A stretch of 64,000 bases of DNA, taken from positions 4,724-68,723 of the IMG/VR virus record IMGVR_UViG_3300009868_000005; one strand, given 5' to 3'. The notes beneath the pieces were generated by a model. The model was not told where the DNA came from. It searched no databases and saw nothing but the letters and a program-made list of their open reading frames with translations. Each line of letters begins with the position of its first letter. Positions within the stretch are counted from its first letter, which is position 1. Source of the DNA: a virus (taxonomy: Duplodnaviria; Caudoviricetes). The translations under genes were made by a program, and so were the position numbers. Below, piece by piece: positions 1-64,000 of this stretch.

Positions 1-1
1 C

Positions 2-637
2 ATAAACGCGCAATCGGACGCTGACGGGAACCTTCTCGTCAACGTTGCCGTCGGGGGTGGGGGCGGTAACGTGCAAGGCGTCGTCGATGATGACGATCCG
101 GTGGGCGGCACTTTGCCGGTCATCATTGGGGGCGTCTACATCGACGATTACGAAGCGGATACGCTCGATGATGGGGATGCGGGCTACGCGCTTCTCAACG
201 CGCTTCGCATGCTCATCGTGCAGAGTCGGAGCTACGACCCGGTCACCGACGCGGACAAGGTTGTTCCGGTCGTGCAGAGCTTCGACAACAACGAGCCCTT
301 CGACTTCTCGCAAGCCGTTGCGACCGACGCTCTCGTCTCTCACTACTTCAGTGCCGACACGTTCCCCTACTGGTCGCTGATTCTCTCAACGGCAACGGCT
401 GGCGCAACGATCAGCGTGAAGATCTACGCAAGCAACGAGACGACGCAGCCAAACTTGTCGCTGCGAAATCACGTAGAGATCACGTCGGACCTCTACGGTG
501 GCGTGATCAACCTCACCTCCGCTGCCGACCTCGCTTTGGCCGTTGACACACCGCTGCTGTACGACAGCTACTGCATTAGCTTCGACAGCGACATTGCTGC
601 TACCTGGACTGCTCAGGGTAAGAAGGGTGCGATCTGA
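2..637 (+). CDS. 5'-truncated hypothetical protein, probably virion structural
   Basis: Frame is open from the window edge (INAQSDADGNLLVNVAVGGGG...). Its stop overlaps the ATG of the next gene (TGATG). No family motif recognised. Confidence 0.6.
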   Translation: MNAQSDADGNLLVNVAVGGGGGNVQGVVDDDDPVGGTLPVIIGGVYIDDYEADTLDDGDAGYALLNALRMLIVQSRSYDPVTDADKVVPVVQSFDNNEPFDFSQAVATDALVSHYFSADTFPYWSLILSTATAGATISVKIYASNETTQPNLSLRNHVEITSDLYGGVINLTSAADLALAVDTPLLYDSYCISFDSDIAATWTAQGKKGAI

Positions 638-3600
638 TGCGTTCGTCCATGCTCCGCTGCTGTTCAGGCTTCGTTGAGGCAGTCAACACGGTCGTTGACA
701 CGTCGGCGTTCGTCTCCATCCTCGGCCCCTCCGACACCGACGTGCAGCGAGCGCTCGAGACGATCGATGGCGTCGAGACCGGCGTGCCCATCGAGGCTGC
801 GTATCCCAGAGGCGTTGTGGACCGAGACGACTCGATCCTGACCTGGGACAACGCGACTAAGACGCTGACCATGGCGATCGAAGCGCCAGCTACCAGCTTT
901 GAAATCTTCGAGGTCGGCGGCGGGACGGTGCAGAAGCACACCTTCGTCACCGATCAATCCTCGACCATTGCCGTGCCCGCGCCTGGGCTCTGGTGGTTCT
1001 GGTACAACGGTGGCGTGCTCTCAAACGGGGCCTCGCCTCCCTACGGGTTCAAGACCACGCTCGTCGCACTCGTCTACCTCGACGCTAGCCTTGACGCCAT
1101 TGCGGTCCTCGACGAGCGACACGGCATCAATATGCCCTGGGCCACGCATGAGTATTTGCACTACGGTATCGGCACGAGGTTCGAGACCGGGCTTGCGATG
1201 GCGCGGGTGGCAAGTGGTGGCGGGGGCGCGGACGGAGACGCCCAGATCACGATCAGTGGCGGAACGATTTGGGACGAGGATATCGACGTATCCATCGTCC
1301 GCAGCGCGGCTCCGGCCAGTATGTTCGAGCAGGAGCTTGGCTCAGGGGTCACTCCGGGACAGTTTCCGATCTACTACAGGCTCGGGGCGGCTGGAGAGTG
1401 GGCCAAGATTGCAGCTACCACATTCCCGGTGCACAACGTCGTTGCCGGGGACCGACCAGCTTTCAACAACTACTCCGGCGGGCTGTGGGGCCTGACCGAA
1501 ATCAGCGCAAACGGTAACTACGCTGTCATGTGGATCTGCGCGACGAACAACGTGGGCCAAGCCGACCCGGCTGGGGCTGGCTATCTCGTCGAGCCTGTCT
1601 TTGCCATCATGGGTCAGGCCGACTATGCCAGCGCAACGGATGCGCAAGATGCAAGCTTCTCGGACCTCAACCTGGGCACGTTCTTCGCCAACGAGTTGAA
1701 ACCCATTTGGAAGCTCATCTATCGATGCCGTGACGGCTATGCGAACAGTGTAAACGCCTACATCTACGAGTACGCCGACCTTCGCAACACGGCTCCGATC
1801 CCCGGTACCGGCTTCGTCGCGACGGACCACAACAGCCTCGCGGGACGAAGCGAGCCGGACTCCCATCCGGCAACGGCCATCTCGGCTGACACCTCGGCAT
1901 TTGCCGGGAACCTGAGCAGCCTCGACGATACGCTCCAGAAGTGCATGGACACGCTCGACAACCTCCTGATCGGGGAGACGGCAACGCTTTACGTCTCCAC
2001 GGCGGGAAGCGACGCGACGGGTACGAGAGGGCTTCTGACTAAGCCCTACGCCACAGTTGTCGGTGCCCTCACCGACGCGAGCAGCGGGGACGTGGTAAAG
2101 CTGGGTCCCGGCACGTTCACTGAGGCTGGACTCGTCATCCCAGACACGCTCACCGACATCTCGATCGTGGGCTCTGGCAGGGGCGTGACGACGCTCACGT
2201 TCAGTGGTGGATACCTCGGCAGGGTCAGCGCAACGGCGATCACGCGCTTCCGGCTCGCTGAGTTGACCTACAGCAGAGGCGCTGGCACGGGCATCAACTT
2301 CGACGGGTCGGCTTCGGCTAATGGCTACTTCAACTCGACCACGGACGGTCTCACGATCGAGAACGTGGACGATGCGAGCAGCGGCGTCGCTGCGGTGGGT
2401 TGGGCGATCGAACGGGCCGGATACGTCCGCTTCCAGAACGTTAGCATGCTTGGCAGTGGTGGGTCGCTTACCTTCACCGATTGCGGCGAGGTGCGGCTCC
2501 GAAACGTGCTCAAGCGAGGCGTGCTCGGGGCCTGGGACCTAATCGAAGCCGTCGCCACCGGGACGCTCCCGACCGGCTTCACCCGGATGTTGTTTGCCTT
2601 CTACTCGGCCAAGATCACCGAGACGACGATCAACGCAAGCAGCCCCGCGCTTGATTTCACGACAGATGCGTCGTGCGAGATCACTGGGTCCGTTATGAAC
2701 TTCAGGCCAGACGCTGTGGCGGCTGAAGAACTGAACGTGTACTTATCGGGCCGGATGGATGATAGTCAAATCAACATCGGAGAGGACACGGCAACGTCAA
2801 CCACTCCGATCCATGCCGAACTTGCCGGGATCACGATGAGTCCAAGTCTGTCCATAACGGGCAGCGATAACGTAGACATCAATGCGAATATCAAAAACTC
2901 TGACGTAGACTCTATCACGGCGACGGAGTCTTACGCAGATGGTACGATCAGTATCAATGCGGATGGCACACGCACAGACTCTGTCGTGCTGAACGCAACT
3001 CTCGGGACCATCGACTCAGAATTCATCAATTCACAGGTTCCCGAGATGCCCACGGTCAGTGGTAATACGAATCTTATCATTCGTGGGACGACAACGGGTA
3101 CGAAGGTGAACAAGGGATGGACCCCTGCTCCAATGGCTTGGAGTTACAATGCCGTAAGTGGAAATATCGATACGGAGACAGATCCCAGGCTATACTTCGA
3201 CAAGGGCGTACCGATCCGTTTTTTCATGCCTGGCGGTGAGTTCATTTATTCGGATGGGCATCCAGAAATAACATCTGTTGACCTTACCGGGTTGCAAGAC
3301 GTTATTGTGGAATCCAGTGGTAGAATGTACCTCAAAGAGGTCGTTCTCGGCGCTGGCAATTATCGTGTCGACGTCTATACGAACGTAGATCCGTCTGGCG
3401 TACTGGAAAACCTAGTTGGTCAAACTTCCATCTACACCATGGCGGGAACATACGCGGTGACTCCGGTTGGTTCTTCTCCGATAGGTGGGACCGTTACTGT
3501 CGGAGCGCTTGTGCTGGTGGATACAAGCTCTGTGTGGGAGTTCTTTAGGTGGGGAGTCGTGACGGAACTATCATCCACGGAAATAGAGTGGGTGGGATGC

Positions 3601-4032
3601 GACATTGACGCAACCGCTAGCTTCCTCTGGTATGCAGACGTTGCGAAGAAGGTAACTATAGTCGCATTCGTTGGAGGAAACATCGGTACAGATGCTAGCA
3701 TAATCTCAAACACAAATTTCCAGCGGATAGTAATTGGCGCTGGGCCATCGAGGGCTATTCAGGGAGTCTTTGTACCATATACGGTAAACGGCGGCGGCGT
3801 GAACGCTAATTGGATCACACTCACTAGGGCTAGCGGTTTTGAGGTAACGGGAGACATGATAACCGCTATTCCGGTTACAATAGCCGGCCTGAACGTAGGA
3901 GACAAGGGTTCCATAACTGCAGGTGGTGCAAATAGGATAGGAATCAACGATAGCGTCGATATCAAAACGGAGTCGATTGCTGGCGGGAGTGTTGGTAACC
4001 TGTCCGCTTCTCTTCTTTGTGTAATGGAGTAA
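637..4032 (+). CDS. Large tail-spike/fibre-like protein with a parallel beta-helix region
   Basis: 1131 aa. DHNSLAGRSEPDSHPATAIS fibre-type motif, then LYVSTAGSDATG...KPYATVVGAL...SGDVVKLGPGTF, the typical cap of pectin-lyase-like beta-helices. Rich in G/S/T/N/D. Confidence 0.65.
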   Translation: MRSSMLRCCSGFVEAVNTVVDTSAFVSILGPSDTDVQRALETIDGVETGVPIEAAYPRGVVDRDDSILTWDNATKTLTMAIEAPATSFEIFEVGGGTVQKHTFVTDQSSTIAVPAPGLWWFWYNGGVLSNGASPPYGFKTTLVALVYLDASLDAIAVLDERHGINMPWATHEYLHYGIGTRFETGLAMARVASGGGGADGDAQITISGGTIWDEDIDVSIVRSAAPASMFEQELGSGVTPGQFPIYYRLGAAGEWAKIAATTFPVHNVVAGDRPAFNNYSGGLWGLTEISANGNYAVMWICATNNVGQADPAGAGYLVEPVFAIMGQADYASATDAQDASFSDLNLGTFFANELKPIWKLIYRCRDGYANSVNAYIYEYADLRNTAPIPGTGFVATDHNSLAGRSEPDSHPATAISADTSAFAGNLSSLDDTLQKCMDTLDNLLIGETATLYVSTAGSDATGTRGLLTKPYATVVGALTDASSGDVVKLGPGTFTEAGLVIPDTLTDISIVGSGRGVTTLTFSGGYLGRVSATAITRFRLAELTYSRGAGTGINFDGSASANGYFNSTTDGLTIENVDDASSGVAAVGWAIERAGYVRFQNVSMLGSGGSLTFTDCGEVRLRNVLKRGVLGAWDLIEAVATGTLPTGFTRMLFAFYSAKITETTINASSPALDFTTDASCEITGSVMNFRPDAVAAEELNVYLSGRMDDSQINIGEDTATSTTPIHAELAGITMSPSLSITGSDNVDINANIKNSDVDSITATESYADGTISINADGTRTDSVVLNATLGTIDSEFINSQVPEMPTVSGNTNLIIRGTTTGTKVNKGWTPAPMAWSYNAVSGNIDTETDPRLYFDKGVPIRFFMPGGEFIYSDGHPEITSVDLTGLQDVIVESSGRMYLKEVVLGAGNYRVDVYTNVDPSGVLENLVGQTSIYTMAGTYAVTPVGSSPIGGTVTVGALVLVDTSSVWEFFRWGVVTELSSTEIEWVGCDIDATASFLWYADVAKKVTIVAFVGGNIGTDASIISNTNFQRIVIGAGPSRAIQGVFVPYTVNGGGVNANWITLTRASGFEVTGDMITAIPVTIAGLNVGDKGSITAGGANRIGINDSVDIKTESIAGGSVGNLSASLLCVME

Positions 4033-4034
4033 AA

Positions 4035-5285
4035 ATGGCTTGCATCATCAATGCCTGCGTAGTTAATGGGGCAACCCCGATTGTAAATGCGTTGACTATT
4101 GTCACGCCGCAGGCAAGCGAGCCATTTTTCAATAGCGCCACGGTTACGGTGTCTGGGACGCTTACGAATGCAGCCGACTGTACCGGAGTGAACGTAAACT
4201 ACGCTGGCAATAACTATGCCGCGTCTATCAACGTCGGCGCTGGGACGTGGACCAGAAACGTTACCGCCTATCCCAACAGAACCTACGAAACATTCCAGGT
4301 AACGGGAACGTGGAGTTCTGGCTCTCCATCGCCTGTAGTAGCCAGCAAGACGATCTATATTGTAGTAGCCAGTGTGAGCATTGACTATCCGACCAGTCCC
4401 ACATCTTTGGAAGTGGGCACGTCCATGTACATAGCGGGTACGGCAAACGAACGCCTATACGTGCTAGGAGTGCCAACTCTTCAGTATCCGTACTCCGGTG
4501 GGCCTTACTACAGTGTCACGTATGACTCTGGAACGGGTTCATTCCATAACAATCTATTAGTCCAACCGCAGGCATTGTACGGAGCTAACTCGATAAGTGC
4601 TGGTGTCACGTATCGGATAACCAAGTACTCTGGAACGTTTGATAAGACAGTGGGTGGGCTCTGTACAATCAATGGCTACTACAACACCGGAGTGGAATTC
4701 GTTATCCCGTCCGCGTCTCAGGTCTATTCAGAGGAAGACGAGCTTGCGATTTCGGGCACCGTTGTCAACGCCTCCTACATAACTTCGGTAGTTGGAACCT
4801 ACGCTGGGTCGAATATTGCAACGTTCGTAAATGTCGGCGCGGGTACCTTCACGCAACTCATTGAGGGTATCAAGGCCAGAGCCGACTACACCAGCGTGCT
4901 GGTCACGGCGCACTACGACTTCGGAGGCACACTGGTAGACGATACGGACACGCAGAATATCGTCGTCAATCGGTGGGTGACTCTGACTGCTCCCACGGAA
5001 GGATTCAACGAATATCTTATGCTTGGCTCCGGAACACTCTTTTGTTCCGCTAGACCTTGCATGTACACCACGACAGGTGTCGACTTCCAGATCAACGTGA
5101 ATGGTGCTGGATGGCAGTACCTAGCCACTGGTGTCCAGGGAAGTGGGGATGGGATGTTGATTTGGGCGGTGACGGCAAATATAGACACCTCCCATCTCGG
5201 ATCTGTGCAGGTGAGAGCCGTTGCCTATGGCACCACAACCGTTTACAGTAGCCCAGTCAACGGCACGATACAGGAGCCAGCGTAG
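4035..5285 (+). CDS. Ig-like repeat virion protein
   Basis: Repeated all-beta units (IVTPQASEPF..ATVTVSGT; SIDYPTSPTSLEVGTSMYIAGTA; VIPSASQVY..LAISGTV; TLTAPTEG). AT-rich. Confidence 0.55.
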   Translation: MACIINACVVNGATPIVNALTIVTPQASEPFFNSATVTVSGTLTNAADCTGVNVNYAGNNYAASINVGAGTWTRNVTAYPNRTYETFQVTGTWSSGSPSPVVASKTIYIVVASVSIDYPTSPTSLEVGTSMYIAGTANERLYVLGVPTLQYPYSGGPYYSVTYDSGTGSFHNNLLVQPQALYGANSISAGVTYRITKYSGTFDKTVGGLCTINGYYNTGVEFVIPSASQVYSEEDELAISGTVVNASYITSVVGTYAGSNIATFVNVGAGTFTQLIEGIKARADYTSVLVTAHYDFGGTLVDDTDTQNIVVNRWVTLTAPTEGFNEYLMLGSGTLFCSARPCMYTTTGVDFQINVNGAGWQYLATGVQGSGDGMLIWAVTANIDTSHLGSVQVRAVAYGTTTVYSSPVNGTIQEPA

Positions 5286-5330
5286 GGAGCTTGGGTAAAG
5301 GCATATTATGGTCTATGATGGAGAGAAGAG

Positions 5331-6815
5331 ATGAGACCCAAGGCAAATAGCTGCATCCTTCGCTGGGACCCGGCGGCGATACCCGACACGCTCTATCCCG
5401 AGGCGTACAGCGTGGGGGCGCAGAGTGCGTTCACCATCGCAGCCAAGGCAACGGTGGTAGGTGGGACCAAGCAGGCGCTGTTGAGCCTCGGCACAGCGGC
5501 AGGGATTCGGCTCGAGGTGGGTCTGACCGCTCTGTCCGAGCCCTATGTCGAGGGCGATGCCCTCGTCCTTCTCGGCGACCCCGTTGCCGATGGCGAGCAT
5601 GACATCGCTTGGGTCTTCGAAAGCGACGGCAACGTGACGTGCATCGTCGATGCTGTAGCAGTCGGCAGGCTTTCAGTTGCAGCCACGGCTGGGTTTGACC
5701 GTGTTGTGATAGGTGGTAGGAGCAGCGGTGGGAATGCTTGGGCAGGCAGCGTTGAGGAGCTGTACGTCTACAGCCTCGACGACATATTTTCGGTTCCTGG
5801 TCTGCTCGGTAGCGATGCGGTCGTCTCATCCCTAATCCCCACGGTGACGCTAACGAGTCCCCTTGCTGGCTCGAATTTCATTCGACAAACCTCGTTGACG
5901 ATCATCGCGAGTGGCGCATGCACAGACGCAGATTTGGTTGAGCTATTCGCCAGCGAAGATGGCGGCGCATACACGTCGTGGGGTACCGATGCGACGGTGA
6001 GCGGAGGTGCCTGGGAGATTACAAAGAACATCGAGGTTGGCGACGATGTGACTGTGGATCTGTACGCCGTTGCTACCGGGCCTGGGGGTACGAGCGACCC
6101 AAGTGCGTCTGTCACTGTCACGGTGCGGAATTGGGTTCCCTCGGACTTCGGAGCAGACATCGTTGTTGGATACGTTGCGACCGACGTGACGCTAAACGGC
6201 AGCTACGTTACGACGTTCAACGATCAGGGCCCGAACAACAAGGACCTGACACAAGGGACCGAAGCGGCACAGGGCACGTACCAGGCAACGTGCGCTGTGC
6301 TGAACAACAAGCCAGCGGTCGCGATCAACGACGACTGGTACAGCAACGCAGACGTGGAGCAGGCGGACGGCAATCGTACGGTCTTCTTCGTGCTGGCGCA
6401 GGATGCGAAGGACATCAGCACAACCTACTTTTTCGCGTCTAAGACAGGGGTGTTTTATTACTACATCGACTCGACGAACGGCAATGGGCAACAAGCCTAT
6501 TATGATGGTGCCGCCAAGTATTGCGGCAACGACACTGGAGTTGCCGGGGCAGTGAGTCACGCTGCTTTGTTCGATGCTACCGGCGGCACGATGGAGTTGC
6601 ACAACCGCACTGGTAAGATCAACACCACAGACCCGCAGACGTACACGCCGACGAACCTCGACGCAGCGTTTGGGCTATTTGCTCGCCATGACGGCGGCGC
6701 ACCGAGCTTCAACGGAGACTTTGCCGCGCTTTACATCATCGACCATGTGGCGTCTGCAAGCGAACTTGCGCTGTGGTTTGGGTGGTCGGCCCGTATCTAT
6801 GGGGAGTTGGGATGA
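5331..6815 (+). CDS. LamG-like + Ig-like + LamG-like virion protein
   Basis: N-terminal ~170 aa is paralogous to the N-terminus of 11645..14548. Ig-like TVTLTSP...LYAVATGPGG unit. C-terminal concanavalin-like region ending FNGDFAALYIIDHV. Confidence 0.6.
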   Translation: MRPKANSCILRWDPAAIPDTLYPEAYSVGAQSAFTIAAKATVVGGTKQALLSLGTAAGIRLEVGLTALSEPYVEGDALVLLGDPVADGEHDIAWVFESDGNVTCIVDAVAVGRLSVAATAGFDRVVIGGRSSGGNAWAGSVEELYVYSLDDIFSVPGLLGSDAVVSSLIPTVTLTSPLAGSNFIRQTSLTIIASGACTDADLVELFASEDGGAYTSWGTDATVSGGAWEITKNIEVGDDVTVDLYAVATGPGGTSDPSASVTVTVRNWVPSDFGADIVVGYVATDVTLNGSYVTTFNDQGPNNKDLTQGTEAAQGTYQATCAVLNNKPAVAINDDWYSNADVEQADGNRTVFFVLAQDAKDISTTYFFASKTGVFYYYIDSTNGNGQQAYYDGAAKYCGNDTGVAGAVSHAALFDATGGTMELHNRTGKINTTDPQTYTPTNLDAAFGLFARHDGGAPSFNGDFAALYIIDHVASASELALWFGWSARIYGELG

Positions 6816-7252
6816 TCAAGACATCAATCACCATCGACGCGAAGACCGCCGAGGACACGGAACGCGCCGCGCGCAAGGTTCTCGAACTGCCGCGCAAGGG
6901 CGTCCCGTACTTCGGTCTCACTGCGACGGGACCGCGCGCCGCTGCCCTGCTCGAACGCATCGAAGCGGACCGGCAGAAGTTCGGGGACGACGAAGCCGCG
7001 AAGATGCACGCGGGAGTTGTGCCGGTGGCCTACGCGGGATCGGTGCCCGAGGACGCGGAGGAGATCAAGGCGAAGTGCCAGCCCGTGGCCGACCTTGCGG
7101 CTGCGTTCCCCGTCACGGAAGCCCTGGAAACGAAGGCGCGCGCTGACGTGGCGAAGGCTGAGGCGACGCCGGACGCGGACGCGGTTGTGGCCGTGATCGA
7201 TGCGGCAAAACCTGTCGAGCCGATCAAGGACGGGACGGAGGTGCGGTGGTGA
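6812..7252 (+). CDS. Hypothetical protein
   Basis: ATGA overlap with the upstream stop. Ala/Glu-rich helical sequence with high-GC codon usage. Confidence 0.6.
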   Translation: MIKTSITIDAKTAEDTERAARKVLELPRKGVPYFGLTATGPRAAALLERIEADRQKFGDDEAAKMHAGVVPVAYAGSVPEDAEEIKAKCQPVADLAAAFPVTEALETKARADVAKAEATPDADAVVAVIDAAKPVEPIKDGTEVRW

Positions 7253-7412
7253 CGTCGAATCCGAGGCTCTGGCAGTACTCCCAGAACGCGCGGCGCTCGT
7301 CCTCCGTAGCGACAGAGCCGACCTTCCACCACGTGCCATGCTCACCACGGACCCAAGTCCCGGTGCGCGGCCCGTCGCTCAGCAACATGTCCACCTTCTG
7401 TTCGTCGCTCAT
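7224..7412 (-). CDS. Small antisense-oriented hypothetical protein
   Basis: MSDEQKVDMLL... 62 aa, preceded by TTGCAT(7446-7441)-N16-TACTCT(7424-7419)-N6-ATG. Confidence 0.5.
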   Translation of the reverse strand: MSDEQKVDMLLSDGPRTGTWVRGEHGTWWKVGSVATEDERRAFWEYCQSLGFDVTTAPPSRP

Positions 7413-7428
7413 GCGAGGAGAGTAACAC

Positions 7429-7660
7429 ATGCCCGACTACATGCAAACCATCTACACCTGGCTCCTCGAAAACCCGCACATCTGGGTGCCCATCGTCGTC
7501 TACGTGCTGTGGAACGTCATCCCCCGCACGCCCCCGGCTGACAGGCGGTTGTTTGCGTTGTGGGCCTCGCGCGAGGTGCTCCGCGCAGGCGCTTGCTGCA
7601 CTCGACGACCACGCTGGCAAGGTCACAGACCTGCCGGAGGAACGGGAGCCGAAGCCATGA
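7429..7660 (+). pseudogene. Small membrane protein (holin-like) with an apparent +1 frameshift near 7580
   Basis: AGGAGA RBS and hydrophobic IWVPIVVYVLWNVI in one frame. Tail AQALAALDDHAGKVTDLPEEREPKP* in the +1 frame ends in an ATGA overlap with the next gene. Confidence 0.4.
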
Positions 7661-7815
7661 ATTTCGAACTCGCATACCTGCTCCCTCTGCTTCTTTCCTG
7701 CGGCCCATCGTGGCAAGACGTCAAGACGCATCCCGGCGGCATCTACGAAAATGTGAGGACTGGCGAGTGCTGGAACGAGGCTTACGAGCCCGTGATCTGC
7801 CCGAGGGAGAAGTGA
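7657..7815 (+). CDS. Small lipoprotein-like protein (possible outer-membrane spanin)
   Basis: MNFELAYLLPLLLSC: short hydrophobic stretch ending in a lipobox-like LLSC. ATGA coupling. Confidence 0.45.
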   Translation: MNFELAYLLPLLLSCGPSWQDVKTHPGGIYENVRTGECWNEAYEPVICPREK

Positions 7816-8589
7816 ATGTATAGCGCACAACGAGTCTCGGCACGCAACGCCAACATCTACCTGCCCTTCGACCGGCAGTTCGCAGATGGTGGCGTCCAGG
7901 TCACGGGCAATTGCGGCGGTAAGGCCCCCAGGCCCCAGTACTGCACCATGGGCGACGGGGTCACGGCTGGGACGTTCCCGACCCAACTCGACACCCGGAG
8001 GGGCGTAAGCTTCTCCGACCCCTCGACCGAGTACATGACCGTACCCAGCCCGATCGTGGACGATGAGCCGTTCAGTCTCGTAGCTCTCGTTAGCAACCTG
8101 CCGAGGTACGCCGCATCCCTCTTCACGACACTCGACCCTAACACGGCTGTGGGGGTGTACCTGATCGTCACCCAAAGCACGATCGAAATGTTACTTAACG
8201 ATGGAGCTGGGGGCATGTCTGCGCATTTTACGGTGCTACCATCAGATACCATCGGCGATAAGAAACAGACGAGCATAGTCGTGGCATACGACGGCTCTGG
8301 CAATGCCTCTGGGCTGACGCTATTCCTGGATGGTAAACTACTCCCGTGGACATCCGCATCTGGCTCTCTTGCCGGAACCATTGTTAGCGGGCTCGACGTG
8401 CTCATTGCTGCCGATTGGATGACGGTTGCTCCAGATCCCGTGACGGTTAGCCCGTATTTCGACGCCGGCATCATCCATACGGTTGCGATCTTCCCCTTCG
8501 CCCTGACCGAGCACATGGCAGGCATTCTCGATGCGAGGATGCGGGCCGAAATCCACGTTCTTGAGGATGCTAAGTACACTCCGGTGTGA
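7816..8589 (+). CDS. LamG/concanavalin-like domain protein
   Basis: FSLVALVS...IVVAYDGSGNASGLTLFLDG...GIIHTVAIFPFALT matches the Laminin_G_3-type pattern. Confidence 0.6.
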   Translation: MYSAQRVSARNANIYLPFDRQFADGGVQVTGNCGGKAPRPQYCTMGDGVTAGTFPTQLDTRRGVSFSDPSTEYMTVPSPIVDDEPFSLVALVSNLPRYAASLFTTLDPNTAVGVYLIVTQSTIEMLLNDGAGGMSAHFTVLPSDTIGDKKQTSIVVAYDGSGNASGLTLFLDGKLLPWTSASGSLAGTIVSGLDVLIAADWMTVAPDPVTVSPYFDAGIIHTVAIFPFALTEHMAGILDARMRAEIHVLEDAKYTPV

Positions 8590-8601
8590 TAGGTAATAGC
8601 C

Positions 8602-9546
8602 ATGGCGAAAATGGAACAGAGTAAGACGTGGATCTTTTCTCCCAACATCGTTATTCCGAATGCCGGAAGCCAGATCCTTACGTCACAGGCGACGATGTGG
8701 AGGCTCAAAGAGGAGATGGTCAACACGTTTGGGTGGACGGTACACTCTTCTTCTAACTCTGTAACGGTAGCATCGTCCGACTTGTGGGTTGCCCCATCAA
8801 ATATCGTATTTGGCCCTGGGGCTCGCGGTTGGATCGTGCTGAACATGCCGTTCGCTGGGCAATTACTCATTGATTGCTACGCTAACGGTGCGTCTGGCGA
8901 CGAGAGCGCGGTGTACTTTTCACCCGGATCCCTTTTTTCGGGTGGAACCACTTCGGTTTCACCAACATCTGCTGACAAACTCACCCTGGTTTCGACGGTT
9001 GCTCCAAGACTTTTTCTATCCTACGATTCGGCGAATCAAAGAGTTCTCCATCTTATGCAGAGCAGTGACGGTAAGAACTTTCGATTCGTGCAGATGTCGG
9101 GTGGTAAAGTCTACACCTTCCTAAGTCTTGAGGAGCTACAGTCGCCCCACGCCAACCTACAGAATGGAAGCGTATATTCTGCGTATGGATCTCTAAGTAA
9201 CGGCTTCACGTATGCAAACTACCAAAGAGGAGCCAGATATACCGCTAGATTGGCTGGTGTAGAGGTGGTGGCTATGTTGGTCACGGCTGGATGTAGCGGC
9301 TTGGGGCTCGGAGAGGTTTGGAATGTAAATGACATCGATGGTAACCTACCAAATCTTCCCCCGCAAGTCTTTTCCATAACTGCTGGGAACCTTGCAATGC
9401 TTGGGAACATGCAGGACATGTGGATGGGTCCTTCTCTCAGCGTAAACACAGGTGACACTTACCCATCCGCTGCGCTGGCTCGGCAGTTTATGCAGTTCAA
9501 TCACATAATTATACCGTGGGACGGAAGCGTTCCCGTTGTAGCGTGA
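8602..9546 (+). CDS. Hypothetical virion/tail protein
   Basis: 314-aa ORF co-oriented within the structural cluster. Beta-rich and AT-rich. Confidence 0.6.
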   Translation: MAKMEQSKTWIFSPNIVIPNAGSQILTSQATMWRLKEEMVNTFGWTVHSSSNSVTVASSDLWVAPSNIVFGPGARGWIVLNMPFAGQLLIDCYANGASGDESAVYFSPGSLFSGGTTSVSPTSADKLTLVSTVAPRLFLSYDSANQRVLHLMQSSDGKNFRFVQMSGGKVYTFLSLEELQSPHANLQNGSVYSAYGSLSNGFTYANYQRGARYTARLAGVEVVAMLVTAGCSGLGLGEVWNVNDIDGNLPNLPPQVFSITAGNLAMLGNMQDMWMGPSLSVNTGDTYPSAALARQFMQFNHIIIPWDGSVPVVA

Positions 9547-9553
9547 GTTTGAC

Positions 9554-9778
9554 ATGGCAGAAATTTCCAATGGCGAAGTGGTTCTTGCTCTCACACTCAG
9601 CGAGGGGCGTAGGTGGGACCCCAGTGTGGGGAGCGCCACGATGAATTACCTCATGCGAGGCTGGAGATCCGGCACTGCCGACTACGAGACCTGGATCGCC
9701 GTCGGCGCACCGAATAGCAGCAATCCCAGTGGGCAACCCATTACCGACATCACGATTCAAGCGAGTTGGAGTTCATAA
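9554..9778 (+). CDS. Small virion protein consisting mostly of a shared 41-aa C-terminal module
   Basis: YLMRGWRSGTADYETWIAVGAPNSSNPSGQPITDITIQASW is nearly identical to the C-terminus of 10254..11648. Confidence 0.65.
   Translation: MAEISNGEVVLALTLSEGRRWDPSVGSATMNYLMRGWRSGTADYETWIAVGAPNSSNPSGQPITDITIQASWSS
9647..9769 (+). repeat. Direct repeat copy 1 (partner 11520..11642)
   Basis: 49-bp perfect core 9669..9717 = 11542..11590. Flanking differences are mostly at third codon positions. Confidence 0.95.
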
Positions 9779-10243
9779 ATGCGAAGCTCAATGGTCATTC
9801 AGGGTGTGAAACCGACTCGCGTGCCGGTCTGCGGAACGACGCAAACCACCCTTCTCGACACGTTCCAAACCATCGGCGCTGTCTACATCGACCTGACAAC
9901 CGTCCCCATTCTCAGCGTGAGGTTCCAGGTCATTCTGAGCACGACCAGCGCTGCCGTTGGGCGGGAAGCCGTCATCGATCTGTACGATACCAACGGGATT
10001 CTCAACGGTGGCGTGCCTGCCGTCGTTGCGGGCTCGCAGATCGACACGACGACTGGCTCGCCGCCTCCCGGAGGACCGGCCCCCGATCCGCTCTTCCCCT
10101 CGGCCTACGAGATCGACGTTGCCGCAGCCTTCGCAGGCTACACGGGCAAAGGCGTCTTTGAGTGCAGATTCCGAATCAACGTGGCAGACGCGGTGAACGT
10201 TGCGTCGTGTCAGTCCGCAGACCTTCTTTTCGAAACGAGCTAG
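9779..10243 (+). CDS. Hypothetical virion protein
   Basis: Abuts the upstream stop (TAA-ATG). Beta-rich 154 aa. Confidence 0.6.
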   Translation: MRSSMVIQGVKPTRVPVCGTTQTTLLDTFQTIGAVYIDLTTVPILSVRFQVILSTTSAAVGREAVIDLYDTNGILNGGVPAVVAGSQIDTTTGSPPPGGPAPDPLFPSAYEIDVAAAFAGYTGKGVFECRFRINVADAVNVASCQSADLLFETS

Positions 10244-10253
10244 GGTATAGAAG

Positions 10254-11648
10254 ATGCCTCTTTCAACAATGGTGTCGGGTAGCGGAATTGTCACAGCAAT
10301 TGCGCAGGCTATAGGCCCATCCATACCCGTAAATAGTGATCGATTTGGATGCGGCATAGCCGCCACGGATGATTATCTGGTGGTTGGTGCCCCCGGCTCT
10401 AGCAGGGTATTCTTTTTCGAGAGAGATAGTGGAGGAATCTGGGTTGAGGTTGCCAATTTCTCTTATACGACGGCATGGAGCGCGGGGTCTAGTGTTGATC
10501 TGAAGGGGGATTTTGCAGTAGCTGGAGCCGCCAACGAGGATGAGGGGGGTGGCACAGACGTGGGGACAGTATACGTGTACAGAAGGGTCGCTGGCACCTG
10601 GACTCAAATCCAACAAATATTGTTTCCATTTGCGGTGAGTAGATCTAACTACCATTTTGGTAGATGCGTAGCGATGTCTGGGGACGCATCGGTGCTTGTT
10701 ATTGGACAACCAGACGCAGGGAATAGTGGTATAGGAGGTAGATACTCTTACGTTTATAGGTGGAATACAGGAACGTTACAATATGACTACGAAACCCAAA
10801 TCGGGCCTGGATCGTCGGTTGACTGCGGCTGCTCTATTGCTGTAAGCGACGACTCTAACAGGGTCGCGCTTGGATGTAGGCGAAATTCGTCAAGCAGAGG
10901 TCTCGTTCAGGTATATGAGTACGATACCGGAACTGGGACATGGGGAGCAGGAACGAATATTCAGCCAGCAGACATAGAAACAGGCGATCTGTTCGGCGCA
11001 AGAATTGCCATAATCGGTGATATTATCGCTGCAACATCCCCCGGAGAAGACAACTCAAGAGGCACAAACGCTGGTTCATTATATATATTCGAAAAATCCG
11101 GCGGTGTATGGTCACAGACGGTAAAGATAGTGGGAACAAATTTCATTTCCAACACCACATTCCTAGGTGGCGGAGTTGATGCGTATAGTACCTTTTTAGA
11201 GGATTGGAAGATGGTATTCTATGACGCGAACACCTTGCTATTACCGACACCCAAAGACCAATGTTTTATGGGGACAACAAACACCCCTGGCACACTTAGG
11301 GCATTTGTAGCTTCAGGAGGATGGAGTGGTACGGTAACCGAGCACTTGACCGGGTGGGCACCTCCAACCAGCAATGGAAACGCGGGTCAATGTGCCATAT
11401 CTCGTGGTGGCATCATTATGGGTATACTTCAGGGGTATAACCCCGCAAACTCCACGAGGGGGGCGGTTGTAGATATAGGTGATGTATTTTGGCCGCCGCC
11501 TGGACCTGGTCCTATGCAATATCTCATGCGCGGCTGGAGACCCGGCACTGCCGACTACGAGACCTGGATCGCCGTCGGCGCACCGAATAGTAGCAATCCG
11601 AGCGGACAACCGATCAGTGACATCACGATCCAAGCGAGTTGGCAATGA
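10254..11648 (+). CDS. FG-GAP repeat (integrin-alpha-type beta-propeller) protein
   Basis: Repeats DRFGCGIAATDDYLVVGAPG; GSSVDLKGDFAVAGAANED..GTVYVY; HFGRCVAMSGDASVLVIGQP; DLFGARIAIIGDIIAATSPGED..GSLYIF. Confidence 0.85.
   Translation: MPLSTMVSGSGIVTAIAQAIGPSIPVNSDRFGCGIAATDDYLVVGAPGSSRVFFFERDSGGIWVEVANFSYTTAWSAGSSVDLKGDFAVAGAANEDEGGGTDVGTVYVYRRVAGTWTQIQQILFPFAVSRSNYHFGRCVAMSGDASVLVIGQPDAGNSGIGGRYSYVYRWNTGTLQYDYETQIGPGSSVDCGCSIAVSDDSNRVALGCRRNSSSRGLVQVYEYDTGTGTWGAGTNIQPADIETGDLFGARIAIIGDIIAATSPGEDNSRGTNAGSLYIFEKSGGVWSQTVKIVGTNFISNTTFLGGGVDAYSTFLEDWKMVFYDANTLLLPTPKDQCFMGTTNTPGTLRAFVASGGWSGTVTEHLTGWAPPTSNGNAGQCAISRGGIIMGILQGYNPANSTRGAVVDIGDVFWPPPGPGPMQYLMRGWRPGTADYETWIAVGAPNSSNPSGQPISDITIQASWQ
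11520..11642 (+). repeat. Direct repeat copy 2 (partner 9647..9769)
   Basis: Direct alignment with copy 1. Confidence 0.95.
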
Positions 11649-14548
11649 TTCGAAATAGCGGCGACGAGCAAGTCCTCCGATGGTCCAATCCGATCTTGCC
11701 CCGGACCCTGTATGCCAAGGCGTTCGAGCTTGCGGGAGTGGATCTGTTCACTCTCGCCGCTCGGGTAACTATTGTAGGCGGCACGGTGCAGGCGCTTCTG
11801 AGCCTGGGCACGGCCGGGGCTCGCCGCATCGAGCTTGGTCTCACAGCGGCGTCCGAACCCTATGCCCGTGGCATGGCCCAGGTCGTCCTCGGAGCCGCCA
11901 TCGCTGATGGGGCGCACGACATGGCGTGGATCGTCGAGCCGAGCGGGCAGGTGACATGCATCGTCGATGGCTCTGTGCAAGATGCCGAGTCGATCACGTT
12001 CGGACCCCTATTCGACCGGTTGTGCATTGGTGAGAGCTGCGTCGGTGGCAGCGCATGGGCTGGGGACGTATCGGAACTCTACCTCTACCGACTCGAGGAC
12101 GAGTTCAGCATTCCCAGCATGCTGGGCAGCGACGCCATCATCACCTCTCTGCCTCCCACCGTCTCGATCCTGTTCCCCCTGCCCACTGAGAGCTTCGACA
12201 TCTACGTTGACGGCTCCTCGCTGACGGTGAGCGGGCTCTGTAGCCTTGCCTCGTCTGTACTAGTTGAGATGGACTCGGGCAGCGGCTACGTGCCCTTTGC
12301 GACCGATGCGGCCCCAGGTATCTCGAGCTTCACCGCGACCGGCTCACTGCTCGGCTTCCTCGGCAGCGTGAACATTCGCGCCACGGCAACGGGTCCGGGT
12401 GGCTCTACGCCCTCTGCCGTCGTCTCGATCACCGTGACGCCGAGCGAGTACAAGGACGTGGTCTTTGGCGGGGGTAATGAACACACGAGACATGGGGACA
12501 TTCTTGGATTTGTAAAGGAAAGCAGTTTTTCCGTTTCATTTTGGTGCAAAAATCCGAGCGCAGGGTATGTTATAGCAAAAGCCACAGCGGGAGTCGTTGG
12601 ATGGGGTATTGTGACTGACGGACTTCGACCCGAATTCAGACTAATGTATGGAGGGTTCAACGAACTTCGTGCAAAAATGAGCGTAGCCATACCAGTGGAT
12701 TGGTGTATGGTTGTTATCACGTATCCCGGAGACAATAATGCGAGCAGCGTAAGCATGTATGTGGACGGCATACCGAGAGCTTCTGCGGTAGTATATAATA
12801 ACCTAACCGGCAATATTGCCAACTCCGCAGAATTGAATCTTGGAGGCAGGACCAATGGGTCCTCATGTGTGTCATCCCCCGTGGATGAAGTTTGTGTTTG
12901 GAACAAGGAGCTTTCCGCCGCCGAGGTGGCCGAAATCTACAACGGCGGTGACCCCTTCCTGCCCACCGAGGCTAGCTGTGCCGGGAATCTTGTCGGCTAC
13001 TGGCCCATGGGCGAGGGCGACACCTTCCCCACGCTTCAAGACCGCAGGCTTGGGGCAGAGCTGTCGGCCATCTACCCGACCATCGTCGATACTCGGCTCG
13101 GTACCGACTCAGCAACCTACCCAACCATCCTCGATGCGAGCGGGTCAGGCTTCCACGGGACCATGACGAACATGGCGGTCAACGACATCGTTCTCGACTC
13201 GCCGGGAGGGACGTTCAGCAAGTTCTCGCTCGATCTCGATGGTAGCAATGACTACGTCAACATGGGGAATGTGCTTGGGTTTGAGAGGACGGATAGTTTT
13301 ACCATATCTTGCTGGGTAAAATGTACCGCACTAGCAAATAATGGGCACATATTCGGCAAGATCGGCGATTCGTTTACGGTCCCTGGATACGCACTCGTCA
13401 TTGATTCATCTGGAAGACCATATTTTGCACTGGATAACAGTTTTTCAACCAATTACATAAAGGTCACGTTTACAATTTCTGTAAACGACGGTTTATGGAA
13501 CTTTGTAACGGTTACATACGATGGCAATTCCGACGAGTCCGGCGTACTCATGTATGTAAACGCGAGTCAAATTATCGGTAAGATAATAGAAAGTAACAAC
13601 CTCACAGGAAGTATCTTGACGACTGGACTTTGCACCATAGGACGGAGATACGCCCATCCGTCGACTCTTTTCCCATTCAAGGGTGACATTTCTGACGTGT
13701 CTGTCTGGGACCGCGTTCTCACGCCAGCCGAAATCGCCGAGGTCTACAACGGTGGCGTTCCGACCGACAACCGCCTGCTGTCGAGCGCATCCAATCTGGT
13801 TGGGTACTGGCGCATGGGCGATCAGGTCAGGTTCGACGGCACCATGACCAACATGGCTGTGAACGACATCGTCCTCGACTCGCCGGGAGGGACCTTCAGC
13901 AAGTTCGCCTTGGACTTCGATGGGTCAAACGACTACGTCAAAATGGGTGACGTGCTCAATTTCGAAAATCTCAACAATGAGCCATTTACCGTTGCTGCGT
14001 GGGTGAAGACAACAGACGTGAGTGGATACTTCGTTTCAAAGATGTCATCCACCCCGCAGGGATATGGGTTATACCTGGACGCCTCGGGCTACTTTCAATT
14101 CGCAATAATCAGCGGAGGGCTGTATCGAATAGACATTCGTACAGCAATTACTGTCAATGATGGGAATTGGCACCTTATAGCATGTACATACGATGGGTTG
14201 CAGGTAGCAACTGGGGCGCATACCTATGTGGACGGGGTTGTCTCCGAAGTAGTTCTTGCCAACACGCTGGGAAATAGAACTACGCTCAACATAGGAGAAT
14301 TCAACATCAGCGGAAGAACTAATGGGACCAGCGTATTGACGGAGAGAAGTGGTGACGTGTCGGTCTGGAACCGCGTTCTCACGCCAGCCGAAATCGCCGA
14401 GGTCTACAACGGTGGCGTTCCGACCGACCTTCGCCTGCTGTCGAGCGCAGCCAACCTGGTTGGGTACTGGCGCATGGGCAACCAGGTCAGGTTCGACGGG
14501 ACCATGACCAACATGGAAGCGGGCGACATCGAGACAAGGACATTCTAA
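11645..14548 (+). CDS. Multi-LamG (Laminin_G_3) virion adhesin
   Basis: Tandem units LDxDGSNDYVxMG..FTISCWVK..DGxWxxxxxTYDG..YV..DVSVWxRVLTPAEIAEVYNGG..NLVGYWRMG. ATGA coupling. Confidence 0.85.
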   Translation: MIRNSGDEQVLRWSNPILPRTLYAKAFELAGVDLFTLAARVTIVGGTVQALLSLGTAGARRIELGLTAASEPYARGMAQVVLGAAIADGAHDMAWIVEPSGQVTCIVDGSVQDAESITFGPLFDRLCIGESCVGGSAWAGDVSELYLYRLEDEFSIPSMLGSDAIITSLPPTVSILFPLPTESFDIYVDGSSLTVSGLCSLASSVLVEMDSGSGYVPFATDAAPGISSFTATGSLLGFLGSVNIRATATGPGGSTPSAVVSITVTPSEYKDVVFGGGNEHTRHGDILGFVKESSFSVSFWCKNPSAGYVIAKATAGVVGWGIVTDGLRPEFRLMYGGFNELRAKMSVAIPVDWCMVVITYPGDNNASSVSMYVDGIPRASAVVYNNLTGNIANSAELNLGGRTNGSSCVSSPVDEVCVWNKELSAAEVAEIYNGGDPFLPTEASCAGNLVGYWPMGEGDTFPTLQDRRLGAELSAIYPTIVDTRLGTDSATYPTILDASGSGFHGTMTNMAVNDIVLDSPGGTFSKFSLDLDGSNDYVNMGNVLGFERTDSFTISCWVKCTALANNGHIFGKIGDSFTVPGYALVIDSSGRPYFALDNSFSTNYIKVTFTISVNDGLWNFVTVTYDGNSDESGVLMYVNASQIIGKIIESNNLTGSILTTGLCTIGRRYAHPSTLFPFKGDISDVSVWDRVLTPAEIAEVYNGGVPTDNRLLSSASNLVGYWRMGDQVRFDGTMTNMAVNDIVLDSPGGTFSKFALDFDGSNDYVKMGDVLNFENLNNEPFTVAAWVKTTDVSGYFVSKMSSTPQGYGLYLDASGYFQFAIISGGLYRIDIRTAITVNDGNWHLIACTYDGLQVATGAHTYVDGVVSEVVLANTLGNRTTLNIGEFNISGRTNGTSVLTERSGDVSVWNRVLTPAEIAEVYNGGVPTDLRLLSSAANLVGYWRMGNQVRFDGTMTNMEAGDIETRTF
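13160..13260 (+). repeat. Scaffold repeat A copy 1 (partner 13841..13941)
   Basis: accatgacgaacatggc...gactcgccgggagggac...gactacgtcaa recurs 681 bp downstream. Confidence 0.9.
13694..13856 (+). repeat. Scaffold repeat B copy 1 (partner 14354..14516)
   Basis: 163-bp repeat at a 660-bp offset. 58-bp perfect core 13711..13768 = 14371..14428. Confidence 0.95.
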
Positions 14549-14727
14549 TGGACGATATTCAACACGACGAGATCAGCTCGGGCGACATGTCGGAGTACGA
14601 GATAGCGCTTGCCAGAGCGTGTAGTGACAGAAGCGGCTGGCGAGTAAATGAGAGCCATCTCGGCTACTGCAAACGGGCCTGGGTCGAGGCGTACCGCAGG
14701 CTAGCGAAGGGTGGCGACAATGGATAG
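14548..14727 (+). CDS. Small hypothetical protein
   Basis: TAATG overlap. 59-aa MDDIQHDEISSG...; below the ORF-track length cutoff. Confidence 0.45.
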   Translation: MDDIQHDEISSGDMSEYEIALARACSDRSGWRVNESHLGYCKRAWVEAYRRLAKGGDNG

Positions 14728-14968
14728 GCAAGAGCGACAGTTCACGGACCAGGAACTCGCAATCATCATGCCCTATGTCCGTCACATGGGCAGTCGGGTC
14801 ATCCCGAAGGAGGAGAAGAAGTTCTTCTCCATGGGCCCAGTCGATGTCTGCCGCAAATTGGCGCGGCTCAAGATCCATGTCACGCCTGCGGAGATTCTGA
14901 GGCTCAAGCGGGGGGTGGTTGACGGCGATCGATCGCGCGGTCGTGACGCCCGCCGCGGGCGGGGCTAG
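14720..14968 (+). CDS. Small hypothetical protein
   Basis: Overlaps the previous stop and follows AGGGTGG. MDRQERQFTDQEL... Confidence 0.5.
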   Translation: MDRQERQFTDQELAIIMPYVRHMGSRVIPKEEKKFFSMGPVDVCRKLARLKIHVTPAEILRLKRGVVDGDRSRGRDARRGRG

Positions 14969-14977
14969 GATGACGCC

Positions 14978-15451
14978 ATGGCAAACTCCTGGCTCGAACC
15001 CAATCGCAAGCGATCCACCAAAAAGTCGGGCAAGTCTCGATCCACCAAGCGCTCCTCGACGAAGCGCTCGGCGCGCAAGCCTTTTCGTCGGTCTTCGACG
15101 AAGCGCTCTGCCCGCTCCACGGACAGGGCACCGGCGAGGCGATCTTCTCGCAAGTCGGAGACCAAGTCCCCCCGGCGATCCTCGACCAAGCGAAGTCGGC
15201 GCTCTTCGGCGGAGAGGACCCCGGCCAAGCGAAGCACCAAGCGAAGTGGCAAGCGCTCCTCGACGACGAAGCGATCCTCCTCGTACGCGAAGACCTGCAG
15301 CAAGGGAAAGCGCACGTCTCGGCCCTCTCGGGACAACGAGAGCCTTCGGCAGGCGCTTCGGCTCGTCCAGGGGGCCGGTCATGGGCCTTCCGACAGGGCA
15401 CTTGCCTCCATCGTTCGCAAGCTCGAGCACATCCTCGGCCGGATGCGGTAA
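14978..15451 (+). CDS. Protamine/histone-H1-like Ser-Arg-Lys-rich DNA-binding protein
   Basis: Six TKRS motifs in a ~100-aa basic low-complexity tract plus a short helical C-terminal domain. Promoter GTGACG(14943)-N17-TAGGAT(14966)-N6-ATG. Confidence 0.7.
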   Translation: MANSWLEPNRKRSTKKSGKSRSTKRSSTKRSARKPFRRSSTKRSARSTDRAPARRSSRKSETKSPRRSSTKRSRRSSAERTPAKRSTKRSGKRSSTTKRSSSYAKTCSKGKRTSRPSRDNESLRQALRLVQGAGHGPSDRALASIVRKLEHILGRMR

Positions 15452-15457
15452 CCCTCG

Positions 15458-16996
15458 ATGACGAGCGACACGGAGCATGGTTGCAGCGACTACCTGCGCC
15501 GCAAGTCCGAGAGGGAAAGGGCAGCCCAGTGGCTGGCCGGACTTGGGGAGGGGTACACCCTGGCGCAGGAGGACAAGCTCATCGGGCTTTGCCTCAACCC
15601 CGAGGTGAGAGTGCCCATCAAGTGGGTGGGCGTCACGGTCAAGCACGGCGGCAACCACGGGGTCGTAGCCGTCGCCTCTGATGCCCTTCGGCTTGCGCAT
15701 CCCCAAGGCCCCATCCGCATCAGCGTCAGCTGCCGCGGGGCGCAGATGCTGTGCGACGCCCTCGGTCTGCAGATGCCCACCCCCCTCATCATCGATCGCA
15801 TCTGGGAGCAGGCCAGCCTTCGGGTCACCCCGAAGACCTACACCCCCGACGCGAGCGCGCGGGTTCACGTCCACGACAGGCAGGGGCAGAGCGTCGTCGT
15901 GAGCATGATGGGGATGACGGCCATGATCGCCCACAGCGACCGCATCCAAGCCTCGATTGAGGGCGAGCCCGAGCTTGTCTGCAACGTCGGAAAATGGTGG
16001 GTGTTGTCCAAGTCCATCGCCGGTCAGCCCCCGGGATGCCCGTGCGACTGTGCCAACTACGGGTGGTTCGCCTCTGGCGCCCCCTCTCTGTCGGTCACGG
16101 GGAAGCACCTCTGGCAGCCCGTGAGCACTCGGCACAACCAGTTCCATCGCGACTACTCGCAGACCTTCGTTCCCATTGGCGCGATGATGCTCGTCAACGG
16201 CGTGCCGATGCGCGTTGCGAACGTTCTCCGAGACCCTGAACTCTGCGGCCTCATCTCTCACGAGGGCGTGCTGGAATTCTCCCGGCACCCGAACCTTCCC
16301 TTCTTCACCCCCGATGAGTGTGACGCAACCGACCTCTCCCCCGATCCGAGGCGTGTCCCCTTGCTCGGCGAGGAGCAAGAAGAGGAAGAGATGCCCACCA
16401 AGCCGGTGGGTGCCGTCCTGTCGAACTACGTGCAGGCCGTGAACTACACCCCGGCCGCGGGACGGGCCATTGATCTCGTCGTCATCCACACCATGGAGGC
16501 TCCCGAGAAGCCCGGGACGGCTCGGGGGGTTGCGCAGTGGTTTGCCTCCAAGGACGCCCCGAAGGCCAGCGCTCACTACTGCATCGATGATGCGACCACG
16601 ATCCAGTGCGTTCGCGAACAAGACGTCGCGTGGGCGGCCCCTGGCTCCAACCACAACGGCGTCCATCTCGAGCACGCAGGCTACGCCTCGCAGACGCCTT
16701 CGCAGTGGGACGACGTGTACTCGAGGGCCGTCCTGGAGCGAAGCGCGGTGCTCTGCGCTCGGATCTGTGAGCGTCACCACATCCCCGTCATCTACGTGGA
16801 CGCCGAGGGTCTTCTCCGAGGGGAGCGGGGCGTGACCACCCATGCCCAGGTCACCAAGGCGTGTTCGCTGGCGAAGACCCGAAACGCGCGGACAAGCCCC
16901 TTCTACAAGGCGAAGACGACGCACACGGATCCGGGCCCGAACTTTCCCATGGTCTCGTACCTTGGGACCGTGAGAAGTTTTCTGGAGACGACATGA
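15458..16996 (+). CDS. Two-domain endolysin: uncharacterised N-domain + N-acetylmuramoyl-L-alanine amidase (Amidase_2)
   Basis: C-terminal domain has LVVIHTME, ASAHYCID, VAWAAPGSNHNGVHLEHAG and THTDPGPNFP. Confidence 0.85.
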   Translation: MTSDTEHGCSDYLRRKSERERAAQWLAGLGEGYTLAQEDKLIGLCLNPEVRVPIKWVGVTVKHGGNHGVVAVASDALRLAHPQGPIRISVSCRGAQMLCDALGLQMPTPLIIDRIWEQASLRVTPKTYTPDASARVHVHDRQGQSVVVSMMGMTAMIAHSDRIQASIEGEPELVCNVGKWWVLSKSIAGQPPGCPCDCANYGWFASGAPSLSVTGKHLWQPVSTRHNQFHRDYSQTFVPIGAMMLVNGVPMRVANVLRDPELCGLISHEGVLEFSRHPNLPFFTPDECDATDLSPDPRRVPLLGEEQEEEEMPTKPVGAVLSNYVQAVNYTPAAGRAIDLVVIHTMEAPEKPGTARGVAQWFASKDAPKASAHYCIDDATTIQCVREQDVAWAAPGSNHNGVHLEHAGYASQTPSQWDDVYSRAVLERSAVLCARICERHHIPVIYVDAEGLLRGERGVTTHAQVTKACSLAKTRNARTSPFYKAKTTHTDPGPNFPMVSYLGTVRSFLETT

Positions 16997-18573
16997 GCGA
17001 TACCAGCCGAGCGGTCATCGAGGAGTACGCGAAGCGTGACCCGAACGCGCAAAAGTACCTGAAGGTCTACGATGCCGTCCTCGGCTGCGCGAAGGACCCG
17101 AAGTCGTGCGCCACGAGCTACGCCAAGGACCAGCTGGCGCAGGTGCTCTCCAACGAGACGGGCATCCCGGTTGGCGACATCCGAGGGTGCCTGGACAACC
17201 CACAGCAGTGCGCGCAGCAGCAGGCGCTCAACTACCTGGCGGCCGAGGCGGGCATCAGCCCGGAGGTGTTCCGGCTGGCGGCCGAGTGCGCGAAATCCAA
17301 CGACACGGACAAGTGCGCGAAGGCAGGACTCATCCTGGCGGCAAACGCTGCGTGCACGTACTACACCGCGGGGGCCGGGGCGGTCACGGGGTTGTGCTCT
17401 CGCTTCGCCCCCATCCTCGTGGACTTGGCGTGGCCGACGATCAAGCCTCTCATCGAGTACGCGACCCTGGGGGTTGGTTTCGATGGGCTGGTGAACATCC
17501 TCACCTTCGGCCAGGGGCTTGGTTTCATCCTGAAACCGCTCGGCGGCGCCCTGAGTCTTCTTTCGGGGGGAGACGAGAAGGGCAAATTTTCAGTCAGCAA
17601 GAAGCACGCGGTATTCCATCAAGCGGTCAAGATGACCAACGACGCCGTCAACGGGACCGTCCGGGGCCTGTGGGACGCGCAGTCGGCTGTGAGAACGACA
17701 GCGAGCCTCGGCGCGCCCCGAGGCGACGCGCAGATGGTCGCTTGGGCCAACGACAGGTTCAAGCGGTGGCACGAGATGCGGGCGAGCAAGGAGGCAGCCG
17801 TCTCCTCGGCGCAGAAGGCGTACGACAAGCGAAGCGGGGACGTCTACCAGACGATGAAGCTTCTCACGAACTTGATGATCGCGAAGAGCGAACGCGACTT
17901 CTGGCTCACTTGCCTTGCGCCCCCGTGGGACGTCCCCTTGGCCGCCACCGCGCAGACCGCAGCTCGCGAGCACTTCTACGCGTCGTTCATGGACAAGCTA
18001 GGCGAGTTCGGCTTCACCAAGGCCGCCTGGCGCCAGTCAAAGAAGGGCAAGCGTGTGAGGCTCGACGGGGGCAACTGGTTTGCGTACGGGTGGGAAAACG
18101 TTTGCACCAGCTGCACGCAGAACGACGTCGAGGTGTTCGCCGAGTTGGTCTTGAAGCTTTTCGTCGAGAACCGAATCGCCCGCATCGAGCCGGCCGTCTT
18201 GGCGACCGTGGACAAGATCGTCCGCGAGGTGGCGGCCTCGTCTCCGCAGCTTGCTCCGATGATGCCTCTCGTCTCCCCTTCGGTCTCCCTCGTGTCGGCC
18301 GCGTCTTCTGGCTCGTCGATGACGGTCCTTCCCGTGAGCCTGCTTGAGAGGGGACTGGCGAAGGCCCAGCAGACCAAGACGGTCACCGCGAACCTGACCA
18401 AGCTCATGCAAGCTCGCGTCGCCAAGCCCATCAAGATTCCCGCGGCCAAGGATGACACGAACCCGGCCTTGGTCGCCTGGGAGTGGTCGAGGGCGAACCC
18501 GGAGTACGCCATCCCGGCCGCCTCGGTCGCGCTCGCCCTGGTTGCGCTCGCTGCCCACAAGCTGGCAAGGTAA
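16993..18573 (+). CDS. Large hypothetical protein with C-terminal membrane anchor
   Basis: ATGA coupling. Cys-pair helical repeats near the N-terminus, central hydrophobic Gly-rich segment, C-terminal AIPAASVALALVALAAHKLAR. Confidence 0.7.
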   Translation: MSDTSRAVIEEYAKRDPNAQKYLKVYDAVLGCAKDPKSCATSYAKDQLAQVLSNETGIPVGDIRGCLDNPQQCAQQQALNYLAAEAGISPEVFRLAAECAKSNDTDKCAKAGLILAANAACTYYTAGAGAVTGLCSRFAPILVDLAWPTIKPLIEYATLGVGFDGLVNILTFGQGLGFILKPLGGALSLLSGGDEKGKFSVSKKHAVFHQAVKMTNDAVNGTVRGLWDAQSAVRTTASLGAPRGDAQMVAWANDRFKRWHEMRASKEAAVSSAQKAYDKRSGDVYQTMKLLTNLMIAKSERDFWLTCLAPPWDVPLAATAQTAAREHFYASFMDKLGEFGFTKAAWRQSKKGKRVRLDGGNWFAYGWENVCTSCTQNDVEVFAELVLKLFVENRIARIEPAVLATVDKIVREVAASSPQLAPMMPLVSPSVSLVSAASSGSSMTVLPVSLLERGLAKAQQTKTVTANLTKLMQARVAKPIKIPAAKDDTNPALVAWEWSRANPEYAIPAASVALALVALAAHKLAR

Positions 18574-18577
18574 TATC

Positions 18578-19003
18578 GTGAAGTTCGATGACGATTCAAA
18601 GCAAGACGAGGGCTGGTTTTGGGTTTTCAAAAACCGCGACTTCGAATTAGACGAGTATGGCCATGCTGATTGGGCGGTGGAAAGGTTTGCAGCCTATCTT
18701 ACCGATGCGCCAGATGATGACGACTATCAGGGTTCTCGCGCCAGGGAAATTCTTGCCATCGAAGTAGCCCTACGGCAGGGAGCCATTCGCGTTGCCGGGT
18801 GGAAGGACTTTCAGGTGTGGTGCCTGAACACGCCTCGCCTGCGAGAGATGCAGGCTCACATACGGCGAAATTGGACGCGTGATGCGATCGCCATGCACCA
18901 CGTCACGATCGATGCCGTGATGGAAACCTGGGTCACCCTTCCAGCGCGTGACTTTCTCCGTGCTCGGGACGAAGATGACGTGTGGGCGTTCAAGAGGATC
19001 TGA
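18578..19003 (+). CDS. Hypothetical protein
   Basis: GTG start 4 nt after the previous stop. Fills the gap to radC. Confidence 0.55.
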   Translation: MKFDDDSKQDEGWFWVFKNRDFELDEYGHADWAVERFAAYLTDAPDDDDYQGSRAREILAIEVALRQGAIRVAGWKDFQVWCLNTPRLREMQAHIRRNWTRDAIAMHHVTIDAVMETWVTLPARDFLRARDEDDVWAFKRI

Positions 19004-19005
19004 TC

Positions 19006-19608
19006 ATGCGAAAACCCAACCCCATTCAAGGCATCGCGGACGACGTCATCTTCGTGCCCCCTGAACTTCTCCGCGACGAGGAGCCCAAGGGTGCTCGTGC
19101 GAACCCCCCGAAGCGGAAGCGATGGTACTCCGGGGAGCCCGTGAGCTTGTACGGTGGCTACGAGGGGCTGCTGGTTCGGACGGTGCTGCTGCGAAGCACG
19201 AGCTTCGACCCGAAGGGCAAACTCCCTTCAATCAGCTGTGCCGACGACGTTTTCAATTTGGTGAGGCACCTGGGATGGCACGATCAGGAGCACATCGTCG
19301 TGCTCGCCCTCAACGCCAGAAATGACGTGACCGCGATTTACGAGGCGGCCATTGGTGGTCGAGCTTCCGCGGGGCTTGAGGTCCAGTCCGTCCTCAAGGT
19401 GCTTGTTCTCACCGCCTCTGCGGCATGCGTGCTCGTTCACAACCACCCGAGTGGCGACGAGACGCCATCCAAAGAGGACATCCAAATGACGAAGGCACTC
19501 GCCGACGTTCTCAAGTGTTCGGGGTTCACTCTGGTTGATCACATGATCATCTCGCACGGCCGCTTCTTTTCTTTCCTTGAGCACGACCTCCCTATCAACG
19601 GCAGGTAG
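19006..19608 (+). CDS. radC: RadC-like JAB domain protein
   Basis: QEHIVVLALN, HNHPSGDETPSKED and LVDHMII motifs. Confidence 0.95.
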   Translation: MRKPNPIQGIADDVIFVPPELLRDEEPKGARANPPKRKRWYSGEPVSLYGGYEGLLVRTVLLRSTSFDPKGKLPSISCADDVFNLVRHLGWHDQEHIVVLALNARNDVTAIYEAAIGGRASAGLEVQSVLKVLVLTASAACVLVHNHPSGDETPSKEDIQMTKALADVLKCSGFTLVDHMIISHGRFFSFLEHDLPINGR

Positions 19609-19647
19609 GGCTGACAGGTTTGGGGTGGTCGCGTACAATCCCTCCCC

Positions 19648-20679
19648 ATGACGGATTTCTTCTACTGGGGCGGCCCGGTGTACTGCTCGACCGCCGAAAA
19701 GCTCGCCTGGGAGCGGCCCACCAAGGTTTTCTGCAAGCCTCTCGAGGGCTCGAGCAACGGGGCGTTCTTCAGTACCCTCGGGGCTGATCCTGTCGGGTCG
19801 CTGCTTGCGAAGGCCGGCGTCACCGAGCGAGGCAGCATCGGCTTCGGGGGCTTCAGCGCCTTCCACGGTTTTCTGGACCCGCTTCTGCAGGCGCAGGCCG
19901 ATCAGGTGGACTACGTGCACCTCGCGGACGCGTGCTTCCAGGGCGCCGGTGCCACCGCGGCCAAGAAGGGGCTGCTGGCCTTTGCCAAACGAGCCGTGGC
20001 TGGCAAGGCCCGCATGACCGTCACGACCAACGGGCCATGGGACCAGGACATCTCGTACTGGGGGCCGGCGGGAAGCAAGTACGAGGGCACCAAGTTCAGC
20101 CTCACGAGCGGAGCCAAGTGCTTCGGCAACGTCTGGCGGGAAGCCGTCGGAAGCCTCGCCGAGGCCAGCGCGGACATCCCTGCCGGCGTCCCCAAGCCTG
20201 ACCGCATCTTTCGGGCGGGGGAGCTGTACTGGTTCCACTACGAGGGCAAGGGTGTCAAGGACCCCCACGGCTGGCACACCAACGATCTGGCGAGGCCGTT
20301 CATGCAGCTGTACGGGGTGCCGTGGATGGCCGGCCACCGGGGTGCAGGACCCTTGCTGCCGGGATTGCCTTCGATCTCAGGCGAGGGGAGCGCGGGGGTT
20401 GCGGTCCTCCTTCTCGCCCTCGTGGCAGCTGGCATCCTCGGGGGCTACTGGGTCGCCAAGAGCAGGGGGTACCTGCCCAACCACAACGAGGTCCTCGGCT
20501 ACGTGGCGCAGTCCTTCCCGAAGGTCTGTCGATGCTGCGGGAGGTCGTACACCCGAAGAACCTGGGAGCAGCTTCCCATCTGCGGGACGCAGAGCTTCCC
20601 ATGGGGGGAGGAGGGCGAATTTCGCAACTGCCACTGCGGCTCGACCCTGTACGTGATCGTGGTGGAAGGGGATGCGTAG
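19648..20679 (+). CDS. Alpha/beta-hydrolase-like protein + TM helix + C-terminal Zn-binding domain
   Basis: GFGGFSAF (degenerate nucleophile elbow), VHLADACF, late His. TM VAVLLLALVAAGILGGYW. CRCCG...NCHCGSTL. Promoter CTGACA(19611)-N17-TACAAT(19634)-N8-ATG. Confidence 0.6.
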   Translation: MTDFFYWGGPVYCSTAEKLAWERPTKVFCKPLEGSSNGAFFSTLGADPVGSLLAKAGVTERGSIGFGGFSAFHGFLDPLLQAQADQVDYVHLADACFQGAGATAAKKGLLAFAKRAVAGKARMTVTTNGPWDQDISYWGPAGSKYEGTKFSLTSGAKCFGNVWREAVGSLAEASADIPAGVPKPDRIFRAGELYWFHYEGKGVKDPHGWHTNDLARPFMQLYGVPWMAGHRGAGPLLPGLPSISGEGSAGVAVLLLALVAAGILGGYWVAKSRGYLPNHNEVLGYVAQSFPKVCRCCGRSYTRRTWEQLPICGTQSFPWGEEGEFRNCHCGSTLYVIVVEGDA

Positions 20680-20686
20680 AACATGA

Positions 20687-20714
20687 TTGACATGCGATAA
20701 GCGTGTGCTAGCTT
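20687..20714 (+). promoter_or_regulatory. sigma70-like promoter
   Basis: TTGACA-N16-TAGCTT with an extended -10 TG, upstream of the AAGGAG RBS of 20757. Confidence 0.6.
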
Positions 20715-20756
20715 GCGGATTCGGCGACCGCGAGTAAGCGGGCCAAGGAGATACCC

Positions 20757-21737
20757 ATGGACCGACACGCCTATCAGCCTCCCATCCCCACCGTTGACCT
20801 TCTGCCCCCCCCCAATCTCGACGACCTCTGCGGTATTGCTGACCTAGCTGCCGACGTGCTCATGCTGCACGCAGGCAAGGTCGCCTCTGCGGCCGGCGGC
20901 ATCTTCAAACCCCACCCCCCAGACGACGGCGGCGACATGCTCGTGTCTGCCGAGGTGCCGGACACCGACGGCAAACCCGTCCCATGCGTGGTCTTGAGCT
21001 TCGTGTCCGAAGAGATCGTGGACGAGGACGTGGTCGTGGTCGAGGCGGGGCTCGACTGGGAGAAGGCCGGTGACCTCGTGGACGAAGCCGTGGAAGCGGA
21101 GGCCGACCAGGACGTTGGCGTCATCAGCGTCCTTTTCAACCGCAGGTGGAGCGCGCACGGCCTGATGGACACGGCCGTGTACGGCTTCTACGCACTTTTC
21201 GAATCCATCGGCCACGAGATCGGCCACATGCTCGACAAGGAGCACACCCTCGGGCAGCCCGACTACGAGGACGAGAAGGGGCAGAAGGCCAATCACAAGT
21301 ACGTTTTCGATGAAGCCGAGGTGCGCGCTCGCGTCTGGGCAGCCCTCGCCGTCTACAGCCACGTCTACCTGCACGCAACCGTGGGCGAGCGGTGGGACGA
21401 AGACATGATCAAGCCGCCCGCGGACTCTTCGAACTTGGCCCAGTGGACGAAGTTCGTCGAGGACTCCCCGCTCGGGGACATGCCTCTTGACGAGTTCAAC
21501 GACGACAACCGGGCCCTCTTCATTGAGATGCTCGCCGAGGTTGCCGTGGGCCTCAGGCATGAAGCGGAGGACGAGGGCACGCTTCCTCGCATCCTGGCCC
21601 CCCTTTCGGAGGCAAGAAGGCTGGGAGCGAAGATTCCTGACCCCTGCAAAGCGGACGAGAATCACATGGACGAGGCAGCTCGAGTGCTTGCGTCACACTG
21701 CTTGAAAATGTGGGACGAATCCAACCAAGAGAGGTGA
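20757..21737 (+). CDS. Zincin-like metallopeptidase domain protein (acidic)
   Basis: HEIGHMLD followed by YVFDEAEVRA (third-ligand Glu). Confidence 0.6.
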   Translation: MDRHAYQPPIPTVDLLPPPNLDDLCGIADLAADVLMLHAGKVASAAGGIFKPHPPDDGGDMLVSAEVPDTDGKPVPCVVLSFVSEEIVDEDVVVVEAGLDWEKAGDLVDEAVEAEADQDVGVISVLFNRRWSAHGLMDTAVYGFYALFESIGHEIGHMLDKEHTLGQPDYEDEKGQKANHKYVFDEAEVRARVWAALAVYSHVYLHATVGERWDEDMIKPPADSSNLAQWTKFVEDSPLGDMPLDEFNDDNRALFIEMLAEVAVGLRHEAEDEGTLPRILAPLSEARRLGAKIPDPCKADENHMDEAARVLASHCLKMWDESNQER

Positions 21738-21739
21738 CT

Positions 21740-22294
21740 ATGTACGGGGACATCAGTTTTCAGTTCGTGGGCACGGTTGCGCAAGACCGCGAGTACGGTC
21801 AGATGCGAAACGGCCAGGATCGAGCGACGATCAACGTCGCGATCAACACCCCGAGAAAGAACCGGTACACCGGCGAGTTCGAAGAAGTGACGACGTGGGT
21901 TCGCGTGGCCGTCTTCGGAGAGAGGGTGCGAAGCGCGGGCGTGGACCGCTGCATCAAGGGCATGCCCGTTTTCATGCGGGGCACCATTCAGAGCTACCAG
22001 CATGAATTCGGCGATCAGAAGCTCACCATGTACAACTTCCGGCCCGACATCATCCGACCGCTTATGAGCGTCGAGCAGGTGACTGGCAGGGCGGAGCGGC
22101 GAGGCGGTCGAGGGTACCAGGACGACCCGCCGCCGCCCCGCAGTGTGCCCACCAGCGCACCGATGCCTTCACCGGCGCCCTCTGCCCCCGGTCCTGCCTC
22201 CGAGGCCCTCTACGCGCCTCTTGTGCCCTCGTCCCCTGGCGGCCCTCCACCGCCCGAGGGTGACGATTCAGGGTCCAACTACTTCGACGACTGA
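21740..22294 (+). CDS. ssb: Single-stranded DNA-binding protein
   Basis: OB-fold pattern (FVGTVAQD, TWVRVAVFG, IKGMPVFMRGTI), Pro/Gly linker, acidic tip NYFDD. GAGGTGA RBS. Confidence 0.9.
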   Translation: MYGDISFQFVGTVAQDREYGQMRNGQDRATINVAINTPRKNRYTGEFEEVTTWVRVAVFGERVRSAGVDRCIKGMPVFMRGTIQSYQHEFGDQKLTMYNFRPDIIRPLMSVEQVTGRAERRGGRGYQDDPPPPRSVPTSAPMPSPAPSAPGPASEALYAPLVPSSPGGPPPPEGDDSGSNYFDD

Positions 22295-23053
22295 CCGCCG
22301 GAAGCGGTGCGCCTGGATGAAACAGAACTCCGGGGGCGCGCTTCGCCCGATCGTTTCGAACCACTCGACCACCTCCTCGTCCGCGTCCGTGAGCTCTCGG
22401 ATGCGGCTTCCAAAGACGTCCTCCAGCGTCCAGTAGGGAAGCAGGCCCACGCCCGCGGACTTCTCGAGCGTGAAGCCGTGCGATTGGACCGTGTCGATCA
22501 ACTCCTGGAAACCGAATTCGTGGACGTGGTCGGTCGAGCAGTAGGGCGCCTCCCCCTTGCCGAGCTTGCGGCGGATGCGGTTGTGGAGGCTGTCGCGGTT
22601 CGGCGTAGTGAGAACGAACGTGGCGTGCGGGCGCATTGCTTGGTGAATCGCCTGAAGCCCCTTGGGCACGTCCGTCCAGTGCTCGATGCTTTCCTGGGCC
22701 ACTACGAGATCGAACGGGGCCATGCCGGCGCCCAGCTCGAACTTCTCGATCGCGCAGCACACGAACTTGACGGCCGGATACGCCTCTCGGGCGAGCTTGA
22801 CGGCCACCTCGCTGATCTCGACTCCCACGATGTTGTGGTGGGGCCAGAAGGCGGCGATGCCCCCTTGGCCGCTTCCCACGTCTAGGGTCCTGACCGTGGG
22901 GTTGATCACCTCTCCGAACCTGTCACAAAGCGACAGCGTCGTGTCTCGGATGTTGTTGCCTCGGAGCAGGTCGAAGGGCAGGGCGGACTTGTAGGCGGTG
23001 CCGGCGGCGTACCGCTCGTCCATCATCGTCTTGACATCGGATGTGCTTGGCAT
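22268..23053 (-). CDS. Class I SAM-dependent methyltransferase
   Basis: TLDVGSGQG, VGVEIS, FDLVVAQESIEH, FVLTTPN, HVHEF. Only the 3' part of the 526-aa track ORF is real. Confidence 0.9.
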   Translation of the reverse strand: MPSTSDVKTMMDERYAAGTAYKSALPFDLLRGNNIRDTTLSLCDRFGEVINPTVRTLDVGSGQGGIAAFWPHHNIVGVEISEVAVKLAREAYPAVKFVCCAIEKFELGAGMAPFDLVVAQESIEHWTDVPKGLQAIHQAMRPHATFVLTTPNRDSLHNRIRRKLGKGEAPYCSTDHVHEFGFQELIDTVQSHGFTLEKSAGVGLLPYWTLEDVFGSRIRELTDADEEVVEWFETIGRSAPPEFCFIQAHRFRRSVVEVVGP

Positions 23054-23059
23054 GTGCGC

Positions 23060-23110
23060 AGGGTATGCGAAGCATGGGCCCGTGACAAGCGAGACCCGTC
23101 CAGCGACAAT
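23060..23110. promoter_or_regulatory. Back-to-back promoters with overlapping -35 boxes
   Basis: Minus: TTGTCA(23088-83)-N17-TACCCT(23065-60)-N6-ATG23053. Plus: GTGACA(23082-87)-N17-GACAAT(23105-10)-N6-ATG23117. Confidence 0.7.
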
Positions 23111-23116
23111 GGTCCG

Positions 23117-24004
23117 ATGAAACGAAACGGCCTGGTGACGATCCCTTCTGCCCGGGTGATCGACGAGATGACCGAGTGGGTGTACGACGCGATCAAGTGG
23201 TGGCTCCCGCACCCGGAGGACCCCCGTGAGGGCGTCGCCCCGCACGTCATCACGCAGCGAGGCCGGACCTATCCCATCGACCTTGAAACCCTCCAGGCGT
23301 ACGACCCCGATGAGACCCTCGACAGGGACGAGTACTACGACATCGACGTGGACCCGGACTGGCAAGGGCAGTGCGTGAAGTCGGACGAGCTTCGCGCTCG
23401 GTCTGCGGACGGGCGGGTTGTGCATGCGACCGTGGAGGCTTGGGTGATCAACGAGCCTAGGGCGGCCTCTTGGCTCGGGGATGCGGAGACGAAGAGGGAT
23501 GGAAGCTCGGTCATCCGGGTGATGTTCAACTGGGCTTCCATCGACACGGACGACAATCCCAGGCGTCTCAGAGGCGAGGGCTACGGGGCGAAGATCTACA
23601 ACACGATCCGAGCCATCCTCGTGCACGAGATCGTTCACTGGCTGGACCCGAACAGCCGCGGTGAGCAGGACGATCTTGGCCATGCGGACCCGCGGGATAT
23701 GGTGCTGCCGTGGGAAATGAAAGCTTGGGAGAAAGCTTACGCTTCGGACCCTCGAGAGTTCGAGCCCCTGAAGCGGGAAGCGTACGAGCGGCTCAAGCAG
23801 CTGTGGCTCGACGAGGGGCCGCGGGACTACGCTGGCTTCCCCATGCATCTGTGGAGGCAGGTTCTCGAGGAGGCGCCGAACATCGCCACCATGCTCAAGT
23901 ACGCTGATGCCAAGACGAAGAGGGCCGTCCTACGGGACATCACGACCGCCTGGGACAAGCACATCGGAAGGTGGCGCCGACGGGTCCAGCTGGGCTACGA
24001 GTAG
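23117..24004 (+). CDS. Zincin-like metallopeptidase domain protein
   Basis: HEIVHWLD...YASDPREFE. Same motif layout as 20757..21737. Confidence 0.6.
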   Translation: MKRNGLVTIPSARVIDEMTEWVYDAIKWWLPHPEDPREGVAPHVITQRGRTYPIDLETLQAYDPDETLDRDEYYDIDVDPDWQGQCVKSDELRARSADGRVVHATVEAWVINEPRAASWLGDAETKRDGSSVIRVMFNWASIDTDDNPRRLRGEGYGAKIYNTIRAILVHEIVHWLDPNSRGEQDDLGHADPRDMVLPWEMKAWEKAYASDPREFEPLKREAYERLKQLWLDEGPRDYAGFPMHLWRQVLEEAPNIATMLKYADAKTKRAVLRDITTAWDKHIGRWRRRVQLGYE

Positions 24005-24167
24005 TTTCTCGCAGGTGGTCTGGTCGTTGTCGCAGTCGCCCCAGGGAAGCGCGTCCCGCCATGCGTGGGGGATATTCCTGGGTTTCGGATACCCACTGCA
24101 CAGCAGCATCTTCATCTTTGGCTTGAACGATGACTTCTGTGGTGACGTGAACCTTGAAAAGAGGCAT
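23930..24167 (-). pseudogene. Small phage protein with an apparent +1 frameshift in a C5 run
   Basis: GGAG RBS and MPLFKVHVTTEVIVQAKDEDAA...EY in one frame; PHAWRDALPWGDCD...TCEKLL in the next frame. Confidence 0.45.
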
Positions 24168-24182
24168 GCTTTCTCCATGGGG

Positions 24183-24255
24183 CGTCCCCGGCAAGACTTG
24201 AACTTGCAACGGACGGTTTAGGAAACCGCTACTCTATCCTTTGAGCTACGGGGAC
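24183..24255 (-). tRNA. tRNA-Arg (anticodon CCT), CCA not encoded
   Basis: Acceptor GTCCCCG/CGGGGAC, D arm GCTC..GAGT, anticodon arm GCGGT-TTCCTAA-ACCGT, T arm GCAAG-TTCAAGT-CTTGC. Confidence 0.93.
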
Positions 24256-24834
24256 TCAGGCCAGAGGGCCTCGGGGTTGTCCGGCTGCGTTCAGGGGGAC
24301 GAGATGGTACTTCGTGCCCCTCTTCTCTCCGCTGACGGTGATGCGTCTGTCCTGGTGGAGGCGCTTGAGGATCGAAGACGCCCTCTTCGTCTCCATGCCC
24401 GTCCTCAGGGCAATGGCGGTGACTGTGTCGCCCACCGGGCTCATGGTCTCCAGCACGCGAGCCAACTCTTCGTCGGTGAAGCGCCCCGCCGGCTTGCCGA
24501 ATCGCTTGGGTGACGCTGACGGGAACGCTTCGAACATCGCCGTCAGGATGACCTTCTCGCTGGCGAACTTGCCCATGGCCTGCGCCATCTCGCAGAGGTA
24601 GGTCTTCGCGATCTTCTCTCGGTTCTCGAGGTCGCCAAGCTCCTTTTGTACTGTCACGAGCTTGCTCTGAAGCTCCTTGACCTGATCGGCGATGCTCTCG
24701 GCGCGACGCGAAAGCTGCGCGCGTGCGTCGTCGATGGATTCCGAAGACCAGCCGGACTTTTCCATGAACGTGCTGAAAAGAGCCTGCGTGTCAACGGTAG
24801 GGGTAGCAGCGGTGTCGGAAGCGACTTTTGCCAT
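24256..24834 (-). CDS. Coiled-coil + C-terminal winged-helix DNA-binding protein
   Basis: Heptad region, then IALRTGMETKRASSILKRL..ITVSGEKRGTKY. AGGAG RBS. Confidence 0.7.
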   Translation of the reverse strand: MAKVASDTAATPTVDTQALFSTFMEKSGWSSESIDDARAQLSRRAESIADQVKELQSKLVTVQKELGDLENREKIAKTYLCEMAQAMGKFASEKVILTAMFEAFPSASPKRFGKPAGRFTDEELARVLETMSPVGDTVTAIALRTGMETKRASSILKRLHQDRRITVSGEKRGTKYHLVPLNAAGQPRGPLA

Positions 24835-24914
24835 GTGTAAAAACTCCTAGATGAGGGTGTGAGGCATGAAGTAGCACAACTCCCGACGATAGGGGAAACG
24901 AATTCGATCACGCT

Positions 24915-25214
24915 TCAGTCGCAGCCGCAAACGCCACCATGACGGGAGCAGCAGCCACGTTTGCTCCCACCGCATGTGCAAGATGGGGAAAGCGTACCAT
25001 CGCAGCATCTGACCCTGCCGGTTGAAGCCCGCGTTGGTGCAGGGTGGGGCTTACGGGCTGTGGTTGCAGTCGCAACAGGCGAAACAGCGGCGGGTAAGAC
25101 GTACGCAGTTGAGGTTTTGGATGGGATGGTCGGCGGCCGACTCGATTTGGCTTTCGGTGCATCCTCGCAGCAGCAGGATGTAAGGAGCAATATCAATGCA
25201 AGAAGAATTTTCAT
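24915..25214 (-). CDS. Lipoprotein with Cys-rich C-terminal domain
   Basis: MKILLALILLLTSC lipobox-like signal. CCDGTLSPSCTC..RGCCSRHGGVCGC. Confidence 0.75.
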   Translation of the reverse strand: MKILLALILLLTSCCCEDAPKAKSSRPPTIPSKTSTAYVLPAAVSPVATATTARKPHPAPTRASTGRVRCCDGTLSPSCTCGGSKRGCCSRHGGVCGCD

Positions 25215-26203
25215 CGATTTCGAGGCTCCTGTTGTACGAAGAGTTCCTTGGGCCATTCGGTTGGGTCCTCACCTTTTGGATGAACGGTTCGGAAGAACTT
25301 GTTTCCCAGCCAAGCATTGGCGCCGACTTGCTTCATGTACACGGGCACATTCGCAAACCGAGCCTGTTTGATGATCGTCATCGCCCATTCGATGTTGAAT
25401 GGTCTGGCCTTGGGCCCGCTCTCGCCGCCGATGACGATCCAGTCAATGAGACTGTCGATCATGCCGTACGTGCTGCAAACCTTCTCGAACCCCGGCGAGA
25501 CCCGGCCGCAGACCGTGCACCGACCCTGTTGCCTGCCCGAGGGGGAGGGATCGGTATCGACCCACTGCGCCATGTGGGGCAGGACGCCTTCGGCGGCGAG
25601 CGAGATCGGCTCGAGCAGGGGCTCGAGGCTGAGCCACCGGACCCTTGCGGGAGCTTGCTTGAGCCATCGCACCTGCTCTTTCAGGTCCTTCGCCGTCGAT
25701 GCGGAGGCTCCCAGCCGAACGTTGGCAAGTGGCTTGAGAGACAGGTCGGGAAGCTCGATGGTCCTGCACGGGTGCTTCGGGAACTGCATTTGGATGTCCT
25801 GCATCCACAATCGGAGCCGACTGCCAAGCTCGGGATCGGACAAGTATTCGGCCGCCCGTTCGGCTCTTTTGGTGAGAACGTCGAACGTGTGGTGTGGGCT
25901 GAGCGACATCGTGGCCCACACCTTGTCGATCCAAGGTCGTTCGACGCTTGGGTGAAAGATGTCGCTGGTACTGCAAACGAAGTACGTCTGCGGTTTGCGC
26001 TTCCTGATGGGGTCGAACGCTCTTTGCGGTCGGAAGCGAACAACGCCGGTCCACTTGCCGTCTTTGGCAAGGTCCGCGTAGTCGGGGAGGTGGGCCAATC
26101 GCGTGGAAGCTTCCCTGGCAGCGTAGCAATGAGCGCAGCCCGCTGCGATGGCAGAGCACCCCACGATCGGGTTCCAGCTGGCGGTTGTGTACCTGATGGT
26201 CAC
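25211..26203 (-). CDS. Phage Gp37/Gp68 (DUF5131) protein
   Basis: WNPIVGCSAIAAGCAHCYA, STSDIFH, LTKR, WLSLEPLL, WIVIGGESGPKARP. Confidence 0.92.
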   Translation of the reverse strand: MTIRYTTASWNPIVGCSAIAAGCAHCYAAREASTRLAHLPDYADLAKDGKWTGVVRFRPQRAFDPIRKRKPQTYFVCSTSDIFHPSVERPWIDKVWATMSLSPHHTFDVLTKRAERAAEYLSDPELGSRLRLWMQDIQMQFPKHPCRTIELPDLSLKPLANVRLGASASTAKDLKEQVRWLKQAPARVRWLSLEPLLEPISLAAEGVLPHMAQWVDTDPSPSGRQQGRCTVCGRVSPGFEKVCSTYGMIDSLIDWIVIGGESGPKARPFNIEWAMTIIKQARFANVPVYMKQVGANAWLGNKFFRTVHPKGEDPTEWPKELFVQQEPRNR

Positions 26204-26205
26204 GG

Positions 26206-26280
26206 TTACCTCCGAGAAAGGAGCACGATGATCGCCGCGAGCGCGAGGACTATCGCGACGACCTCAATTGTGGGAGTCAA
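26206..26280 (-). CDS. 24-aa single-TM peptide
   Basis: TTG start overlaps the recT stop (TTGA). TPTIEVVAIVLALAAIIVLLSRR. Confidence 0.45.
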   Translation of the reverse strand: MTPTIEVVAIVLALAAIIVLLSRR

Positions 26281-27440
26281 CCGAAAAAGTCCTCGCCGTC
26301 GGAGAGCACCGCACTCGACTCCCCTGCCAGCTCGTGCTGTGGCTCTTCCGCGGGGGCGGCGGCAGGGGCCGCCTGGGGAGCCGCGGGCGGACGGACGGGC
26401 TGGGGCGCTGGCGCGGGAGCCTGGGGGGCGGCAGGGGCCGCCTGGGGAGCCGCGGGCGGACGGACGGGCTGGGGCGCTGGCGCGGGAGCCTGGGGGGCGG
26501 CAGGGGCCGCCTGGGGGGCGGCAGGGGCCGCCTGCTTCACGGGCTGGGCCGGCTCCACGTACGGCTCTGTCTCGGCATCCGGGATGTCCTCCAGTTCCGC
26601 TTGCGCCTTGGTCGGCTGGCCCCGGTAGGTCCTTCGGGACTGGACGCGATCCTTGGTCGCTTGCACCCTTCCTGTCGGCGAGGGCGTCTCATCGAGACCG
26701 GGGAGGCTCGGAACGTCCTCGTACGCCCTCTCGGAATCGGTGGACTCGTCCATGCGGATGGCCCTTTCGAGCGCTCGGTCCATCTCCGAATTCTTGGGAG
26801 CGTCCTTCAGGGCTGCTCGCAGGCCGGTTTTCCGGTACATCTCGAGCGGGTGCGTGTTCCACGGGTGATCCTTCTTGCGAAGTCCGGGGGCGTTCTTTCG
26901 CACCTCCTCGAGCTTCCACATCGGCATGACGTGATGCTTGATCGCACCGCTGGAAAGCTCGATCTGCACGTACGCAGCCACGGGCTTTCCGGGCTGGTCG
27001 AGGCCCAGGTACGGCTCGTAGTCCACGTCGTTTCGACCGAGGTTGGGCACGAACTTGTCCTTCTCGTAAACCATGTAGGCGTCCACGCGTCGGATGAGCG
27101 GGCTCTGGTAGCACAGCTTGAGCAGCCCCTTGTACCCGACGATGAAGCGGGCTCGCTTGGGAGCGTTGGGGTTCTGGGAGCTGCCGTAGGGGATGATGAA
27201 TCCCTCGCCGAAGAACCCGCCCACGCTCAGCCCCACCTCGGCCGCCTGGACGAACGACCAGAAAAGGCTCGCCGGGGTGCACTCCGACAAGCTGGGGTTC
27301 TCGAACATGTGCTTGTACATGGTGGCGACGCACGTATCGAAATCGACGTGCGCGGGAAGCACCGGAGCGATCATGTGGCGAGCGTCGATCAGCTGGGCTC
27401 GAACGACTTCGCGGGTTTCGGACACGACGAGATTTGACAT
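26277..27440 (-). CDS. recT: RecT-family single-strand annealing protein
   Basis: AAEVGLS..GEGFIIPY, FIVGYKGLLKL, VYEKDKF, AAYV, PW...EMYRKT. Pro/Ala/Gln C-terminal linker. Confidence 0.92.
   Translation of the reverse strand: MSNLVVSETREVVRAQLIDARHMIAPVLPAHVDFDTCVATMYKHMFENPSLSECTPASLFWSFVQAAEVGLSVGGFFGEGFIIPYGSSQNPNAPKRARFIVGYKGLLKLCYQSPLIRRVDAYMVYEKDKFVPNLGRNDVDYEPYLGLDQPGKPVAAYVQIELSSGAIKHHVMPMWKLEEVRKNAPGLRKKDHPWNTHPLEMYRKTGLRAALKDAPKNSEMDRALERAIRMDESTDSERAYEDVPSLPGLDETPSPTGRVQATKDRVQSRRTYRGQPTKAQAELEDIPDAETEPYVEPAQPVKQAAPAAPQAAPAAPQAPAPAPQPVRPPAAPQAAPAAPQAPAPAPQPVRPPAAPQAAPAAAPAEEPQHELAGESSAVLSDGEDFFG
26359..26534 (-). repeat. Coding tandem repeat in the RecT linker
   Basis: 69-bp unit x2 (starts at 26359 and 26428) plus 21-bp sub-units, encoding APAAPQAPAPAPQPVRPPAAPQ-like units. 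Confidence 0.9.
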
Positions 27441-27452
27441 GGGTTCCCTTTC

Positions 27453-27812
27453 CTACTCGACCTTGTAGCGTGCGACCTTCATCACGGGGATGCCCCGCGA
27501 TTCGGCTCTTCGTGTGAGATCTGCCGTCCCCTTTCCACCAGGAAAGGCGATGACTACGTCGGGGCGCTCTGTGGCGAGCATCTCGGAGTTTCGCTTCGGG
27601 CCTGCCGATCTGCCCCACTTCTTCCAGTCCGCGGGGTAGGGGGAATTCTCTATCCCGCGGGAAAGGGCCCACTCCTGCGCAAGAAGGTCGGTCCCCTCAC
27701 ACGCTCCATGGGCCAGGCGGGTGATGGGCTGGCGAGCGTGGATCGCGTCGAGCGCTTGGAAAACGAAGCTCGCGCTCTTCTGAAAACGGCTCCCGCCGAC
27801 GACGATCTTCAT
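27453..27812 (-). CDS. SLOG-family protein (DUF2493/YspA-like)
   Basis: IVVGGSR, HGACEGTD, PADWKKWGRSAGPKRNSEML, AFPGGKGTAD. Confidence 0.92.
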   Translation of the reverse strand: MKIVVGGSRFQKSASFVFQALDAIHARQPITRLAHGACEGTDLLAQEWALSRGIENSPYPADWKKWGRSAGPKRNSEMLATERPDVVIAFPGGKGTADLTRRAESRGIPVMKVARYKVE

Positions 27813-28684
27813 TTCTCCCCCTTCTTTGCGGCGGCCTTTGGGGTTTGCTCGGCCCAGGCGACCTCGCGTTTGCCCATCATCCATTCGAGGGCGTGAAGGA
27901 CGCCTGCCTGGTAGTCGCTCTTGGGCATGCAGCTGGCCGAATCCAAGGCCGATTCCAGGCGCTTGTACGTCTTGACCTTGGGGCGGGAGGACTCCTTGGT
28001 CTTCTCCTTGGCCTTTGCGCTCGCCTCCTTGCCTCTCCCTTTGCCGTTGCCGCTTGCCAGGACCGAGGCCAGCGCGTCGTGCTGTTTTCCGCGAGGAAGT
28101 TCCGACAGGGTCTTGGCAATGGCGAGCGTGATCGACTTGGCCTTGAGGGCGGCTTGCACCTCGGGGTCCATCTCGAGCACTTGCAGCAGCGTTTGCATCT
28201 GCCACGTCTTGAGGCCGAACACGCGCCTGGCCCGCTTTTCGTCGTTTGCGTTGACCTTGAGCCACCTGTCGAGCTTCTGGGCTCGGGTGACGTGGTCTTC
28301 TCTCTTGCGTTGCTCGTTGGCGATGACCATGCGAGTCATCGATACGTTGTCGTCGATGCGCTGGTAGACCGCGGGCACGAGAAGAGGTTCGAGACCCTTC
28401 GCCTTCCTTCGCTTGTTGACGATCACTGCAGCCTTCACGCGGTTGCGCCCGTCGATGACCTCGATGATTGGTTTGCCCCGCTTCATGCCATTTTTTCGAA
28501 CGAGGATGGGGATGAGAACGGCTTCCTCGTCTTCGATGTTGATCACAAGCTCATCGGGCGGTGGGTCCTCGGCCGTTGGATCCCACAAAGGGTGCTGCTT
28601 TTCCGTGACGATCACGAGCTTTTCGGGCAGGTAGTGAAAAGTCTGCCCCCTCGATTCCGCTCCGAATTCCTCCGTCCGACTCAT
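27809..28684 (-). CDS. ParB/Srx-like N-terminal domain protein
   Basis: IPILVRK...EVIDGRNRVKAA, ANEQR, then helical HTH-like region. Confidence 0.8.
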   Translation of the reverse strand: MSRTEEFGAESRGQTFHYLPEKLVIVTEKQHPLWDPTAEDPPPDELVINIEDEEAVLIPILVRKNGMKRGKPIIEVIDGRNRVKAAVIVNKRRKAKGLEPLLVPAVYQRIDDNVSMTRMVIANEQRKREDHVTRAQKLDRWLKVNANDEKRARRVFGLKTWQMQTLLQVLEMDPEVQAALKAKSITLAIAKTLSELPRGKQHDALASVLASGNGKGRGKEASAKAKEKTKESSRPKVKTYKRLESALDSASCMPKSDYQAGVLHALEWMMGKREVAWAEQTPKAAAKKGEK

Positions 28685-29700
28685 CAGAACACCTCTTCCT
28701 TGGTCTTTGCCACTCTGACGTACAGCGACCTCTCTGGCGGCTTGCGAAACGCTTCCACCACTTCCTCGCTTATTCCTTGCGCCTTCAAGAAGGCTTTCAT
28801 GTCGACGTGCCCCCTTTTGGACGTGCACTTGACCGATCCCCACGGCCCCTGAAAGCCGAGGGCGGAGCCGACCAGCATCTGAAGCGCCTGGCCGGCCTTG
28901 TCCTTCTCAAGCCGCGCCTCCTTCTCCATCCGGCGGAACGTGTCGTACCGGCGCACGAGTTCCACCGCCCCAGACGGGGTCTCGATCATGGCGCTGGTGA
29001 GAACGGAGGGGAACCTTCGGCTGAGAAACCGGCTGTACTCCTCGGTGCCATCGGGCGGTGGGGGGCGACGCGCCACGATGCAGTCGTTCCAAAAGTCGCT
29101 CGCGATCTCGGAGATGGTTGCGATGTATTCCTCGTCCCTCTCCACGCGGAACCGGCGGAACGTGGTCCCGTACAGCAGGGCAGCGACGTCGGCGCGCTGG
29201 TAGCCAAGGACGCGCATCTGCCACTGCACCTGGGTGTAGACGTACGGGGGGATTTGATCGATCTCGGCCTCGGCCTCGTCGATGTCCCATCCCTTGGCGG
29301 CTCTGGTGCCGACGAGCTTGCACTCGAGCAGCCAGTCAGCCGGGTCGCCTCGCTGGATCCTGGGGGATGTCTCGTCGGGGGTGCCGGCGAAGACGAAGCG
29401 GTCGGGCGTTGCAAGGGCCCACGGGCAGTCGGTTGCCCGAAAGGTGAGGTCGGACTCGTAGATGTCCGCGGGGAAGGGAAGATCGAGCAGGTATCGCTTG
29501 GCGAGGGCCGCTTCGAACACCTGGCCGTTGAGTGCCCGGTCCTCCATGTCCGTGGCCCCCTTGAGAAGCTCCTGCTCGGACTTGAACTTGTCCTCGTAGA
29601 CGGAGGAGGCGGAAGACCACGGGTTTTCCCCGACGATCTTGACGATGTCTGTGGCCGTGATGCCGGTCTGCCGCATCTTGAGTTGGGCAAGCGAGAGCAT
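28684..29700 (-). CDS. YqaJ-like (lambda-exonuclease family) nuclease
   Basis: GITATDIVKIVGENPW, ATPDR, LECK, YTQVQWQM, RVERDEEYI. Confidence 0.92.
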   Translation of the reverse strand: MLSLAQLKMRQTGITATDIVKIVGENPWSSASSVYEDKFKSEQELLKGATDMEDRALNGQVFEAALAKRYLLDLPFPADIYESDLTFRATDCPWALATPDRFVFAGTPDETSPRIQRGDPADWLLECKLVGTRAAKGWDIDEAEAEIDQIPPYVYTQVQWQMRVLGYQRADVAALLYGTTFRRFRVERDEEYIATISEIASDFWNDCIVARRPPPPDGTEEYSRFLSRRFPSVLTSAMIETPSGAVELVRRYDTFRRMEKEARLEKDKAGQALQMLVGSALGFQGPWGSVKCTSKRGHVDMKAFLKAQGISEEVVEAFRKPPERSLYVRVAKTKEEVF

Positions 29701-29708
29701 TGCGAACG

Positions 29709-29746
29709 ACTATACGGCATCGTAACACCCTGTCAACAAAAAAGTT
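29709..29746 (-). promoter_or_regulatory. Leftward promoter of the recombination operon
   Basis: AACTTTTTTG-TTGACA-N16-TATAGT-N8-ATG29700. Confidence 0.75.
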
Positions 29747-29884
29747 GATGCCCGTGTGATGCAAGACCGTAACTTATTGGACGGGCAATGGATATTTTTC
29801 AATGGCTCGATTCGGGCTTCGAACTGGTGATCAAAACCGGCGGCAGGTAGCCGAATGCGTACAAGAAAAAGTTGCGAGGCTGCA

Positions 29885-29923
29885 AACTATTTTGTTGACA
29901 GAAAGCGCCTCGCGCCCCACGCT
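29885..29923 (+). promoter_or_regulatory. Rightward promoter of the HTH/Dam operon
   Basis: AACTATTTTG-TTGACA-N17-CACGCT-N8-ATG29932. Confidence 0.65.
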
Positions 29924-29931
29924 GTGAACCC

Positions 29932-30246
29932 ATGCAAACCAGAAACGTCACGCAGGTGCCGGCAGTCTCCCGGCTCCGGTTGTGGCTCGTCGGTGACCGG
30001 ACCCAGGCGTGGCTTGCCCGCAAGCTTGGGGTGTCGCGCCCCACTGTGTACCGATGGTGCCAAGGAGAAAACGCGCCGGACCCTGTCAGGCGAAGGCAAA
30101 TTCAGGACATCTCGGGCGGGTTCATCCACCAGGATGACTGGTTCACCGGCGATGAATTGGCCGATGCCTACGGGTTCTGTCGAACCGCGTGGCGAAGGCT
30201 CAAGCGAAGGCAGGAACTGAAGGAAGGCGAAAATGAAGAAGTATGA
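29932..30246 (+). CDS. XRE/Cro-like HTH regulator
   Basis: TQAWLARKLGVSRPTVYRWCQGENAP. Confidence 0.85.
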   Translation: MQTRNVTQVPAVSRLRLWLVGDRTQAWLARKLGVSRPTVYRWCQGENAPDPVRRRQIQDISGGFIHQDDWFTGDELADAYGFCRTAWRRLKRRQELKEGENEEV

Positions 30247-30805
30247 AATCGGCCAGGTGACCATCTTTGCGGAGGCGGACAAAGAGGTCCGCTACCAAGC
30301 CTCTGCCCTCAACCACGAGTGCGAAGGGGAGAGCGTTTCCGAATGCCTCCACAAGCTCGCTGGCAAGATCGCAGAACTGGATAACCAGGACAAGCCGATC
30401 GTGATCTCCGACTTGGTCTACGTTCCCAACACGCTTGGGGCTGTGAATCCTTCCTCGCCCATCGAAGGCTCCGGTATGGAGGTTCTCTCCCTGGAGCAGC
30501 TTGCGGGCGCGCTCGGGGAGTCGGGTGACCAGTCGTTTCGAGAAGTGTGCGCCAGCGACCCTGCCTTCAGCGAGAAGGCGGTTGCGCAGCTTCCCATGGT
30601 CCTTGCCTGGATGGCGGGCGTGTGCCGCCGAATGGCTGAGCAGGTGAGCCCGCAGAGCGAGGACGTGGACCCGTACTTTCCTGTCGGTCTCGCGATCATG
30701 CAGGGGCTCGGGATGACCGCCAAGCAGACCGCGGACTTCGGCAAGTCGCACCTCGACGACGTGCTTTCGATGACGCCCGTATCTGCCAAGGGAGGCCAGG
30801 CGTGA
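30233..30805 (+). CDS. Hypothetical protein
   Basis: GAAGG RBS; in operon. Confidence 0.65.
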   Translation: MKKYEIGQVTIFAEADKEVRYQASALNHECEGESVSECLHKLAGKIAELDNQDKPIVISDLVYVPNTLGAVNPSSPIEGSGMEVLSLEQLAGALGESGDQSFREVCASDPAFSEKAVAQLPMVLAWMAGVCRRMAEQVSPQSEDVDPYFPVGLAIMQGLGMTAKQTADFGKSHLDDVLSMTPVSAKGGQA

Positions 30806-30806
30806 C

Positions 30807-31655
30807 ATGAAGCCGTTCGTCCGATGGCTGGGGGGCAAGAGGCGACTTGCCCAAGCCATTCAGCAGCACGTCCCGCCGTGGATGCAGACGTACCACGAAC
30901 CGATGCTCGGCGGCGGGGCCCTGTTCATCCGGCTTCTCGAGTGCGGGCAGATTCATGGGGCGCGGCTGTCGGACTCGAACATCTACCTCATGCGGGCTTG
31001 GCAGGGGGTGATGGACACCCCTTATGCGGTCATGATGGGACTGCGGGATCATGCCGATGCGCACTCCAACGAGCACTTCCTCGAGCAGAGGGGCCGGCAA
31101 GAGGAAATGCTCACTGCGTGGCTGGCTGACGCGGCAGCCTGGTTTTTGTACATCAACCGGGCTTCCTTCAACGGCCTGTGGCGCATCGCTACCGACGGCC
31201 GCCTCAATTCATCGTGGGGCAAGCGTGACAAGCAGTCGATTCTCGCAGAGGAGTGGGAGCTTCCTGTCCCGTCGAACGCGATGCAGCGTGCAGGGGTTGG
31301 CCTTCTTCACCTGTGCGTGGGGGACGTAGCGACCAAGCTCGAGCAGGTTGCGCCTGGGGACGTGGCGTACGTTGATCCCCCGTACGTCGGTACCTTCAGC
31401 AGGTACACGAACGCCGGCTATTCTCCCGAAAGGCACGAAGGGCTCGCCCAGCAGTGCGCCGAGGTGGCCCGCAGGGGGGCCAGGGTTCTGGTCAGCCAGT
31501 CCGCCAGCGCAGCCCCTATCTACGACCCGCACCTTCTTTCGGTGAAGGGGGCCAAGAAGGTTGAGCTTGATGCGTACCGCAGCGTCAGCCAGGACGCCGC
31601 TACGCGTGGGAAAACGAAGGAACTCCTGTACGTTCTTGGAGGCAAAAATGCGTGA
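30807..31655 (+). CDS. dam: Dam-family (D12 class) N6-adenine DNA methyltransferase
   Basis: KPFVRWLGGK, YHEPMLGGGA, FLYINRASFNGLWR, YVDPPY. Confidence 0.93.
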   Translation: MKPFVRWLGGKRRLAQAIQQHVPPWMQTYHEPMLGGGALFIRLLECGQIHGARLSDSNIYLMRAWQGVMDTPYAVMMGLRDHADAHSNEHFLEQRGRQEEMLTAWLADAAAWFLYINRASFNGLWRIATDGRLNSSWGKRDKQSILAEEWELPVPSNAMQRAGVGLLHLCVGDVATKLEQVAPGDVAYVDPPYVGTFSRYTNAGYSPERHEGLAQQCAEVARRGARVLVSQSASAAPIYDPHLLSVKGAKKVELDAYRSVSQDAATRGKTKELLYVLGGKNA

Positions 31656-32343
31656 ATGGGCAAAGAGGCTGCTCGGCTACGACACGGAGACCACGGGAGT
31701 GGGCGAGGATGCTCGCATCCTCGAGTTCGGTGCCGTTCTGCAGGAAAGCGGCAAGGTCGTCACTTCCTATCAGATCTTCCTGCGGCCCCCGGAAGTCGAT
31801 TGGAACGCTCCCAGCGTTCGCGAGGCGATGGCGGTCAACAAGATCGAGTGGGCCGATCTGGAGAAGGCCAAGACTTTCCCTGAGGAGTTCCAGTACATCA
31901 AGACCGCCCTCATGCAGTCGGATGTCCGATGCGGTCACAACGTGAACTTTGACAGCCGAATGCTCAAGCAGGAGTTCCGGCGGGCCGTGGCGGCGGGGCT
32001 TCTGTCTCCCGACATGCTCAAGGGGGCTCACAACATCGTGACGCTCGACACCCTTGCTCTGGACTTCTACCTCAACCCGGACGCCGACAGACACACGCTC
32101 GAGCACGTCGCGGCCAGGTGGGGCGTGCACAACTGGCAGAAGCACCGAGCGATCGGTGACGCGGACGCCGCGGTGCGCATCCTGACCTCCATGAGCAACA
32201 GCTTGCCCGACAGCCTCGACGAGGTGGTCGCGATCTGCAAGGCGTCGCAAGCAAAGTGGGAAGCCATGTGGGAGGCGAGGCGGGACAACCGAGGCGACGT
32301 CACGGATGAGCAAAAGCAGCTTCTGCTCGGAGGCGGCGCATGA
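31648..32343 (+). CDS. DEDDh 3'-5' exonuclease (DnaQ-like)
   Basis: YDTETTG, GHNVNFD, HRAIGDA. Confidence 0.93.
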   Translation: MREWAKRLLGYDTETTGVGEDARILEFGAVLQESGKVVTSYQIFLRPPEVDWNAPSVREAMAVNKIEWADLEKAKTFPEEFQYIKTALMQSDVRCGHNVNFDSRMLKQEFRRAVAAGLLSPDMLKGAHNIVTLDTLALDFYLNPDADRHTLEHVAARWGVHNWQKHRAIGDADAAVRILTSMSNSLPDSLDEVVAICKASQAKWEAMWEARRDNRGDVTDEQKQLLLGGGA

Positions 32344-33176
32344 TCCTCAACCTCGACGATGTCCGGCCTGAGATGCTCACGCTCTCCAACATCGCCCACG
32401 CCTTGTCCCGCTTCACGTTCGGGGGGGAGGTTGGGAGTCAGCCTTCGCCGACGCTCGCCCAGGTGAGCGTGGATGTGGCGACCAAGCTCCGGGAGGATGG
32501 GGCCAGCGCCGACGCGCAGATGACGGGCCTGCTGTACTTCGCCAGCGCCGCCTTCATGCCGTCCCCGACTGTGGAGCTTGCCGACTGCGATAGCGTGCAG
32601 GAGATGGCGTCGTGGGGGGCTCCCATTGCGGCACGCATTCAGCTTGCGGTGCTTCGGAAGTTCGGGGCGAAGCTTGAATACGACCAGACGGTGGTCAAGA
32701 CCGTGGTAGACGAGGTCGAGTTCGCCTGCCATTGTCCAAGGAATCACGGTGTGGCAGGCCCTGCCGAAGAAAGGCGCCCGAGACGCCCGGTTCGACTCCG
32801 CTACTCCGCGGGTTTGAGCATTCCGAATGGCGCAACGCTGAGCCAGGATGCCGCCGAGTGGCTGTTCAAGGCCACAGCCCTCGTTATTGCTCGAGAAATC
32901 GGGTCCCAGGTCGCCATGGCTGTTGTGGATGAGGCAGGCGTGGACGTGGCAACGTACAGGTGGGTGCTCCGACCGGCTCCGTACCAGTCTCTCGAAAGCG
33001 ATCGGCGCAGTGCGCCCCGAAGCGGCGGTGAGGCTATGGTGTCGTTGGCCGACGACATTCGCTCGGTTTTCAAGAAGCATGGCTTCGACCCCACGTCCGA
33101 GGAGTTCGAGGCGATGCTCAAGGTTGCGGAGGCTCAGCAGGCCAAGGGAGAGGATCCCGTGGGGGGGATGAACTGA
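32340..33176 (+). CDS. Degenerate HD/YfbR-like protein, probably fused to a downstream small ORF
   Basis: LSNIAHALSRFTFGG resembles phage 5'-deoxynucleotidase N-termini, but no intact HD motif is seen. Internal GGTGAGG-ATG at ~33037. Confidence 0.45.
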   Translation: MILNLDDVRPEMLTLSNIAHALSRFTFGGEVGSQPSPTLAQVSVDVATKLREDGASADAQMTGLLYFASAAFMPSPTVELADCDSVQEMASWGAPIAARIQLAVLRKFGAKLEYDQTVVKTVVDEVEFACHCPRNHGVAGPAEERRPRRPVRLRYSAGLSIPNGATLSQDAAEWLFKATALVIAREIGSQVAMAVVDEAGVDVATYRWVLRPAPYQSLESDRRSAPRSGGEAMVSLADDIRSVFKKHGFDPTSEEFEAMLKVAEAQQAKGEDPVGGMN

Positions 33177-33263
33177 TGACCACCGTCAGCTGGGTTTTGT
33201 CGGTGGTGTGGGCGGTCTTCACCGTTCAAATCCGGCTGCGTCCACTGCGAAAGGGGATTTGAG

Positions 33264-33947
33264 ATGGACCTAGTATGCATACTTGACACAGAAACAACGG
33301 GTCTGGACCCGGCGCAGGGCGCAAAATGCATCGAGGTTGGCTGCATCGTCTACTCGATCAGGCACCATGCGATGGTAGAGGCGTTCTCGAGCCTAATCCA
33401 CAGTGACGGCAATGACGAGGAGCGCATCAACCATATTCCGGTGGGTCTGCTCAGGCAGAGCAGTGGAATGGACGCGGAGTATGTTTGGGGCGAGGTTGGT
33501 GTCAGAGCGGGTGGCTGCGAAGCCGTGCTGGCTCACAACGCCGACTTCGATCGGCAATGGGTACCCGACACGTTTCCGTCGAAGGTGCCCTGGATCGACA
33601 CTTGTGGCGACGTGACGTGGCCACTCGAGCAAAGGCCCGGCTCAAGCCTCGTCTCGCTCTGTCTCGACCATGGGATCGGCGTTGTCGATCCGCACCGTGC
33701 GCTGGGCGACTGCTTCATGCTGGCGCGACTCATGACCAGGGTCGCGGAACTCGGCCACGACGTCTCGGAATTGCTTGCTCGAGGTCTTCGTCCCAAGGCT
33801 GTTTTCGAAGCGAAGATTGCCTACGAGGACAGGGACATTGCCAAAGACGCGGGCTTCCGGTGGGAGAGAGACAAGAAGCGCTGGACCCGGAAGATGGCGA
33901 TTGACGATGCGGCGAAGCTGCCGTTTCGAGCGGTGAGGGTGGCATGA
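33264..33947 (+). CDS. Second DEDDh 3'-5' exonuclease
   Basis: LDTETTG, AHNADFD, WIDT, HRALGDC. C-terminal AKDAGFRW domain. Confidence 0.93.
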   Translation: MDLVCILDTETTGLDPAQGAKCIEVGCIVYSIRHHAMVEAFSSLIHSDGNDEERINHIPVGLLRQSSGMDAEYVWGEVGVRAGGCEAVLAHNADFDRQWVPDTFPSKVPWIDTCGDVTWPLEQRPGSSLVSLCLDHGIGVVDPHRALGDCFMLARLMTRVAELGHDVSELLARGLRPKAVFEAKIAYEDRDIAKDAGFRWERDKKRWTRKMAIDDAAKLPFRAVRVA

Positions 33948-34513
33948 AGTATAAGCACTACTCAATGAGCTTTATGCACGCTGTACGTGGTGTTTGCGCC
34001 AGAGAGTCGAGGCAGGCGATGACCATGCGATTGACCCGTGATGCCTACGAGGCCGTCGTGAGCATGCCCGAGCGGCTGCCCGATCCGCCCGTCTGTGCTC
34101 GATGCGGTGAAGAGTATCTCATGACGGAGCCAGATCAGGAGCCGACGAGGTATTGCAACGAATGCGCTCATGTCGTGGCGGAGGAGCGCGAGGCCGACAT
34201 GCACGTCAGGATCCGAGAGGGCTACGACAAGACAGTGGCGGACGCGTGGCGCGCGAAGGTGGCCGAACTGGAGCGCGAACGCAACGAGATCGCCCACGCG
34301 TGCGAGCAGTACGCCTACGAGTGTGAGCAGGGCATCCACGACGGACCTGCCGCGCTGCGGGAGATCAGGGACATGCTCGCGGGGCCGGACACACCGAGGG
34401 GGGCTCGCGAAGGCTGCGACCGCTTCGTTTCGGGTCTGCCTGGCGGGGACTGCAACGGCGACGGTCACTACATGTGCCGAGAGTGCCGAGAGTGGAGCAG
34501 GAGGCAGCAATGA
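33944..34513 (+). CDS. Hypothetical modular Cys-rich protein
   Basis: CARCG...YCNEC module, coiled coil, CNGDGHYMCREC. Confidence 0.6.
   Translation: MKYKHYSMSFMHAVRGVCARESRQAMTMRLTRDAYEAVVSMPERLPDPPVCARCGEEYLMTEPDQEPTRYCNECAHVVAEEREADMHVRIREGYDKTVADAWRAKVAELERERNEIAHACEQYAYECEQGIHDGPAALREIRDMLAGPDTPRGAREGCDRFVSGLPGGDCNGDGHYMCRECREWSRRQQ
34085..34165 (+). repeat. 81-bp direct repeat (partner 34635..34715)
   Basis: One mismatch (tat/tac). Encodes PPVCARCGEEYLMTEPDQEPTRYCNEC. Confidence 0.95.
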
Positions 34514-34620
34514 GATTCGAATCCATCGCAGTCCGAAAGGCAAAGGGCGAGGACCTCGGGGAGCGAGAGGGTGTGCTGCTCGGGAAGGCCAGCCAGATCG
34601 AAGAGGAGGTTGCGGCGTGA
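34510..34620 (+). CDS. 36-aa hypothetical protein
   Basis: ATGA and GTGA overlaps at both ends. Confidence 0.45.
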   Translation: MRFESIAVRKAKGEDLGEREGVLLGKASQIEEEVAA

Positions 34621-35120
34621 GCACGATTGAAGACCCGCCCGTCTGTGCTCGATGCGGTGAAGAGTATCTCATGACGGAGCCAGATCAGGAGCCGACGAGG
34701 TACTGCAACGAATGCTGTCACGACGCGCTTGAGGAGGTACTGCTATCGCGGCAGGCAGCAAACGATCGAGTGGCCGAGCTGGAGCGCCAGCTAGCTTCCC
34801 GCCCCCAGCCGACCGGCTCCGAGGTCTCTGCGTGCTGCCCCGGACCCACCAGCGACGACGACGGGATCGCTGCGCTGAAGCGAGCGCAGGCACGGAAGGC
34901 GGATCCAAAGAAGCCCACGTATGCAGAAATAGCGCTCACCAGGGAGCGGGACGAAGCAAGAAGCATCGCGACAAGGCTCGTGAAAGCCATGATCCTGTGG
35001 GGTGCATGGGAAGACGGCGTCCCAGAGCCCGGGTGCTACGGCAAGAACAACGAGGACGCTGCCACCGCTTTCGACGACGCTGTGCGGCTGATACCGGATT
35101 GGAGGAAGCAGGGGCGATGA
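34617..35120 (+). CDS. Hypothetical protein with duplicated Zn-ribbon module
   Basis: GAGGAGG RBS, GTG start. Carries the second repeat copy. Confidence 0.6.
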   Translation: MSTIEDPPVCARCGEEYLMTEPDQEPTRYCNECCHDALEEVLLSRQAANDRVAELERQLASRPQPTGSEVSACCPGPTSDDDGIAALKRAQARKADPKKPTYAEIALTRERDEARSIATRLVKAMILWGAWEDGVPEPGCYGKNNEDAATAFDDAVRLIPDWRKQGR

Positions 35121-35380
35121 AGACGCTCGTCAAGGGCCGCCCCCAGGTAGGATGGGCCAGGGAGTTGATCTGCACTGGTGAGGGCAACGGGTGTGGGGGT
35201 TGCCTGGCCTTGTTGCTGGTCGAAATGGATGACGTGTACCGCACCCATGCCCCTGTGACGGATGAGTATTTCAACACTTTCTTGTGCCAAGAGTGTGGTG
35301 TTGAGACAGACATCTCGGGGAAGCTCCCATTCCATCCTCCGTCCAAGGAAGAATGGCTTGCTCGCCGGGGGCGACGATGA
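35117..35380 (+). CDS. Small Zn-binding hypothetical protein
   Basis: CTGEGNGCGGC...CQECG; ATGA coupling. Confidence 0.65.
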   Translation: MKTLVKGRPQVGWARELICTGEGNGCGGCLALLLVEMDDVYRTHAPVTDEYFNTFLCQECGVETDISGKLPFHPPSKEEWLARRGRR

Positions 35381-35553
35381 GGGAATTTCGTCGAGAAATG
35401 TGCTTGGTGTGCGAGAAGAGACGCCGTGCCGGCCACCTGCTGTGTGGCCCGTGCGGCAGGAGCTACGACCGCGTCCGAGACAAGGACGTGACCGTTGGGG
35501 CAGCGATTGTCTGGGCGGCGAGGCGAGCACGGAGATTTGCAAAAGAGAGGTGA
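35377..35553 (+). CDS. Small Zn-finger protein
   Basis: CLVC...LCGPC; ATGA coupling. Confidence 0.55.
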   Translation: MREFRREMCLVCEKRRRAGHLLCGPCGRSYDRVRDKDVTVGAAIVWAARRARRFAKER

Positions 35554-35557
35554 GGCG

Positions 35558-35830
35558 ATGTTGGAACTCTTCCGGGTGCGATGGTGCGAGCCAATCATTC
35601 GCGAGCTGAGCGACGGCAGGATCGTGTGGGTGATCCAGATGTGCGAGAGGTGGGGCATCAGTCGGGAGCAAGCCGATCAGATCGCCATGGATGCGAAACC
35701 CATCCGCGTCGCCATCATGGCCGCTCGATTCGGATGGGAAAACTACCTCGTGGGGTCTGTGGCGAGGTTCGACGACAAGCTCCAAATCGACCGTTTCTAC
35801 ACGGTCGTAGGTACGAAAGAAGGGGAGTGA
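35558..35830 (+). CDS. Hypothetical protein
   Basis: GAGGTGAGG RBS. Confidence 0.6.
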   Translation: MLELFRVRWCEPIIRELSDGRIVWVIQMCERWGISREQADQIAMDAKPIRVAIMAARFGWENYLVGSVARFDDKLQIDRFYTVVGTKEGE

Positions 35831-37668
35831 TGAGAACGAAATTCGAAGTCGCGATGCAACTTGTTGAGAGATTGAACGCTTCTCTTCGGACGAGTCGCCG
35901 GCGCCTCTCAAGGTATCGCAAGGCCATCGAGAGCTACAAGGACACGGCAATGCATGCCCAGACGGATGCACGGCAGCTTCGGATTCAGCTTGAGGAGACG
36001 CAGAAGTCGCACCGCGATCTCTTCAAAGCTCACGCCGACACCCTCGCAACCGTCGCCGAGCAGGAGAAGGAGATCGAGGCGCTCAAGGCGTGCGGCAAGG
36101 AATGCGTCGGTGAAGTTGATTATCTTCAAAGCTTTGAACTGAACAGAGAGTCCCGAAGGCACCTTCAGCTAGCCATGTGCGGGAGGAGCTTCGATAACGC
36201 GTCCCAGCCAGGCGGGATGACATTCCCGGGCATCTGGCTCTGGGTGCTTGAGATGGAGGATCAACTCTCCCACATCGTGAAGGCCGCTTGCGATTCCGGT
36301 TGGCAACCCCCCACAACCGATGAGAGCCAAAAATTGTGGGCGTACGTGATGAACAGCCTTGCGAGGACGCAGAGCCTCCTCGTGAGGATTGCTAGAACGG
36401 AGCTTCGGGAACGCCTTTTCGTTGGCGGAAGCCAATTGACGGATGCCGAGTGGGTAGAAGCAATGGAGCGGGAGCTTTCCGCGATCGTTACTTCTGCGCG
36501 GGCCAACGGTTGGGTAACGCCCACTCTGCACAGGACGTCAGATTCGTATGGGTGGAACGGTCTGAGCTTGGGGACATTCATGCAAACTGGGGGCGGATGG
36601 GGCAAGCCCACAGCACACGTTGTGCACATGCCTCCGTACGAGACGCTCCACAGAATCGGGGGAGAGACCCGAGAGGACCTGCAGAAGCGAGTGTGCGGCA
36701 CCACGATGCCCTCGAATGTTTGGGTAGGCACCATGGAGAGAATGTTGTCGGTCATCGCGTCCGAGGCTGTCTCAAGGGGGTGGAAGCCCCCTTCGTACGT
36801 CGAGGCCATCGAGGCCGACGCCAAGCCGCAGATGACAGGCGGTCGGGATCTCGATGCGTACGTTTGTGAATGGGGCTCGGGTCGATTCGATTCTCCCGTT
36901 CCCTGGAACGAGAAACGCAAAGCCATCATGATCGAGGTGATCGGGCACCCAATGGGCGAGTCCTCGTGGGTCCTTTACATGGAGGCGCAGCTGGACATCA
37001 TCTCGAAAGCCGCGATCGGCGCGGGATGGAGGCCACCTGTCCACATGGATTCCGAGGACCGGCGTCTGCTACTTGCGGACTACGTGTCCTCGTGCATCAA
37101 GCGCGAAGCGATGAAAGCCGTTTTCTGCACCCACTGCGGACGAATCTACGTCGTGGACAACCATCACGGACGGGACAAGTGCCTGTGCGGAGCGGAGGTC
37201 TACCCCTCGGCAAAGCTCGTGCAGCTGGGGGAGGAACTGCGGCTGGGGGAGGACTTCAAGGCGTGCGCCCTCGGGCTCGATAGCGCAAGAATCTCGGCCG
37301 AGGGTGGTGATGAAGCATCCCGGCAGCTTCAGGCAAGAATCAACAAGACGAAATTCAATGGTGAGGCAACTTCTCAGGTGCTTCAGGAGAGAGTCGAGAA
37401 GACCCCCGACGCTTTCAATCCCAACCCGGACGAGACCGAGTGCCTTCATCTTGTAGCATCCCCTGAAAGGGTGAGGCTTCAAACACTCGTTTACGGGAAG
37501 CGAATGGATGCCCTTGGCTGGGTGATCGAATTGGAGACTCAGATGGAAGGCATCGCGAAAGCCGCAAGTGATGCTGGCTGGCACCCAGGGTTGGAAGTTC
37601 AAGGGGCTTCCGGCACGAGCTTGGCGCACTACGTCGTGTGGCACCTCAAGAGCTTCGGAGGGAAGTGA
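35830..37668 (+). CDS. Coiled-coil protein with five copies of an unrecognised WVxxME...GWxPP repeat
   Basis: TGATG overlap. Repeats start near 36241, 36451, 36721, 36967 and 37519. Confidence 0.75.
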   Translation: MRTKFEVAMQLVERLNASLRTSRRRLSRYRKAIESYKDTAMHAQTDARQLRIQLEETQKSHRDLFKAHADTLATVAEQEKEIEALKACGKECVGEVDYLQSFELNRESRRHLQLAMCGRSFDNASQPGGMTFPGIWLWVLEMEDQLSHIVKAACDSGWQPPTTDESQKLWAYVMNSLARTQSLLVRIARTELRERLFVGGSQLTDAEWVEAMERELSAIVTSARANGWVTPTLHRTSDSYGWNGLSLGTFMQTGGGWGKPTAHVVHMPPYETLHRIGGETREDLQKRVCGTTMPSNVWVGTMERMLSVIASEAVSRGWKPPSYVEAIEADAKPQMTGGRDLDAYVCEWGSGRFDSPVPWNEKRKAIMIEVIGHPMGESSWVLYMEAQLDIISKAAIGAGWRPPVHMDSEDRRLLLADYVSSCIKREAMKAVFCTHCGRIYVVDNHHGRDKCLCGAEVYPSAKLVQLGEELRLGEDFKACALGLDSARISAEGGDEASRQLQARINKTKFNGEATSQVLQERVEKTPDAFNPNPDETECLHLVASPERVRLQTLVYGKRMDALGWVIELETQMEGIAKAASDAGWHPGLEVQGASGTSLAHYVVWHLKSFGGK

Positions 37669-38597
37669 TGTTTTCTAGCTGCCTTTACGTGGACACCGAT
37701 GCTGGATTCGGCTTTCTCAATCCGCATCACGACAGCGCCTTCACCTGCGACAGGGTTGTGCACTGCATCGAATGCGGTTGCGACTTGCCCCCCGGTACGG
37801 TGCACCATCTCTTTGAGGGCACACGACCCAGCCACGTTACCTCGCCAGGCGTGGTCGAGCAGTTTCACACCTGCGTCGGCTGCCAGCGCATCTGGGACGG
37901 GCTTGCCGGCGGGGAACAGGTCTTCAGTACGCTCGACGAGCTGGTGTGGGATGCGTACGGGATCCCCCTCAACGGCGTGCCCGAGGCCGAGGTGGAGATC
38001 GAGTGGGACGAGCTTGCCCAAGAGCACGGCGATACCGATGTCGACCTGCGGAAGGCAATCAGCGCGAAGCCTCCCCTTGAGCAGGTATTCATCGCGCTTC
38101 GCATTCTGGAGGACTTCGTCAGCTTGGGGCAGCTTCACACCATCTTCGAATGGGCCACGAGCGCCCGCTCCGATCCTGCCGACGACAAGTCGATTCAAGA
38201 ACGACTTGAGGACCTCGACGTCCGGGAGAGGCGCATCTCAGACATCAAGAAAAGGTGCGCTCGGGTGTACCGATCCCAGCTACTTGAAGTCGTCGATGCG
38301 ATGAAGCGCAACCGGTGGGCGGAGATGTGGTTTCGATTCGGCTGTGCGTACAGAGCGGCCTGGCAAACGAACCCCTCTCCCGAAGATGAGCGATGGGACG
38401 CGCTCGAGAACTTCGCCCGCTACCTTCTTCGCCGGCAGGTGTTTCGAAACCTGTCTACACCTTCCAGTGAGTCTTCCCTCGCGACTTCTTGCATTTGCCA
38501 CGAGGGGCTGCGGCCGATTTCGGAGTGGCTGATGCGGGAAGGGCAATCCGGGCGGGTCGAAGAAAGGCCGGAACCCTCGGAACCGAAGGCGCCCTGA
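37668..38597 (+). CDS. Hypothetical protein with N-terminal Zn-binding motifs
   Basis: CIECG...HTCVGC; TGATG coupling. Confidence 0.65.
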   Translation: MFSSCLYVDTDAGFGFLNPHHDSAFTCDRVVHCIECGCDLPPGTVHHLFEGTRPSHVTSPGVVEQFHTCVGCQRIWDGLAGGEQVFSTLDELVWDAYGIPLNGVPEAEVEIEWDELAQEHGDTDVDLRKAISAKPPLEQVFIALRILEDFVSLGQLHTIFEWATSARSDPADDKSIQERLEDLDVRERRISDIKKRCARVYRSQLLEVVDAMKRNRWAEMWFRFGCAYRAAWQTNPSPEDERWDALENFARYLLRRQVFRNLSTPSSESSLATSCICHEGLRPISEWLMREGQSGRVEERPEPSEPKAP

Positions 38598-39222
38598 TGC
38601 CCGAGAGCGCCTCGACGGGCGTGGTTGAGCACGTCATCGATGCCCAGAGGTGCTCGGCCCACCCAGCGTAGCCCCGTCCGGTTGGGTGGATGCCGTCGGC
38701 TTGGGGGATCGGGAGGGCCGCGGAGTCGAACGCTGCGATGCCCTGCGAAGTGATGGCAGCACTCACGCGATCGGCAAAGGGCAGCTTCGGGGGCCGTACC
38801 CACAAGAGCTTGCTCGTTTTTCCCACAAGCTCAGCGATCGAGGCGATCTGCGTGGCCAGCTTTTCTTCCGAGGTCATGCCCTTGGAATCGTTGGTCCCCA
38901 GGCTCACCAGAACCACCGTGGGCTGAAGGCGAGCGATCGTCGCCTCAAGGTCCGCCCTTCGCTCACCGAGCCAATGGGCCATCGAGGTACCCGACTTGGC
39001 GAGCGCCTGGAACTCGCAGCCGGACTTGCTCGCGATCTCGCGAAGAGGCGTCGAGAGGCCGACCGCCAGGCTGTCGCCGAACAGAAGGACCCGGTCCCCC
39101 GTCTTGACCGTGGGCTTGCAGCCGATCGTGCCGGAAGCGTTGGACAGGGCGTGCACCGCGCCGACACCGGCAAGAACGAGCACGCCGCCGAGAAGCCAGG
39201 GGGTTGGGGATCGGTAATCCAC
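38455..39222 (-). CDS. SGNH/GDSL hydrolase with N-terminal TM helix
   Basis: FGDSL (block I), LGTND (block III), DGIHP (block V). Promoter TTGCGC-N18-TACGAT-N6-GTG39222. Confidence 0.9.
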   Translation of the reverse strand: MDYRSPTPWLLGGVLVLAGVGAVHALSNASGTIGCKPTVKTGDRVLLFGDSLAVGLSTPLREIASKSGCEFQALAKSGTSMAHWLGERRADLEATIARLQPTVVLVSLGTNDSKGMTSEEKLATQIASIAELVGKTSKLLWVRPPKLPFADRVSAAITSQGIAAFDSAALPIPQADGIHPTGRGYAGWAEHLWASMTCSTTPVEALSGIRAPSVPRVPAFLRPARIALPASATPKSAAAPRGKCKKSRGKTHWKV

Positions 39223-39301
39223 GGGCAGATCGTACCCTGGTTTGTTCGACTTGCGCAACCGCGCCCTGTTGCAGCCGCGGGTCGGGGGTAGAATCAGGTC
39301 G

Positions 39302-39970
39302 ATGATGACCTTCACCAGCGGATGCACCGATCAGGTCCTTGAGGTGCACGACGACGGGACTTTTTGGACCAACGGTGCGCCCATCGTCGAGCCCGTTTGG
39401 CCCACGGACGTGGAGAAGTGGCGGGACCTGATCGACGCGGCAGCACGCAAGCATGACGTGGCCCCGGCCCTCATCGCAGGCGTGATGGCAGGCGAGTCCC
39501 GGGGCAACCCCAAGGCCGGAAGCCCGGTCGGCGCGCTGGGCCTGATGCAAGTCATGCCGCAGTACTTCGGCGGAAACGCGGGCGGCCGGCTCTACGATCC
39601 CGCCACGAACATCGACGAGGGTGTTGGCTTTCTCGCCGAGCTTCACAAGAGGTACGAAGGCAACGTGCTTCGCATGTTGGCCGGCTACAACGCCGGGAGC
39701 GCTAGGTGCCGCGCTTCGGCCCAGTGGGGGCTTGTCCAAAACACCGGCTACATCAGCAAGTGTCTCGGCTACGCCAACGACGCCATCGCTCGAGGCTTCT
39801 CGCCGTACCGACCTTCGCAGGTGAAGACCGAGGTCGTGCAGAAGATCGTCTCGGGAGGCGGGGCGGCTGCCGCGGTTGCGTTCTCACTCGCAGCCATTGC
39901 CTACGTTCTGGCTGACCGACAGTGGAGACTCACTGATCGGCTCGTCGGGTCGATCTCGGAGGCGATTTGA
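39302..39970 (+). CDS. Soluble lytic transglycosylase (SLT) domain + C-terminal TM tag
   Basis: AGESRGNPKA.S..GALGLMQVMP, NIDEG, AGYNAG. Tail AYVLADRQWRLTDRLVGSISEAI. Confidence 0.93.
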   Translation: MMTFTSGCTDQVLEVHDDGTFWTNGAPIVEPVWPTDVEKWRDLIDAAARKHDVAPALIAGVMAGESRGNPKAGSPVGALGLMQVMPQYFGGNAGGRLYDPATNIDEGVGFLAELHKRYEGNVLRMLAGYNAGSARCRASAQWGLVQNTGYISKCLGYANDAIARGFSPYRPSQVKTEVVQKIVSGGGAAAAVAFSLAAIAYVLADRQWRLTDRLVGSISEAI

Positions 39971-40380
39971 GTAAGCCGACCTGGCCCGACCAAAGCTCGA
40001 TCAAGGTCGTGTGGGTTTCCGACGACGACGATGGAGGATTCCCGCAGTGGCAACTGGATCGTGCTTGGAAGATCGCGAGGGCTTCCGAGATCAACCTCCT
40101 TTCACACATGGACTTGAAGGCGATCGCGCTTGTGAAGGGACATGTAGCAGGCGCACTTTTCGACTCCTTTGTGGCCGGCAAGTACTCGTTCGACATCGTG
40201 GTCGAACCGGCCTACCGTGGGCGGGGGGTCGGAGGGGTTCTACTTGATGCAGGTCTGGATGAATTTGCCGAGCTGCAGCAATACGGTGCTGTGCTCGAAT
40301 TGAACGTGGTCAACCCGTACATGCGAGCCGCGCTCTTGCGACGTGGATTCAGACAGAATCGAAAACGGCTTTCCCCATGA
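39967..40380 (+). CDS. GNAT acetyltransferase
   Basis: DIVVEPAYRGRGVGGVLL (motif A). TTGA overlap. Confidence 0.8.
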   Translation: MSKPTWPDQSSIKVVWVSDDDDGGFPQWQLDRAWKIARASEINLLSHMDLKAIALVKGHVAGALFDSFVAGKYSFDIVVEPAYRGRGVGGVLLDAGLDEFAELQQYGAVLELNVVNPYMRAALLRRGFRQNRKRLSP

Positions 40381-41216
40381 CAAAACCGGCAATCATCATG
40401 GAAATGGCGTGCACCTCGCACGTCTGCGGCTCGATGATGGCGCAGCTGTGGCCCGACCCGGCCACGCGGCCCTACCTCGTGCAGGAGACCGCGAGCGGCT
40501 TTTCTGCGGCCCACCGCGACCACTTCAAGTCCATCGCGGCGGCCAATGAAGGGCGCATGATCGGCCCGGTGCTCGCCAAGCGAGGGGTGGACCCCGCGGA
40601 CGTGAGCGAGGTTGCGCTCGTGGGCTTCTCGGCCGGGTGCTGGGGCGTGGCCGAGATGCTCGGCGACCCGGATGCAAGCTCGGTGAGCACGGTCTTGTGC
40701 GTCGATGGGCTCCACTACCCGACGGGCGCCAAGTTCGAACCCTTTGCGGCGCGGGCGGCGGCGGGCGAGGTCATGCTGGTGGACCTGTACTCCGCGATCC
40801 CCGTGACCGGCTACACCTCGACGCGTGACAGCGCCCGCAAGCTCGCCGGCATCGTCGGCGCCCCAGCCGTCTCGCCGCTGCTCTCTGGGGCTGACGAGTC
40901 CTTCCAAATCGGTCACTTCTACGCGATCGGCTTTCCTGGCAGCGACAAGCAGGCGCACATCGACCAAGTCAACCGCTACCAGCCCCTCGCCTGGGAGGCC
41001 ATCGTGGCTCCGTGGCTCGGGAGCAGCCCTGGCGCTCGGATCGACCCCGGGGGCGGTCAGGGCGAGCCCGCCAAGCCGCCTTCGGCCGTCGTGGGTCCTT
41101 CGGCGCCTCCGGTCGTCTCTCCGGGCTCCTTGGTGGCGTTTGGCCTCGGCGTGGGCGCCTTGCTGCTGGCTGACATGAGGTGGCGGCTGGTCGATCGAAT
41201 TCTCGGGAGGGCATGA
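40377..41216 (+). CDS. Alpha/beta-hydrolase-like protein + C-terminal TM tag
   Basis: VGFSAG nucleophile elbow, VDGLH, late His (QAHIDQ). Tail LLLADMRWRLVDRILGRA. Confidence 0.7.
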   Translation: MTKPAIIMEMACTSHVCGSMMAQLWPDPATRPYLVQETASGFSAAHRDHFKSIAAANEGRMIGPVLAKRGVDPADVSEVALVGFSAGCWGVAEMLGDPDASSVSTVLCVDGLHYPTGAKFEPFAARAAAGEVMLVDLYSAIPVTGYTSTRDSARKLAGIVGAPAVSPLLSGADESFQIGHFYAIGFPGSDKQAHIDQVNRYQPLAWEAIVAPWLGSSPGARIDPGGGQGEPAKPPSAVVGPSAPPVVSPGSLVAFGLGVGALLLADMRWRLVDRILGRA

Positions 41217-41806
41217 TGCCAAGCAAGAGCCTCGCGGATCTGACACCCGATACCAGGCAGGCGGCCGAGATGCTGCTTTCGTACGCGGCATCGGAAGGCA
41301 TCGACGTCATCGTAACGCACACGCTCCGCACCTGCGACGAGCAAAACGCCCTGTACGCCCAGGGCCGCACCGCGCCGGGGGCCAAGGTGACCTCGGCACC
41401 GGGCTGCCGAAGCTGGCACACCCATGGCCGCGCCATCGACCTCATCGTCAAGGACGGCGGCCAGCTGGTGCACAACGGCCTGGACGAGCGCTACTCAAGG
41501 CTGGGAGCGTACGCCAAGAGCATCGGCATGAAGTGGGGCGGCGATTTCAAGGACTATGGTCACTTCGAATACCACCCTGGTATCTCCATCGAGCAGGTGT
41601 GCCCCGACCCGGCGTCCTGCGGGACCGTCCCAGTGACCGCCGACCCCCCCCAGGTAGACGTTCGTCCCGGCGCTTCCCTTGCCAGTATCACGCCCGGGGT
41701 CGCCGTTGCTGCGCTCGCCCTCGGCGCCGTCGCCTACATGTTCGCGGACATCCAGTGGCGCCTGACCGACCGGCTCGTCGATTCGATCAAGGAAGCGATC
41801 GGGTAG
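41213..41806 (+). CDS. M15 family L-Ala-D-Glu peptidase (CwlK/Ply500-like) + C-terminal TM tag
   Basis: RTCDEQNALYAQGRT.PG.KVT, SWHTHGRAID, WGGDFKDYGHFE. Tail AYMFADIQWRLTDRLVDSIKEAIG. Confidence 0.93.
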   Translation: MMPSKSLADLTPDTRQAAEMLLSYAASEGIDVIVTHTLRTCDEQNALYAQGRTAPGAKVTSAPGCRSWHTHGRAIDLIVKDGGQLVHNGLDERYSRLGAYAKSIGMKWGGDFKDYGHFEYHPGISIEQVCPDPASCGTVPVTADPPQVDVRPGASLASITPGVAVAALALGAVAYMFADIQWRLTDRLVDSIKEAIG

Positions 41807-41835
41807 TTGCACAAGCGTAACGCTTGTGATACGCA
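41807..41835 (+). promoter_or_regulatory. Promoter with a perfect palindromic operator
   Basis: TTGCAC-N17-TACGCA. CACAAGCGT-A-ACGCTTGTG at 41810..41828. Confidence 0.6.
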
Positions 41836-41847
41836 TACGCTAACCAC

Positions 41848-42294
41848 ATGATCACCGACGTAACAAAACTCAGGCAAGGGTTCCAGAAAGTGTTTCTCGA
41901 GTTCTACGACGACGAGACCGCGGGGGTTCTCGCGGAGATGCACGCCCTTTACCACGTCAAGTTCGTTCAGCAGATGGCCGAGGGCCCAGGGCACGGTGAA
42001 ACCGACGGCAAGCGGCCCCTGTCAAACCACACCAAGCACGTCAAGGCTGCCTTGCGCAGAGCAAACAAAGAGGACGTGCTTCCGGAAGGACCCAAGACCG
42101 ACGCCCTGTACGACGAGATCGTGGACATGATCTACTCGGCGGGGGAGCTTTCCATCTCCGAGATTCAAAACGCAGCGGTCGTCATCGGATCGGACCCGGA
42201 CGTCGTTCGGGTGGCCGTGGCTCGGCTGCTGCACGCAGGTAGGATCAAGCGCATCGAAGGCCCCAGCAAGACGGCAAGGTACACATGTACGTAA
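41848..42294 (+). CDS. Protein with C-terminal winged-helix domain
   Basis: ELSISEIQNAA...VRVAVARLLHAGRIKRIEGPSKTARY. Confidence 0.65.
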   Translation: MITDVTKLRQGFQKVFLEFYDDETAGVLAEMHALYHVKFVQQMAEGPGHGETDGKRPLSNHTKHVKAALRRANKEDVLPEGPKTDALYDEIVDMIYSAGELSISEIQNAAVVIGSDPDVVRVAVARLLHAGRIKRIEGPSKTARYTCT

Positions 42295-43430
42295 GCAATC
42301 CGAACGCCACAACGATCCAGATCCTGAGCAAGCGGCTCACCCTCTACGACTACCTCAAGGACCGGGAAATCCTGTTCGACGTGCGATCAAACGCCTTGGC
42401 TCTTGAGCCGAGAGTGACATGGCGGGAGATCGACGCGATCTTCGAACCGGGCTCCCAAGCGTACCCCTGGTTCGTGACCAAGGATCGGGCATCCCCATGG
42501 TTCGGCCACGCCACGGACGTGGACCACTTCTTCCCGACCAACGGCAAAATGATCGCGCCCACATGGTCGATTTCGCCTGGTCCGGCCCAGTTCGGGGGCA
42601 CCTGTCTCGTCGCGGATGCCATGTTTCACCTGACTGACGTTCCGTATCTGTCCGACGGGCGGATCGTGCATGCCCGAATCACTCCCAATCAGGCCCAACA
42701 CAAGCTTGATCTCATCGGTCAAGACGGGGATCCTGAGGATTGGATCTGCAACGACTGCTACGCGCTCAAGGGACAATACTTTTTCGTTTCGAAGATTATC
42801 AAGTGGATTGCCGTACGGCTTTGGATGGAGCGAGCCGGAATGTCGAATTTTGCCGTGAGCTTCATCGACATGATTCGCTACAACCAATCGAGGCTACTTC
42901 GCGTGCTCGACAGAAAAGGGATGGGACCCAAGAAGCTGGCGAAGAGCAGCGTTGCGCACCCGAATTACTTCCGAATCCACGACGCGGGAGACTTCTTCAG
43001 TCCTGCCTACTACGCGGCATGGTGCGAGATCGCGGCGGCTTGCCCCGACATCCACTTCTGGGCCGCAACGAGGGCTTGGGCCATCCCGTCTTTGGCGAAG
43101 CAGTTCGCTGCAATCCCTCGACCCAAGAACCTCATCGTCCGGCCGAGCGAGCTTTTCAAGGGCGAGCCCCCACGAAAGCACGACTGGCCGAAGGCGGCAG
43201 CCACTGGTGTGGGCTGGTCCCGCAAGAAGGTGGAGAAGGGGCAGAAGCCCGACACGCAGGCCAGGGGGGCGATCGAGTGTCCTGTCGCGAGATCTCCCCA
43301 GAAGACATGTCAGACTTCGGGCGGCCTTGTGGAGTACAACGGGCGACTCCCCAGGGGATGCGCCTGGCCTTCTGGATGCCGAGCCTGTTGGGATTCCCCG
43401 CAGACCCCCATCATCTACAGGGAGCACTGA
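42285..43430 (+). CDS. Phage Gp88-like (radical-SAM-related) protein
   Basis: Spaced Cys (GTC...ICNDCYALKG), YFRIHDAGDFFSPAY, FWAATR, NLIVRPS, C-terminal Cys cluster. Confidence 0.8.
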   Translation: MYVSNPNATTIQILSKRLTLYDYLKDREILFDVRSNALALEPRVTWREIDAIFEPGSQAYPWFVTKDRASPWFGHATDVDHFFPTNGKMIAPTWSISPGPAQFGGTCLVADAMFHLTDVPYLSDGRIVHARITPNQAQHKLDLIGQDGDPEDWICNDCYALKGQYFFVSKIIKWIAVRLWMERAGMSNFAVSFIDMIRYNQSRLLRVLDRKGMGPKKLAKSSVAHPNYFRIHDAGDFFSPAYYAAWCEIAAACPDIHFWAATRAWAIPSLAKQFAAIPRPKNLIVRPSELFKGEPPRKHDWPKAAATGVGWSRKKVEKGQKPDTQARGAIECPVARSPQKTCQTSGGLVEYNGRLPRGCAWPSGCRACWDSPQTPIIYREH

Positions 43431-43433
43431 GCC

Positions 43434-43673
43434 ATGTACGTGGACGTGAACGTAGAATTCGACGTTTTCCTTTCGACGAGGGCCAGATCCAACCCCTCCG
43501 AGCCCGTGAGCGGGCTGGAGGTGCTAGGCGAATACTGCCTGTACCTTGGCGAGAATTATGCCGACGCGGACACCGAGGAATCGGATTGGGTCGATCTCTG
43601 GGACAGGATGGGTTTGAGTAGCGGGGATGCGGCCGAAGTGGTTGCGACCACTCTCAGCAAGATGCCGGCCTAG
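43434..43673 (+). CDS. Small acidic hypothetical protein
   Basis: Directly follows the Gp88-like gene. Confidence 0.55.
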   Translation: MYVDVNVEFDVFLSTRARSNPSEPVSGLEVLGEYCLYLGENYADADTEESDWVDLWDRMGLSSGDAAEVVATTLSKMPA

Positions 43674-43900
43674 TCTTTCGGATCCGGCAACTCCAACTGC
43701 TTTTCGAGCAGGGGGAGCCCGAGGCGCATCGCTTCGTACACGACCGTTGCTCGACCCACCTTTCTTGCCCGCCCGAAAGCTCGCTCCTTGGCCGCCAGCG
43801 CCGTTGCGGTACCGTCCAACCGATCGCGAAACTCCTTCGTGATGCGAATCATCACGGTCGCATCGTAGGTGTCGTCGAGCTTCTCAGATTCCTTGGGCAT
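43670..43900 (-). CDS. Ribbon-helix-helix DNA-binding protein
   Basis: TVMIRITKEFRDRLD...RATVVYEAMRLGL. Promoter TTGACG(43935)-N17-TACGCA(43912)-N6-ATG. Confidence 0.7.
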   Translation of the reverse strand: MPKESEKLDDTYDATVMIRITKEFRDRLDGTATALAAKERAFGRARKVGRATVVYEAMRLGLPLLEKQLELPDPKD

Positions 43901-43981
43901 GACGTCTGCGTATCACGCGTGCATGCAGCCGTCAATGATCGTTCTGTTGACTCGTGCATCGCACGCGCGTACAAAGTCCGC

Positions 43982-44389
43982 ATGCGTCCCCGCTACCTCA
44001 ACCAACTCATTCAAGACCAACCCGTCCCTTTGCTGTGGGCGATCACCGCGCAGCCCGTTGACATTGACGGGTGGAGGGAGACCGCGAAGCTTGCTGACGG
44101 CGCGTGCTACGCCAAGGTTGGCACGTCGGCCGAGGTTGTGTTTCGAGGGATTTTGGACGGTGCGGGTCGGCGGTGGATGGTCCTTTCTGCCGTCGGGTGC
44201 TCGCCGACGATGAAGGTGGCCCGTGAGCTTCGCGAGATGTTCTTCCCCGAGCGGGCCATCGTGGCCGTTTCTGTGGGCCCAGACCCGAGCCCCATGCTCG
44301 AGATGTGGTGGTCGGTCGATGGCGACGGGCTTCCGCTCGACGAGGGCTGGCGAGCCGTCATGGCGGAAGTGTCCGGCGATGCAGACTGA
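43982..44389 (+). CDS. Hypothetical protein
   Basis: Promoter TTGACT(43947)-N17-TACAAA(43970)-N6-ATG. Confidence 0.65.
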   Translation: MRPRYLNQLIQDQPVPLLWAITAQPVDIDGWRETAKLADGACYAKVGTSAEVVFRGILDGAGRRWMVLSAVGCSPTMKVARELREMFFPERAIVAVSVGPDPSPMLEMWWSVDGDGLPLDEGWRAVMAEVSGDAD

Positions 44390-44597
44390 AGGCTGGATTC
44401 GGATCGGAAGGTTCGACAAGTCCCAGCGACGTGCGATATGGGCAAGGCGCGTTGGGCCTGACACCATCGAGGTTCGCGGTGGTCGAGAGGGTGACGACAC
44501 AGCGGCAACCCTGTTCCGAAGACAGTTCGAACCGATTTTCGACGTGATCGAAGCGCAGCTCTGGGCTCTGGAGATGGACGGCGACGTGGGGGGTTGA
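44379..44597 (+). CDS. Small hypothetical protein
   Basis: Overlaps the previous stop. MQTEGWIRIGRFD... Confidence 0.55.
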   Translation: MQTEGWIRIGRFDKSQRRAIWARRVGPDTIEVRGGREGDDTAATLFRRQFEPIFDVIEAQLWALEMDGDVGG

Positions 44598-44623
44598 CGC
44601 GCCGGTTTGGTCGGGTGTAGCGT
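44594..44623 (+). promoter_or_regulatory. sigma70-like promoter for the putative sRNA
   Basis: TTGACG-N18-TAGCGT with no start codon downstream. Confidence 0.55.
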
Positions 44624-44629
44624 TCGATC

Positions 44630-44713
44630 TGCCTCCGTGTCACCTCCACGGAGTTGCTGCCCACCTAGCCGTCGCCTCCCCTTCCGCGGCCAGCGTGGGC
44701 GGCAGTTTTTTTT
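44630..44713 (+). ncRNA. Putative small RNA with anti-Shine-Dalgarno loop
   Basis: Hairpin CTCCGTG-[TCACCTC]-CACGGAG (44633..44653), then a long hairpin with a C-rich loop and a T8 tail. Confidence 0.55.
44654..44713 (+). terminator. Intrinsic terminator
   Basis: TTGCTGCCCAC...GTGGGCGGCAG stem (with G-U pairs) followed by TTTTTTTT at 44706..44713. Confidence 0.75.
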
Positions 44714-44853
44714 GGTTGATCGGGGGACGCAATGAAGCTACTTCTGTAGGTGGTCGCAGCAGCCACTCTGACCACTGGGCGGGTTCGGACAGGTTCCGGG
44801 CCCGTTTGGTTTTGTGGTAGGCTGGGGCCGGTTGATTCACCGGCGACTAGGAC

Positions 44854-45006
44854 ATGAAAGCTTACGGATTGGCAGCCAAGCGGCGCACCAGCTGGTTTCA
44901 CTGCTACTGCAAGCTGTGCCGGGGGCCAAGCATCATCAAGTCCCGGGCCAGGCGGCGAGCGCGGCGGGACATTGCCGATCAGATCGGTCCCTACCTACCG
45001 CCCTGA
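44854..45006 (+). CDS. 50-aa basic Cys-containing protein
   Basis: MKAYG...CYCKLC...KSRARRRARRDI; AGGA RBS. Confidence 0.55.
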   Translation: MKAYGLAAKRRTSWFHCYCKLCRGPSIIKSRARRRARRDIADQIGPYLPP

Positions 45007-45944
45007 AGCCTCTCCCAGAACCTGCCCCGATCCGTGGCCGACCACAGCGCAGTGTCGATCTTCTCCCCCTCCCACGTCTCGGCCCACCTCGAGTGCACCG
45101 GAACGCAGAACCCCGCATCGAACAGCGTCCACACCCCCTTGGACTTGCCGAAGTTGTCCGCCTGGCAGTCGCCGAGCACTAGTCCCCGGGCCAGGTACGT
45201 GAGCGCTGCCTTCGCAAACGGGCCGAGCAGGATGTTGCCGCGAAGCCGCTCGAGATGCCACTCGTAAGCCATCAAGCGCACGGCGGCGTGAAGGTCCCGG
45301 TCCTTCCACACGTCCTCGTCCGTGTAGAACCAGTCGATGCCCCGTTTTCTCGGCCGAAACATGCGGCTCGCCTCTCGCTGGCGGCTGCGAAGGACCCTCG
45401 CGAACTCGGTGGGGTGCGCCCCCCGAAGCAGGTGATCGCTGAAGCCCATCGCAACCGTCATACCCGACTGCTGAACCTCGTGCAGCAAGTCGAAAGCATC
45501 AAGACCGCGGTCCTTCTCCCACTTTCGCCTTCGGCGGATCATCTCCTCAAGCGGCAGATCCCCGAAGTCCCATTCATCTTCCAACTCCTTCGGGGGGCGG
45601 TTGTGAGCGTAGTACCAGGCGTGAAACGTTGGCTCCTCCACTGCGGACTTCCACATGATCCAGATCGGCCCCGCGGGGGACCGGACACGAAGGGGCTCGA
45701 GGTACTCGCAGACCCCCTTGGGCCAGAGCTGGGTGATTGCCTGCGCGCCGGCGAAGAACGCCTCCGAGCCCTCGATGGACACCTTGCAGACCCAATCGGG
45801 GTTGCTCGTGGGAAGGACGCACCCGAAGGCGCCGCAACCGAGAAGCTCGGGCACGGGAAGCAAGTCGCGACCGTGCAAGCTGACGATGCCGCCGGCCGCC
45901 GCCGACAGGGTTGCGGTCACCCATTCGGGAATGCGATCGTTCAA
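44991..45944 (-). CDS. Protein-kinase-like (PKL) enzyme 1
   Basis: LLGCGAFGCV (Gly loop), WVCKVS, helix-C Glu, GDCQADN (DxxxxN), LFDAG. Confidence 0.8.
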   Translation of the reverse strand: MNDRIPEWVTATLSAAAGGIVSLHGRDLLPVPELLGCGAFGCVLPTSNPDWVCKVSIEGSEAFFAGAQAITQLWPKGVCEYLEPLRVRSPAGPIWIMWKSAVEEPTFHAWYYAHNRPPKELEDEWDFGDLPLEEMIRRRRKWEKDRGLDAFDLLHEVQQSGMTVAMGFSDHLLRGAHPTEFARVLRSRQREASRMFRPRKRGIDWFYTDEDVWKDRDLHAAVRLMAYEWHLERLRGNILLGPFAKAALTYLARGLVLGDCQADNFGKSKGVWTLFDAGFCVPVHSRWAETWEGEKIDTALWSATDRGRFWERLQGGR

Positions 45945-45951
45945 AATGGCC

Positions 45952-46263
45952 TCACTTCTCCCGCAAGATCTTCGACGCGAGCGCGGTTGCCGCGTCCCTG
46001 GCGTGGCGTGCCCAGTCTCGACCTTCGGGGAAAGCGTTCACGCCCGTTTCCCTCCGCAGGTACTCGTACTCGTCATCAAGCTGGTTTGCCCTGTCCGTGA
46101 GCATGATGAACGCGAGGTCTCTGTCGAAAACTTCAAGCGTCTTGCCCCGCACCACCCCTGGGAAAAAAGGCTCTCCCATGAACTTCGCTTCTTCAACCCA
46201 CACGGGATCGAAGAAGTAGACCTCCATCACGGCGGACTGCATTTCGCTCATGCGAATTTTCAT
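45952..46263 (-). CDS. Hypothetical protein
   Basis: GAGGA RBS, TGATG coupling. Confidence 0.6.
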   Translation of the reverse strand: MKIRMSEMQSAVMEVYFFDPVWVEEAKFMGEPFFPGVVRGKTLEVFDRDLAFIMLTDRANQLDDEYEYLRRETGVNAFPEGRDWARHARDAATALASKILREK

Positions 46264-47015
46264 CAGAGGTCGTCCTCGTCCCATTCGGACCCCGGCATCC
46301 AATCGCGCCAGGACTCCGCAACGGCGGCGTCCTCGGGGTCCATCCTGCTCACCGCGTACCTGTACGCGAGGTAGCTCGGGATGGCAGGCGGCATGAGCAC
46401 CAAGGCGGCCTCAGGCCCCGTCCTGAGCCACCGGCTGGCGTTCGGCACGGCGGAGCGCTTTCGCGTCATCGCGTAGACCGCCGCAGCTGCCACCAGCAGG
46501 CCCGCAACCCCGATCGTCGCGGCGACCCAGGGTGTCGGGATGGACCTGAAAAATCCTGCAACTGGGTTGGTTAGAGGTGGCATCTCCAATCTCACCATGT
46601 GGGATTGTGGGATGCAAGTCTCGGGCGTGAAGGGATCGAGCATCCAGCCCGGGGGGCAATTGAACCCACACTGTTCGGGGCCCGTGGCGTACTTCGAAAT
46701 GTCGTATGGCGGCGACCCGGGGGCCAAGGGCGGAAGTGTGGCGAGGATGGCTTCCTTTACAGGCAAACGGGTGTTTGTACTGGTTTGAACACACCTCAGG
46801 CCCGACGGCATTGCCGTTGCTCCTGGGGATGAGGTGGCGATCGTCCAATCCGGTATCCACCCCGACGGGCAGACGTAGCTTGGTGAGCAGACCCGCTCGG
46901 CCGGGATGCGATCCGTGGGCGGCAGCATGGCCGAACCGAGCGAACCCGCGGGGACGGAGCCCGCGCGAACGGCGACGTTGAAGGTCGGGACCGGGAAGAT
47001 GTGGAGGCGAGGCAT
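46263..47015 (-). CDS. Membrane protein with CPxGW Cys motifs
   Basis: VCPSGW and NCPPGW. TM WVAATIGVAGLLVAAAAVYAM followed by TRKR. Promoter TTCACA(47049)-N17-GACAAT(47026)-N5-ATG. Confidence 0.65.
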   Translation of the reverse strand: MPRLHIFPVPTFNVAVRAGSVPAGSLGSAMLPPTDRIPAERVCSPSYVCPSGWIPDWTIATSSPGATAMPSGLRCVQTSTNTRLPVKEAILATLPPLAPGSPPYDISKYATGPEQCGFNCPPGWMLDPFTPETCIPQSHMVRLEMPPLTNPVAGFFRSIPTPWVAATIGVAGLLVAAAAVYAMTRKRSAVPNASRWLRTGPEAALVLMPPAIPSYLAYRYAVSRMDPEDAAVAESWRDWMPGSEWDEDDL

Positions 47016-47058
47016 GCCCTATTGTCGCGACGGCAGGCCCTCGTGTGAAGGGCGCTCC

Positions 47059-47631
47059 TCAGTACGCAACCCCGACCTGGGAGTCGCGCTTCGCCATCCT
47101 TCCACGGATGACCGCGATGCACTTGGACTGCCCGGCGGCGGGCCTCTCGTGCATGTGGAAACGGACGACCTTCAGCCCCTCGCCTGCGAGATCCGACAGC
47201 GTGATCTCGGAGCGGTGGATCTCGCTCTGTACCCCACCCGCTGCGTCCTGCGGGTAGCCGACAGGCCAGATCGCCACCACGTACGACGAGCGGCATGCCC
47301 AGAATTGCAGAAGCGACAGAGCCTCGTGCTTCCACATGTGCTCGAGCACGTCGCCGAAGACAACGAGGTCGAAACGGCTTTCCGCAAGGCGGCACGACAC
47401 CTTGACAGCCTCGCCGACATCGACCTTCTCGTAGAGCTTCCACTCGATCTCGAACTGCCCTGCGTAGCTCGGCTCGGCTTCGATGCCGTGCATGGTGGCG
47501 GTCGGGACGACTTGCTTGACCAGGCGTCCGATCTTGCCAGCGCCCACGCCGATGTCGAGCACCCTTGCCGGCGCCAGGGCTTTGACGATGCCTAGGAAAG
47601 TGCCTTCGAACTCTCTACCCGAATGCGGCAT
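47059..47631 (-). CDS. Class I SAM methyltransferase
   Basis: VLDIGVGAG, HGIE, FDLVVFGDVLEH. Confidence 0.9.
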   Translation of the reverse strand: MPHSGREFEGTFLGIVKALAPARVLDIGVGAGKIGRLVKQVVPTATMHGIEAEPSYAGQFEIEWKLYEKVDVGEAVKVSCRLAESRFDLVVFGDVLEHMWKHEALSLLQFWACRSSYVVAIWPVGYPQDAAGGVQSEIHRSEITLSDLAGEGLKVVRFHMHERPAAGQSKCIAVIRGRMAKRDSQVGVAY

Positions 47632-47642
47632 GTGTTCCTCAT

Positions 47643-48515
47643 TTACGCAAGTAGGTCCAACATCTCACGTATCGAAGCGTCTCTGTGCGAATCCGAGCAA
47701 TGTTCCTGGATGTACTGCAGGCCGGAATGTGACGAGAGGCATGCGTAGCCTTCGTCTTCGCAACATCGTAGAACGTCGTCCTTTATGGACTCAAACTCCC
47801 AAAAATTTCTGATGTTTTGCGCTGTGACATCAGGCATCGAACCAACCACGGGCACTCCCCTCGCCATGCACTCGTGCTCTGAGAGCCCCATCCCGCTCGC
47901 TGGTGGTAACATCGAAAGGTAACAGGAACACGATCTGTGCTTTGCCTCCAGCTGTGCAGCATTCAAAAAGCCCCCTGGCTGTTCTTGCCCGAACCAAGTG
48001 TGCTTGGGTTTTGAGGGGCCAAGCAGGTGCAGGATCTCTTGTACGCCCGCGCTTGCCATTGGGTGCCTCTGCGAGGGCCGGGAGAGGACCGTCCAAGTGT
48101 CCATCGGCCTCCACTGCCACACCGGATCCACATGGAACGACGGACACAATCTTGCGATGGCAGCGCTTGGAAACCACGTCTTCTGCTGCCGAAGGTTTGC
48201 CAAAGAGAAAACCACCGCTCGGTCGAGACGGTTTCCGACGGGTGCTCGAAAGCGGTACCCCTGGTGAAGGACCTGGACGATCCTTGCGGCTGGCACGTTC
48301 TCCAAGGCCCAGGCATGTTGGCTGGGGCTGCAAACGAAGACCCATTCGACATCGGATCGAAATCCATCCCAAGGCGGCGCCTTGAGTAGGTCGATTTCTT
48401 TGAACCCCGTGGAATCGCCCATGTCCGCAACCTGCAGGTCCCACACCGTAGGGGACACAAGGCGGTTGAGGAGAGTTGGCGACTGGATTGCCCAGAGAAC
48501 CTCAGGTGCGGCCAT
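47643..48515 (-). CDS. GT-B (GT4-like) glycosyltransferase
   Basis: C-terminal GMGLSEHECMARGVPVVGS matches the GT-B signature. Confidence 0.65.
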   Translation of the reverse strand: MAAPEVLWAIQSPTLLNRLVSPTVWDLQVADMGDSTGFKEIDLLKAPPWDGFRSDVEWVFVCSPSQHAWALENVPAARIVQVLHQGYRFRAPVGNRLDRAVVFSLANLRQQKTWFPSAAIARLCPSFHVDPVWQWRPMDTWTVLSRPSQRHPMASAGVQEILHLLGPSKPKHTWFGQEQPGGFLNAAQLEAKHRSCSCYLSMLPPASGMGLSEHECMARGVPVVGSMPDVTAQNIRNFWEFESIKDDVLRCCEDEGYACLSSHSGLQYIQEHCSDSHRDASIREMLDLLA

Positions 48516-48518
48516 TGA

Positions 48519-49079
48519 TCAGATTTTCCTGTACAAATCGGTTTGCCACTTGATGCCCCCACCCTGCGGGCCCGATCCACTGTAGCATTCGGGAACACCC
48601 CACTTTTTCAGGATGCTTTCAGCCATGTGGTAGTCCGCCCGATCGGAATTGTCGAAGATGATGAAGCTTGTGGCAACTTGTACCGCAACGGCGGCGCATG
48701 CGTTCCTTGCCCGACCGTCGATGCACACTACATCAAACTGAGGCGATGATGCCATGGCGATTGGAGCGGCCACATACGCATCGAAGAAGCCTGGGGCCCT
48801 CTTGCTCGCCACCCTTCCAGTCGCACTGGGTCGAGCCAGATGCGGATGCCATAGAGCCATCAAAGTTGCAGGGATGTGCCGCTGAACCCTTTCCAGCCAC
48901 GCTTCGTCGTGCTCCACGGTCACGAGATTCACTCCTGCGTCGAGCCAAAAAAGCGTGGACCCGCCAGCTCCCCACTCGAGCACGCTTCTGACGCCACAAT
49001 CCCTGGAAATGGCAGTGACCCGTTCAATCGCGGACCAAGTGAACCATGGGATTCGCTTTTCAATGCACTCCAAACTCAC
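48519..49079 (-). CDS. SAM methyltransferase (glycan O-methyltransferase-like)
   Basis: VLEWGAGGSTLFW, TVEHDEAW, FDVVCIDGRAR, IIFDNS. Confidence 0.85.
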   Translation of the reverse strand: MSLECIEKRIPWFTWSAIERVTAISRDCGVRSVLEWGAGGSTLFWLDAGVNLVTVEHDEAWLERVQRHIPATLMALWHPHLARPSATGRVASKRAPGFFDAYVAAPIAMASSPQFDVVCIDGRARNACAAVAVQVATSFIIFDNSDRADYHMAESILKKWGVPECYSGSGPQGGGIKWQTDLYRKI

Positions 49080-49086
49080 TATTCAC

Positions 49087-49815
49087 CTACTTCTCTGTGG
49101 TATCGATTCTTTCTTGGTATATCGGCGATCTTCTTATGCCGTCTGGTCGAAGTGTGGTGATGTCGCCCTGATGTTGAACAAGGCTTGGGTTGCTATAAAG
49201 AAGATCCCCGCCCATATGTCTAATGATTGAATGAACCGACAGATCTGTACTCATATCCTCAGATTCCAACACGACAGCCCTAAAGCGTTCGTGCATTTCC
49301 TTCAAAACCTCCTTGGGGTAGAAAGTCATTAGATTTCCCCAAAAGACTGTCTCCCCAGATGGTACCACCTTCTCCTGAGAGCTGGCGAATGGGCACTTAG
49401 GGAATCCATAGTAAACGCTAAGGGCAAAAGGCTTTCCGTTCATAATGGATCTGGCGATGTCTATTCTCTCTTGGAGGTGGTTGAGCCAGCCGTAGCAAGC
49501 TTGGACGTCGTCTTCCATTATGATTATGTCGCTACCTGCGGCAGCCGCCAACTCCAGAGCGTACATGTAGGACCAACCACCACGCCGCTTCGGTTTCCAG
49601 GACCTGACTTTTTCGTATGTTTGTGGGAGTGCGAAGTGTACCTGAATGTTGTCGTGCAGAGCAAGTAGTGATAGAAAAGCCTCGTCCCCGTCGCCGGAAA
49701 CCACATGTACCTTTTCCAAAGACGCGAAGCCCTTCGGATCTCTTAGCGATAGATTCAGAAGGGTAGTGTACACGTTGGTGTCGCTTCTCTTGACCGCTCG
49801 TATGAAGAGTCTCAT
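49087..49815 (-). CDS. GT-A fold glycosyltransferase
   Basis: IIIMEDDV (DxD-like) and PSLVQHQG. Confidence 0.75.
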   Translation of the reverse strand: MRLFIRAVKRSDTNVYTTLLNLSLRDPKGFASLEKVHVVSGDGDEAFLSLLALHDNIQVHFALPQTYEKVRSWKPKRRGGWSYMYALELAAAAGSDIIIMEDDVQACYGWLNHLQERIDIARSIMNGKPFALSVYYGFPKCPFASSQEKVVPSGETVFWGNLMTFYPKEVLKEMHERFRAVVLESEDMSTDLSVHSIIRHMGGDLLYSNPSLVQHQGDITTLRPDGIRRSPIYQERIDTTEK

Positions 49816-50594
49816 TTTTCCTCCTCAAATCTGGCGGTGGGGTGGTCTCTGTGAGCGGGTGACAACCTTTCTCCTCGCATCCAGCTGCTGTACTCCCCCA
49901 CATGTTTTGCCAGAGAAGGTATCGTCACAAATAGAGGCGTCCTTGCGGATAGAAAGAAGTTTTTCGTCGCTTGGTCCCCTATGTACCTACTGTCTTCGGG
50001 GCAGATGTCATGCCTGTCCCCGCTCCATCTGTTTACGCAGCCCTGTAGATAGGCAGCCATGGCAGCCGCCGTAGACCTTGGATACGCTAGTAGCTGGTTT
50101 CCCCAGAAAAGCTTCGGATTCACGAACTCGGCTATACAGTCGCCGCCTGGGGTTGATACTGGTTTTCCAAAACACCATAGTGGATGAGATGAGCACGCGC
50201 TTATACCGTAATCCACAACCTTGGAGGCGGAAGCGAGTGCATGTAGACGCTTCAGCCAATCTCTTGCGAGAACAATGTCGTCCTCTGCGAAAACACAAAG
50301 ATCTGCCCCCGACCTGGCTAACCACCGGTGACTTCGCAAGAGATTCCAAGTCAAGTGATAGCCACGATGTGTCTCTTCGCCGCCCCACGCCTCCCAATCG
50401 CTTTCGGTTGTTTTCATAAACTCCACACACGATGGGAGCCTGTCTTCGTAGCCTTCTGGTACGGGGCAGCCTATGCTAACGCAAATACGAACAGGTAGGT
50501 TAGACAGGTTTTTTTCGATTAGCTCTCGGATTGTTGCGTCAAGAGTGCCGCCCTTTGGACGAGAGACTGTGGCGATGCATATCGCGGTCACCAT
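49812..50594 (-). CDS. GT-A fold glycosyltransferase (paralogue)
   Basis: VFAEDDIVL, FWGNQ, PSLAKHVG. Confidence 0.75.
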   Translation of the reverse strand: MVTAICIATVSRPKGGTLDATIRELIEKNLSNLPVRICVSIGCPVPEGYEDRLPSCVEFMKTTESDWEAWGGEETHRGYHLTWNLLRSHRWLARSGADLCVFAEDDIVLARDWLKRLHALASASKVVDYGISACSSHPLWCFGKPVSTPGGDCIAEFVNPKLFWGNQLLAYPRSTAAAMAAYLQGCVNRWSGDRHDICPEDSRYIGDQATKNFFLSARTPLFVTIPSLAKHVGEYSSWMRGERLSPAHRDHPTARFEEEK

Positions 50595-51355
50595 TCTTGA
50601 TCCTCAAAACCTTTTGGAAAACCACTTTCGGGCATAGGGCATGTGGAGCACAGCTCGAAATGCTTCCTACCCCCCCGCTTCTCAAGAACTCTCGCAGCCT
50701 TTCGCCTTGCTTCGCAGTCCCAAGCGTCGCGTAATCGAACATCGAATGCGTTTGGAAGGCCAAATTCAGTGTTGATGTCGTAGCAGCACAGAGGCATTGA
50801 GCCATCGTATTGAACGATCAACTTCTCGTGTGGGCGGAAGCATGACGCCTCCGAATGAATTACCCCTCGCCGGGGAACATGGGGCCTAGGTCCCATTTCT
50901 GACAAAGTTTTGAAGCGAGCTACGGCGCCCAGCTTTGATTTCCACCAGGCGACAGACTCCCGTGCCTTCTCCGCGTCCTGTTCGTAGATGCCCACCTGTA
51001 CCCAGCCGAAGGCTTTTTTTGATCTCTCTATGAGGTCTGGGCGCTTCCGAAGTACGTCACCATTCGTATTCACGAAGGTGAACATGCCGTACCCCTTTGC
51101 TATTTCTGCAAAGTCTAGGAGTCGCTCGTCAAGATACGGCTCGCTCATCAAGTAAAACGTCACGGCCCCGCGGAAGTTCAGTTCGCTTGCTTCTCGCAAC
51201 AGCCTTTCACATTCGGCAGTGGGCATTCGCTTTCGTACAGGCTGCCCTGTGTCCGTAAATCGTCGCGATGTCAGGTCTCCCTGCCGCATGCACCACGGGC
51301 AAGACCGATTGCAATGGCTGGTCAGCTCGAGCACGAGCATTCCGAATGCCTTCAT
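50588..51355 (-). CDS. Radical SAM/SPASM-domain protein
   Basis: ELTSHCNRSCPWC (CxxxCxxC), SEP, TNG. C-terminal SC...DGSMPLCCYD...CSTC. Confidence 0.9.
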   Translation of the reverse strand: MKAFGMLVLELTSHCNRSCPWCMRQGDLTSRRFTDTGQPVRKRMPTAECERLLREASELNFRGAVTFYLMSEPYLDERLLDFAEIAKGYGMFTFVNTNGDVLRKRPDLIERSKKAFGWVQVGIYEQDAEKARESVAWWKSKLGAVARFKTLSEMGPRPHVPRRGVIHSEASCFRPHEKLIVQYDGSMPLCCYDINTEFGLPNAFDVRLRDAWDCEARRKAARVLEKRGGRKHFELCSTCPMPESGFPKGFEDQEW

Positions 51356-51358
51356 CGC

Positions 51359-51898
51359 TTACTCCAGGCCGAGGTCCGGCGGTGCCGGGGGGGCCATTGC
51401 GGGAACGGAAACGGGGCGAGACGACGTCGAGGGTCCGGCCTTGCACCGCACGACCCCTCCGGGCGTCTCGACCCAGCAGCCGCTCGATCCGGCCGGCGGC
51501 GGCCCCGTCTTGACCGGAGGCACCATCGGGGGGACCGCCGAAGCCACCGCAGCCACCGCGGCCGAGGCGCTCGTCGCGACCGCCTTCGTGTAGTCGAGCA
51601 CGAGCCCCGTGGCTTCCTTGGCCTCGACGATGTCTTGCTTCTGTTCCCGGATCTCGATTGTCTGGGCGCTGAGCTTCTTTTCTGTTTCGGCCCTGTCCGC
51701 CTTGGAGCAGGTTGCGTACCCCCCGAGAAGCAGGCCGAGAAGGCCCCCGTACCGGCCGAGGTTGTCCACGACCGACTGGATCGTCCTCCACATTTCCTTC
51801 CGGGCCTTGGCTTTGGCTACGTCGGCATCGTAGCGGTTGGCCCCGGTCATGTCGGAGTCGCGTTCTTGCTCTACTTCGGGCGGTTCGCTGGTGGTCAT
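51359..51898 (-). CDS. Single-TM coiled-coil protein with Pro-rich tail (inner-membrane spanin-like?)
   Basis: YGGLLGLLLGGYA TM, coiled coil, PPMVPP tail. ATGA coupling. Confidence 0.55.
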   Translation of the reverse strand: MTTSEPPEVEQERDSDMTGANRYDADVAKAKARKEMWRTIQSVVDNLGRYGGLLGLLLGGYATCSKADRAETEKKLSAQTIEIREQKQDIVEAKEATGLVLDYTKAVATSASAAVAAVASAVPPMVPPVKTGPPPAGSSGCWVETPGGVVRCKAGPSTSSRPVSVPAMAPPAPPDLGLE

Positions 51899-52182
51899 GG
51901 TCGTCCCCTGAGAGTGCTGGTGCAGCCCCATCCAAGCATCCAGGCAGCAGCGTCGGTGGCGATGTGCTCTGCGGTGTCCTGCGTGGCGTTCGGGAACCAA
52001 TCCGGCCGGCGGTCCTTGAGACCCCGCTCAAGCACGACATCCCAGATGAGGGCGGTGCCCAAGGCCAGCCACCACGGAGCCCCCACCGCCCCCATGCCCG
52101 CACCCCAAGCGAAGTGGGCTAGCGTGAAGCGGTCGATCGGGTCGCCGTTGATTTCTCCTCGCTGCGCGAGACGTTGCGCCAT
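51895..52182 (-). CDS. Small integral membrane protein
   Basis: Hydrophobic helices with HFAWG...WD...D pattern. TAGAAT(52194-89)-N6-ATG. Confidence 0.65.
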   Translation of the reverse strand: MAQRLAQRGEINGDPIDRFTLAHFAWGAGMGAVGAPWWLALGTALIWDVVLERGLKDRRPDWFPNATQDTAEHIATDAAAWMLGWGCTSTLRGRP

Positions 52183-52346
52183 GCTGAAATTCTACCGCGG
52201 GCGTTCGAACGATGGTAGAGTGCAAGCACCATCTCGCCTCGGCATGGTGTTCGGGGAGATCCCGTTCCCGCTGTCACACTGTGGCGCATGAAACAAACGG
52301 GGCGAGGTGGATAGACTTTCCCGTGGCATGGTGCTACGCATGTGCT

Positions 52347-52547
52347 ATGCCGACCTACGAAGTGCTTTGCGGGGCCTGCTCACACGAGTTCGAGGTGTTC
52401 CTCTCGATCACCGAGCCCCTGCCGCCATGCCCGAACTGCGGCAACTCGGTCACCGAATCCGAGGACCCTAAGCGCGTTCGAAAGCTGATCGCCCCCTGCA
52501 CGTTCGTGCTCAAGGGAAGCTGCTGGAGCGGCGATGGGTACCGGTAA
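52347..52547 (+). CDS. FmdB-family zinc-ribbon protein
   Basis: MPTYEVLCGACSHEFE...CPNCG...FVLKGSCW..DGY. Promoter TAGACT(52312)-N17-TACGCA(52335)-N6-ATG. Confidence 0.9.
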   Translation: MPTYEVLCGACSHEFEVFLSITEPLPPCPNCGNSVTESEDPKRVRKLIAPCTFVLKGSCWSGDGYR

Positions 52548-52938
52548 GGACGGCGGCGGGATCGTGATTCCCATCCGAGGCGACGTCGAGGTGAAGGTCG
52601 AGGGGGTCGGTGAGGAAGAGAAATCCGACAACGTCGTGAAGGTGCTCTTTTCGCCGATCGGGCTCAGCGAGTGCCGTTCGTACGACAAACGGCCGTACTG
52701 TCAGCACGCTCAATCCGAGGTGGACGACGTTGCCAGGCGGGTGACCTGCAAGGCATGTGGGGCCGAACTCGACCCCATCACGGTGTTGATGAAACTTGCG
52801 CGAAGGGGCGATGCTCTGCACTGGACGAGGGAGGAGGAGAAGCGCATCAAGGAGCGCATCCTCGAGTTGCAGGCCGAAGAAAAACGCATCAAGGACAGAA
52901 TCCGCAACGCGAAGAAGAAGGATCCAGGAGGTGGATGA
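52534..52938 (+). CDS. Zn-binding + coiled-coil hypothetical protein
   Basis: CQH...VTCKACGAELDP followed by a coiled coil. Confidence 0.65.
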   Translation: MGTGKDGGGIVIPIRGDVEVKVEGVGEEEKSDNVVKVLFSPIGLSECRSYDKRPYCQHAQSEVDDVARRVTCKACGAELDPITVLMKLARRGDALHWTREEEKRIKERILELQAEEKRIKDRIRNAKKKDPGGG

Positions 52939-53129
52939 TGGGGATTCGGGTTTTCCGTTTCACGGTCGGGCAAGATAGGTATGCTCCCTTGGCTTTCGAG
53001 TGGGCGATTTTGTCGAATAAGGGAGAGCTGTGGTTCGATGGCGGGTACCTCACCCAGACGGAGGCATTCGACGCCGGCAAGGAACGTCTCGCCGAACTCA
53101 AGGTCTGGGACGATAAGGGGGAGCTGTGA
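52935..53129 (+). CDS. Small hypothetical protein
   Basis: GGAGGT RBS; overlapping stop/start. Confidence 0.55.
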   Translation: MMGIRVFRFTVGQDRYAPLAFEWAILSNKGELWFDGGYLTQTEAFDAGKERLAELKVWDDKGEL

Positions 53130-53530
53130 CTGGCCTGTCAGAATCCCGCATCGACCACTTCAACGAACTCGTCACCTGGCTGATCTGCGAGTCCGAGAGG
53201 TGGCCCCTCCGCATCCGGCCCGGGGCGCAGCCACGGTACTGCAAGGAGGCATGGCATAGCATCCACACAGCCATTGCATGCGCGGAAAGGGCTCTTGCCC
53301 ATGCGCTTCAAGAAGGGCCAGAGCATGAGATCGCAGTGGCTGGCGTGACGACCGCAAGCCTTCGGGCGGGGGACTACCTTGCGGCTGCCAGATCCGCCGC
53401 CTCCGACCCGTACGTGGACCCCATCATGCTCTTCGCCGCCCTTCAGAGCTGGACATACGCGCTTGTGAAGGGTCCCGTCCCTTGGGTTCCGTGTCCCCCT
53501 CCCCGAGGTCGTTTGCTGTTGACGTGGTGA
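53126..53530 (+). CDS. Hypothetical protein
   Basis: GTGA coupling. Confidence 0.5.
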   Translation: MTGLSESRIDHFNELVTWLICESERWPLRIRPGAQPRYCKEAWHSIHTAIACAERALAHALQEGPEHEIAVAGVTTASLRAGDYLAAARSAASDPYVDPIMLFAALQSWTYALVKGPVPWVPCPPPRGRLLLTW

Positions 53531-53553
53531 ATAGCACCTGCTAAGCACGCGCT

Positions 53554-54030
53554 ATGTCAATTCGAACCGGAATTCGACTTGGAACCATGCTGGCGAAGAC
53601 GCCGAGCTTGCTCGGGGTCGGGCAGGACCAAACCTATCCCGTGGTGACCTCGCTTCCCTTCGTCTCCGAGGCGGGCATCATGGATCTTCCCTCGGGTTGG
53701 ACCGTTGGGGACCACGGCGAGTTTCGGCACGTCAGTGGGCTTCTCGTCATCGCGAGCGAGGAATGGGTTGCCGACACCCCCGAGGGCGAGGAAGGGTGCG
53801 TGTGGCTGCACGTCAGCCTGTCGCATCGCTACCGCCTTCCCGACTGGAACGACCTTCGCCGTGTGAAAAGCGCGTTCATCGGGCCAGACAGGGTTGCGGT
53901 CATGGTGCTTCCCCCGGACGAGGAGTACATCAACGATCACCCCAACGTGCACCACCTGTGGTGCAACCTCGACCACCGGGCAACGCCCGACTTCAGGCGA
54001 TTTCACCCTGGCCTTGGAATGACCCTGTGA
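53554..54030 (+). CDS. Conserved phage protein (HVSLSH..LPxW..YIN.HP type)
   Basis: WLHVSLSHRYRLPDW...PPDEEYINDHPNVHHLW. Promoter TTGACG(53519)-N17-TAAGCA(53542)-N6-ATG. Confidence 0.75.
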   Translation: MSIRTGIRLGTMLAKTPSLLGVGQDQTYPVVTSLPFVSEAGIMDLPSGWTVGDHGEFRHVSGLLVIASEEWVADTPEGEEGCVWLHVSLSHRYRLPDWNDLRRVKSAFIGPDRVAVMVLPPDEEYINDHPNVHHLWCNLDHRATPDFRRFHPGLGMTL

Positions 54031-54038
54031 GGTGAGCC

Positions 54039-54254
54039 ATGATGGATGCGCTCTTCGTAGCTTCCGCCTCGCTGTGCATGATCACCTTGCTGCTGATGTT
54101 TGCCTACCAGTACGGGAGGATGCTTTCGCTCGAGCGGCGTGTGGCTGGTTTGGAGCGACGCAACGCTGATTCCGATCGTGCGTACGACGCGGCACGCAAC
54201 GGCCGCAAGGTCACAAGGCCACTCACCATCGACGGACGCTTGGACGTGCAGTGA
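54039..54254 (+). CDS. Small TM protein
   Basis: GAGGTGA RBS; hydrophobic N-terminus. Confidence 0.6.
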   Translation: MMDALFVASASLCMITLLLMFAYQYGRMLSLERRVAGLERRNADSDRAYDAARNGRKVTRPLTIDGRLDVQ

Positions 54255-54275
54255 TTACACCGAAGGGGATAGACA

Positions 54276-54800
54276 ATGGCAAGCACCCGAATGCGAGTAG
54301 GCGAGATCGTCTACGATGAGAAAAAGCAGGTAGTCGCCAGGTTCATGCATGGCGCGTGGTACCGAGAACGAAAGCGCTCGGCCACGATCGAATTCGAGCC
54401 CGTGGAGCCCGAGCAGGCGAAGGCGTTTGACGCCATGCCGAACGTTCTTTCGCTCGAAATGTCCCATGGGGAGCTTGCGATCGTGGACGTGGTGCGACGC
54501 GCCCTCTCCACGAGGGGCATCTCTTCGCAGACTCGTCAACTGGTGACCGACGCGGTTGACGATGGGGTTGCGCTCGGGCTTCGGAGGCACGGACCCTTCG
54601 ACCCGGCCAAGGAGACCCGGGATCTGGCCCGCATGGCTCAGGGCAAGGTCCGAAACGCGATCGTCTACTGTGCCATGCTCTGGATGCAGCGGAGCCCCAG
54701 CGGGTCTGCGTTCTCGCAGGCAGGGGAGCTTCAAGACATCATGATCGGGCTGTCGGTGCTTTGGATGAGGCTTGAGTATTTGGCAAGTGGGGAGGAGTAG
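54276..54800 (+). CDS. Hypothetical protein
   Basis: AAGGGG RBS; helical. Confidence 0.6.
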   Translation: MASTRMRVGEIVYDEKKQVVARFMHGAWYRERKRSATIEFEPVEPEQAKAFDAMPNVLSLEMSHGELAIVDVVRRALSTRGISSQTRQLVTDAVDDGVALGLRRHGPFDPAKETRDLARMAQGKVRNAIVYCAMLWMQRSPSGSAFSQAGELQDIMIGLSVLWMRLEYLASGEE

Positions 54801-54897
54801 ACATGGCGCTCAACCCAAGTTGCAACAACATCGATCGTACTCGTCTGCCGGTGATAGGAGATCCCCCTTTTCCCCCTGCCGTTGCGGAGAAGGCCAA

Positions 54898-54956
54898 GTG
54901 GGATCGAGTGGAGGTGCGTGGTGAGTGATTCCGACGTTGAATGCTACTCCGAAGCC
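54898..54956 (+). repeat. Gene-junction repeat copy A (59 bp)
   Basis: gtgggatcgagtggaggtgcgtggtgagtgattccgacgttgaatgctactccgaagcc. Confidence 0.95.
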
Positions 54957-55823
54957 ACGTCTCGTCGATCCCGCAAGGCACGGCACGCAACGAGAGAGGC
55001 ACAGACAGAAGCCGGCGCCGGCACTTTCTACTCCTTCGGACTAGCCCGTTTGCTGCGACTCATTGACATCGCGGTTGAACGCGGGCCGCTCACAAGAGCA
55101 GACGCCCAGCAGCTACTTGAGCTCAAGTGGGAAGACCGGTTTCGAAGATACGAGCGCTTCTTGGTATCGGGAGGGCTTCTCAGCACGTCAGGGGACCAGC
55201 TGGTCCCGACGGATGATCTGAGAGAATTGCGTGCCGCACTGTTGCAGGGGAACGCAGAGACTGCTGGTGCGAAATTCCTCAACACACCATCCCTCCGGGC
55301 AGCATGGGACATGGTCTGTGGTGCGTCGAAGAGCAATACAGATGAGCACCCGCCAGACCTGATCGCGAAGCTCGGGTCTAGCAAATCAGGGTACCTCCAC
55401 TTGGGTGAAGCTTGCGAGTTCTGGCTGGTTAGCCCCGATCGCGGTGTTGTCCCAACTACGAACCGACCCGTACCTCAGGATTTCGCGGCGGTTGGGGCAA
55501 AGGCCTACCAGGATCTCTCACACCGGGAGCACACGGAATGGGTACTCACGGGGATGTGGCTCGAAGAGCTTGCATCGACTCACGCCATCCACCCAGCAGT
55601 GGCACGCCGACTTACCGCAATCGCTCGAGAGCGGCGACATCTGACTCTATATGTCGAAGGCTCAACCCCCGACACGAGGTTCGACGATAGAACGGTGTGG
55701 CGCATCGACACCGATGCGACTGGGCTCGTCGCCACAAAGGAGTTCCTCTACAGGGGCGACTACCTGATGCCCGGCACCGCGGCGGTGCGCCTGAAGATCC
55801 GTGAGGATGCCAATGGCGCTTGA
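54921..55823 (+). CDS. Chimeric ORF: repeat-derived MSDSDVECYSEA + foreign-looking body
   Basis: GGAGGT RBS and GTG lie inside repeat A. The body is AT-richer and contains LYVEGSTPDTRF. Confidence 0.65.
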   Translation: MSDSDVECYSEATSRRSRKARHATREAQTEAGAGTFYSFGLARLLRLIDIAVERGPLTRADAQQLLELKWEDRFRRYERFLVSGGLLSTSGDQLVPTDDLRELRAALLQGNAETAGAKFLNTPSLRAAWDMVCGASKSNTDEHPPDLIAKLGSSKSGYLHLGEACEFWLVSPDRGVVPTTNRPVPQDFAAVGAKAYQDLSHREHTEWVLTGMWLEELASTHAIHPAVARRLTAIARERRHLTLYVEGSTPDTRFDDRTVWRIDTDATGLVATKEFLYRGDYLMPGTAAVRLKIREDANGA

Positions 55824-55824
55824 T

Positions 55825-55926
55825 GTGAACCACTTCGCGAAAATGTGGCTGATGGAGTTGAACTGGTGGGATCGAGTGGAGGTGCGTGGTGAGTGATTCC
55901 GACGTGGAGTGCTACTCCGAAGCCGA
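55825..55926 (+). repeat. Gene-junction repeat copy B (102 bp)
   Basis: 3 mismatches to copy C; 59-bp core at 55866..55924. Confidence 0.95.
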
Positions 55927-56194
55927 TAATCCGGCAGAATGCAGGATACGTCCAGAGCATTTGAAGCGCTTCCGCAAGGCTTGCAACGAACTCAATGCGG
56001 TAATGCGTCGGATACAGGAGTATGAGCCAGAGGCCAGATACTACCTGCAAGAAGACATGCTGCTACTTATGACAGGTCCCAGCCATAGCGATATTGGCGG
56101 CTTGCATCCGCATTCAAATCATCGAAGTGAACCACTTCGCGAAAATGTGGCTGATGGAGTTGAACTGGTGGGATCGATTGGAGGTGCGTGGTGA
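55889..56194 (+). CDS. Hypothetical protein, starts MSDSDVECYSEA, ends EPLRENVADGVELVGSIGGAW
   Basis: Both termini are encoded by repeats B and C. Confidence 0.65.
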   Translation: MSDSDVECYSEADNPAECRIRPEHLKRFRKACNELNAVMRRIQEYEPEARYYLQEDMLLLMTGPSHSDIGGLHPHSNHRSEPLRENVADGVELVGSIGGAW

Positions 56195-56228
56195 GTGATT
56201 CCGACGTTGAATGCTACTCCGAAGCCGA
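56127..56228 (+). repeat. Gene-junction repeat copy C (102 bp)
   Basis: 302 bp after copy B; core at 56168..56226. Confidence 0.95.
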
Positions 56229-56811
56229 GTACATCAAGCAGCATGTCGAGATGGCCGACAAGAGCCTCAAGGATCTTGCCATTCTTCGACACGATAATTG
56301 GCCCGGTGGCGGTCTCGTCATCGTCGGCAACCCGAACGGCAGTAGCTGCTACCGATGCGAGATCGTGCTCGTGCCTTCCGGCCACCTCATTCTCACCGGG
56401 GACCTCGACACGATGGTGTGGGGCCGTTTCGGTGGGGGGGCGGTGCGTGAGGCGATTCATTGGATGGCAAGATCCGACGTGTCCTACTACGTGAAGCAGA
56501 AGGCCAACATCGGCATGGGGAGGATCGGGTGTGAGGAGTTCGAGCTTCCCGTCGCGATTTGGGAGGCGAGGGAATACCTTCGGGATGCGCAAAGGGACGA
56601 GTGCAGCAGCGCAGAGAAGTGGAAGATAATCGTCGCCAAGCTTGAGAGCGAAGACGAGGAGTGGAGTCACTACTTGGTCTCGGAGCTGCTCTACAATACG
56701 CTCTGCGACTGCGAGTACCCGAACCTGGGCATGGTCCCGAGCCAGCGCCTGCTCTGGGCCTGGTCGCTACTTCGCAAGGCCGATGCACTCTTTCACCTAA
56801 AGGGGCCATGA
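56191..56811 (+). CDS. Hypothetical phage protein, starts MSDSDVECYSEA
   Basis: LILTGDLDTMVWGRF...YYVKQK, a typical phage accessory sequence. Confidence 0.7.
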   Translation: MSDSDVECYSEAEYIKQHVEMADKSLKDLAILRHDNWPGGGLVIVGNPNGSSCYRCEIVLVPSGHLILTGDLDTMVWGRFGGGAVREAIHWMARSDVSYYVKQKANIGMGRIGCEEFELPVAIWEAREYLRDAQRDECSSAEKWKIIVAKLESEDEEWSHYLVSELLYNTLCDCEYPNLGMVPSQRLLWAWSLLRKADALFHLKGP

Positions 56812-57269
56812 TGGGCAAGTGGAAGCTACGAGCCAAAGAATTCAGTCGAATCTGCGACGCATACAGTGCCGCCTTCGATGAGGTCCAGGACCTTGTCTGC
56901 GAGCCTGATGAGCGGCAATTCGGCGTGAGGCATACAATAGATCTGCTGCGTAGTAGAATGATAGAGCTGCAACAACTTAGGGTCCTGCGACTGAGACAGA
57001 ATGCGGAGGACTGGGGCGAGGTTGCTGGTAGCGTGCTTGGACCCATGCTTGGCCCGATGATTACCGAGCCCGAGGAGCGGGTGTGCAGCGGGCGCGGCGT
57101 GCATGGCCAATACATCACGCTATGGGGCACATGGTTTGGGCGTGTCACCCCCTGCGCCACCATGACCGGGTGCAGGCGAATCCTGGTCTACGGGTTCTGC
57201 CAGCCGCTGTCGTGGAATACGGCAGGTCATGCCCACCCATGCCTCGATGCGTGCAAAGGTGCAAGATAG
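56808..57269 (+). CDS. Hypothetical protein
   Basis: ATGA coupling; Cys/His-rich tail. Confidence 0.5.
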   Translation: MMGKWKLRAKEFSRICDAYSAAFDEVQDLVCEPDERQFGVRHTIDLLRSRMIELQQLRVLRLRQNAEDWGEVAGSVLGPMLGPMITEPEERVCSGRGVHGQYITLWGTWFGRVTPCATMTGCRRILVYGFCQPLSWNTAGHAHPCLDACKGAR

Positions 57270-57279
57270 GAGAGATGCC

Positions 57280-57489
57280 ATGAACAGATTCTGGATGGTT
57301 TGGTCTCCGAGCGGAAATTCTCCGACGTATCAACACAAGACGATGGGCTCTGCGGAGACGGAAGCCTGTCGCCTAGCAAGGCTGCATTGCGGTAAAGAGT
57401 TCTACATCCTCGCTGCTGAGAAGATGATCGTCAAGCGAGACCTGGACATTGTCGAGCTTCGGGAACAGGAAAGGGAGATTCCTTTCTAA
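57280..57489 (+). CDS. Small phage protein
   Basis: FWMVW...PTYQH...AETEACRLA; AGGAGA RBS. Confidence 0.65.
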   Translation: MNRFWMVWSPSGNSPTYQHKTMGSAETEACRLARLHCGKEFYILAAEKMIVKRDLDIVELREQEREIPF

Positions 57490-57495
57490 CATGGG

Positions 57496-57861
57496 ATGGT
57501 TATGGCATCGTACGAGTCTCGACTCAGGATCCCGGTCTTTGGCGGCAGAGTTGACACGTACACGGGGAAGAACAAAATCCTCGTGGCCCGCAGCTATCGT
57601 CGCGTCGTCATTGGTGGTAGAGGTCCCTATGTCGAGTTTCGGCCCGACGACTTGGTAGTGGCTGTCGAAAGTGTCGACACGCCGCATTACTACTACGAGG
57701 AGGGGCAAATCGATGGGGTCAAGGTCTACAGGCAGCGAAAGCGCGTGCAGTATGCCGACTATGTCCCAGGGCTGCTGTACCTGTCGCCGTTCGAGTTGTA
57801 CCTGCCCGATGGGCAATGCATCATAGAAAAGAAAGGGGACGGGCAATTGAGCCTGTTTTAG
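57496..57861 (+). CDS. Hypothetical phage protein
   Basis: YRRVVIGGRGPYVEF...VQYADY. Confidence 0.65.
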   Translation: MVMASYESRLRIPVFGGRVDTYTGKNKILVARSYRRVVIGGRGPYVEFRPDDLVVAVESVDTPHYYYEEGQIDGVKVYRQRKRVQYADYVPGLLYLSPFELYLPDGQCIIEKKGDGQLSLF

Positions 57862-58036
57862 ACATGGGACTTTACTACTACGTACCCAGACTCTTCACGA
57901 TGCCGATGCGCGTACTGCCTATCGACACTACGCCGTTTATTCTCATCCCTCGCTCTCTCGGAGAGGCGAGGCATGTTCGCCAGCACTGGTCCCGAAAGGC
58001 TCGCCGTAGGTACGAGCGAGCCGTTGAAAGGCTGAA

Positions 58037-58663
58037 GTGATGGAGATCTACATCCCAGGCATCAGACTCGTCTCGCCGAACGTAACGTTTCGGAACGCTT
58101 CCATGTTGAGCCGTATGCGAACGGCCAAGCAGGCGCGAAAGCAGCGAGCAGACACTCTCCTGGTCCTTCAGACCCAGAAGCGCCCGAAGCTCCCCGTTGC
58201 CGTCACTATCACCCATCACGGCCCAAGCGAAATCGATGGGCACGACAACCTATCTGTCGCGGCAAAACACGTCACAGACGCTGTTGCGGAATGGTTCGGG
58301 GTAGCGGATAAGGACAAGCGCATCAGTTGGCGCTACGAACAGGAGAGATCGTCTCGCTACGCCGTTTCCATCCTAATCGAGATGAGACTCACGCTGATGT
58401 CGGACCTCGAGCAGTGCAAGGTTCGGCTCGCCAACGCGGTGAAGGCGGCGAGGCTGTGGAAGAGACGAGCCACCTCCTACCACGTTGACATCCTCGATGA
58501 GCTTCGCGCTCGAAAAGGGGACGAGTGGACAACGGGCTTTCACGACGCGATCTGCGGCCTGCCTCTGGACGAGAAGCTGCGGGAAAGTCGATCGTACAAG
58601 ATGGGTTGGGAAGATGGGAAGTGCCCGTCTGTCTTTCCATCCGCAAGGAAGAAGTCACAATGA
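58037..58663 (+). CDS. RusA-like Holliday junction resolvase fused to an extra C-terminal segment
   Basis: VAVTITH...DGHDNLSVAAKHVTDAV...GVADKD...RYEQ. Confidence 0.65.
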   Translation: MMEIYIPGIRLVSPNVTFRNASMLSRMRTAKQARKQRADTLLVLQTQKRPKLPVAVTITHHGPSEIDGHDNLSVAAKHVTDAVAEWFGVADKDKRISWRYEQERSSRYAVSILIEMRLTLMSDLEQCKVRLANAVKAARLWKRRATSYHVDILDELRARKGDEWTTGFHDAICGLPLDEKLRESRSYKMGWEDGKCPSVFPSARKKSQ

Positions 58664-58986
58664 GTCTCGGCGTCTACCTCGACAGGTCGTGTCCTCACTG
58701 CGGCGCTAGGTTTGACGTGGAAGTCACCGACGGCATCACGTACAACCTCATGCCCATGTTTCGCGAGGCGGGATGGGACCACACGCTCTACGATGGGTGG
58801 ACCGGGGCGATGATGCTTCCCGTTGCGCAGGCCGCGCTCGATGCCCTGAAGAAAGATCCTGAACGGTTCCAGGCGCTCAACCCCTCGAACGGGTGGGGCT
58901 CGTACTCGGACTCCATCTGGTTTTTCAGTAGGCTGGTTGGAGCGTGCGAGCAGAATCCCGACCATATCATGCGATTCAATAGGTGA
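58660..58986 (+). CDS. Hypothetical phage protein
   Basis: ITYNL..MF...LNPSNGWGSY; ATGA coupling. Confidence 0.7.
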   Translation: MSLGVYLDRSCPHCGARFDVEVTDGITYNLMPMFREAGWDHTLYDGWTGAMMLPVAQAALDALKKDPERFQALNPSNGWGSYSDSIWFFSRLVGACEQNPDHIMRFNR

Positions 58987-58990
58987 TCCA

Positions 58991-59293
58991 ATGTGCGAAA
59001 CGACAAGCCTGAATCGGTCTATCGACCGTCTCGCCGACGAGGTAGAAAATGGGCATCTGCTTGCCTCGATGGGCGGCACGTACCTCATCGACGCCGCGAC
59101 TCGGACGATCCTCGAATGCAAGCAACGCCAGGAAGCCTCTCGAGCCCTCTGGGGGTTGTGCGAGAAGTTCGTCAGGGACAACCAAATCTCGTGCGCGGAG
59201 TCGGTGTACCAGAACGATCACGTCATCGAGAACGGCTACGAGCTTATCGCCAAGATCTGCGGGATCGTAGGGTTTCACAATGAGGAGGCGTAA
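58991..59293 (+). CDS. Hypothetical protein
   Basis: AGGTGA RBS. Confidence 0.6.
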   Translation: MCETTSLNRSIDRLADEVENGHLLASMGGTYLIDAATRTILECKQRQEASRALWGLCEKFVRDNQISCAESVYQNDHVIENGYELIAKICGIVGFHNEEA

Positions 59294-59419
59294 TGGGTTT
59301 TGAATTGACCGACAACGAAGCCGAAGATATTGTCAATCGGACAGGCGACTGCTCCGAGTCCGGGATCCCATGCGTCAGCCAGGATCTCAAAACGATAGGG
59401 TTGCACAAGGAGTGATCCA

Positions 59420-59923
59420 ATGGCATGGGTATCAAAGGTTGCGGAAATCTACTGCTGCACCGTTTGCAAAATCGTTGGTAGCTCGCTCACCCTTGCGGTG
59501 CAATTTGATGCAAAAAAGAGCGCGCACTGCCGCGTGATTTCATTGCAGCAGGTTGCTTTTGGCCGGCGTCGCAAGAAGATCCTGCGCGACCTGAAAGCCC
59601 GGGGGTGGTACGTCTGGCGTCGCAAGACGTGCCTACCAACGTGGAACGTCGAAGCAAGTCGATGGAAGAGGAGGAAATTTACACAGTGCATTTGCCCTGA
59701 ATGTCTTCTCAAGGCTCGCAATGGGCAGGAAGGCCTTCGCTTGACCGAGAGCGGGCCTGGCGGCATCTTGGGCGAGGGGGCAGGGATGTCGAAGTACGTC
59801 AACATCGAGTGGGCAGAAGGTGGTACGAATCCGGGAGACGGCACCGGAAGAATGACATCGGTCGCGTTCGAGAGGTGCCTTCGCAATCACAGAATGCATG
59901 TTTTGAAACTTCGTGAACGGTGA
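59420..59923 (+). CDS. Basic Cys-containing hypothetical protein
   Basis: AGGAG RBS; CCTVC and CICPEC. Confidence 0.5.
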   Translation: MAWVSKVAEIYCCTVCKIVGSSLTLAVQFDAKKSAHCRVISLQQVAFGRRRKKILRDLKARGWYVWRRKTCLPTWNVEASRWKRRKFTQCICPECLLKARNGQEGLRLTESGPGGILGEGAGMSKYVNIEWAEGGTNPGDGTGRMTSVAFERCLRNHRMHVLKLRER

Positions 59924-60429
59924 CGCGCAAGGAGTGGAAGGCGTACAAGGCAAGCAAGGAGTACAGAATGGCACAGCTGCGCGCTCTTCCCTCCTCACGC
60001 TACCTCGTGCAAAATCATCGCATGAGGATCCGAAAGATCAACGGCTGGCGCTTCTCGTACCCCACTCGAGCCCGCGAATGGATGGTGGGAAGCCAGCGGT
60101 GTGCCAACGCTCTGACCGGCTGGCTCGAGGCCGCGATCGACCTGATGTACCAGGGGATGGGTGTCAAAAGAGCCCAGAAGTGGTGGCACGACTCGGTGCG
60201 TGACAGCGTTGACGGTACAAACTGGTGCCTTGACGCTCTCGACAGCGAGCCCCGAGAGGAAGCCTACGCGGTGCTGAAGCGCGTAGGTTGGATCCTGTCT
60301 GGGGCGCACATTCGTGAGGGGTCGCAGGTTCGACCCGAAAAGTGGCTCGAGGGCGAGAGGGTTCTCAATGCCTCGATGGTCGCCTCGCAGGACGAAGAGA
60401 TGCGCTTTCGGAAGCTGAATTTTCGATGA
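59920..60429 (+). CDS. Hypothetical protein
   Basis: GTGA and ATGA couplings. Confidence 0.6.
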   Translation: MTRKEWKAYKASKEYRMAQLRALPSSRYLVQNHRMRIRKINGWRFSYPTRAREWMVGSQRCANALTGWLEAAIDLMYQGMGVKRAQKWWHDSVRDSVDGTNWCLDALDSEPREEAYAVLKRVGWILSGAHIREGSQVRPEKWLEGERVLNASMVASQDEEMRFRKLNFR

Positions 60430-61388
60430 AGTACCGGCGCAACCCGAACTTGATCGACCGCGAGGTGGGCCTCGAAATCCGGGACGCCATCGTGTCCAAT
60501 CGGGCGAAGATCTTCCGTCACCTCCCCGAGAAGATCGGTCAGGTGGGCAGCCTCCTTGGAGCGGGCCACTACGGCATGGTCTACGAGACGGCCGACCCGT
60601 GCTGGGTCTTCAAGGCGACCACGGACCCGTGGGAGGCAGCCTTCGCTCTCGTTCAGCGAGGCGGGGCAATCTCTCTTGATCCTGGCGTGGGCGTGGTGTT
60701 CTACGGGTTCGTCCAGTACGTGAAGCGATTGCCAGGGTGCCGCCGGCCGCTTTTCGTTGTGGTTCGGTCAGCCGTTCGCGACCTTGGTTTCATCACGTCC
60801 ACGGACAGCTGGCAGGCGGACGCTCTCTGGACTTTCAAGAGCCACACCGAAGCGGTCGGCATGGTCATCGAAAGCCTGTCCTCCCCGCGGAAGCGCAGCG
60901 ATTTCAAGAAGCGCCTGCTCGAGTACGAGTGGATGCTCGAGCAAGACATGGACCCGTACGACGAGCAGCATCGAGATCTCCAGGCGATTGCCTACTCGGA
61001 CGAGATGGACGCATCGTCCGACAGCGAGGAAAGCCATCTCCGATCGCTTCACATGCGGGGGGACCCCGAGCCAGAGCTTACCTTGGCGACCGCCGCCAAG
61101 CTCGTGCTTGCCAAGACGATTGCGAGCGAGAACAGGGGATTGAGAGGACCGGAAGCCGACGTGTGGAAGGTTCTGCACGAGTACGCGGACGGAAACGTGC
61201 TCCTTGCCGACGTTCACTTCGGAAACATCGGGCGATACGCCCCGGGTTGTGTTCCCGAAGAGGCGTGCTCACCGGATGGGTGGATCATTTCGGACCCAGG
61301 TCACGGGGTGATCTTGGACGATGGGTTTGCCTCGGACGTGGCCGAGGCGTTCTGCCCCACACCATTCAGCGTGCTCGTTCCCTGGTAG
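60426..61388 (+). CDS. Protein-kinase-like (PKL) enzyme 2
   Basis: LLGAGHYGMVY, WVFKAT, DPWE, ADVHFGN (DxxxxN), ISDPG. N-terminal MKYRRNP. Confidence 0.82.
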   Translation: MKYRRNPNLIDREVGLEIRDAIVSNRAKIFRHLPEKIGQVGSLLGAGHYGMVYETADPCWVFKATTDPWEAAFALVQRGGAISLDPGVGVVFYGFVQYVKRLPGCRRPLFVVVRSAVRDLGFITSTDSWQADALWTFKSHTEAVGMVIESLSSPRKRSDFKKRLLEYEWMLEQDMDPYDEQHRDLQAIAYSDEMDASSDSEESHLRSLHMRGDPEPELTLATAAKLVLAKTIASENRGLRGPEADVWKVLHEYADGNVLLADVHFGNIGRYAPGCVPEEACSPDGWIISDPGHGVILDDGFASDVAEAFCPTPFSVLVPW

Positions 61389-61641
61389 GGTTCCGGCATA
61401 TCAATCCACGCCCAATCTGGGTTCCATTCCCTTTCCGGGGAAATGACTTCGTACCCTCCGAAGCGAGCCAGGATGGAGCCGTCCGGGTTCACAGTGAGCG
61501 CAGCAGAAAGGGCGAAAGGGTCCGTCGGACAAGGGCTATCATGCCCGCTGAAAAGAACCACGATTCCCTTCGTCTGGGTGACAGGGCGGGGATCGGTTCG
61601 CTTCCACTCGATCATTTTTCGACCTCCTTCTTGCGATCTCT

Positions 61642-61848
61642 CTACCAAGACTTGAGCTTGAGCAATTCCTTGAGGGCGTGAGCACACGCCCCGCACAGAT
61701 CGAACGGTCTCGGGCCAGGCACGTACTCGCGATCACTCGCTTCCGTTCGCACCTTCTGCGTCGTAATGCTCACCCAATCTCTTTCGGTGGCTTTCGATAG
61801 GGGTTCAGACTTCTTGCAGACGTCGCACGTTATGGTCATCTCCTTCAT
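61642..61848 (-). CDS. Small Zn-binding protein
   Basis: ITCDVC...DLCGAC; GAAGGAGG RBS. Confidence 0.65.
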   Translation of the reverse strand: MKEMTITCDVCKKSEPLSKATERDWVSITTQKVRTEASDREYVPGPRPFDLCGACAHALKELLKLKSW

Positions 61849-62543
61849 GGATCCTCCTTCGCTGCAACCACGACCGGCTGGCCGGACTCCATCACCTCGG
61901 CGTCCGTGTGAGGGGGCCTGTCCTTGGCAAGCAGGCGGGTGTACAGCGCCATCCTCTGCCTTGATATGGCCCTTCCTGCCTCGCTCGAGCACGTCCCCGC
62001 GGCGTAGGCCGCCAGGCGCTCGGAAGCGGGCAAGCTGCGGCAAGCGCCAACGCTCTGGCGCATGACCCGAAGCGTCGTGAGAAGGCACTTGGTTCGGTCC
62101 TCGCATAGCTCTTTGCCGGACCACCCCTCGGGCGTTGTCGTCGGGCTATCTTCGATCCACGTTCCCGGTTTGCTGGGGTCCGGGATGCGTTTTCGGCCGA
62201 GATTGATCTGTCCCATGCACCAGCTGCGGCCGAAGTCGTTCCACCCCGCCTTGGCGGTCCTTGCCCGCCCCGTGCCGAGGTCAACGTCTCGCCGGAACCC
62301 TGACTCCGCATGCCACCACACCGTGACCAGCATGGCCGTGTTCTGACGCCCCCGTGACCCAGTAAAGACGGGTTCGACCGCGGGGTCGAAGACCCCATCC
62401 ACGATCGTCGTCGCGATCTCGAGGTACCTCTGATCAGCTTGGGCGTGGGACTCCTGCGCCGCCGCCTCCCAGTGTTGGCGGTGGGGGGGAGACATGGCGA
62501 CCATCGTCGTCAAAATCCACGTCACAAAGGCTTCCTTCAGCAT
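61845..62543 (-). CDS. Lysozyme/lytic-transglycosylase-like protein with N-terminal hydrophobic segment
   Basis: WWHAESGFRRDV...GRSWCMGQIN...YAAG. AGGAGA RBS. Confidence 0.6.
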   Translation of the reverse strand: MLKEAFVTWILTTMVAMSPPHRQHWEAAAQESHAQADQRYLEIATTIVDGVFDPAVEPVFTGSRGRQNTAMLVTVWWHAESGFRRDVDLGTGRARTAKAGWNDFGRSWCMGQINLGRKRIPDPSKPGTWIEDSPTTTPEGWSGKELCEDRTKCLLTTLRVMRQSVGACRSLPASERLAAYAAGTCSSEAGRAISRQRMALYTRLLAKDRPPHTDAEVMESGQPVVVAAKEDP

Positions 62544-62680
62544 GACTTTCTCCTGTTGTCCGGGGGAATCTGCGTGTGGGCAGGTTTACGACACGGACAG
62601 GCGCGCCGCAAAGTTTCTCGCTGCATGCATGGCATGTGTACCGCACATGCTTTCAGATGGGAAGACAAACGGGATCGGGT

Positions 62681-63419
62681 TCAACGAGAAGACGCGTCGT
62701 ACCGACCCCTTCGCATTCCTCCCCGCTGCACCTGGCGGCCTAGCGCAGCTTCTGCATCGAAGTTCGCCGGCTCGTCCCCCAAGGGCTCGGAATCGGTGAG
62801 AAGCGGGACGGGATTGAGCAGGCGCCAAAGCCTTGCTAACGACCTTCTTGCCAGCGTCTCGCTGGTGCCGTGCCACCAAACGAATTCGGGCTCCACCTCA
62901 CGGAATTGTCCGTGTACGAGGACCTCGCACGGCCAGTCGTAGTTCCAACCGTCCTCGGCGTAGACGGGCGTTTGCCCCTCCATGCGGGCCTCCGACTCCT
63001 TGTGGCCGTCGAACTCCGGGTCCACGATCATCTCGTCTGCCCACGGTCGAACCACGGTTGCGCTGACGATCTCCGAATCCTTCACGTTCCGGGCCGTCCG
63101 ACCGATTCTCGCCCCCGCGACGCATCTCGAGCATGTGCGACCCGAAGTAGGCAATCCCATCGATGTCGGGCAGAAGCGTGATACCTCGGATGTCCACCCC
63201 GATCACAACCCCCGAAGTGCCATGCTTGATCGCTCCCGCGCTCGCGTACGATTGCGCTAAGGCGAAGTTGGCCGTGAGGTGAACACCTTCCCAGTCGCTT
63301 CCCCGAATGTGCCTGCCCGTTACGCGAAAGAACTCAGCGTCTGGTTCCTGGCAAGTTCCGCGAGAAAACATGGCGGTCTTCGGTCGGGCGTGAAGGGGGT
63401 TGCGTCTTGCTTTTCGCAT
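62681..63419 (-). pseudogene. ADP-ribosyltransferase-like gene split by an apparent +1 frameshift at a G5 run (~63112-63116)
   Basis: 5' frame: FSRGT...GVHLTANFALAQSYA...VIGVDI. 3' frame: ...VWWHGTSET. Confidence 0.45.
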
Positions 63420-63426
63420 GCTTTCC

Positions 63427-63645
63427 TCAAAACCGCATGTCGTCGGATTCGCCGTACACCCTCAGGTTGCCCCGCGGGACCACAACCACGCCGCCTGCCT
63501 CGAGCTGCACGGCAACGTTTCGGGGCCCACGGCCGATGCCGAAGGCAACGACCGTCCCGAAAGAAGCGTGATGCGGCATGGTCCTGGTCGCGGACTTTCG
63601 GTACCACAGCTGCACTCGCTGGCCTGGTTTGGGGAAGCGAATCAT
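63427..63645 (-). CDS. Small SH3-like hypothetical protein
   Basis: PKPGQRVQLWY...GPRNVAV...VVPRGNL. Confidence 0.6.
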   Translation of the reverse strand: MIRFPKPGQRVQLWYRKSATRTMPHHASFGTVVAFGIGRGPRNVAVQLEAGGVVVVPRGNLRVYGESDDMRF

Positions 63646-63884
63646 TTCCCAACCTCGTAGAAGTCCATCAGGTCAACGAGCGCTTGGCCCCGCTCGTACC
63701 ACTCATACTCCCGGTAGAAGTCCCGCCTGCCCCGCCGGTGGAGGTTCAAGATGGGCTCCTTCTGCCGAAAGAGCGAGCGAAGCACGTAGATCTGCTCGAG
63801 CGTGGGCGCCGTCCACGCTTCGACGCTCCAATTCTCAGGCATCCAGCGGAACATCCCGACTCGCTTGCAGATGCGTTCCATCAC
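63642..63884 (-). CDS. Small hypothetical protein
   Basis: Its stop overlaps the start of the next gene. Confidence 0.5.
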   Translation of the reverse strand: MMERICKRVGMFRWMPENWSVEAWTAPTLEQIYVLRSLFRQKEPILNLHRRGRRDFYREYEWYERGQALVDLMDFYEVGK

Positions 63885-64000
63885 GTCGTAGCGGCTCTCC
63901 CGATCCCCTTCCGGGTCAAACGAGTGTCGTGGCCTGACCGCGATGTGAGAGATGTTTCGATGGTCCTGCGACCTCGAGCCGTTGCCCTCGGAGAAGTCGA

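Follow-up and report, generated by a model that had tools for sequence, protein, structure and literature searches.

Endolysins with a transmembrane domain (TMD) at their C-terminus have been described for Salmonella phage BSPM4 (M4Lys), Hafnia phage Enc34 (ORF39), Siskin (Chivirus type) and Acidovorax phage AP1 (LysAP) (PMC7143992, PMC8943055, PMC8879335). In M4Lys and LysAP, the TMD is essential for lysis and for membrane localisation (PMC7143992, PMC8879335). The authors of the Enc34 study stated that the export route is unknown and that no known translocation mechanism fits (PMC8943055). How endolysins of this class reach peptidoglycan is an open question in phage lysis. SAR endolysins and the Mu releasin system offer a second comparison. 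There, a weakly hydrophobic, Gly/Ala-rich transmembrane (TM) helix tethers a muralytic enzyme, and through a short juxtamembrane segment, release can come to require a membrane protein encoded by the phage; Mu releasin gp25 acts via residues of the short cytoplasmic segment of the tethered endolysin (PMC9239132). C-terminally anchored lysis enzymes, rare and poorly understood, are already known, with one anchored enzyme per phage in the published cases. What is new here is that three different enzymes from a single operon share a homologous putative anchor whose post-TM motif is conserved.

The window, i.e. the whole stretch of DNA that was analysed, covers 64,000 nucleotides of a 68,723-bp contig. 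An earlier note had described three unrelated envelope hydrolases in it that end in the same linker, TM helix and motif. Pfam, fold and BLASTP results agreed with this description, and an ORF check indicated that the genes for the SLT transglycosylase, the alpha/beta-hydrolase and the M15 peptidase, together with their C-termini, read as described. The first gene (39302..39970, plus strand) encodes a lytic transglycosylase (Pfam SLT, E = 1.4e-22) with a linker, a TM helix and the tail. The reading frame extends open from 39242, with translation likely starting at the ATG at 39302/39305 (MMTFTSGC), which is kept in relatives, and in the orthologues P0004 and P0055 conservation starts at M(V/M)TFTSGCT. 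The protein matched PHROG families of endolysins and lytic tail proteins. The second gene (39967..40380, plus strand) encodes a GNAT-type acetyltransferase (Pfam Acetyltransf_1, E = 1e-5) without TM helix or tail. The TTG with which this gene starts overlaps the SLT stop (TTGA) and is preceded by GGAGG. The third gene (40377..41216, plus strand), whose ATG overlaps the GNAT stop (ATGA), encodes an esterase-like alpha/beta serine hydrolase, assigned by fold and without a Pfam family, with a Pro-rich linker, a TM helix and the tail. The fourth gene (41213/41216-41806, plus strand) encodes an M15 (VanY-like) L-alanyl-D-glutamate peptidase (Pfam Peptidase_M15_4 and VanY, E = 2e-9 and 6e-8), which likewise ends in a linker, a TM helix and the tail. 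The gene's ATGATG start shares bases with the hydrolase stop and is preceded by GGGAGGG. The M15 protein matched PHROG endolysin families at E = 1e-25, and its tblastn matches were endolysins of Listeria, Bacillus and Pseudomonas phages, with the catalytic part alone aligned.

Overlapping stop and start codons with GGAGG sites join these four genes, so SLT-GNAT-esterase-M15 is one translationally coupled operon. Directly 3' of the M15 stop lies a possible operon-end hairpin with an 8-bp stem and a 3-nt loop (41810..41828, plus strand), a weak candidate with a folding energy of -15.5 kcal/mol and a z score of only -1.66. The operon is surrounded by non-structural genes without assigned function, and its position is not an obvious lysis position. 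A fourth envelope hydrolase gene, divergent from the operon, encodes an SGNH/GDSL-type esterase (38455..39327, minus strand; DUF459-like; Pfam DUF459, E = 1e-8; Lipase_GDSL_2, E = 3e-7). This enzyme has an N-terminal signal/anchor instead of a C-terminal tail; its TM/signal segment covers residues 44-62 of the long ORF, and the probable start is near 39222. The presence of this ordinary N-terminal signal next door suggests that the phage uses Sec signals for early export.

The middle hydrolase was modeled with AlphaFold 2 (AF2). The model made with alignment A5 reached a pLDDT of 87.5, and single-sequence AF2 gave 37. Structure alignment of the A5 model (VIA-align) gave Z scores of 10-12 to many esterases and lipases, and its Foldseek matches were lipases and cutinases. 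GFSAGCW, DG.H, Y146 and T149 were invariant in 11 homologues. The protein is thus predicted to fold as an alpha/beta serine hydrolase, which makes an esterase more probable than a peptidoglycan hydrolase. Searches with the esterase found no match by tblastn in 50,697 phage records and nothing in the scans of IMG/VR and GTDB genomes. In the JGI metagenome scan, homologues among the matches listed were 28-36% identical. The family is without a Pfam model and could be catalogued.

At the C-terminus of all three hydrolases, a variable linker of Pro, Ser and Gly is followed by a TM helix rich in Ala and Gly and by AD..WRL.DR. The tail modules were located by motif scan and a tail HMM at 39860..39967 (plus strand) on the SLT protein (GAAAAVAFSLAAIAYVLA-DRQWRLTDRLVGSISEAI), at 41118..41213 (plus strand; also by AF2) on the alpha/beta hydrolase (SPGSLVAFGLGVGALLLA-DMRWRLVDRILGRA) and at 41693..41803 (plus strand) on the M15 protein (PGVAVAALALGAVAYMFA-DIQWRLTDRLVDSIKEAIG). 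The module is about 35 residues long and consists of the TM helix, an invariant Asp at position 0 and an interfacial Trp at +3, and a kink that leads into a short amphipathic helix (LTDRLV...). The hydrophobic stretch has a KD value of 1.9-2.0 over 19 residues (SLT 202-220 of 242, hydrolase 246-264 of 279, M15 167-185 of 208), and 14-20 residues follow the TM helix to the C-terminus. G, A, S and T make up 50-61% of the helix, few residues are polar, and small residues form a stripe (A-12, G-8, A-5, A-1). The post-TM segment has a muH of 0.52-0.63. In the AF2 model of the hydrolase, a disordered linker (223-242) leads to a helix (249-269), a break at R270 (position +4) and a second helix (271-278). 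Hydropathy analysis detected no hydrophobic stretch in the first 30 residues of any of the three hydrolases, and their conserved N-terminal residues already belong to the catalytic folds.

BLASTP between the three proteins aligned the tail alone, with 17 of 22 residues identical for SLT versus M15 (E = 2e-8) and an E value of 1e-3 for the alpha/beta hydrolase versus M15. Over a 30-residue module, each pair shared 11-17 identical residues, 4-5 of which had different codons, and nucleotide identity was 56-66%. The differing codons and this identity indicated that the tails were not a recent DNA copy. The codons quoted in the earlier note, which had drawn the same conclusion from silent sites, were correct. 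Concerted evolution by recent gene conversion was also considered and rejected, because orthologous tails are closer to each other than paralogous ones and the codons differ. These results support one homologous C-terminal module on three unrelated catalytic domains, whose sequence points to a membrane anchor.

To what extent is this module a tag in the general sense? A six-frame regular-expression search of the window and of the whole 68,723-bp contig found WRL.DR exactly three times, always at these C-termini. A 30-residue tail HMM built from 17 tails and run on the six-frame genome, a check that the earlier note had proposed, likewise recovered exactly the three tails (E = 5e-17, 6e-14 and 1e-11; next best E = 1.3). 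A sequence EFGLRDRV after the TM helix of a 132-aa coiled-coil protein upstream of the window was tried as a fourth tail and dropped, as it scored 0.1 bits with the HMM. When the tail profile was run against 1.84 billion protein representatives, every match was an orthologue of one of the three enzymes, from a small number of related uncultured phages; a word-indexed search across 5.8 billion proteins also confined the tail to such orthologues. The IMG/VR scan with the tail alignment returned nothing. With blastn, the operon matched none of 50,697 phage records, and no close cultured relative was found. Occurring only on orthologues of three enzymes in a few related phages, the tail is clade-specific.

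This distribution bears on whether the tail is a genuine sorting signal that specialised host or phage machinery recognises and may cleave, as in LPXTG/sortase, PEP-CTERM/exosortase and GlyGly-CTERM/rhombosortase. The tripartite look of the tail (linker, TM helix, charged end) and its recurrence on unrelated enzymes fit such a signal, and the LPXTG, PEP-CTERM, GlyGly-CTERM and MYXO-CTERM systems likewise place a TM helix and a charged end at the C-terminus of diverse enzymes. However, those systems depend on a signal peptide at the N-terminus, on a signature motif ahead of the TM helix and on a cognate processing enzyme, all of which are missing here: a signal peptide was found on 0 of the 3 hydrolases, the conserved motif stands after the TM helix, and the subset of ORFs scanned in the contig showed no sortase-, exosortase- or rhombosortase-like gene. 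Sorting models of Pfam (E up to 0.01) and NCBIfam (E up to 1) matched neither the whole proteins nor the isolated tails, in line with the view that the motif is no known host sorting tag. The restriction to three orthologous groups in one small phage clade, and the decay of the tail to a plain TM helix with a basic end in more distant orthologues, also argue against a sorting signal, which we consider highly improbable. Of the virus-encoded tag put forward in the earlier note, the homologous, membrane-anchor-like module stood, but its role as a general sorting tag did not. The expected spread to diverse N-terminal enzymes in related viruses and the expected processing protease or sortase-like partner were not seen. 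That note had named confinement to these three groups as evidence against its own idea, and this is largely what the 1.84-billion-protein search returned. On the best reading, the tail is a clade-specific elaboration of the published C-terminal-TMD endolysin class.

We then compared the tails of this phage (W) with those of three related uncultured phages (R1, R2 and R3); for R1-R3, we inferred the grouping of tails per phage and the gene neighbourhoods from agreement in the lengths of the longest contigs. Orthologous tails of W and R1 were 80-87% identical, whereas their linkers diverged in length and sequence. In relatives, the module is kept as well as the catalytic domains while the linker drifts. 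The residue at position +4 tended to match within a phage: R, R and R in W; R, Q and Q in R1; G, G and G in R2; N and D in R3. This co-variation rests on four phages, two of which are close relatives. The three Arg codons at +4 in W differ (AGA, CGG and CGC).

These patterns were weighed against pure retention, in which the anchor merely replaces a cell-wall-binding domain, keeps the enzymes on debris and spares neighbouring hosts, the motif being kept by common descent. It is consistent with the Pfam results, which gave no wall-binding domain on the SLT, esterase or M15 protein. In distant homologues of the esterase domain, PG_binding-like and further domains take the place of the TM helix, and a plain TM helix with a basic end suffices in the more distant orthologues. 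Retention alone, however, leaves unexplained why the juxtamembrane helix is conserved equally to the catalytic domains and why +4 matches within phages despite different codons. We regard it as improbable.

The three proteins resemble M4Lys, Enc34 ORF39 and LysAP, a published class that the earlier note had overlooked, in having an N-terminal hydrolase domain, no N-terminal signal or SAR sequence, a flexible linker, a C-terminal TM helix and a short charged end. The likeness is architectural only: the catalytic folds are unrelated (PHA02564 or lysozyme-like there; SLT, M15 and alpha/beta hydrolase here), as are the TMD sequences, and the TMD of Enc34 is a two-helix one. With SAR endolysins, only the Gly/Ala-rich composition is common, because SAR domains are N-terminal and inserted co-translationally by Sec, whereas the tail TM helix here is C-terminal and unable to act as a signal-anchor.

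The published enzymes also suggest that the lysins might export themselves. In this reading, the TM helix plus tail is holin-like; co-oligomers would permeabilise the membrane at a critical density and export their own catalytic domains with no separate holin, so that one composite 'holin' would time all three activities. M4Lys and LysAP alone lyse E. coli, and only with their C-terminal TMD; the TMD of M4Lys alone is bacteriostatic, and its authors compared it to a holin with a charged C-terminus. In the phage analysed here, a hydropathy scan found no small multi-TM or holin-like ORF adjoining the operon, the only candidates being about 40 kb away. The small-residue stripe of the helix, typical of TM-TM packing, and the co-variation at +4 within phages would fit as well. 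On the other side, relatives do have holin-like genes adjoining their C-anchored M15 genes, a holin-like membrane protein of 105 aa is encoded elsewhere in this genome (contig 2166-2482), and polar residues are few in the TM helices. A further candidate membrane gene of this phage, for a 71-aa protein, lies at 54039-54254 of the window. Self-export thus appears unlikely, though less so than retention. About equally tentative is the idea of a 'lysin-borne holin', in which the three hydrolases would co-oligomerise through one co-evolving TM and juxtamembrane helix and jointly form the lesion or recruit a single factor. If true, it would explain how signal-less C-terminal-TMD endolysins cross the membrane.

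The genomic context was analyzed for signs of where the enzymes act. The phage looks tailed and large: it has LamG fibre genes, the contig is at least 68.7 kb, relatives are 72-130 kb, and its Atlas neighbours belong to Uroviricota. Searches of the contig identified no gene for a capsid protein, portal or terminase. Actinobacteria were considered as the host and not confirmed; homologues of the DUF5131 protein are mostly from Mycobacterium and Gordonia phages, with the same identity in Rhizobium and Microcystis phages. The GTDB scan with the M15 alignment found only tail-less or distant homologues (contigs of Gammaproteobacteria, Sphingomonas, Bacteroidota and Bacillota) and gave no host call.

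In the wider M15 family, 48 of about 90 homologues had a C-terminal TM helix without a signal peptide. In other large phages, the C-anchored M15 gene lies within runs of genes for C-anchored proteins, beside holin-like genes. One such gene (L007) is flanked by 2-TM and 3-TM holin-like ORFs; another (L018) is accompanied by genes for an SLT protein with a C-terminal TM helix and an Amidase_2 protein and by a 3-TM ORF; a third (L138) belongs to three consecutive C-TM genes after beta-helix tailspike-like genes. This position beside holin-like genes and downstream of tailspike-like genes points to lysis. By this survey, M15 lysins with a C-terminal anchor and no signal peptide, like runs of C-anchored proteins, occur commonly in large uncultured phages, indicating that the architecture is under-described rather than exotic.

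The same context weakens the possibility, which was the second option of the earlier note, that the tail serves to package the three hydrolases in the particle, or to insert them into the host membrane at ejection, as virion-associated entry enzymes of the PRD1 P7 or T7 gp16 type. Targeting of internal proteins by a shared tag on unrelated proteins is used by T4, and the SLT domain matched PHROGs named internal virion protein and lytic tail protein. An SLT or lysozyme-like domain with a C-terminal TM helix is also the architecture of PRD1 P7 and Rhodococcus tectivirus Toil gp23, a likeness limited to the SLT protein (PMC5773508). PRD1 and Toil, however, have genomes of 15-17 kb and an internal lipid membrane, whereas this phage looks large, has tail-fibre-like genes and carries the tail on a peptidase and an esterase too; nothing pointed to an internal membrane. 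The operon is not part of a structural module, an L-Ala-D-Glu peptidase, an esterase and a transglycosylase together have the make-up of a lysis set, and holin-like ORFs stand beside the C-anchored M15 genes of relatives. A role in entry is therefore doubtful, and the operon is best read as the lysis-enzyme set of an uncultured tailed phage.

Taking these results together, we favour, with a probability of roughly 55%, the reading that the shared tail-anchor holds the three lysis enzymes at the cytoplasmic membrane and puts them under a single trigger. The small-residue packing stripe of the TM helix and the co-variation of +4 within phages may be hints of such a shared anchor. Bacterial tail-anchored proteins of the ElaB/YqjD, DjlC and Flk type lack a signal peptide and have one TM helix, rich in Gly and Ala, within their last 20-40 residues; their extreme C-terminus is often basic, and their functions are cytoplasmic. 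The tails here have the single near-C-terminal TM helix without a signal peptide in common with them, but the cargo acts on the cell wall. The charges flanking the three tails are near neutral by hand count and thus allow no call between N-in and N-out. In the wider M15 family, the mean charge is +1.75 after the TM helix versus -0.56 before it; by the positive-inside rule, this basic end favours N-out over a classical tail-anchor. Also against the favoured reading are the lack of a holin-like gene beside the operon and the operon's place outside any obvious lysis position. In the favoured reading, the hydrolases would be synthesised in the cytoplasm and then enter the cytoplasmic membrane post-translationally via the tail-anchor. 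There they could be held together by TM-TM packing, by a holin or releasin-like factor of the phage that recognises the juxtamembrane helix of all three, or by both. One membrane event would then let activities against the glycan strand, the peptide stem and an ester bond reach the wall at the same place and time, and the anchor would afterwards hold the enzymes on membrane debris.

This clade offers a natural three-protein test system, with a homologous anchor on three separable enzymatic reporters in one operon. The natural variants at +4 (R, Q, G, N or D), which tend to match within a phage, are part of it. Tail swaps and point mutants could show whether the anchors interact, whether the tail serves as a holin or as a handle for a holin or releasin, and in which orientation it is inserted.

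Four plus-strand genes of the window phage were joined by overlapping stop/start codons (TTGA, ATGA and ATGATG) and GGAGG-type ribosome sites. They encode an SLT lytic transglycosylase (39302-39970, ORF open from 39242; Pfam/PHROG), a GNAT acetyltransferase (39967-40380; Pfam), a 279-aa α/β-hydrolase-fold protein with no Pfam/PHROG family (40377-41216; structure model) and an M15/VanY-type L-Ala-D-Glu peptidase (41213-41806; Pfam/PHROG). A weak hairpin follows the stop codon of the M15 gene, the last of the operon. The three hydrolases of this coupled operon have complementary bond specificities, and none of them has a signal peptide or a wall-binding domain. The acetyltransferase is anchor-free and translationally coupled between the SLT and esterase genes. 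An SGNH/DUF459 esterase is encoded divergently (38455-39327, minus strand). A short divergent intergenic region (39222-39302) separates it from the operon, and a TAGAAT hexamer lies a few bases upstream of the ATG at 39302. The window has a GC content of about 60% and also encodes RecT, a YqaJ exonuclease, SSB, DnaQ-like exonucleases, a GP88-family protein, methyltransferases, a radical-SAM enzyme and LamG fibre-like proteins. No cultured phage was similar to it at the DNA level.

The SLT, 279-aa and M15 proteins have the same C-terminal layout, a Pro/Ser/Gly linker followed by a hydrophobic helix and then the motif AD..WRL.DR. Across the six reading frames of the complete 68,723-bp contig, of which the window covers bases 4724-68723, WRL.DR occurred three times, always at the C-termini of these hydrolases. 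A profile of 17 tails recovered the same three tails from the genome (E 5e-17 to 1e-11) and nothing else near, the next match having an E value of 1.3. BLASTP among the three hydrolases aligned the tail only. Open reading frames, motif count, profile and BLASTP thus confirmed the common ending described in the earlier note. The codons quoted there as differing at silent sites were also correct: the modules were 56–66% identical in DNA, and codons differed at 4–5 of 11–17 shared residues. Together with the tail-only alignment, this showed that the modules are homologous and old and did not arise by recent copying.

No Pfam or NCBIfam model, known C-terminal sorting domains included, matched the tails, in line with the initial view that the motif is none of the known host sorting tags. 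Searching 1.84 billion representative proteins with the tail profile gave five matches, all SLT, M15 or esterase orthologues; a word-indexed search across 5.8 billion proteins yielded four, and an IMG/VR search with the tail gave none. Added orthologue searches found the motif in a few related phages, all uncultured, namely R1 (contigs of 13,952 bp), R2 (24,547 and 130,204 bp), R3 (6,576 bp) and additional fragments. In remoter esterase orthologues (P0009, P0010 and L003), only a plain TM helix and a basic end were left of it. Because the matches were confined to three orthologous groups in few phages, the tail appears, from these searches, to be a clade-specific module and not a widespread sorting signal. 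The proposed virus-encoded tag therefore held as a membrane anchor, not as a general sorting tag. That the tail is a processed sorting signal is very improbable.

The 17 tails, from the window phage and its relatives, were aligned on the invariant Asp (position 0, negative numbers toward the TM helix). Within this module of about 35 residues, the TM helix is Ala/Gly-rich (50–61% G+A+S+T) and carries a small-residue stripe (A-15, A-12, G-8 in 14/17, A-5 and A-1) and an aromatic residue at -4. The stripe suggests helix–helix packing. Asp 0 was present in all 17 tails and Trp +3 in 13; after a variable position +4 comes L-T-D-R/K-L-V at +5 to +10. The segment after the TM helix is amphipathic (μH 0.52–0.63), and the AlphaFold 2 model of the esterase showed a single long helix breaking exactly at +4. 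Tails of the window phage and R1 were 80–87% identical, a conservation on a par with that of the catalytic domains, and the linker varied in length and sequence. The +4 residue tended to match within a phage: R, R, R in the window phage (encoded by three different codons), R, Q, Q in R1, G, G, G in R2 (all three proteins on contigs of the same sizes) and N, D in R3, a small and phylogenetically nested sample. This matching suggests that the tails may be in contact with one another or with a single shared partner.

The AlphaFold 2 model of the 279-aa protein had a pLDDT of 87.5 with an 11-sequence alignment. Structure comparison of residues 1-218 gave numerous matches to α/β-hydrolase-fold serine esterases, lipases and cutinases (VIA-align Z 10–12; also Foldseek). 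The nucleophile elbow GFSAGCW, DG.H, Y146 and T149 were invariant in homologues down to 21% identity. The label "α/β-hydrolase-like" was therefore right. Its closest Atlas clusters were viral hypothetical proteins. On two JGI metagenome contigs (L002:74-1315 and L004:865-2166), the GFSAGCW...DG.H domain is fused to further C-terminal regions that resemble, by eye, a peptidoglycan-binding repeat and a Cys/His wall-hydrolase domain. Judged from sequence, the family is modular and apparently wall-directed, and no Pfam model covers it. Fold matches, invariant residues and fusions together fit an envelope-acting esterase.

A C-terminal TM helix was carried by 48 of about 90 M15 homologues, so the architecture appears common among them. 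Only 3 of the 48 had borderline N-terminal hydrophobicity; the others had no N-terminal signal, and most shared the catalytic-domain start MPSKSLxDLTPDTR. In the M15 catalytic domain (41216-41620), C40, C64, C129 and C135 were invariant in 24 homologues (alignment A7), and a CPDP..C motif, part of this four-Cys set, immediately precedes the linker in the subfamily. Possible roles for these cysteines are in disulfides or in a second metal site.

Runs of C-anchored proteins were found in three IMG/VR phages. In L138 (IMGVR_UViG_3300009506_000017, 72,434 bp), three consecutive C-anchored genes (3625-5281; M15, then 188 aa and about 175 aa of unassigned function) directly follow two β-helix (pectinesterase/DUF1565-like) tailspike candidates; each ends in a Gly-rich TM helix and a basic end of two to three residues (GGKR, SSKR, KGRS). 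L007 (IMGVR_UViG_3300028903_000001, 119,895 bp) is complete with terminal repeats. Within 9 kb (5754-14851), it encodes at least six plus-strand proteins with a C-terminal TM helix and basic end: a possible LysM-domain protein (sub-threshold Pfam match), M15, and proteins of 189, 221 (coiled coil), 283 and 84 aa. 2-TM and 3-TM holin-like ORFs border the M15 gene, as do at least four further C-anchored proteins; elsewhere in this genome (L141), an esterase homologue has a Pro-rich linker and C-terminal TM helix. L018 (130 kb) encodes C-anchored M15 and SLT proteins, an Amidase_2/PG_binding protein and a 3-TM ORF. Such neighbourhoods resemble lysis cassettes.

The window phage also encodes a 570-aa protein (16861-18573, plus strand) without Pfam/PHROG match or AD..WRL motif. 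It ends in a TM helix and basic end (...AIPAASVALALVALAAHKLAR), indicating that C-terminal anchors are used beyond the lysin operon. Upstream of the window (L006, contig bases 2166-3541), about 40 kb from the operon, three consecutive small genes encode a holin-like protein (105 aa, one or two TM segments), a coiled-coil protein with a TM segment near its C-terminus (132 aa) and a protein with a lipoprotein-like signal (…VSSSGC, 145 aa), a candidate holin/spanin-like set. EFGLRDRV after the TM segment of the 132-aa protein was not supported as a tail copy by the tail HMM.

Endolysins with a C-terminal TMD are already published. The TMD of LysAP, from Acidovorax phage AP1, is required both for lysis and for localisation to the membrane (PMC8879335). 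In the favoured reading, the anchor would insert post-translationally, like a tail-anchored protein, and tether the three hydrolases to the cytoplasmic membrane. A single membrane trigger would then control all three activities, and the anchor would later retain them on debris (probability about 0.55). A pure retention role is unlikely. As the neighbouring SGNH esterase has an ordinary N-terminal signal or anchor, the C-terminal anchors seem to be used deliberately in place of early export by Sec. Two observations counted against the favoured reading: no holin gene adjoins the operon among the window ORFs, and TM-flanking charges, near neutral in the window tails and basic after the TM helix in the wider M15 family, give no clear orientation. 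In its main variant, which we regard as possible but rather doubtful, the holin would be formed by the tails themselves. The M4Lys endolysin of Salmonella phage BSPM4 lyses E. coli on its own, independently of Sec and holin, but only with its TMD, and this TMD by itself is bacteriostatic (PMC7143992). Virion loading, also proposed in the earlier note, seems improbable, as the related C-anchored runs resemble lysis cassettes. In its favour, the window SLT protein has the SLT and C-terminal TM layout of PRD1 P7 and Toil gp23, which are virion-membrane transglycosylases (PMC5773508). In phage Mu, releasin frees the tethered SAR endolysin, and this dependence maps to residues in the endolysin's short cytoplasmic segment (PMC9239132). 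With one anchor shared by three hydrolases, the window phage is a tractable natural system in which to study an unsolved step of phage lysis.

Follow-up and report, generated by a model that had tools for sequence, protein, structure and literature searches.

A candidate terminated leader RNA ahead of a conserved five-codon minigene in an uncultured phage, probably of an actinobacterial host

We analyzed positions 44594-44713 of a 64-kb stretch of viral DNA (the window), which belongs to a 68.7-kb IMG/VR virus record with an estimated completeness of 57%. This segment reads best as a real plus-strand transcription unit that would form a lineage-specific 5' leader or attenuator of a minigene locus, an interpretation to which we assign a probability of about 0.45. 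In comparisons of five lineages, the conserved part of the locus is a five-codon open reading frame (mini-ORF) together with the terminator that follows it, and this minigene is a new element in the picture of the locus. The original prediction had proposed a free-standing small RNA gene. The sequence does contain a discrete promoter-to-terminator unit; the conserved minigene and second terminator downstream had been missed, and because they follow the unit, its RNA looks more like a leader than like the product of a free-standing gene.

Setting and features of the predicted transcription unit

The neighborhood of the element matched no deposited phage in DNA (megablast, blastn) or protein searches. 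The amidase (lysin) domain encoded by the record matches only phages of Actinobacteria, at ~30% identity (phages of Mycobacterium, Propionibacterium/Cutibacterium, Gordonia, Rhodococcus, Arthrobacter, and Nocardia), and the host is therefore probably an actinobacterium. In a crude gene map, a plus-strand gene array (~29.9-44.6 kb) meets a minus-strand array running from 52.0 back to 45.0 kb, and the element is placed exactly where the two arrays converge. The features of the region are as follows.

44379-44597, plus strand: 73-aa gene, the last of the long rightward array (from its reading frame and codon-position GC)
44594-44599 and 44618-44623, plus strand: -35 and -10 hexamers of the promoter-like site TTGACG-N18-TAGCGT, with a predicted transcription start near 44630
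44633-44653, plus strand: hairpin 1, a 7-bp stem (CUCCGUG/CACGGAG) with the loop UCACCUC (the "anti-SD" loop)
44654-44705, plus strand: hairpin 2, 19 pairs, GC-rich, with the loop CCUCCCCUUC
44706-44713, plus strand: U8, which with hairpin 2 makes up the predicted intrinsic terminator T1
44716-44727, plus strand: conserved TTGATC, which reads TTGAAC in relatives, and behind it GGGGGA, a ribosome-binding site rich in G, from alignments
44732-44749, plus strand: mini-ORF ATG AAG CTA CTT CTG TAG (MKLLL), from the five-lineage comparison
44750-44817, plus strand: short hairpin region with conserved TCGCAGC, then the second terminator T2 (44774-44810) and a U-rich tail
44832-44846: end of homology with the close relative L003, where L003 and L009 have ~130 additional bases
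44991-45944, minus strand: convergent 317-aa gene, located at the junction of the plus and minus units and used as an anchor of synteny to find relatives

The TGA stop codon of the 73-aa gene (44595-44597) falls within the -35 hexamer, which puts the element immediately behind the final gene of the long co-directional array. Homologues of the 73-aa protein (P0004-P0006) are 81-91% identical, and searches of Pfam and PHROG with the 317-aa protein returned no match. Between the minigene unit and the convergent gene lies a 50-aa Arg/Cys-rich ORF (44854-45006, plus strand) with an AGGA ribosome-binding site, sharing 16 nt with the 3' end of the convergent gene; its third-position GC is high, but it has no homologue or family match. 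Farther into the minus array, a low-GC block (47059-51355; glycosyltransferases and methyltransferases according to the original prediction) is missing from the syntenic relatives L009 and L011, where RadC and APS-kinase genes take its place.

The promoter hexamers, the 7-bp hairpin, the hairpin with a C-rich loop, and the run of eight U residues that had been predicted were all found at their coordinates. The octamer UCACCUCC occupies 44640-44647 in hairpin 1. The stretch of 93-96 nt folds at -40.2 kcal/mol (z = -3.9), and none of 200 shuffled sequences was as stable. Both C- or CU-rich loops, UCACCUC and CCUCCCCUUC, are exposed in the minimum-energy and centroid folds. The claim that no ORF lies behind the promoter held for ordinary genes, and no coding sequence was found between promoter and terminator (44624-44713); it did not hold for the conserved five-codon ORF that begins at 44732. 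A minus-strand gene start behind GGAGGTGA was considered and rejected, because the only properly spaced start codon is the GTG of the motif itself and the frame has no coding signal. A promoter-like site and a terminator with no ORF between them have, at the sequence level, the layout of a small RNA gene.

T1 ranked first on both strands of the window in a scan that took in all T runs preceded by a hairpin, with a hairpin energy of -29.5 kcal/mol and the longest T run in the scan (8 T). Its hairpin begins 57 nt past the stop codon at 44597, and with its GC-rich stem running straight into a U tract the structure is that of an intrinsic (Rho-independent) terminator. The promoter pattern TTGACA (with at most one mismatch)-N16-19-TANNNT is rare, with 15 matches in 128 kb (both strands). 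Five of the 15 matches are intergenic, though intergenic DNA makes up 13% of the total. At the four intergenic matches outside the element (19611, 20687, and 59305, plus strand; 29736, minus strand), 8 to 87 nt separate the -10 hexamer from a gene start, and two of them stand at leaderless distance: CTGACA-N17-TACAAT (19611-19650, plus strand) and TTGACA-N16-TATAGT (29736-29698, minus strand) end 8 nt ahead of an ATG, and the genes that begin there (19648 and, on the minus strand, 29700) are therefore probably leaderless.

A strict sigma-70 scan found no promoter in the element, whose -10 hexamer fits TATAAT at three of six positions by the E. coli standard. Nevertheless, the searched stretch, from the upstream stop codon to the mini-ORF, contains a single match to the pattern in the window and in each of the diverged relatives L009 and L011, and the upstream genes beside these sites are unrelated across the three lineages. 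From the background rate of the window, the probability that all three sites occur by chance is ~1e-5. These features, their rarity, and their recurrence at the same position are observations, from which we infer promoter activity and efficient termination. We conclude that the predicted promoter and terminator are well supported. An RNA of ~83 nt is likely made, because no terminator in the window outranks T1 and the promoter type recurs in three diverged lineages.

The conserved minigene and its relatives

Diverged relatives were found through homologues of the convergent 317-aa gene, which led to four syntenic loci (L009, L011, L014, and L015). These loci and the close relative L003 are compared with the window below; identities are those of the 317-aa homologue to that of the window.

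Window (reference): TTGACG-N18-TAGCGT; hairpin 1, hairpin 2, and U8; MKLLL
L003: ATG AAG CTA CTT CTA TAG, MKLLL, at 2895-2912
L009: 57% identity; TCGACA-N17-TAGGGT; 6-bp hairpin with the loop CCUUCCUCAC, long hairpin, and UUUU; ATG AAA CTA CTT CTG TGA, MKLLL, at 5158-5175(-)
L014: 47% identity; contig ends 25 nt ahead of the mini-ORF; ATG AAG CTA GGA CTT TGA, MKLGL, at 1169-1186(-)
L015: 46% identity; weak promoter candidates only; short leader, ~50 nt from the upstream stop to the ATG; ATG AAG CTA TTG ATC TGA, MKLLI, at 5034-5051(-)
L011: 44% identity; GTGACA-N18-TAGATT after an unrelated gene; short leader of ~31 nt; ATG AAA CTA GGG TTG TGA, MKLGL, at 5277-5294(-)

The conserved stretch (44716-44817) opens with TTGA(A/T)C and continues with a ribosome-binding site rich in G, an ATG with exactly four further codons, a stop codon, the short hairpin region with TCGCAGC, and T2. 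In all five lineages the mini-ORF has a fixed length of five codons, its stop (TAG or TGA) is never shifted, and a G-rich stretch stands 0-4 nt ahead of the ATG. Codon 2 varies synonymously (AAG or AAA), and codon 5 specifies Leu by CTG, CTA, TTG, or CTT, or Ile by ATC. A single instance of the pattern ATGAARCTANNNNNNTRR was found in the window (0 expected) and in each syntenic locus. T2 is a GC-rich hairpin whose 3' arm (GGGCCCG) and U run are invariant in the five lineages; apart from T2, the RNAalifold consensus of the minigene unit is weak. Minigene and T2 have thus been kept in five lineages, though the neighboring 317-aa homologue is just 44-57% identical to that of the window. We also tried TTGAnC-N17/18-TAnnnN as a second promoter before T2, which fits L011 only (T at the last -10 position); the mini-ORF fits the conservation better. 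By sequence comparison, then, the mini-ORF and T2 are the conserved part of the locus, and the mini-ORF is probably translated. If it is, a five-codon ORF with synonymous changes in five lineages would be a rare natural viral case of a conserved peptide minigene.

The two hairpins ahead of the minigene are more restricted. They are present in two of the four lineages in which this stretch can be read (the window and L009) and absent in L011 and L015. L009 keeps a promoter, a hairpin with a CU-rich loop, a long hairpin, and a U run at the equivalent place, in a different sequence, and the stop codon of an unrelated 129-aa gene sits inside its -10 hexamer. A covariance model of the window element scored 6.2 bits against L009 (E = 0.064 within the 318-nt syntenic gap); the similarity of the L009 copy is therefore weak and borderline, and it comes without statistically valid covariation. 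On conservation of the loop in relatives, which the original prediction had named as a check, the picture is mixed: loop 1 of L009 is again CU-rich, on a different 6-bp stem, but loop 2 (UUCGC) is not C-rich, and L011 and L015 have no hairpins.

Close relatives were uninformative in this respect. L003 (a JGI contig) and the sequencing runs X2-X4 differ from the window at 0-5 positions across 44575-44832, and at 25-32 positions in the upstream 73-aa gene. We considered and rejected the idea that the block is under constraint in these relatives, as identity to L003 varies from patch to patch throughout (73-100% per 100-nt stretch). What is truly anomalous in this comparison is the 73-aa gene, which is hypervariable: a patch at 44440-44575 carries differences and in-frame indels, and the flanks are 98-100% identical in relatives. 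L004 and L005 encode homologues of the 73-aa protein that are ~80% identical; their homology to the window is lost at ~44580, beyond which they carry unrelated genes. Judged by these end points, the block is a mosaic module, because homology with L004 and L005 stops at ~44580 and homology with L003 stops at ~44832-44846.

Several other observations concern the surroundings of the unit in relatives. The ~130 bases beyond the second terminator are conserved between L003 (2996-3100) and L009 (5013-5098(-)) and missing in the window at ~44832-44846. Among them are the hairpin ACC(C)GG-UUGGACU-CCGG(G)U and, after it, GGCCC(U/A)ACC(A/U), an arrangement with a loose likeness to the T-arm and acceptor end of a tRNA; ARAGORN and Rfam called nothing in these bases, and their consensus fold is weak. 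In L011 (4364-4839 and 4876-5208), two tRNA-Ile calls, a weaker tRNA-like match, and a weakly PTH2-like (peptidyl-tRNA hydrolase) gene lie beside the minigene unit. Further fragments are present in soil, sludge, cave, and sediment samples.

Pattern searches gave no further copies. The 21-mer of hairpin 1 had no match in IMG/VR or the JGI metagenomes; its one match in GTDB genomes lies in an AT-rich coding region of an unrelated MAG and was set aside as chance, as was the one AT-rich match in IMG/VR to the promoter hexamers plus loop. Two minigene-plus-T2 patterns had no match in IMG/VR, scans of IMG/VR and JGI contigs were empty when seeded with proteins (the 156-aa protein, the 317-aa protein, and GP88), and a search of the record itself with the covariance model R1 found no paralogue of the element.

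Possible function of the predicted RNA

The promoter (44594), T1 (to 44713), and the SD sequence and ATG (44722-44734) stand in the order of a leader or attenuator, all on the plus strand. The relatives without the two hairpins have a similar promoter-type site ~35-50 nt ahead of the minigene, and because they keep this promoter type there, a leader or attenuator is the most likely role of the RNA. By this model, a housekeeping-type promoter that overlaps the stop codon of the last array gene would drive an untranslated RNA of ~83 nt, made up of the 7-bp hairpin with its CU-rich loop and the 19-bp GC-rich hairpin and ending at U8. Most transcripts would halt at U8 and release the short RNA as the default product, and read-through transcripts would take in the minigene and run to T2. 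T1 would additionally end the upstream operon where the convergent minus-strand genes meet it; since a terminator is expected here anyway, hairpin 2 and U8 need no small RNA to explain them. Little read-through to the minigene is expected because T1 is so strong, which is awkward for a leader role.

We looked for cis pairing that could link leader and minigene. In the predicted fold of the read-through RNA, the probability that the minigene SD is unpaired is 0.12 in the window, 0.17 in L015, 0.47 in L009, and 0.54 in L011, so that the SD counts as paired in the first two and not in the last two. Duplexes between CU-rich leader stretches and the SD were not better than those of shuffled leaders (p = 0.90, 0.17, 0.17, and 0.08), and pairing of loop 1 with the minigene region gave p = 0.22 and 0.08; these comparisons lend no support to a specific pairing. 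Minigene translation and any regulatory effect of the leader are put forward as predictions.

The original prediction had the RNA acting in trans: the CU-rich loops (UCACCUCC and CCUCCCC) of the ~83-nt RNA would pair with SD sequences of phage or host mRNAs and block their translation, and the leaderless phage genes would escape. Such an action would resemble that of 6C/B11 in Actinobacteria or of CU-loop small RNAs in Firmicutes. Consistent with this possibility, the promoter and terminator are supported, two CCUCC motifs lie in, or mostly in, predicted loops, and loop 1 of the diverged L009 copy, CCUUCCUCAC, is likewise CU-rich, with a stem that differs. The phage does appear to carry leaderless genes (behind the promoter-like sites at 19611 and 29736(-), 8 nt ahead of an ATG), and Actinobacteria, the probable host group, have 6C, whose C-rich loops pair with G-rich ribosome-binding sites and require no chaperone (PMC6486639). 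The sites proposed as targets (21731, 35547, and 54029, and GGAGGTG in the three junction repeats) also exist.

However, these motifs are not enriched. CACCTCC occurs 18 times in the window (12.5 expected) and GAGGTGA 13 times (10.9 expected), both at chance frequency. Three CCTCC within 50 nt form a unique cluster in the window, yet such a cluster is present in 60% of shuffled genomes. The folding criterion applied to the element yields 19 CCUCC-displaying hairpin loops across the window, that of the element being the sole intergenic one. Target ranking, which had been suggested as a check, showed no preference for translation starts: the duplex energy of the exposed segments was -15.30 kcal/mol with 85 crude starts and -15.37 kcal/mol with 531 gene-internal controls (p = 0.56), in a comparison weakened by the crude gene starts and limited to phage mRNAs. 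Loop 2 of L009 is not C-rich, and the hairpins are lost in L011 and L015. Membership in the named families of small RNAs (6C, AbcR, or the cuckoo type) was likewise not borne out, as no Rfam family reached its gathering threshold. The best match was mmgR (17.5 bits against a gathering score of 41; E = 0.41), 6C gave no match in the 501-nt region at E values up to 10, and Rfam searches of L003, L009, and L011 returned nothing; nor does the record hold a paralogue. Occlusion of SD-led mRNAs is thus unsupported by these comparisons, a global anti-SD role of the RNA is improbable, and a trans-acting regulator of any such kind is, in our judgment, an unlikely explanation of the element. The copy of the 16S tail is not functional evidence here, because it occurs at chance frequency and lies outside the conserved part of the locus. 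A general caution follows: a hairpin loop with eight bases identical to the 16S tail does not, by itself, amount to evidence of function.

We likewise doubt that the element is only a terminator, in which T1 and a backup T2 would end the rightward operon at the convergent junction, the promoter match would be inactive, hairpin 1 would be a 3' UTR accessory for stability or pausing, and CCUCC would be incidental. The element does begin at the stop codon of the last plus-strand gene and face a convergent gene, no terminator in the window is stronger than T1, the motifs show no enrichment, and the strict promoter scan was empty. Against this interpretation, promoter-like sites recur at an equal position in three lineages beside unrelated genes, each of the other intergenic matches in the window lies ahead of a gene, and a promoter-like site ahead of the minigene is kept even in relatives without T1.

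A more elaborate proposal, which we regard as a long shot, is that the whole 230-nt locus is a ribosome-directed device of an uncultured actinophage clade. A translated SD-MKL(L/G)(L/I)-stop minigene would act on the translating ribosome or the tRNA pool, either by ejecting a drug, as pentapeptide minigenes do, or by loading peptidyl-tRNA, as the lambda bar minigenes do. The RNA with loops resembling the 16S tail would gate or complement the minigene, as an attenuator in cis or in trans on SD sites. Least probable is an element that acts as DNA (a mobile or recombination module, or an attachment or replication site, with hairpins incidental to RNA): homology with L004 and L005 stops at ~44580 and that with L003 at ~44832-44846, so that the block behaves as a mosaic module, but its ends carry no inverted or direct repeats of note, the record (57% complete) encodes neither an integrase nor a resolvase, no second copy was found in the record or in another context in three public collections, and the strand-specific U8 and promoter geometry point to RNA.

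Comparison with known systems

The leader or attenuator that we favor has its closest counterparts among promoter-proximal terminated leaders and attenuators, such as lambda 6S RNA (pR' to tR') and the uORF-controlled terminators of Actinobacteria. The element resembles these in having a strong predicted intrinsic terminator within ~85 nt of the promoter, a short ORF beyond it, and a short RNA as the expected default product. Unlike attenuators, it showed no antiterminator protein or alternative anti-terminator pairing, and what follows on the same strand is only a five-codon ORF and a second terminator rather than a conserved protein gene. The alphaproteobacterial RNAs mmgR, "cuckoo," and AbcR share with it CU-rich anti-SD motifs in hairpin loops ahead of a terminator; they differ in that the mmgR score is under the gathering score and the host clade of the phage is probably another one (Actinobacteria).

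The lambda bar minigenes are an example of peptide minigenes, and we know of no natural conserved pentapeptide genes in phages. Erythromycin-resistance peptides of 4-6 residues, often Leu-rich, eject the drug at termination (PMC2928234), and the mini-ORF is like these macrolide-resistance pentapeptides in length and Leu-rich composition only.

Were the RNA to act in trans, the best model would be the 6C/B11 small RNA of Actinobacteria, whose C-rich loops bind G-rich ribosome-binding sites with no need of a chaperone (PMC6486639). Both are short RNAs of a high-GC setting with C-rich loops on stem-loops. 6C/B11 is chromosomal, whereas the RNA of the element would be phage-borne, has no Rfam match to 6C, and in its single diverged copy keeps one of the two loops CU-rich. 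In the mycobacteriophages L5, D29, and StarStuff, intergenic regions yield abundant small RNAs without known function (PMC5712189). The element shares with these RNAs an intergenic location in a probable actinophage; it has no sequence similarity to any deposited phage, and its RNA is known from prediction alone, whereas theirs were observed experimentally. Small RNAs of actinobacterial phages have thus been observed but not explained, and a positionally conserved promoter-to-terminator unit provides a concrete candidate.
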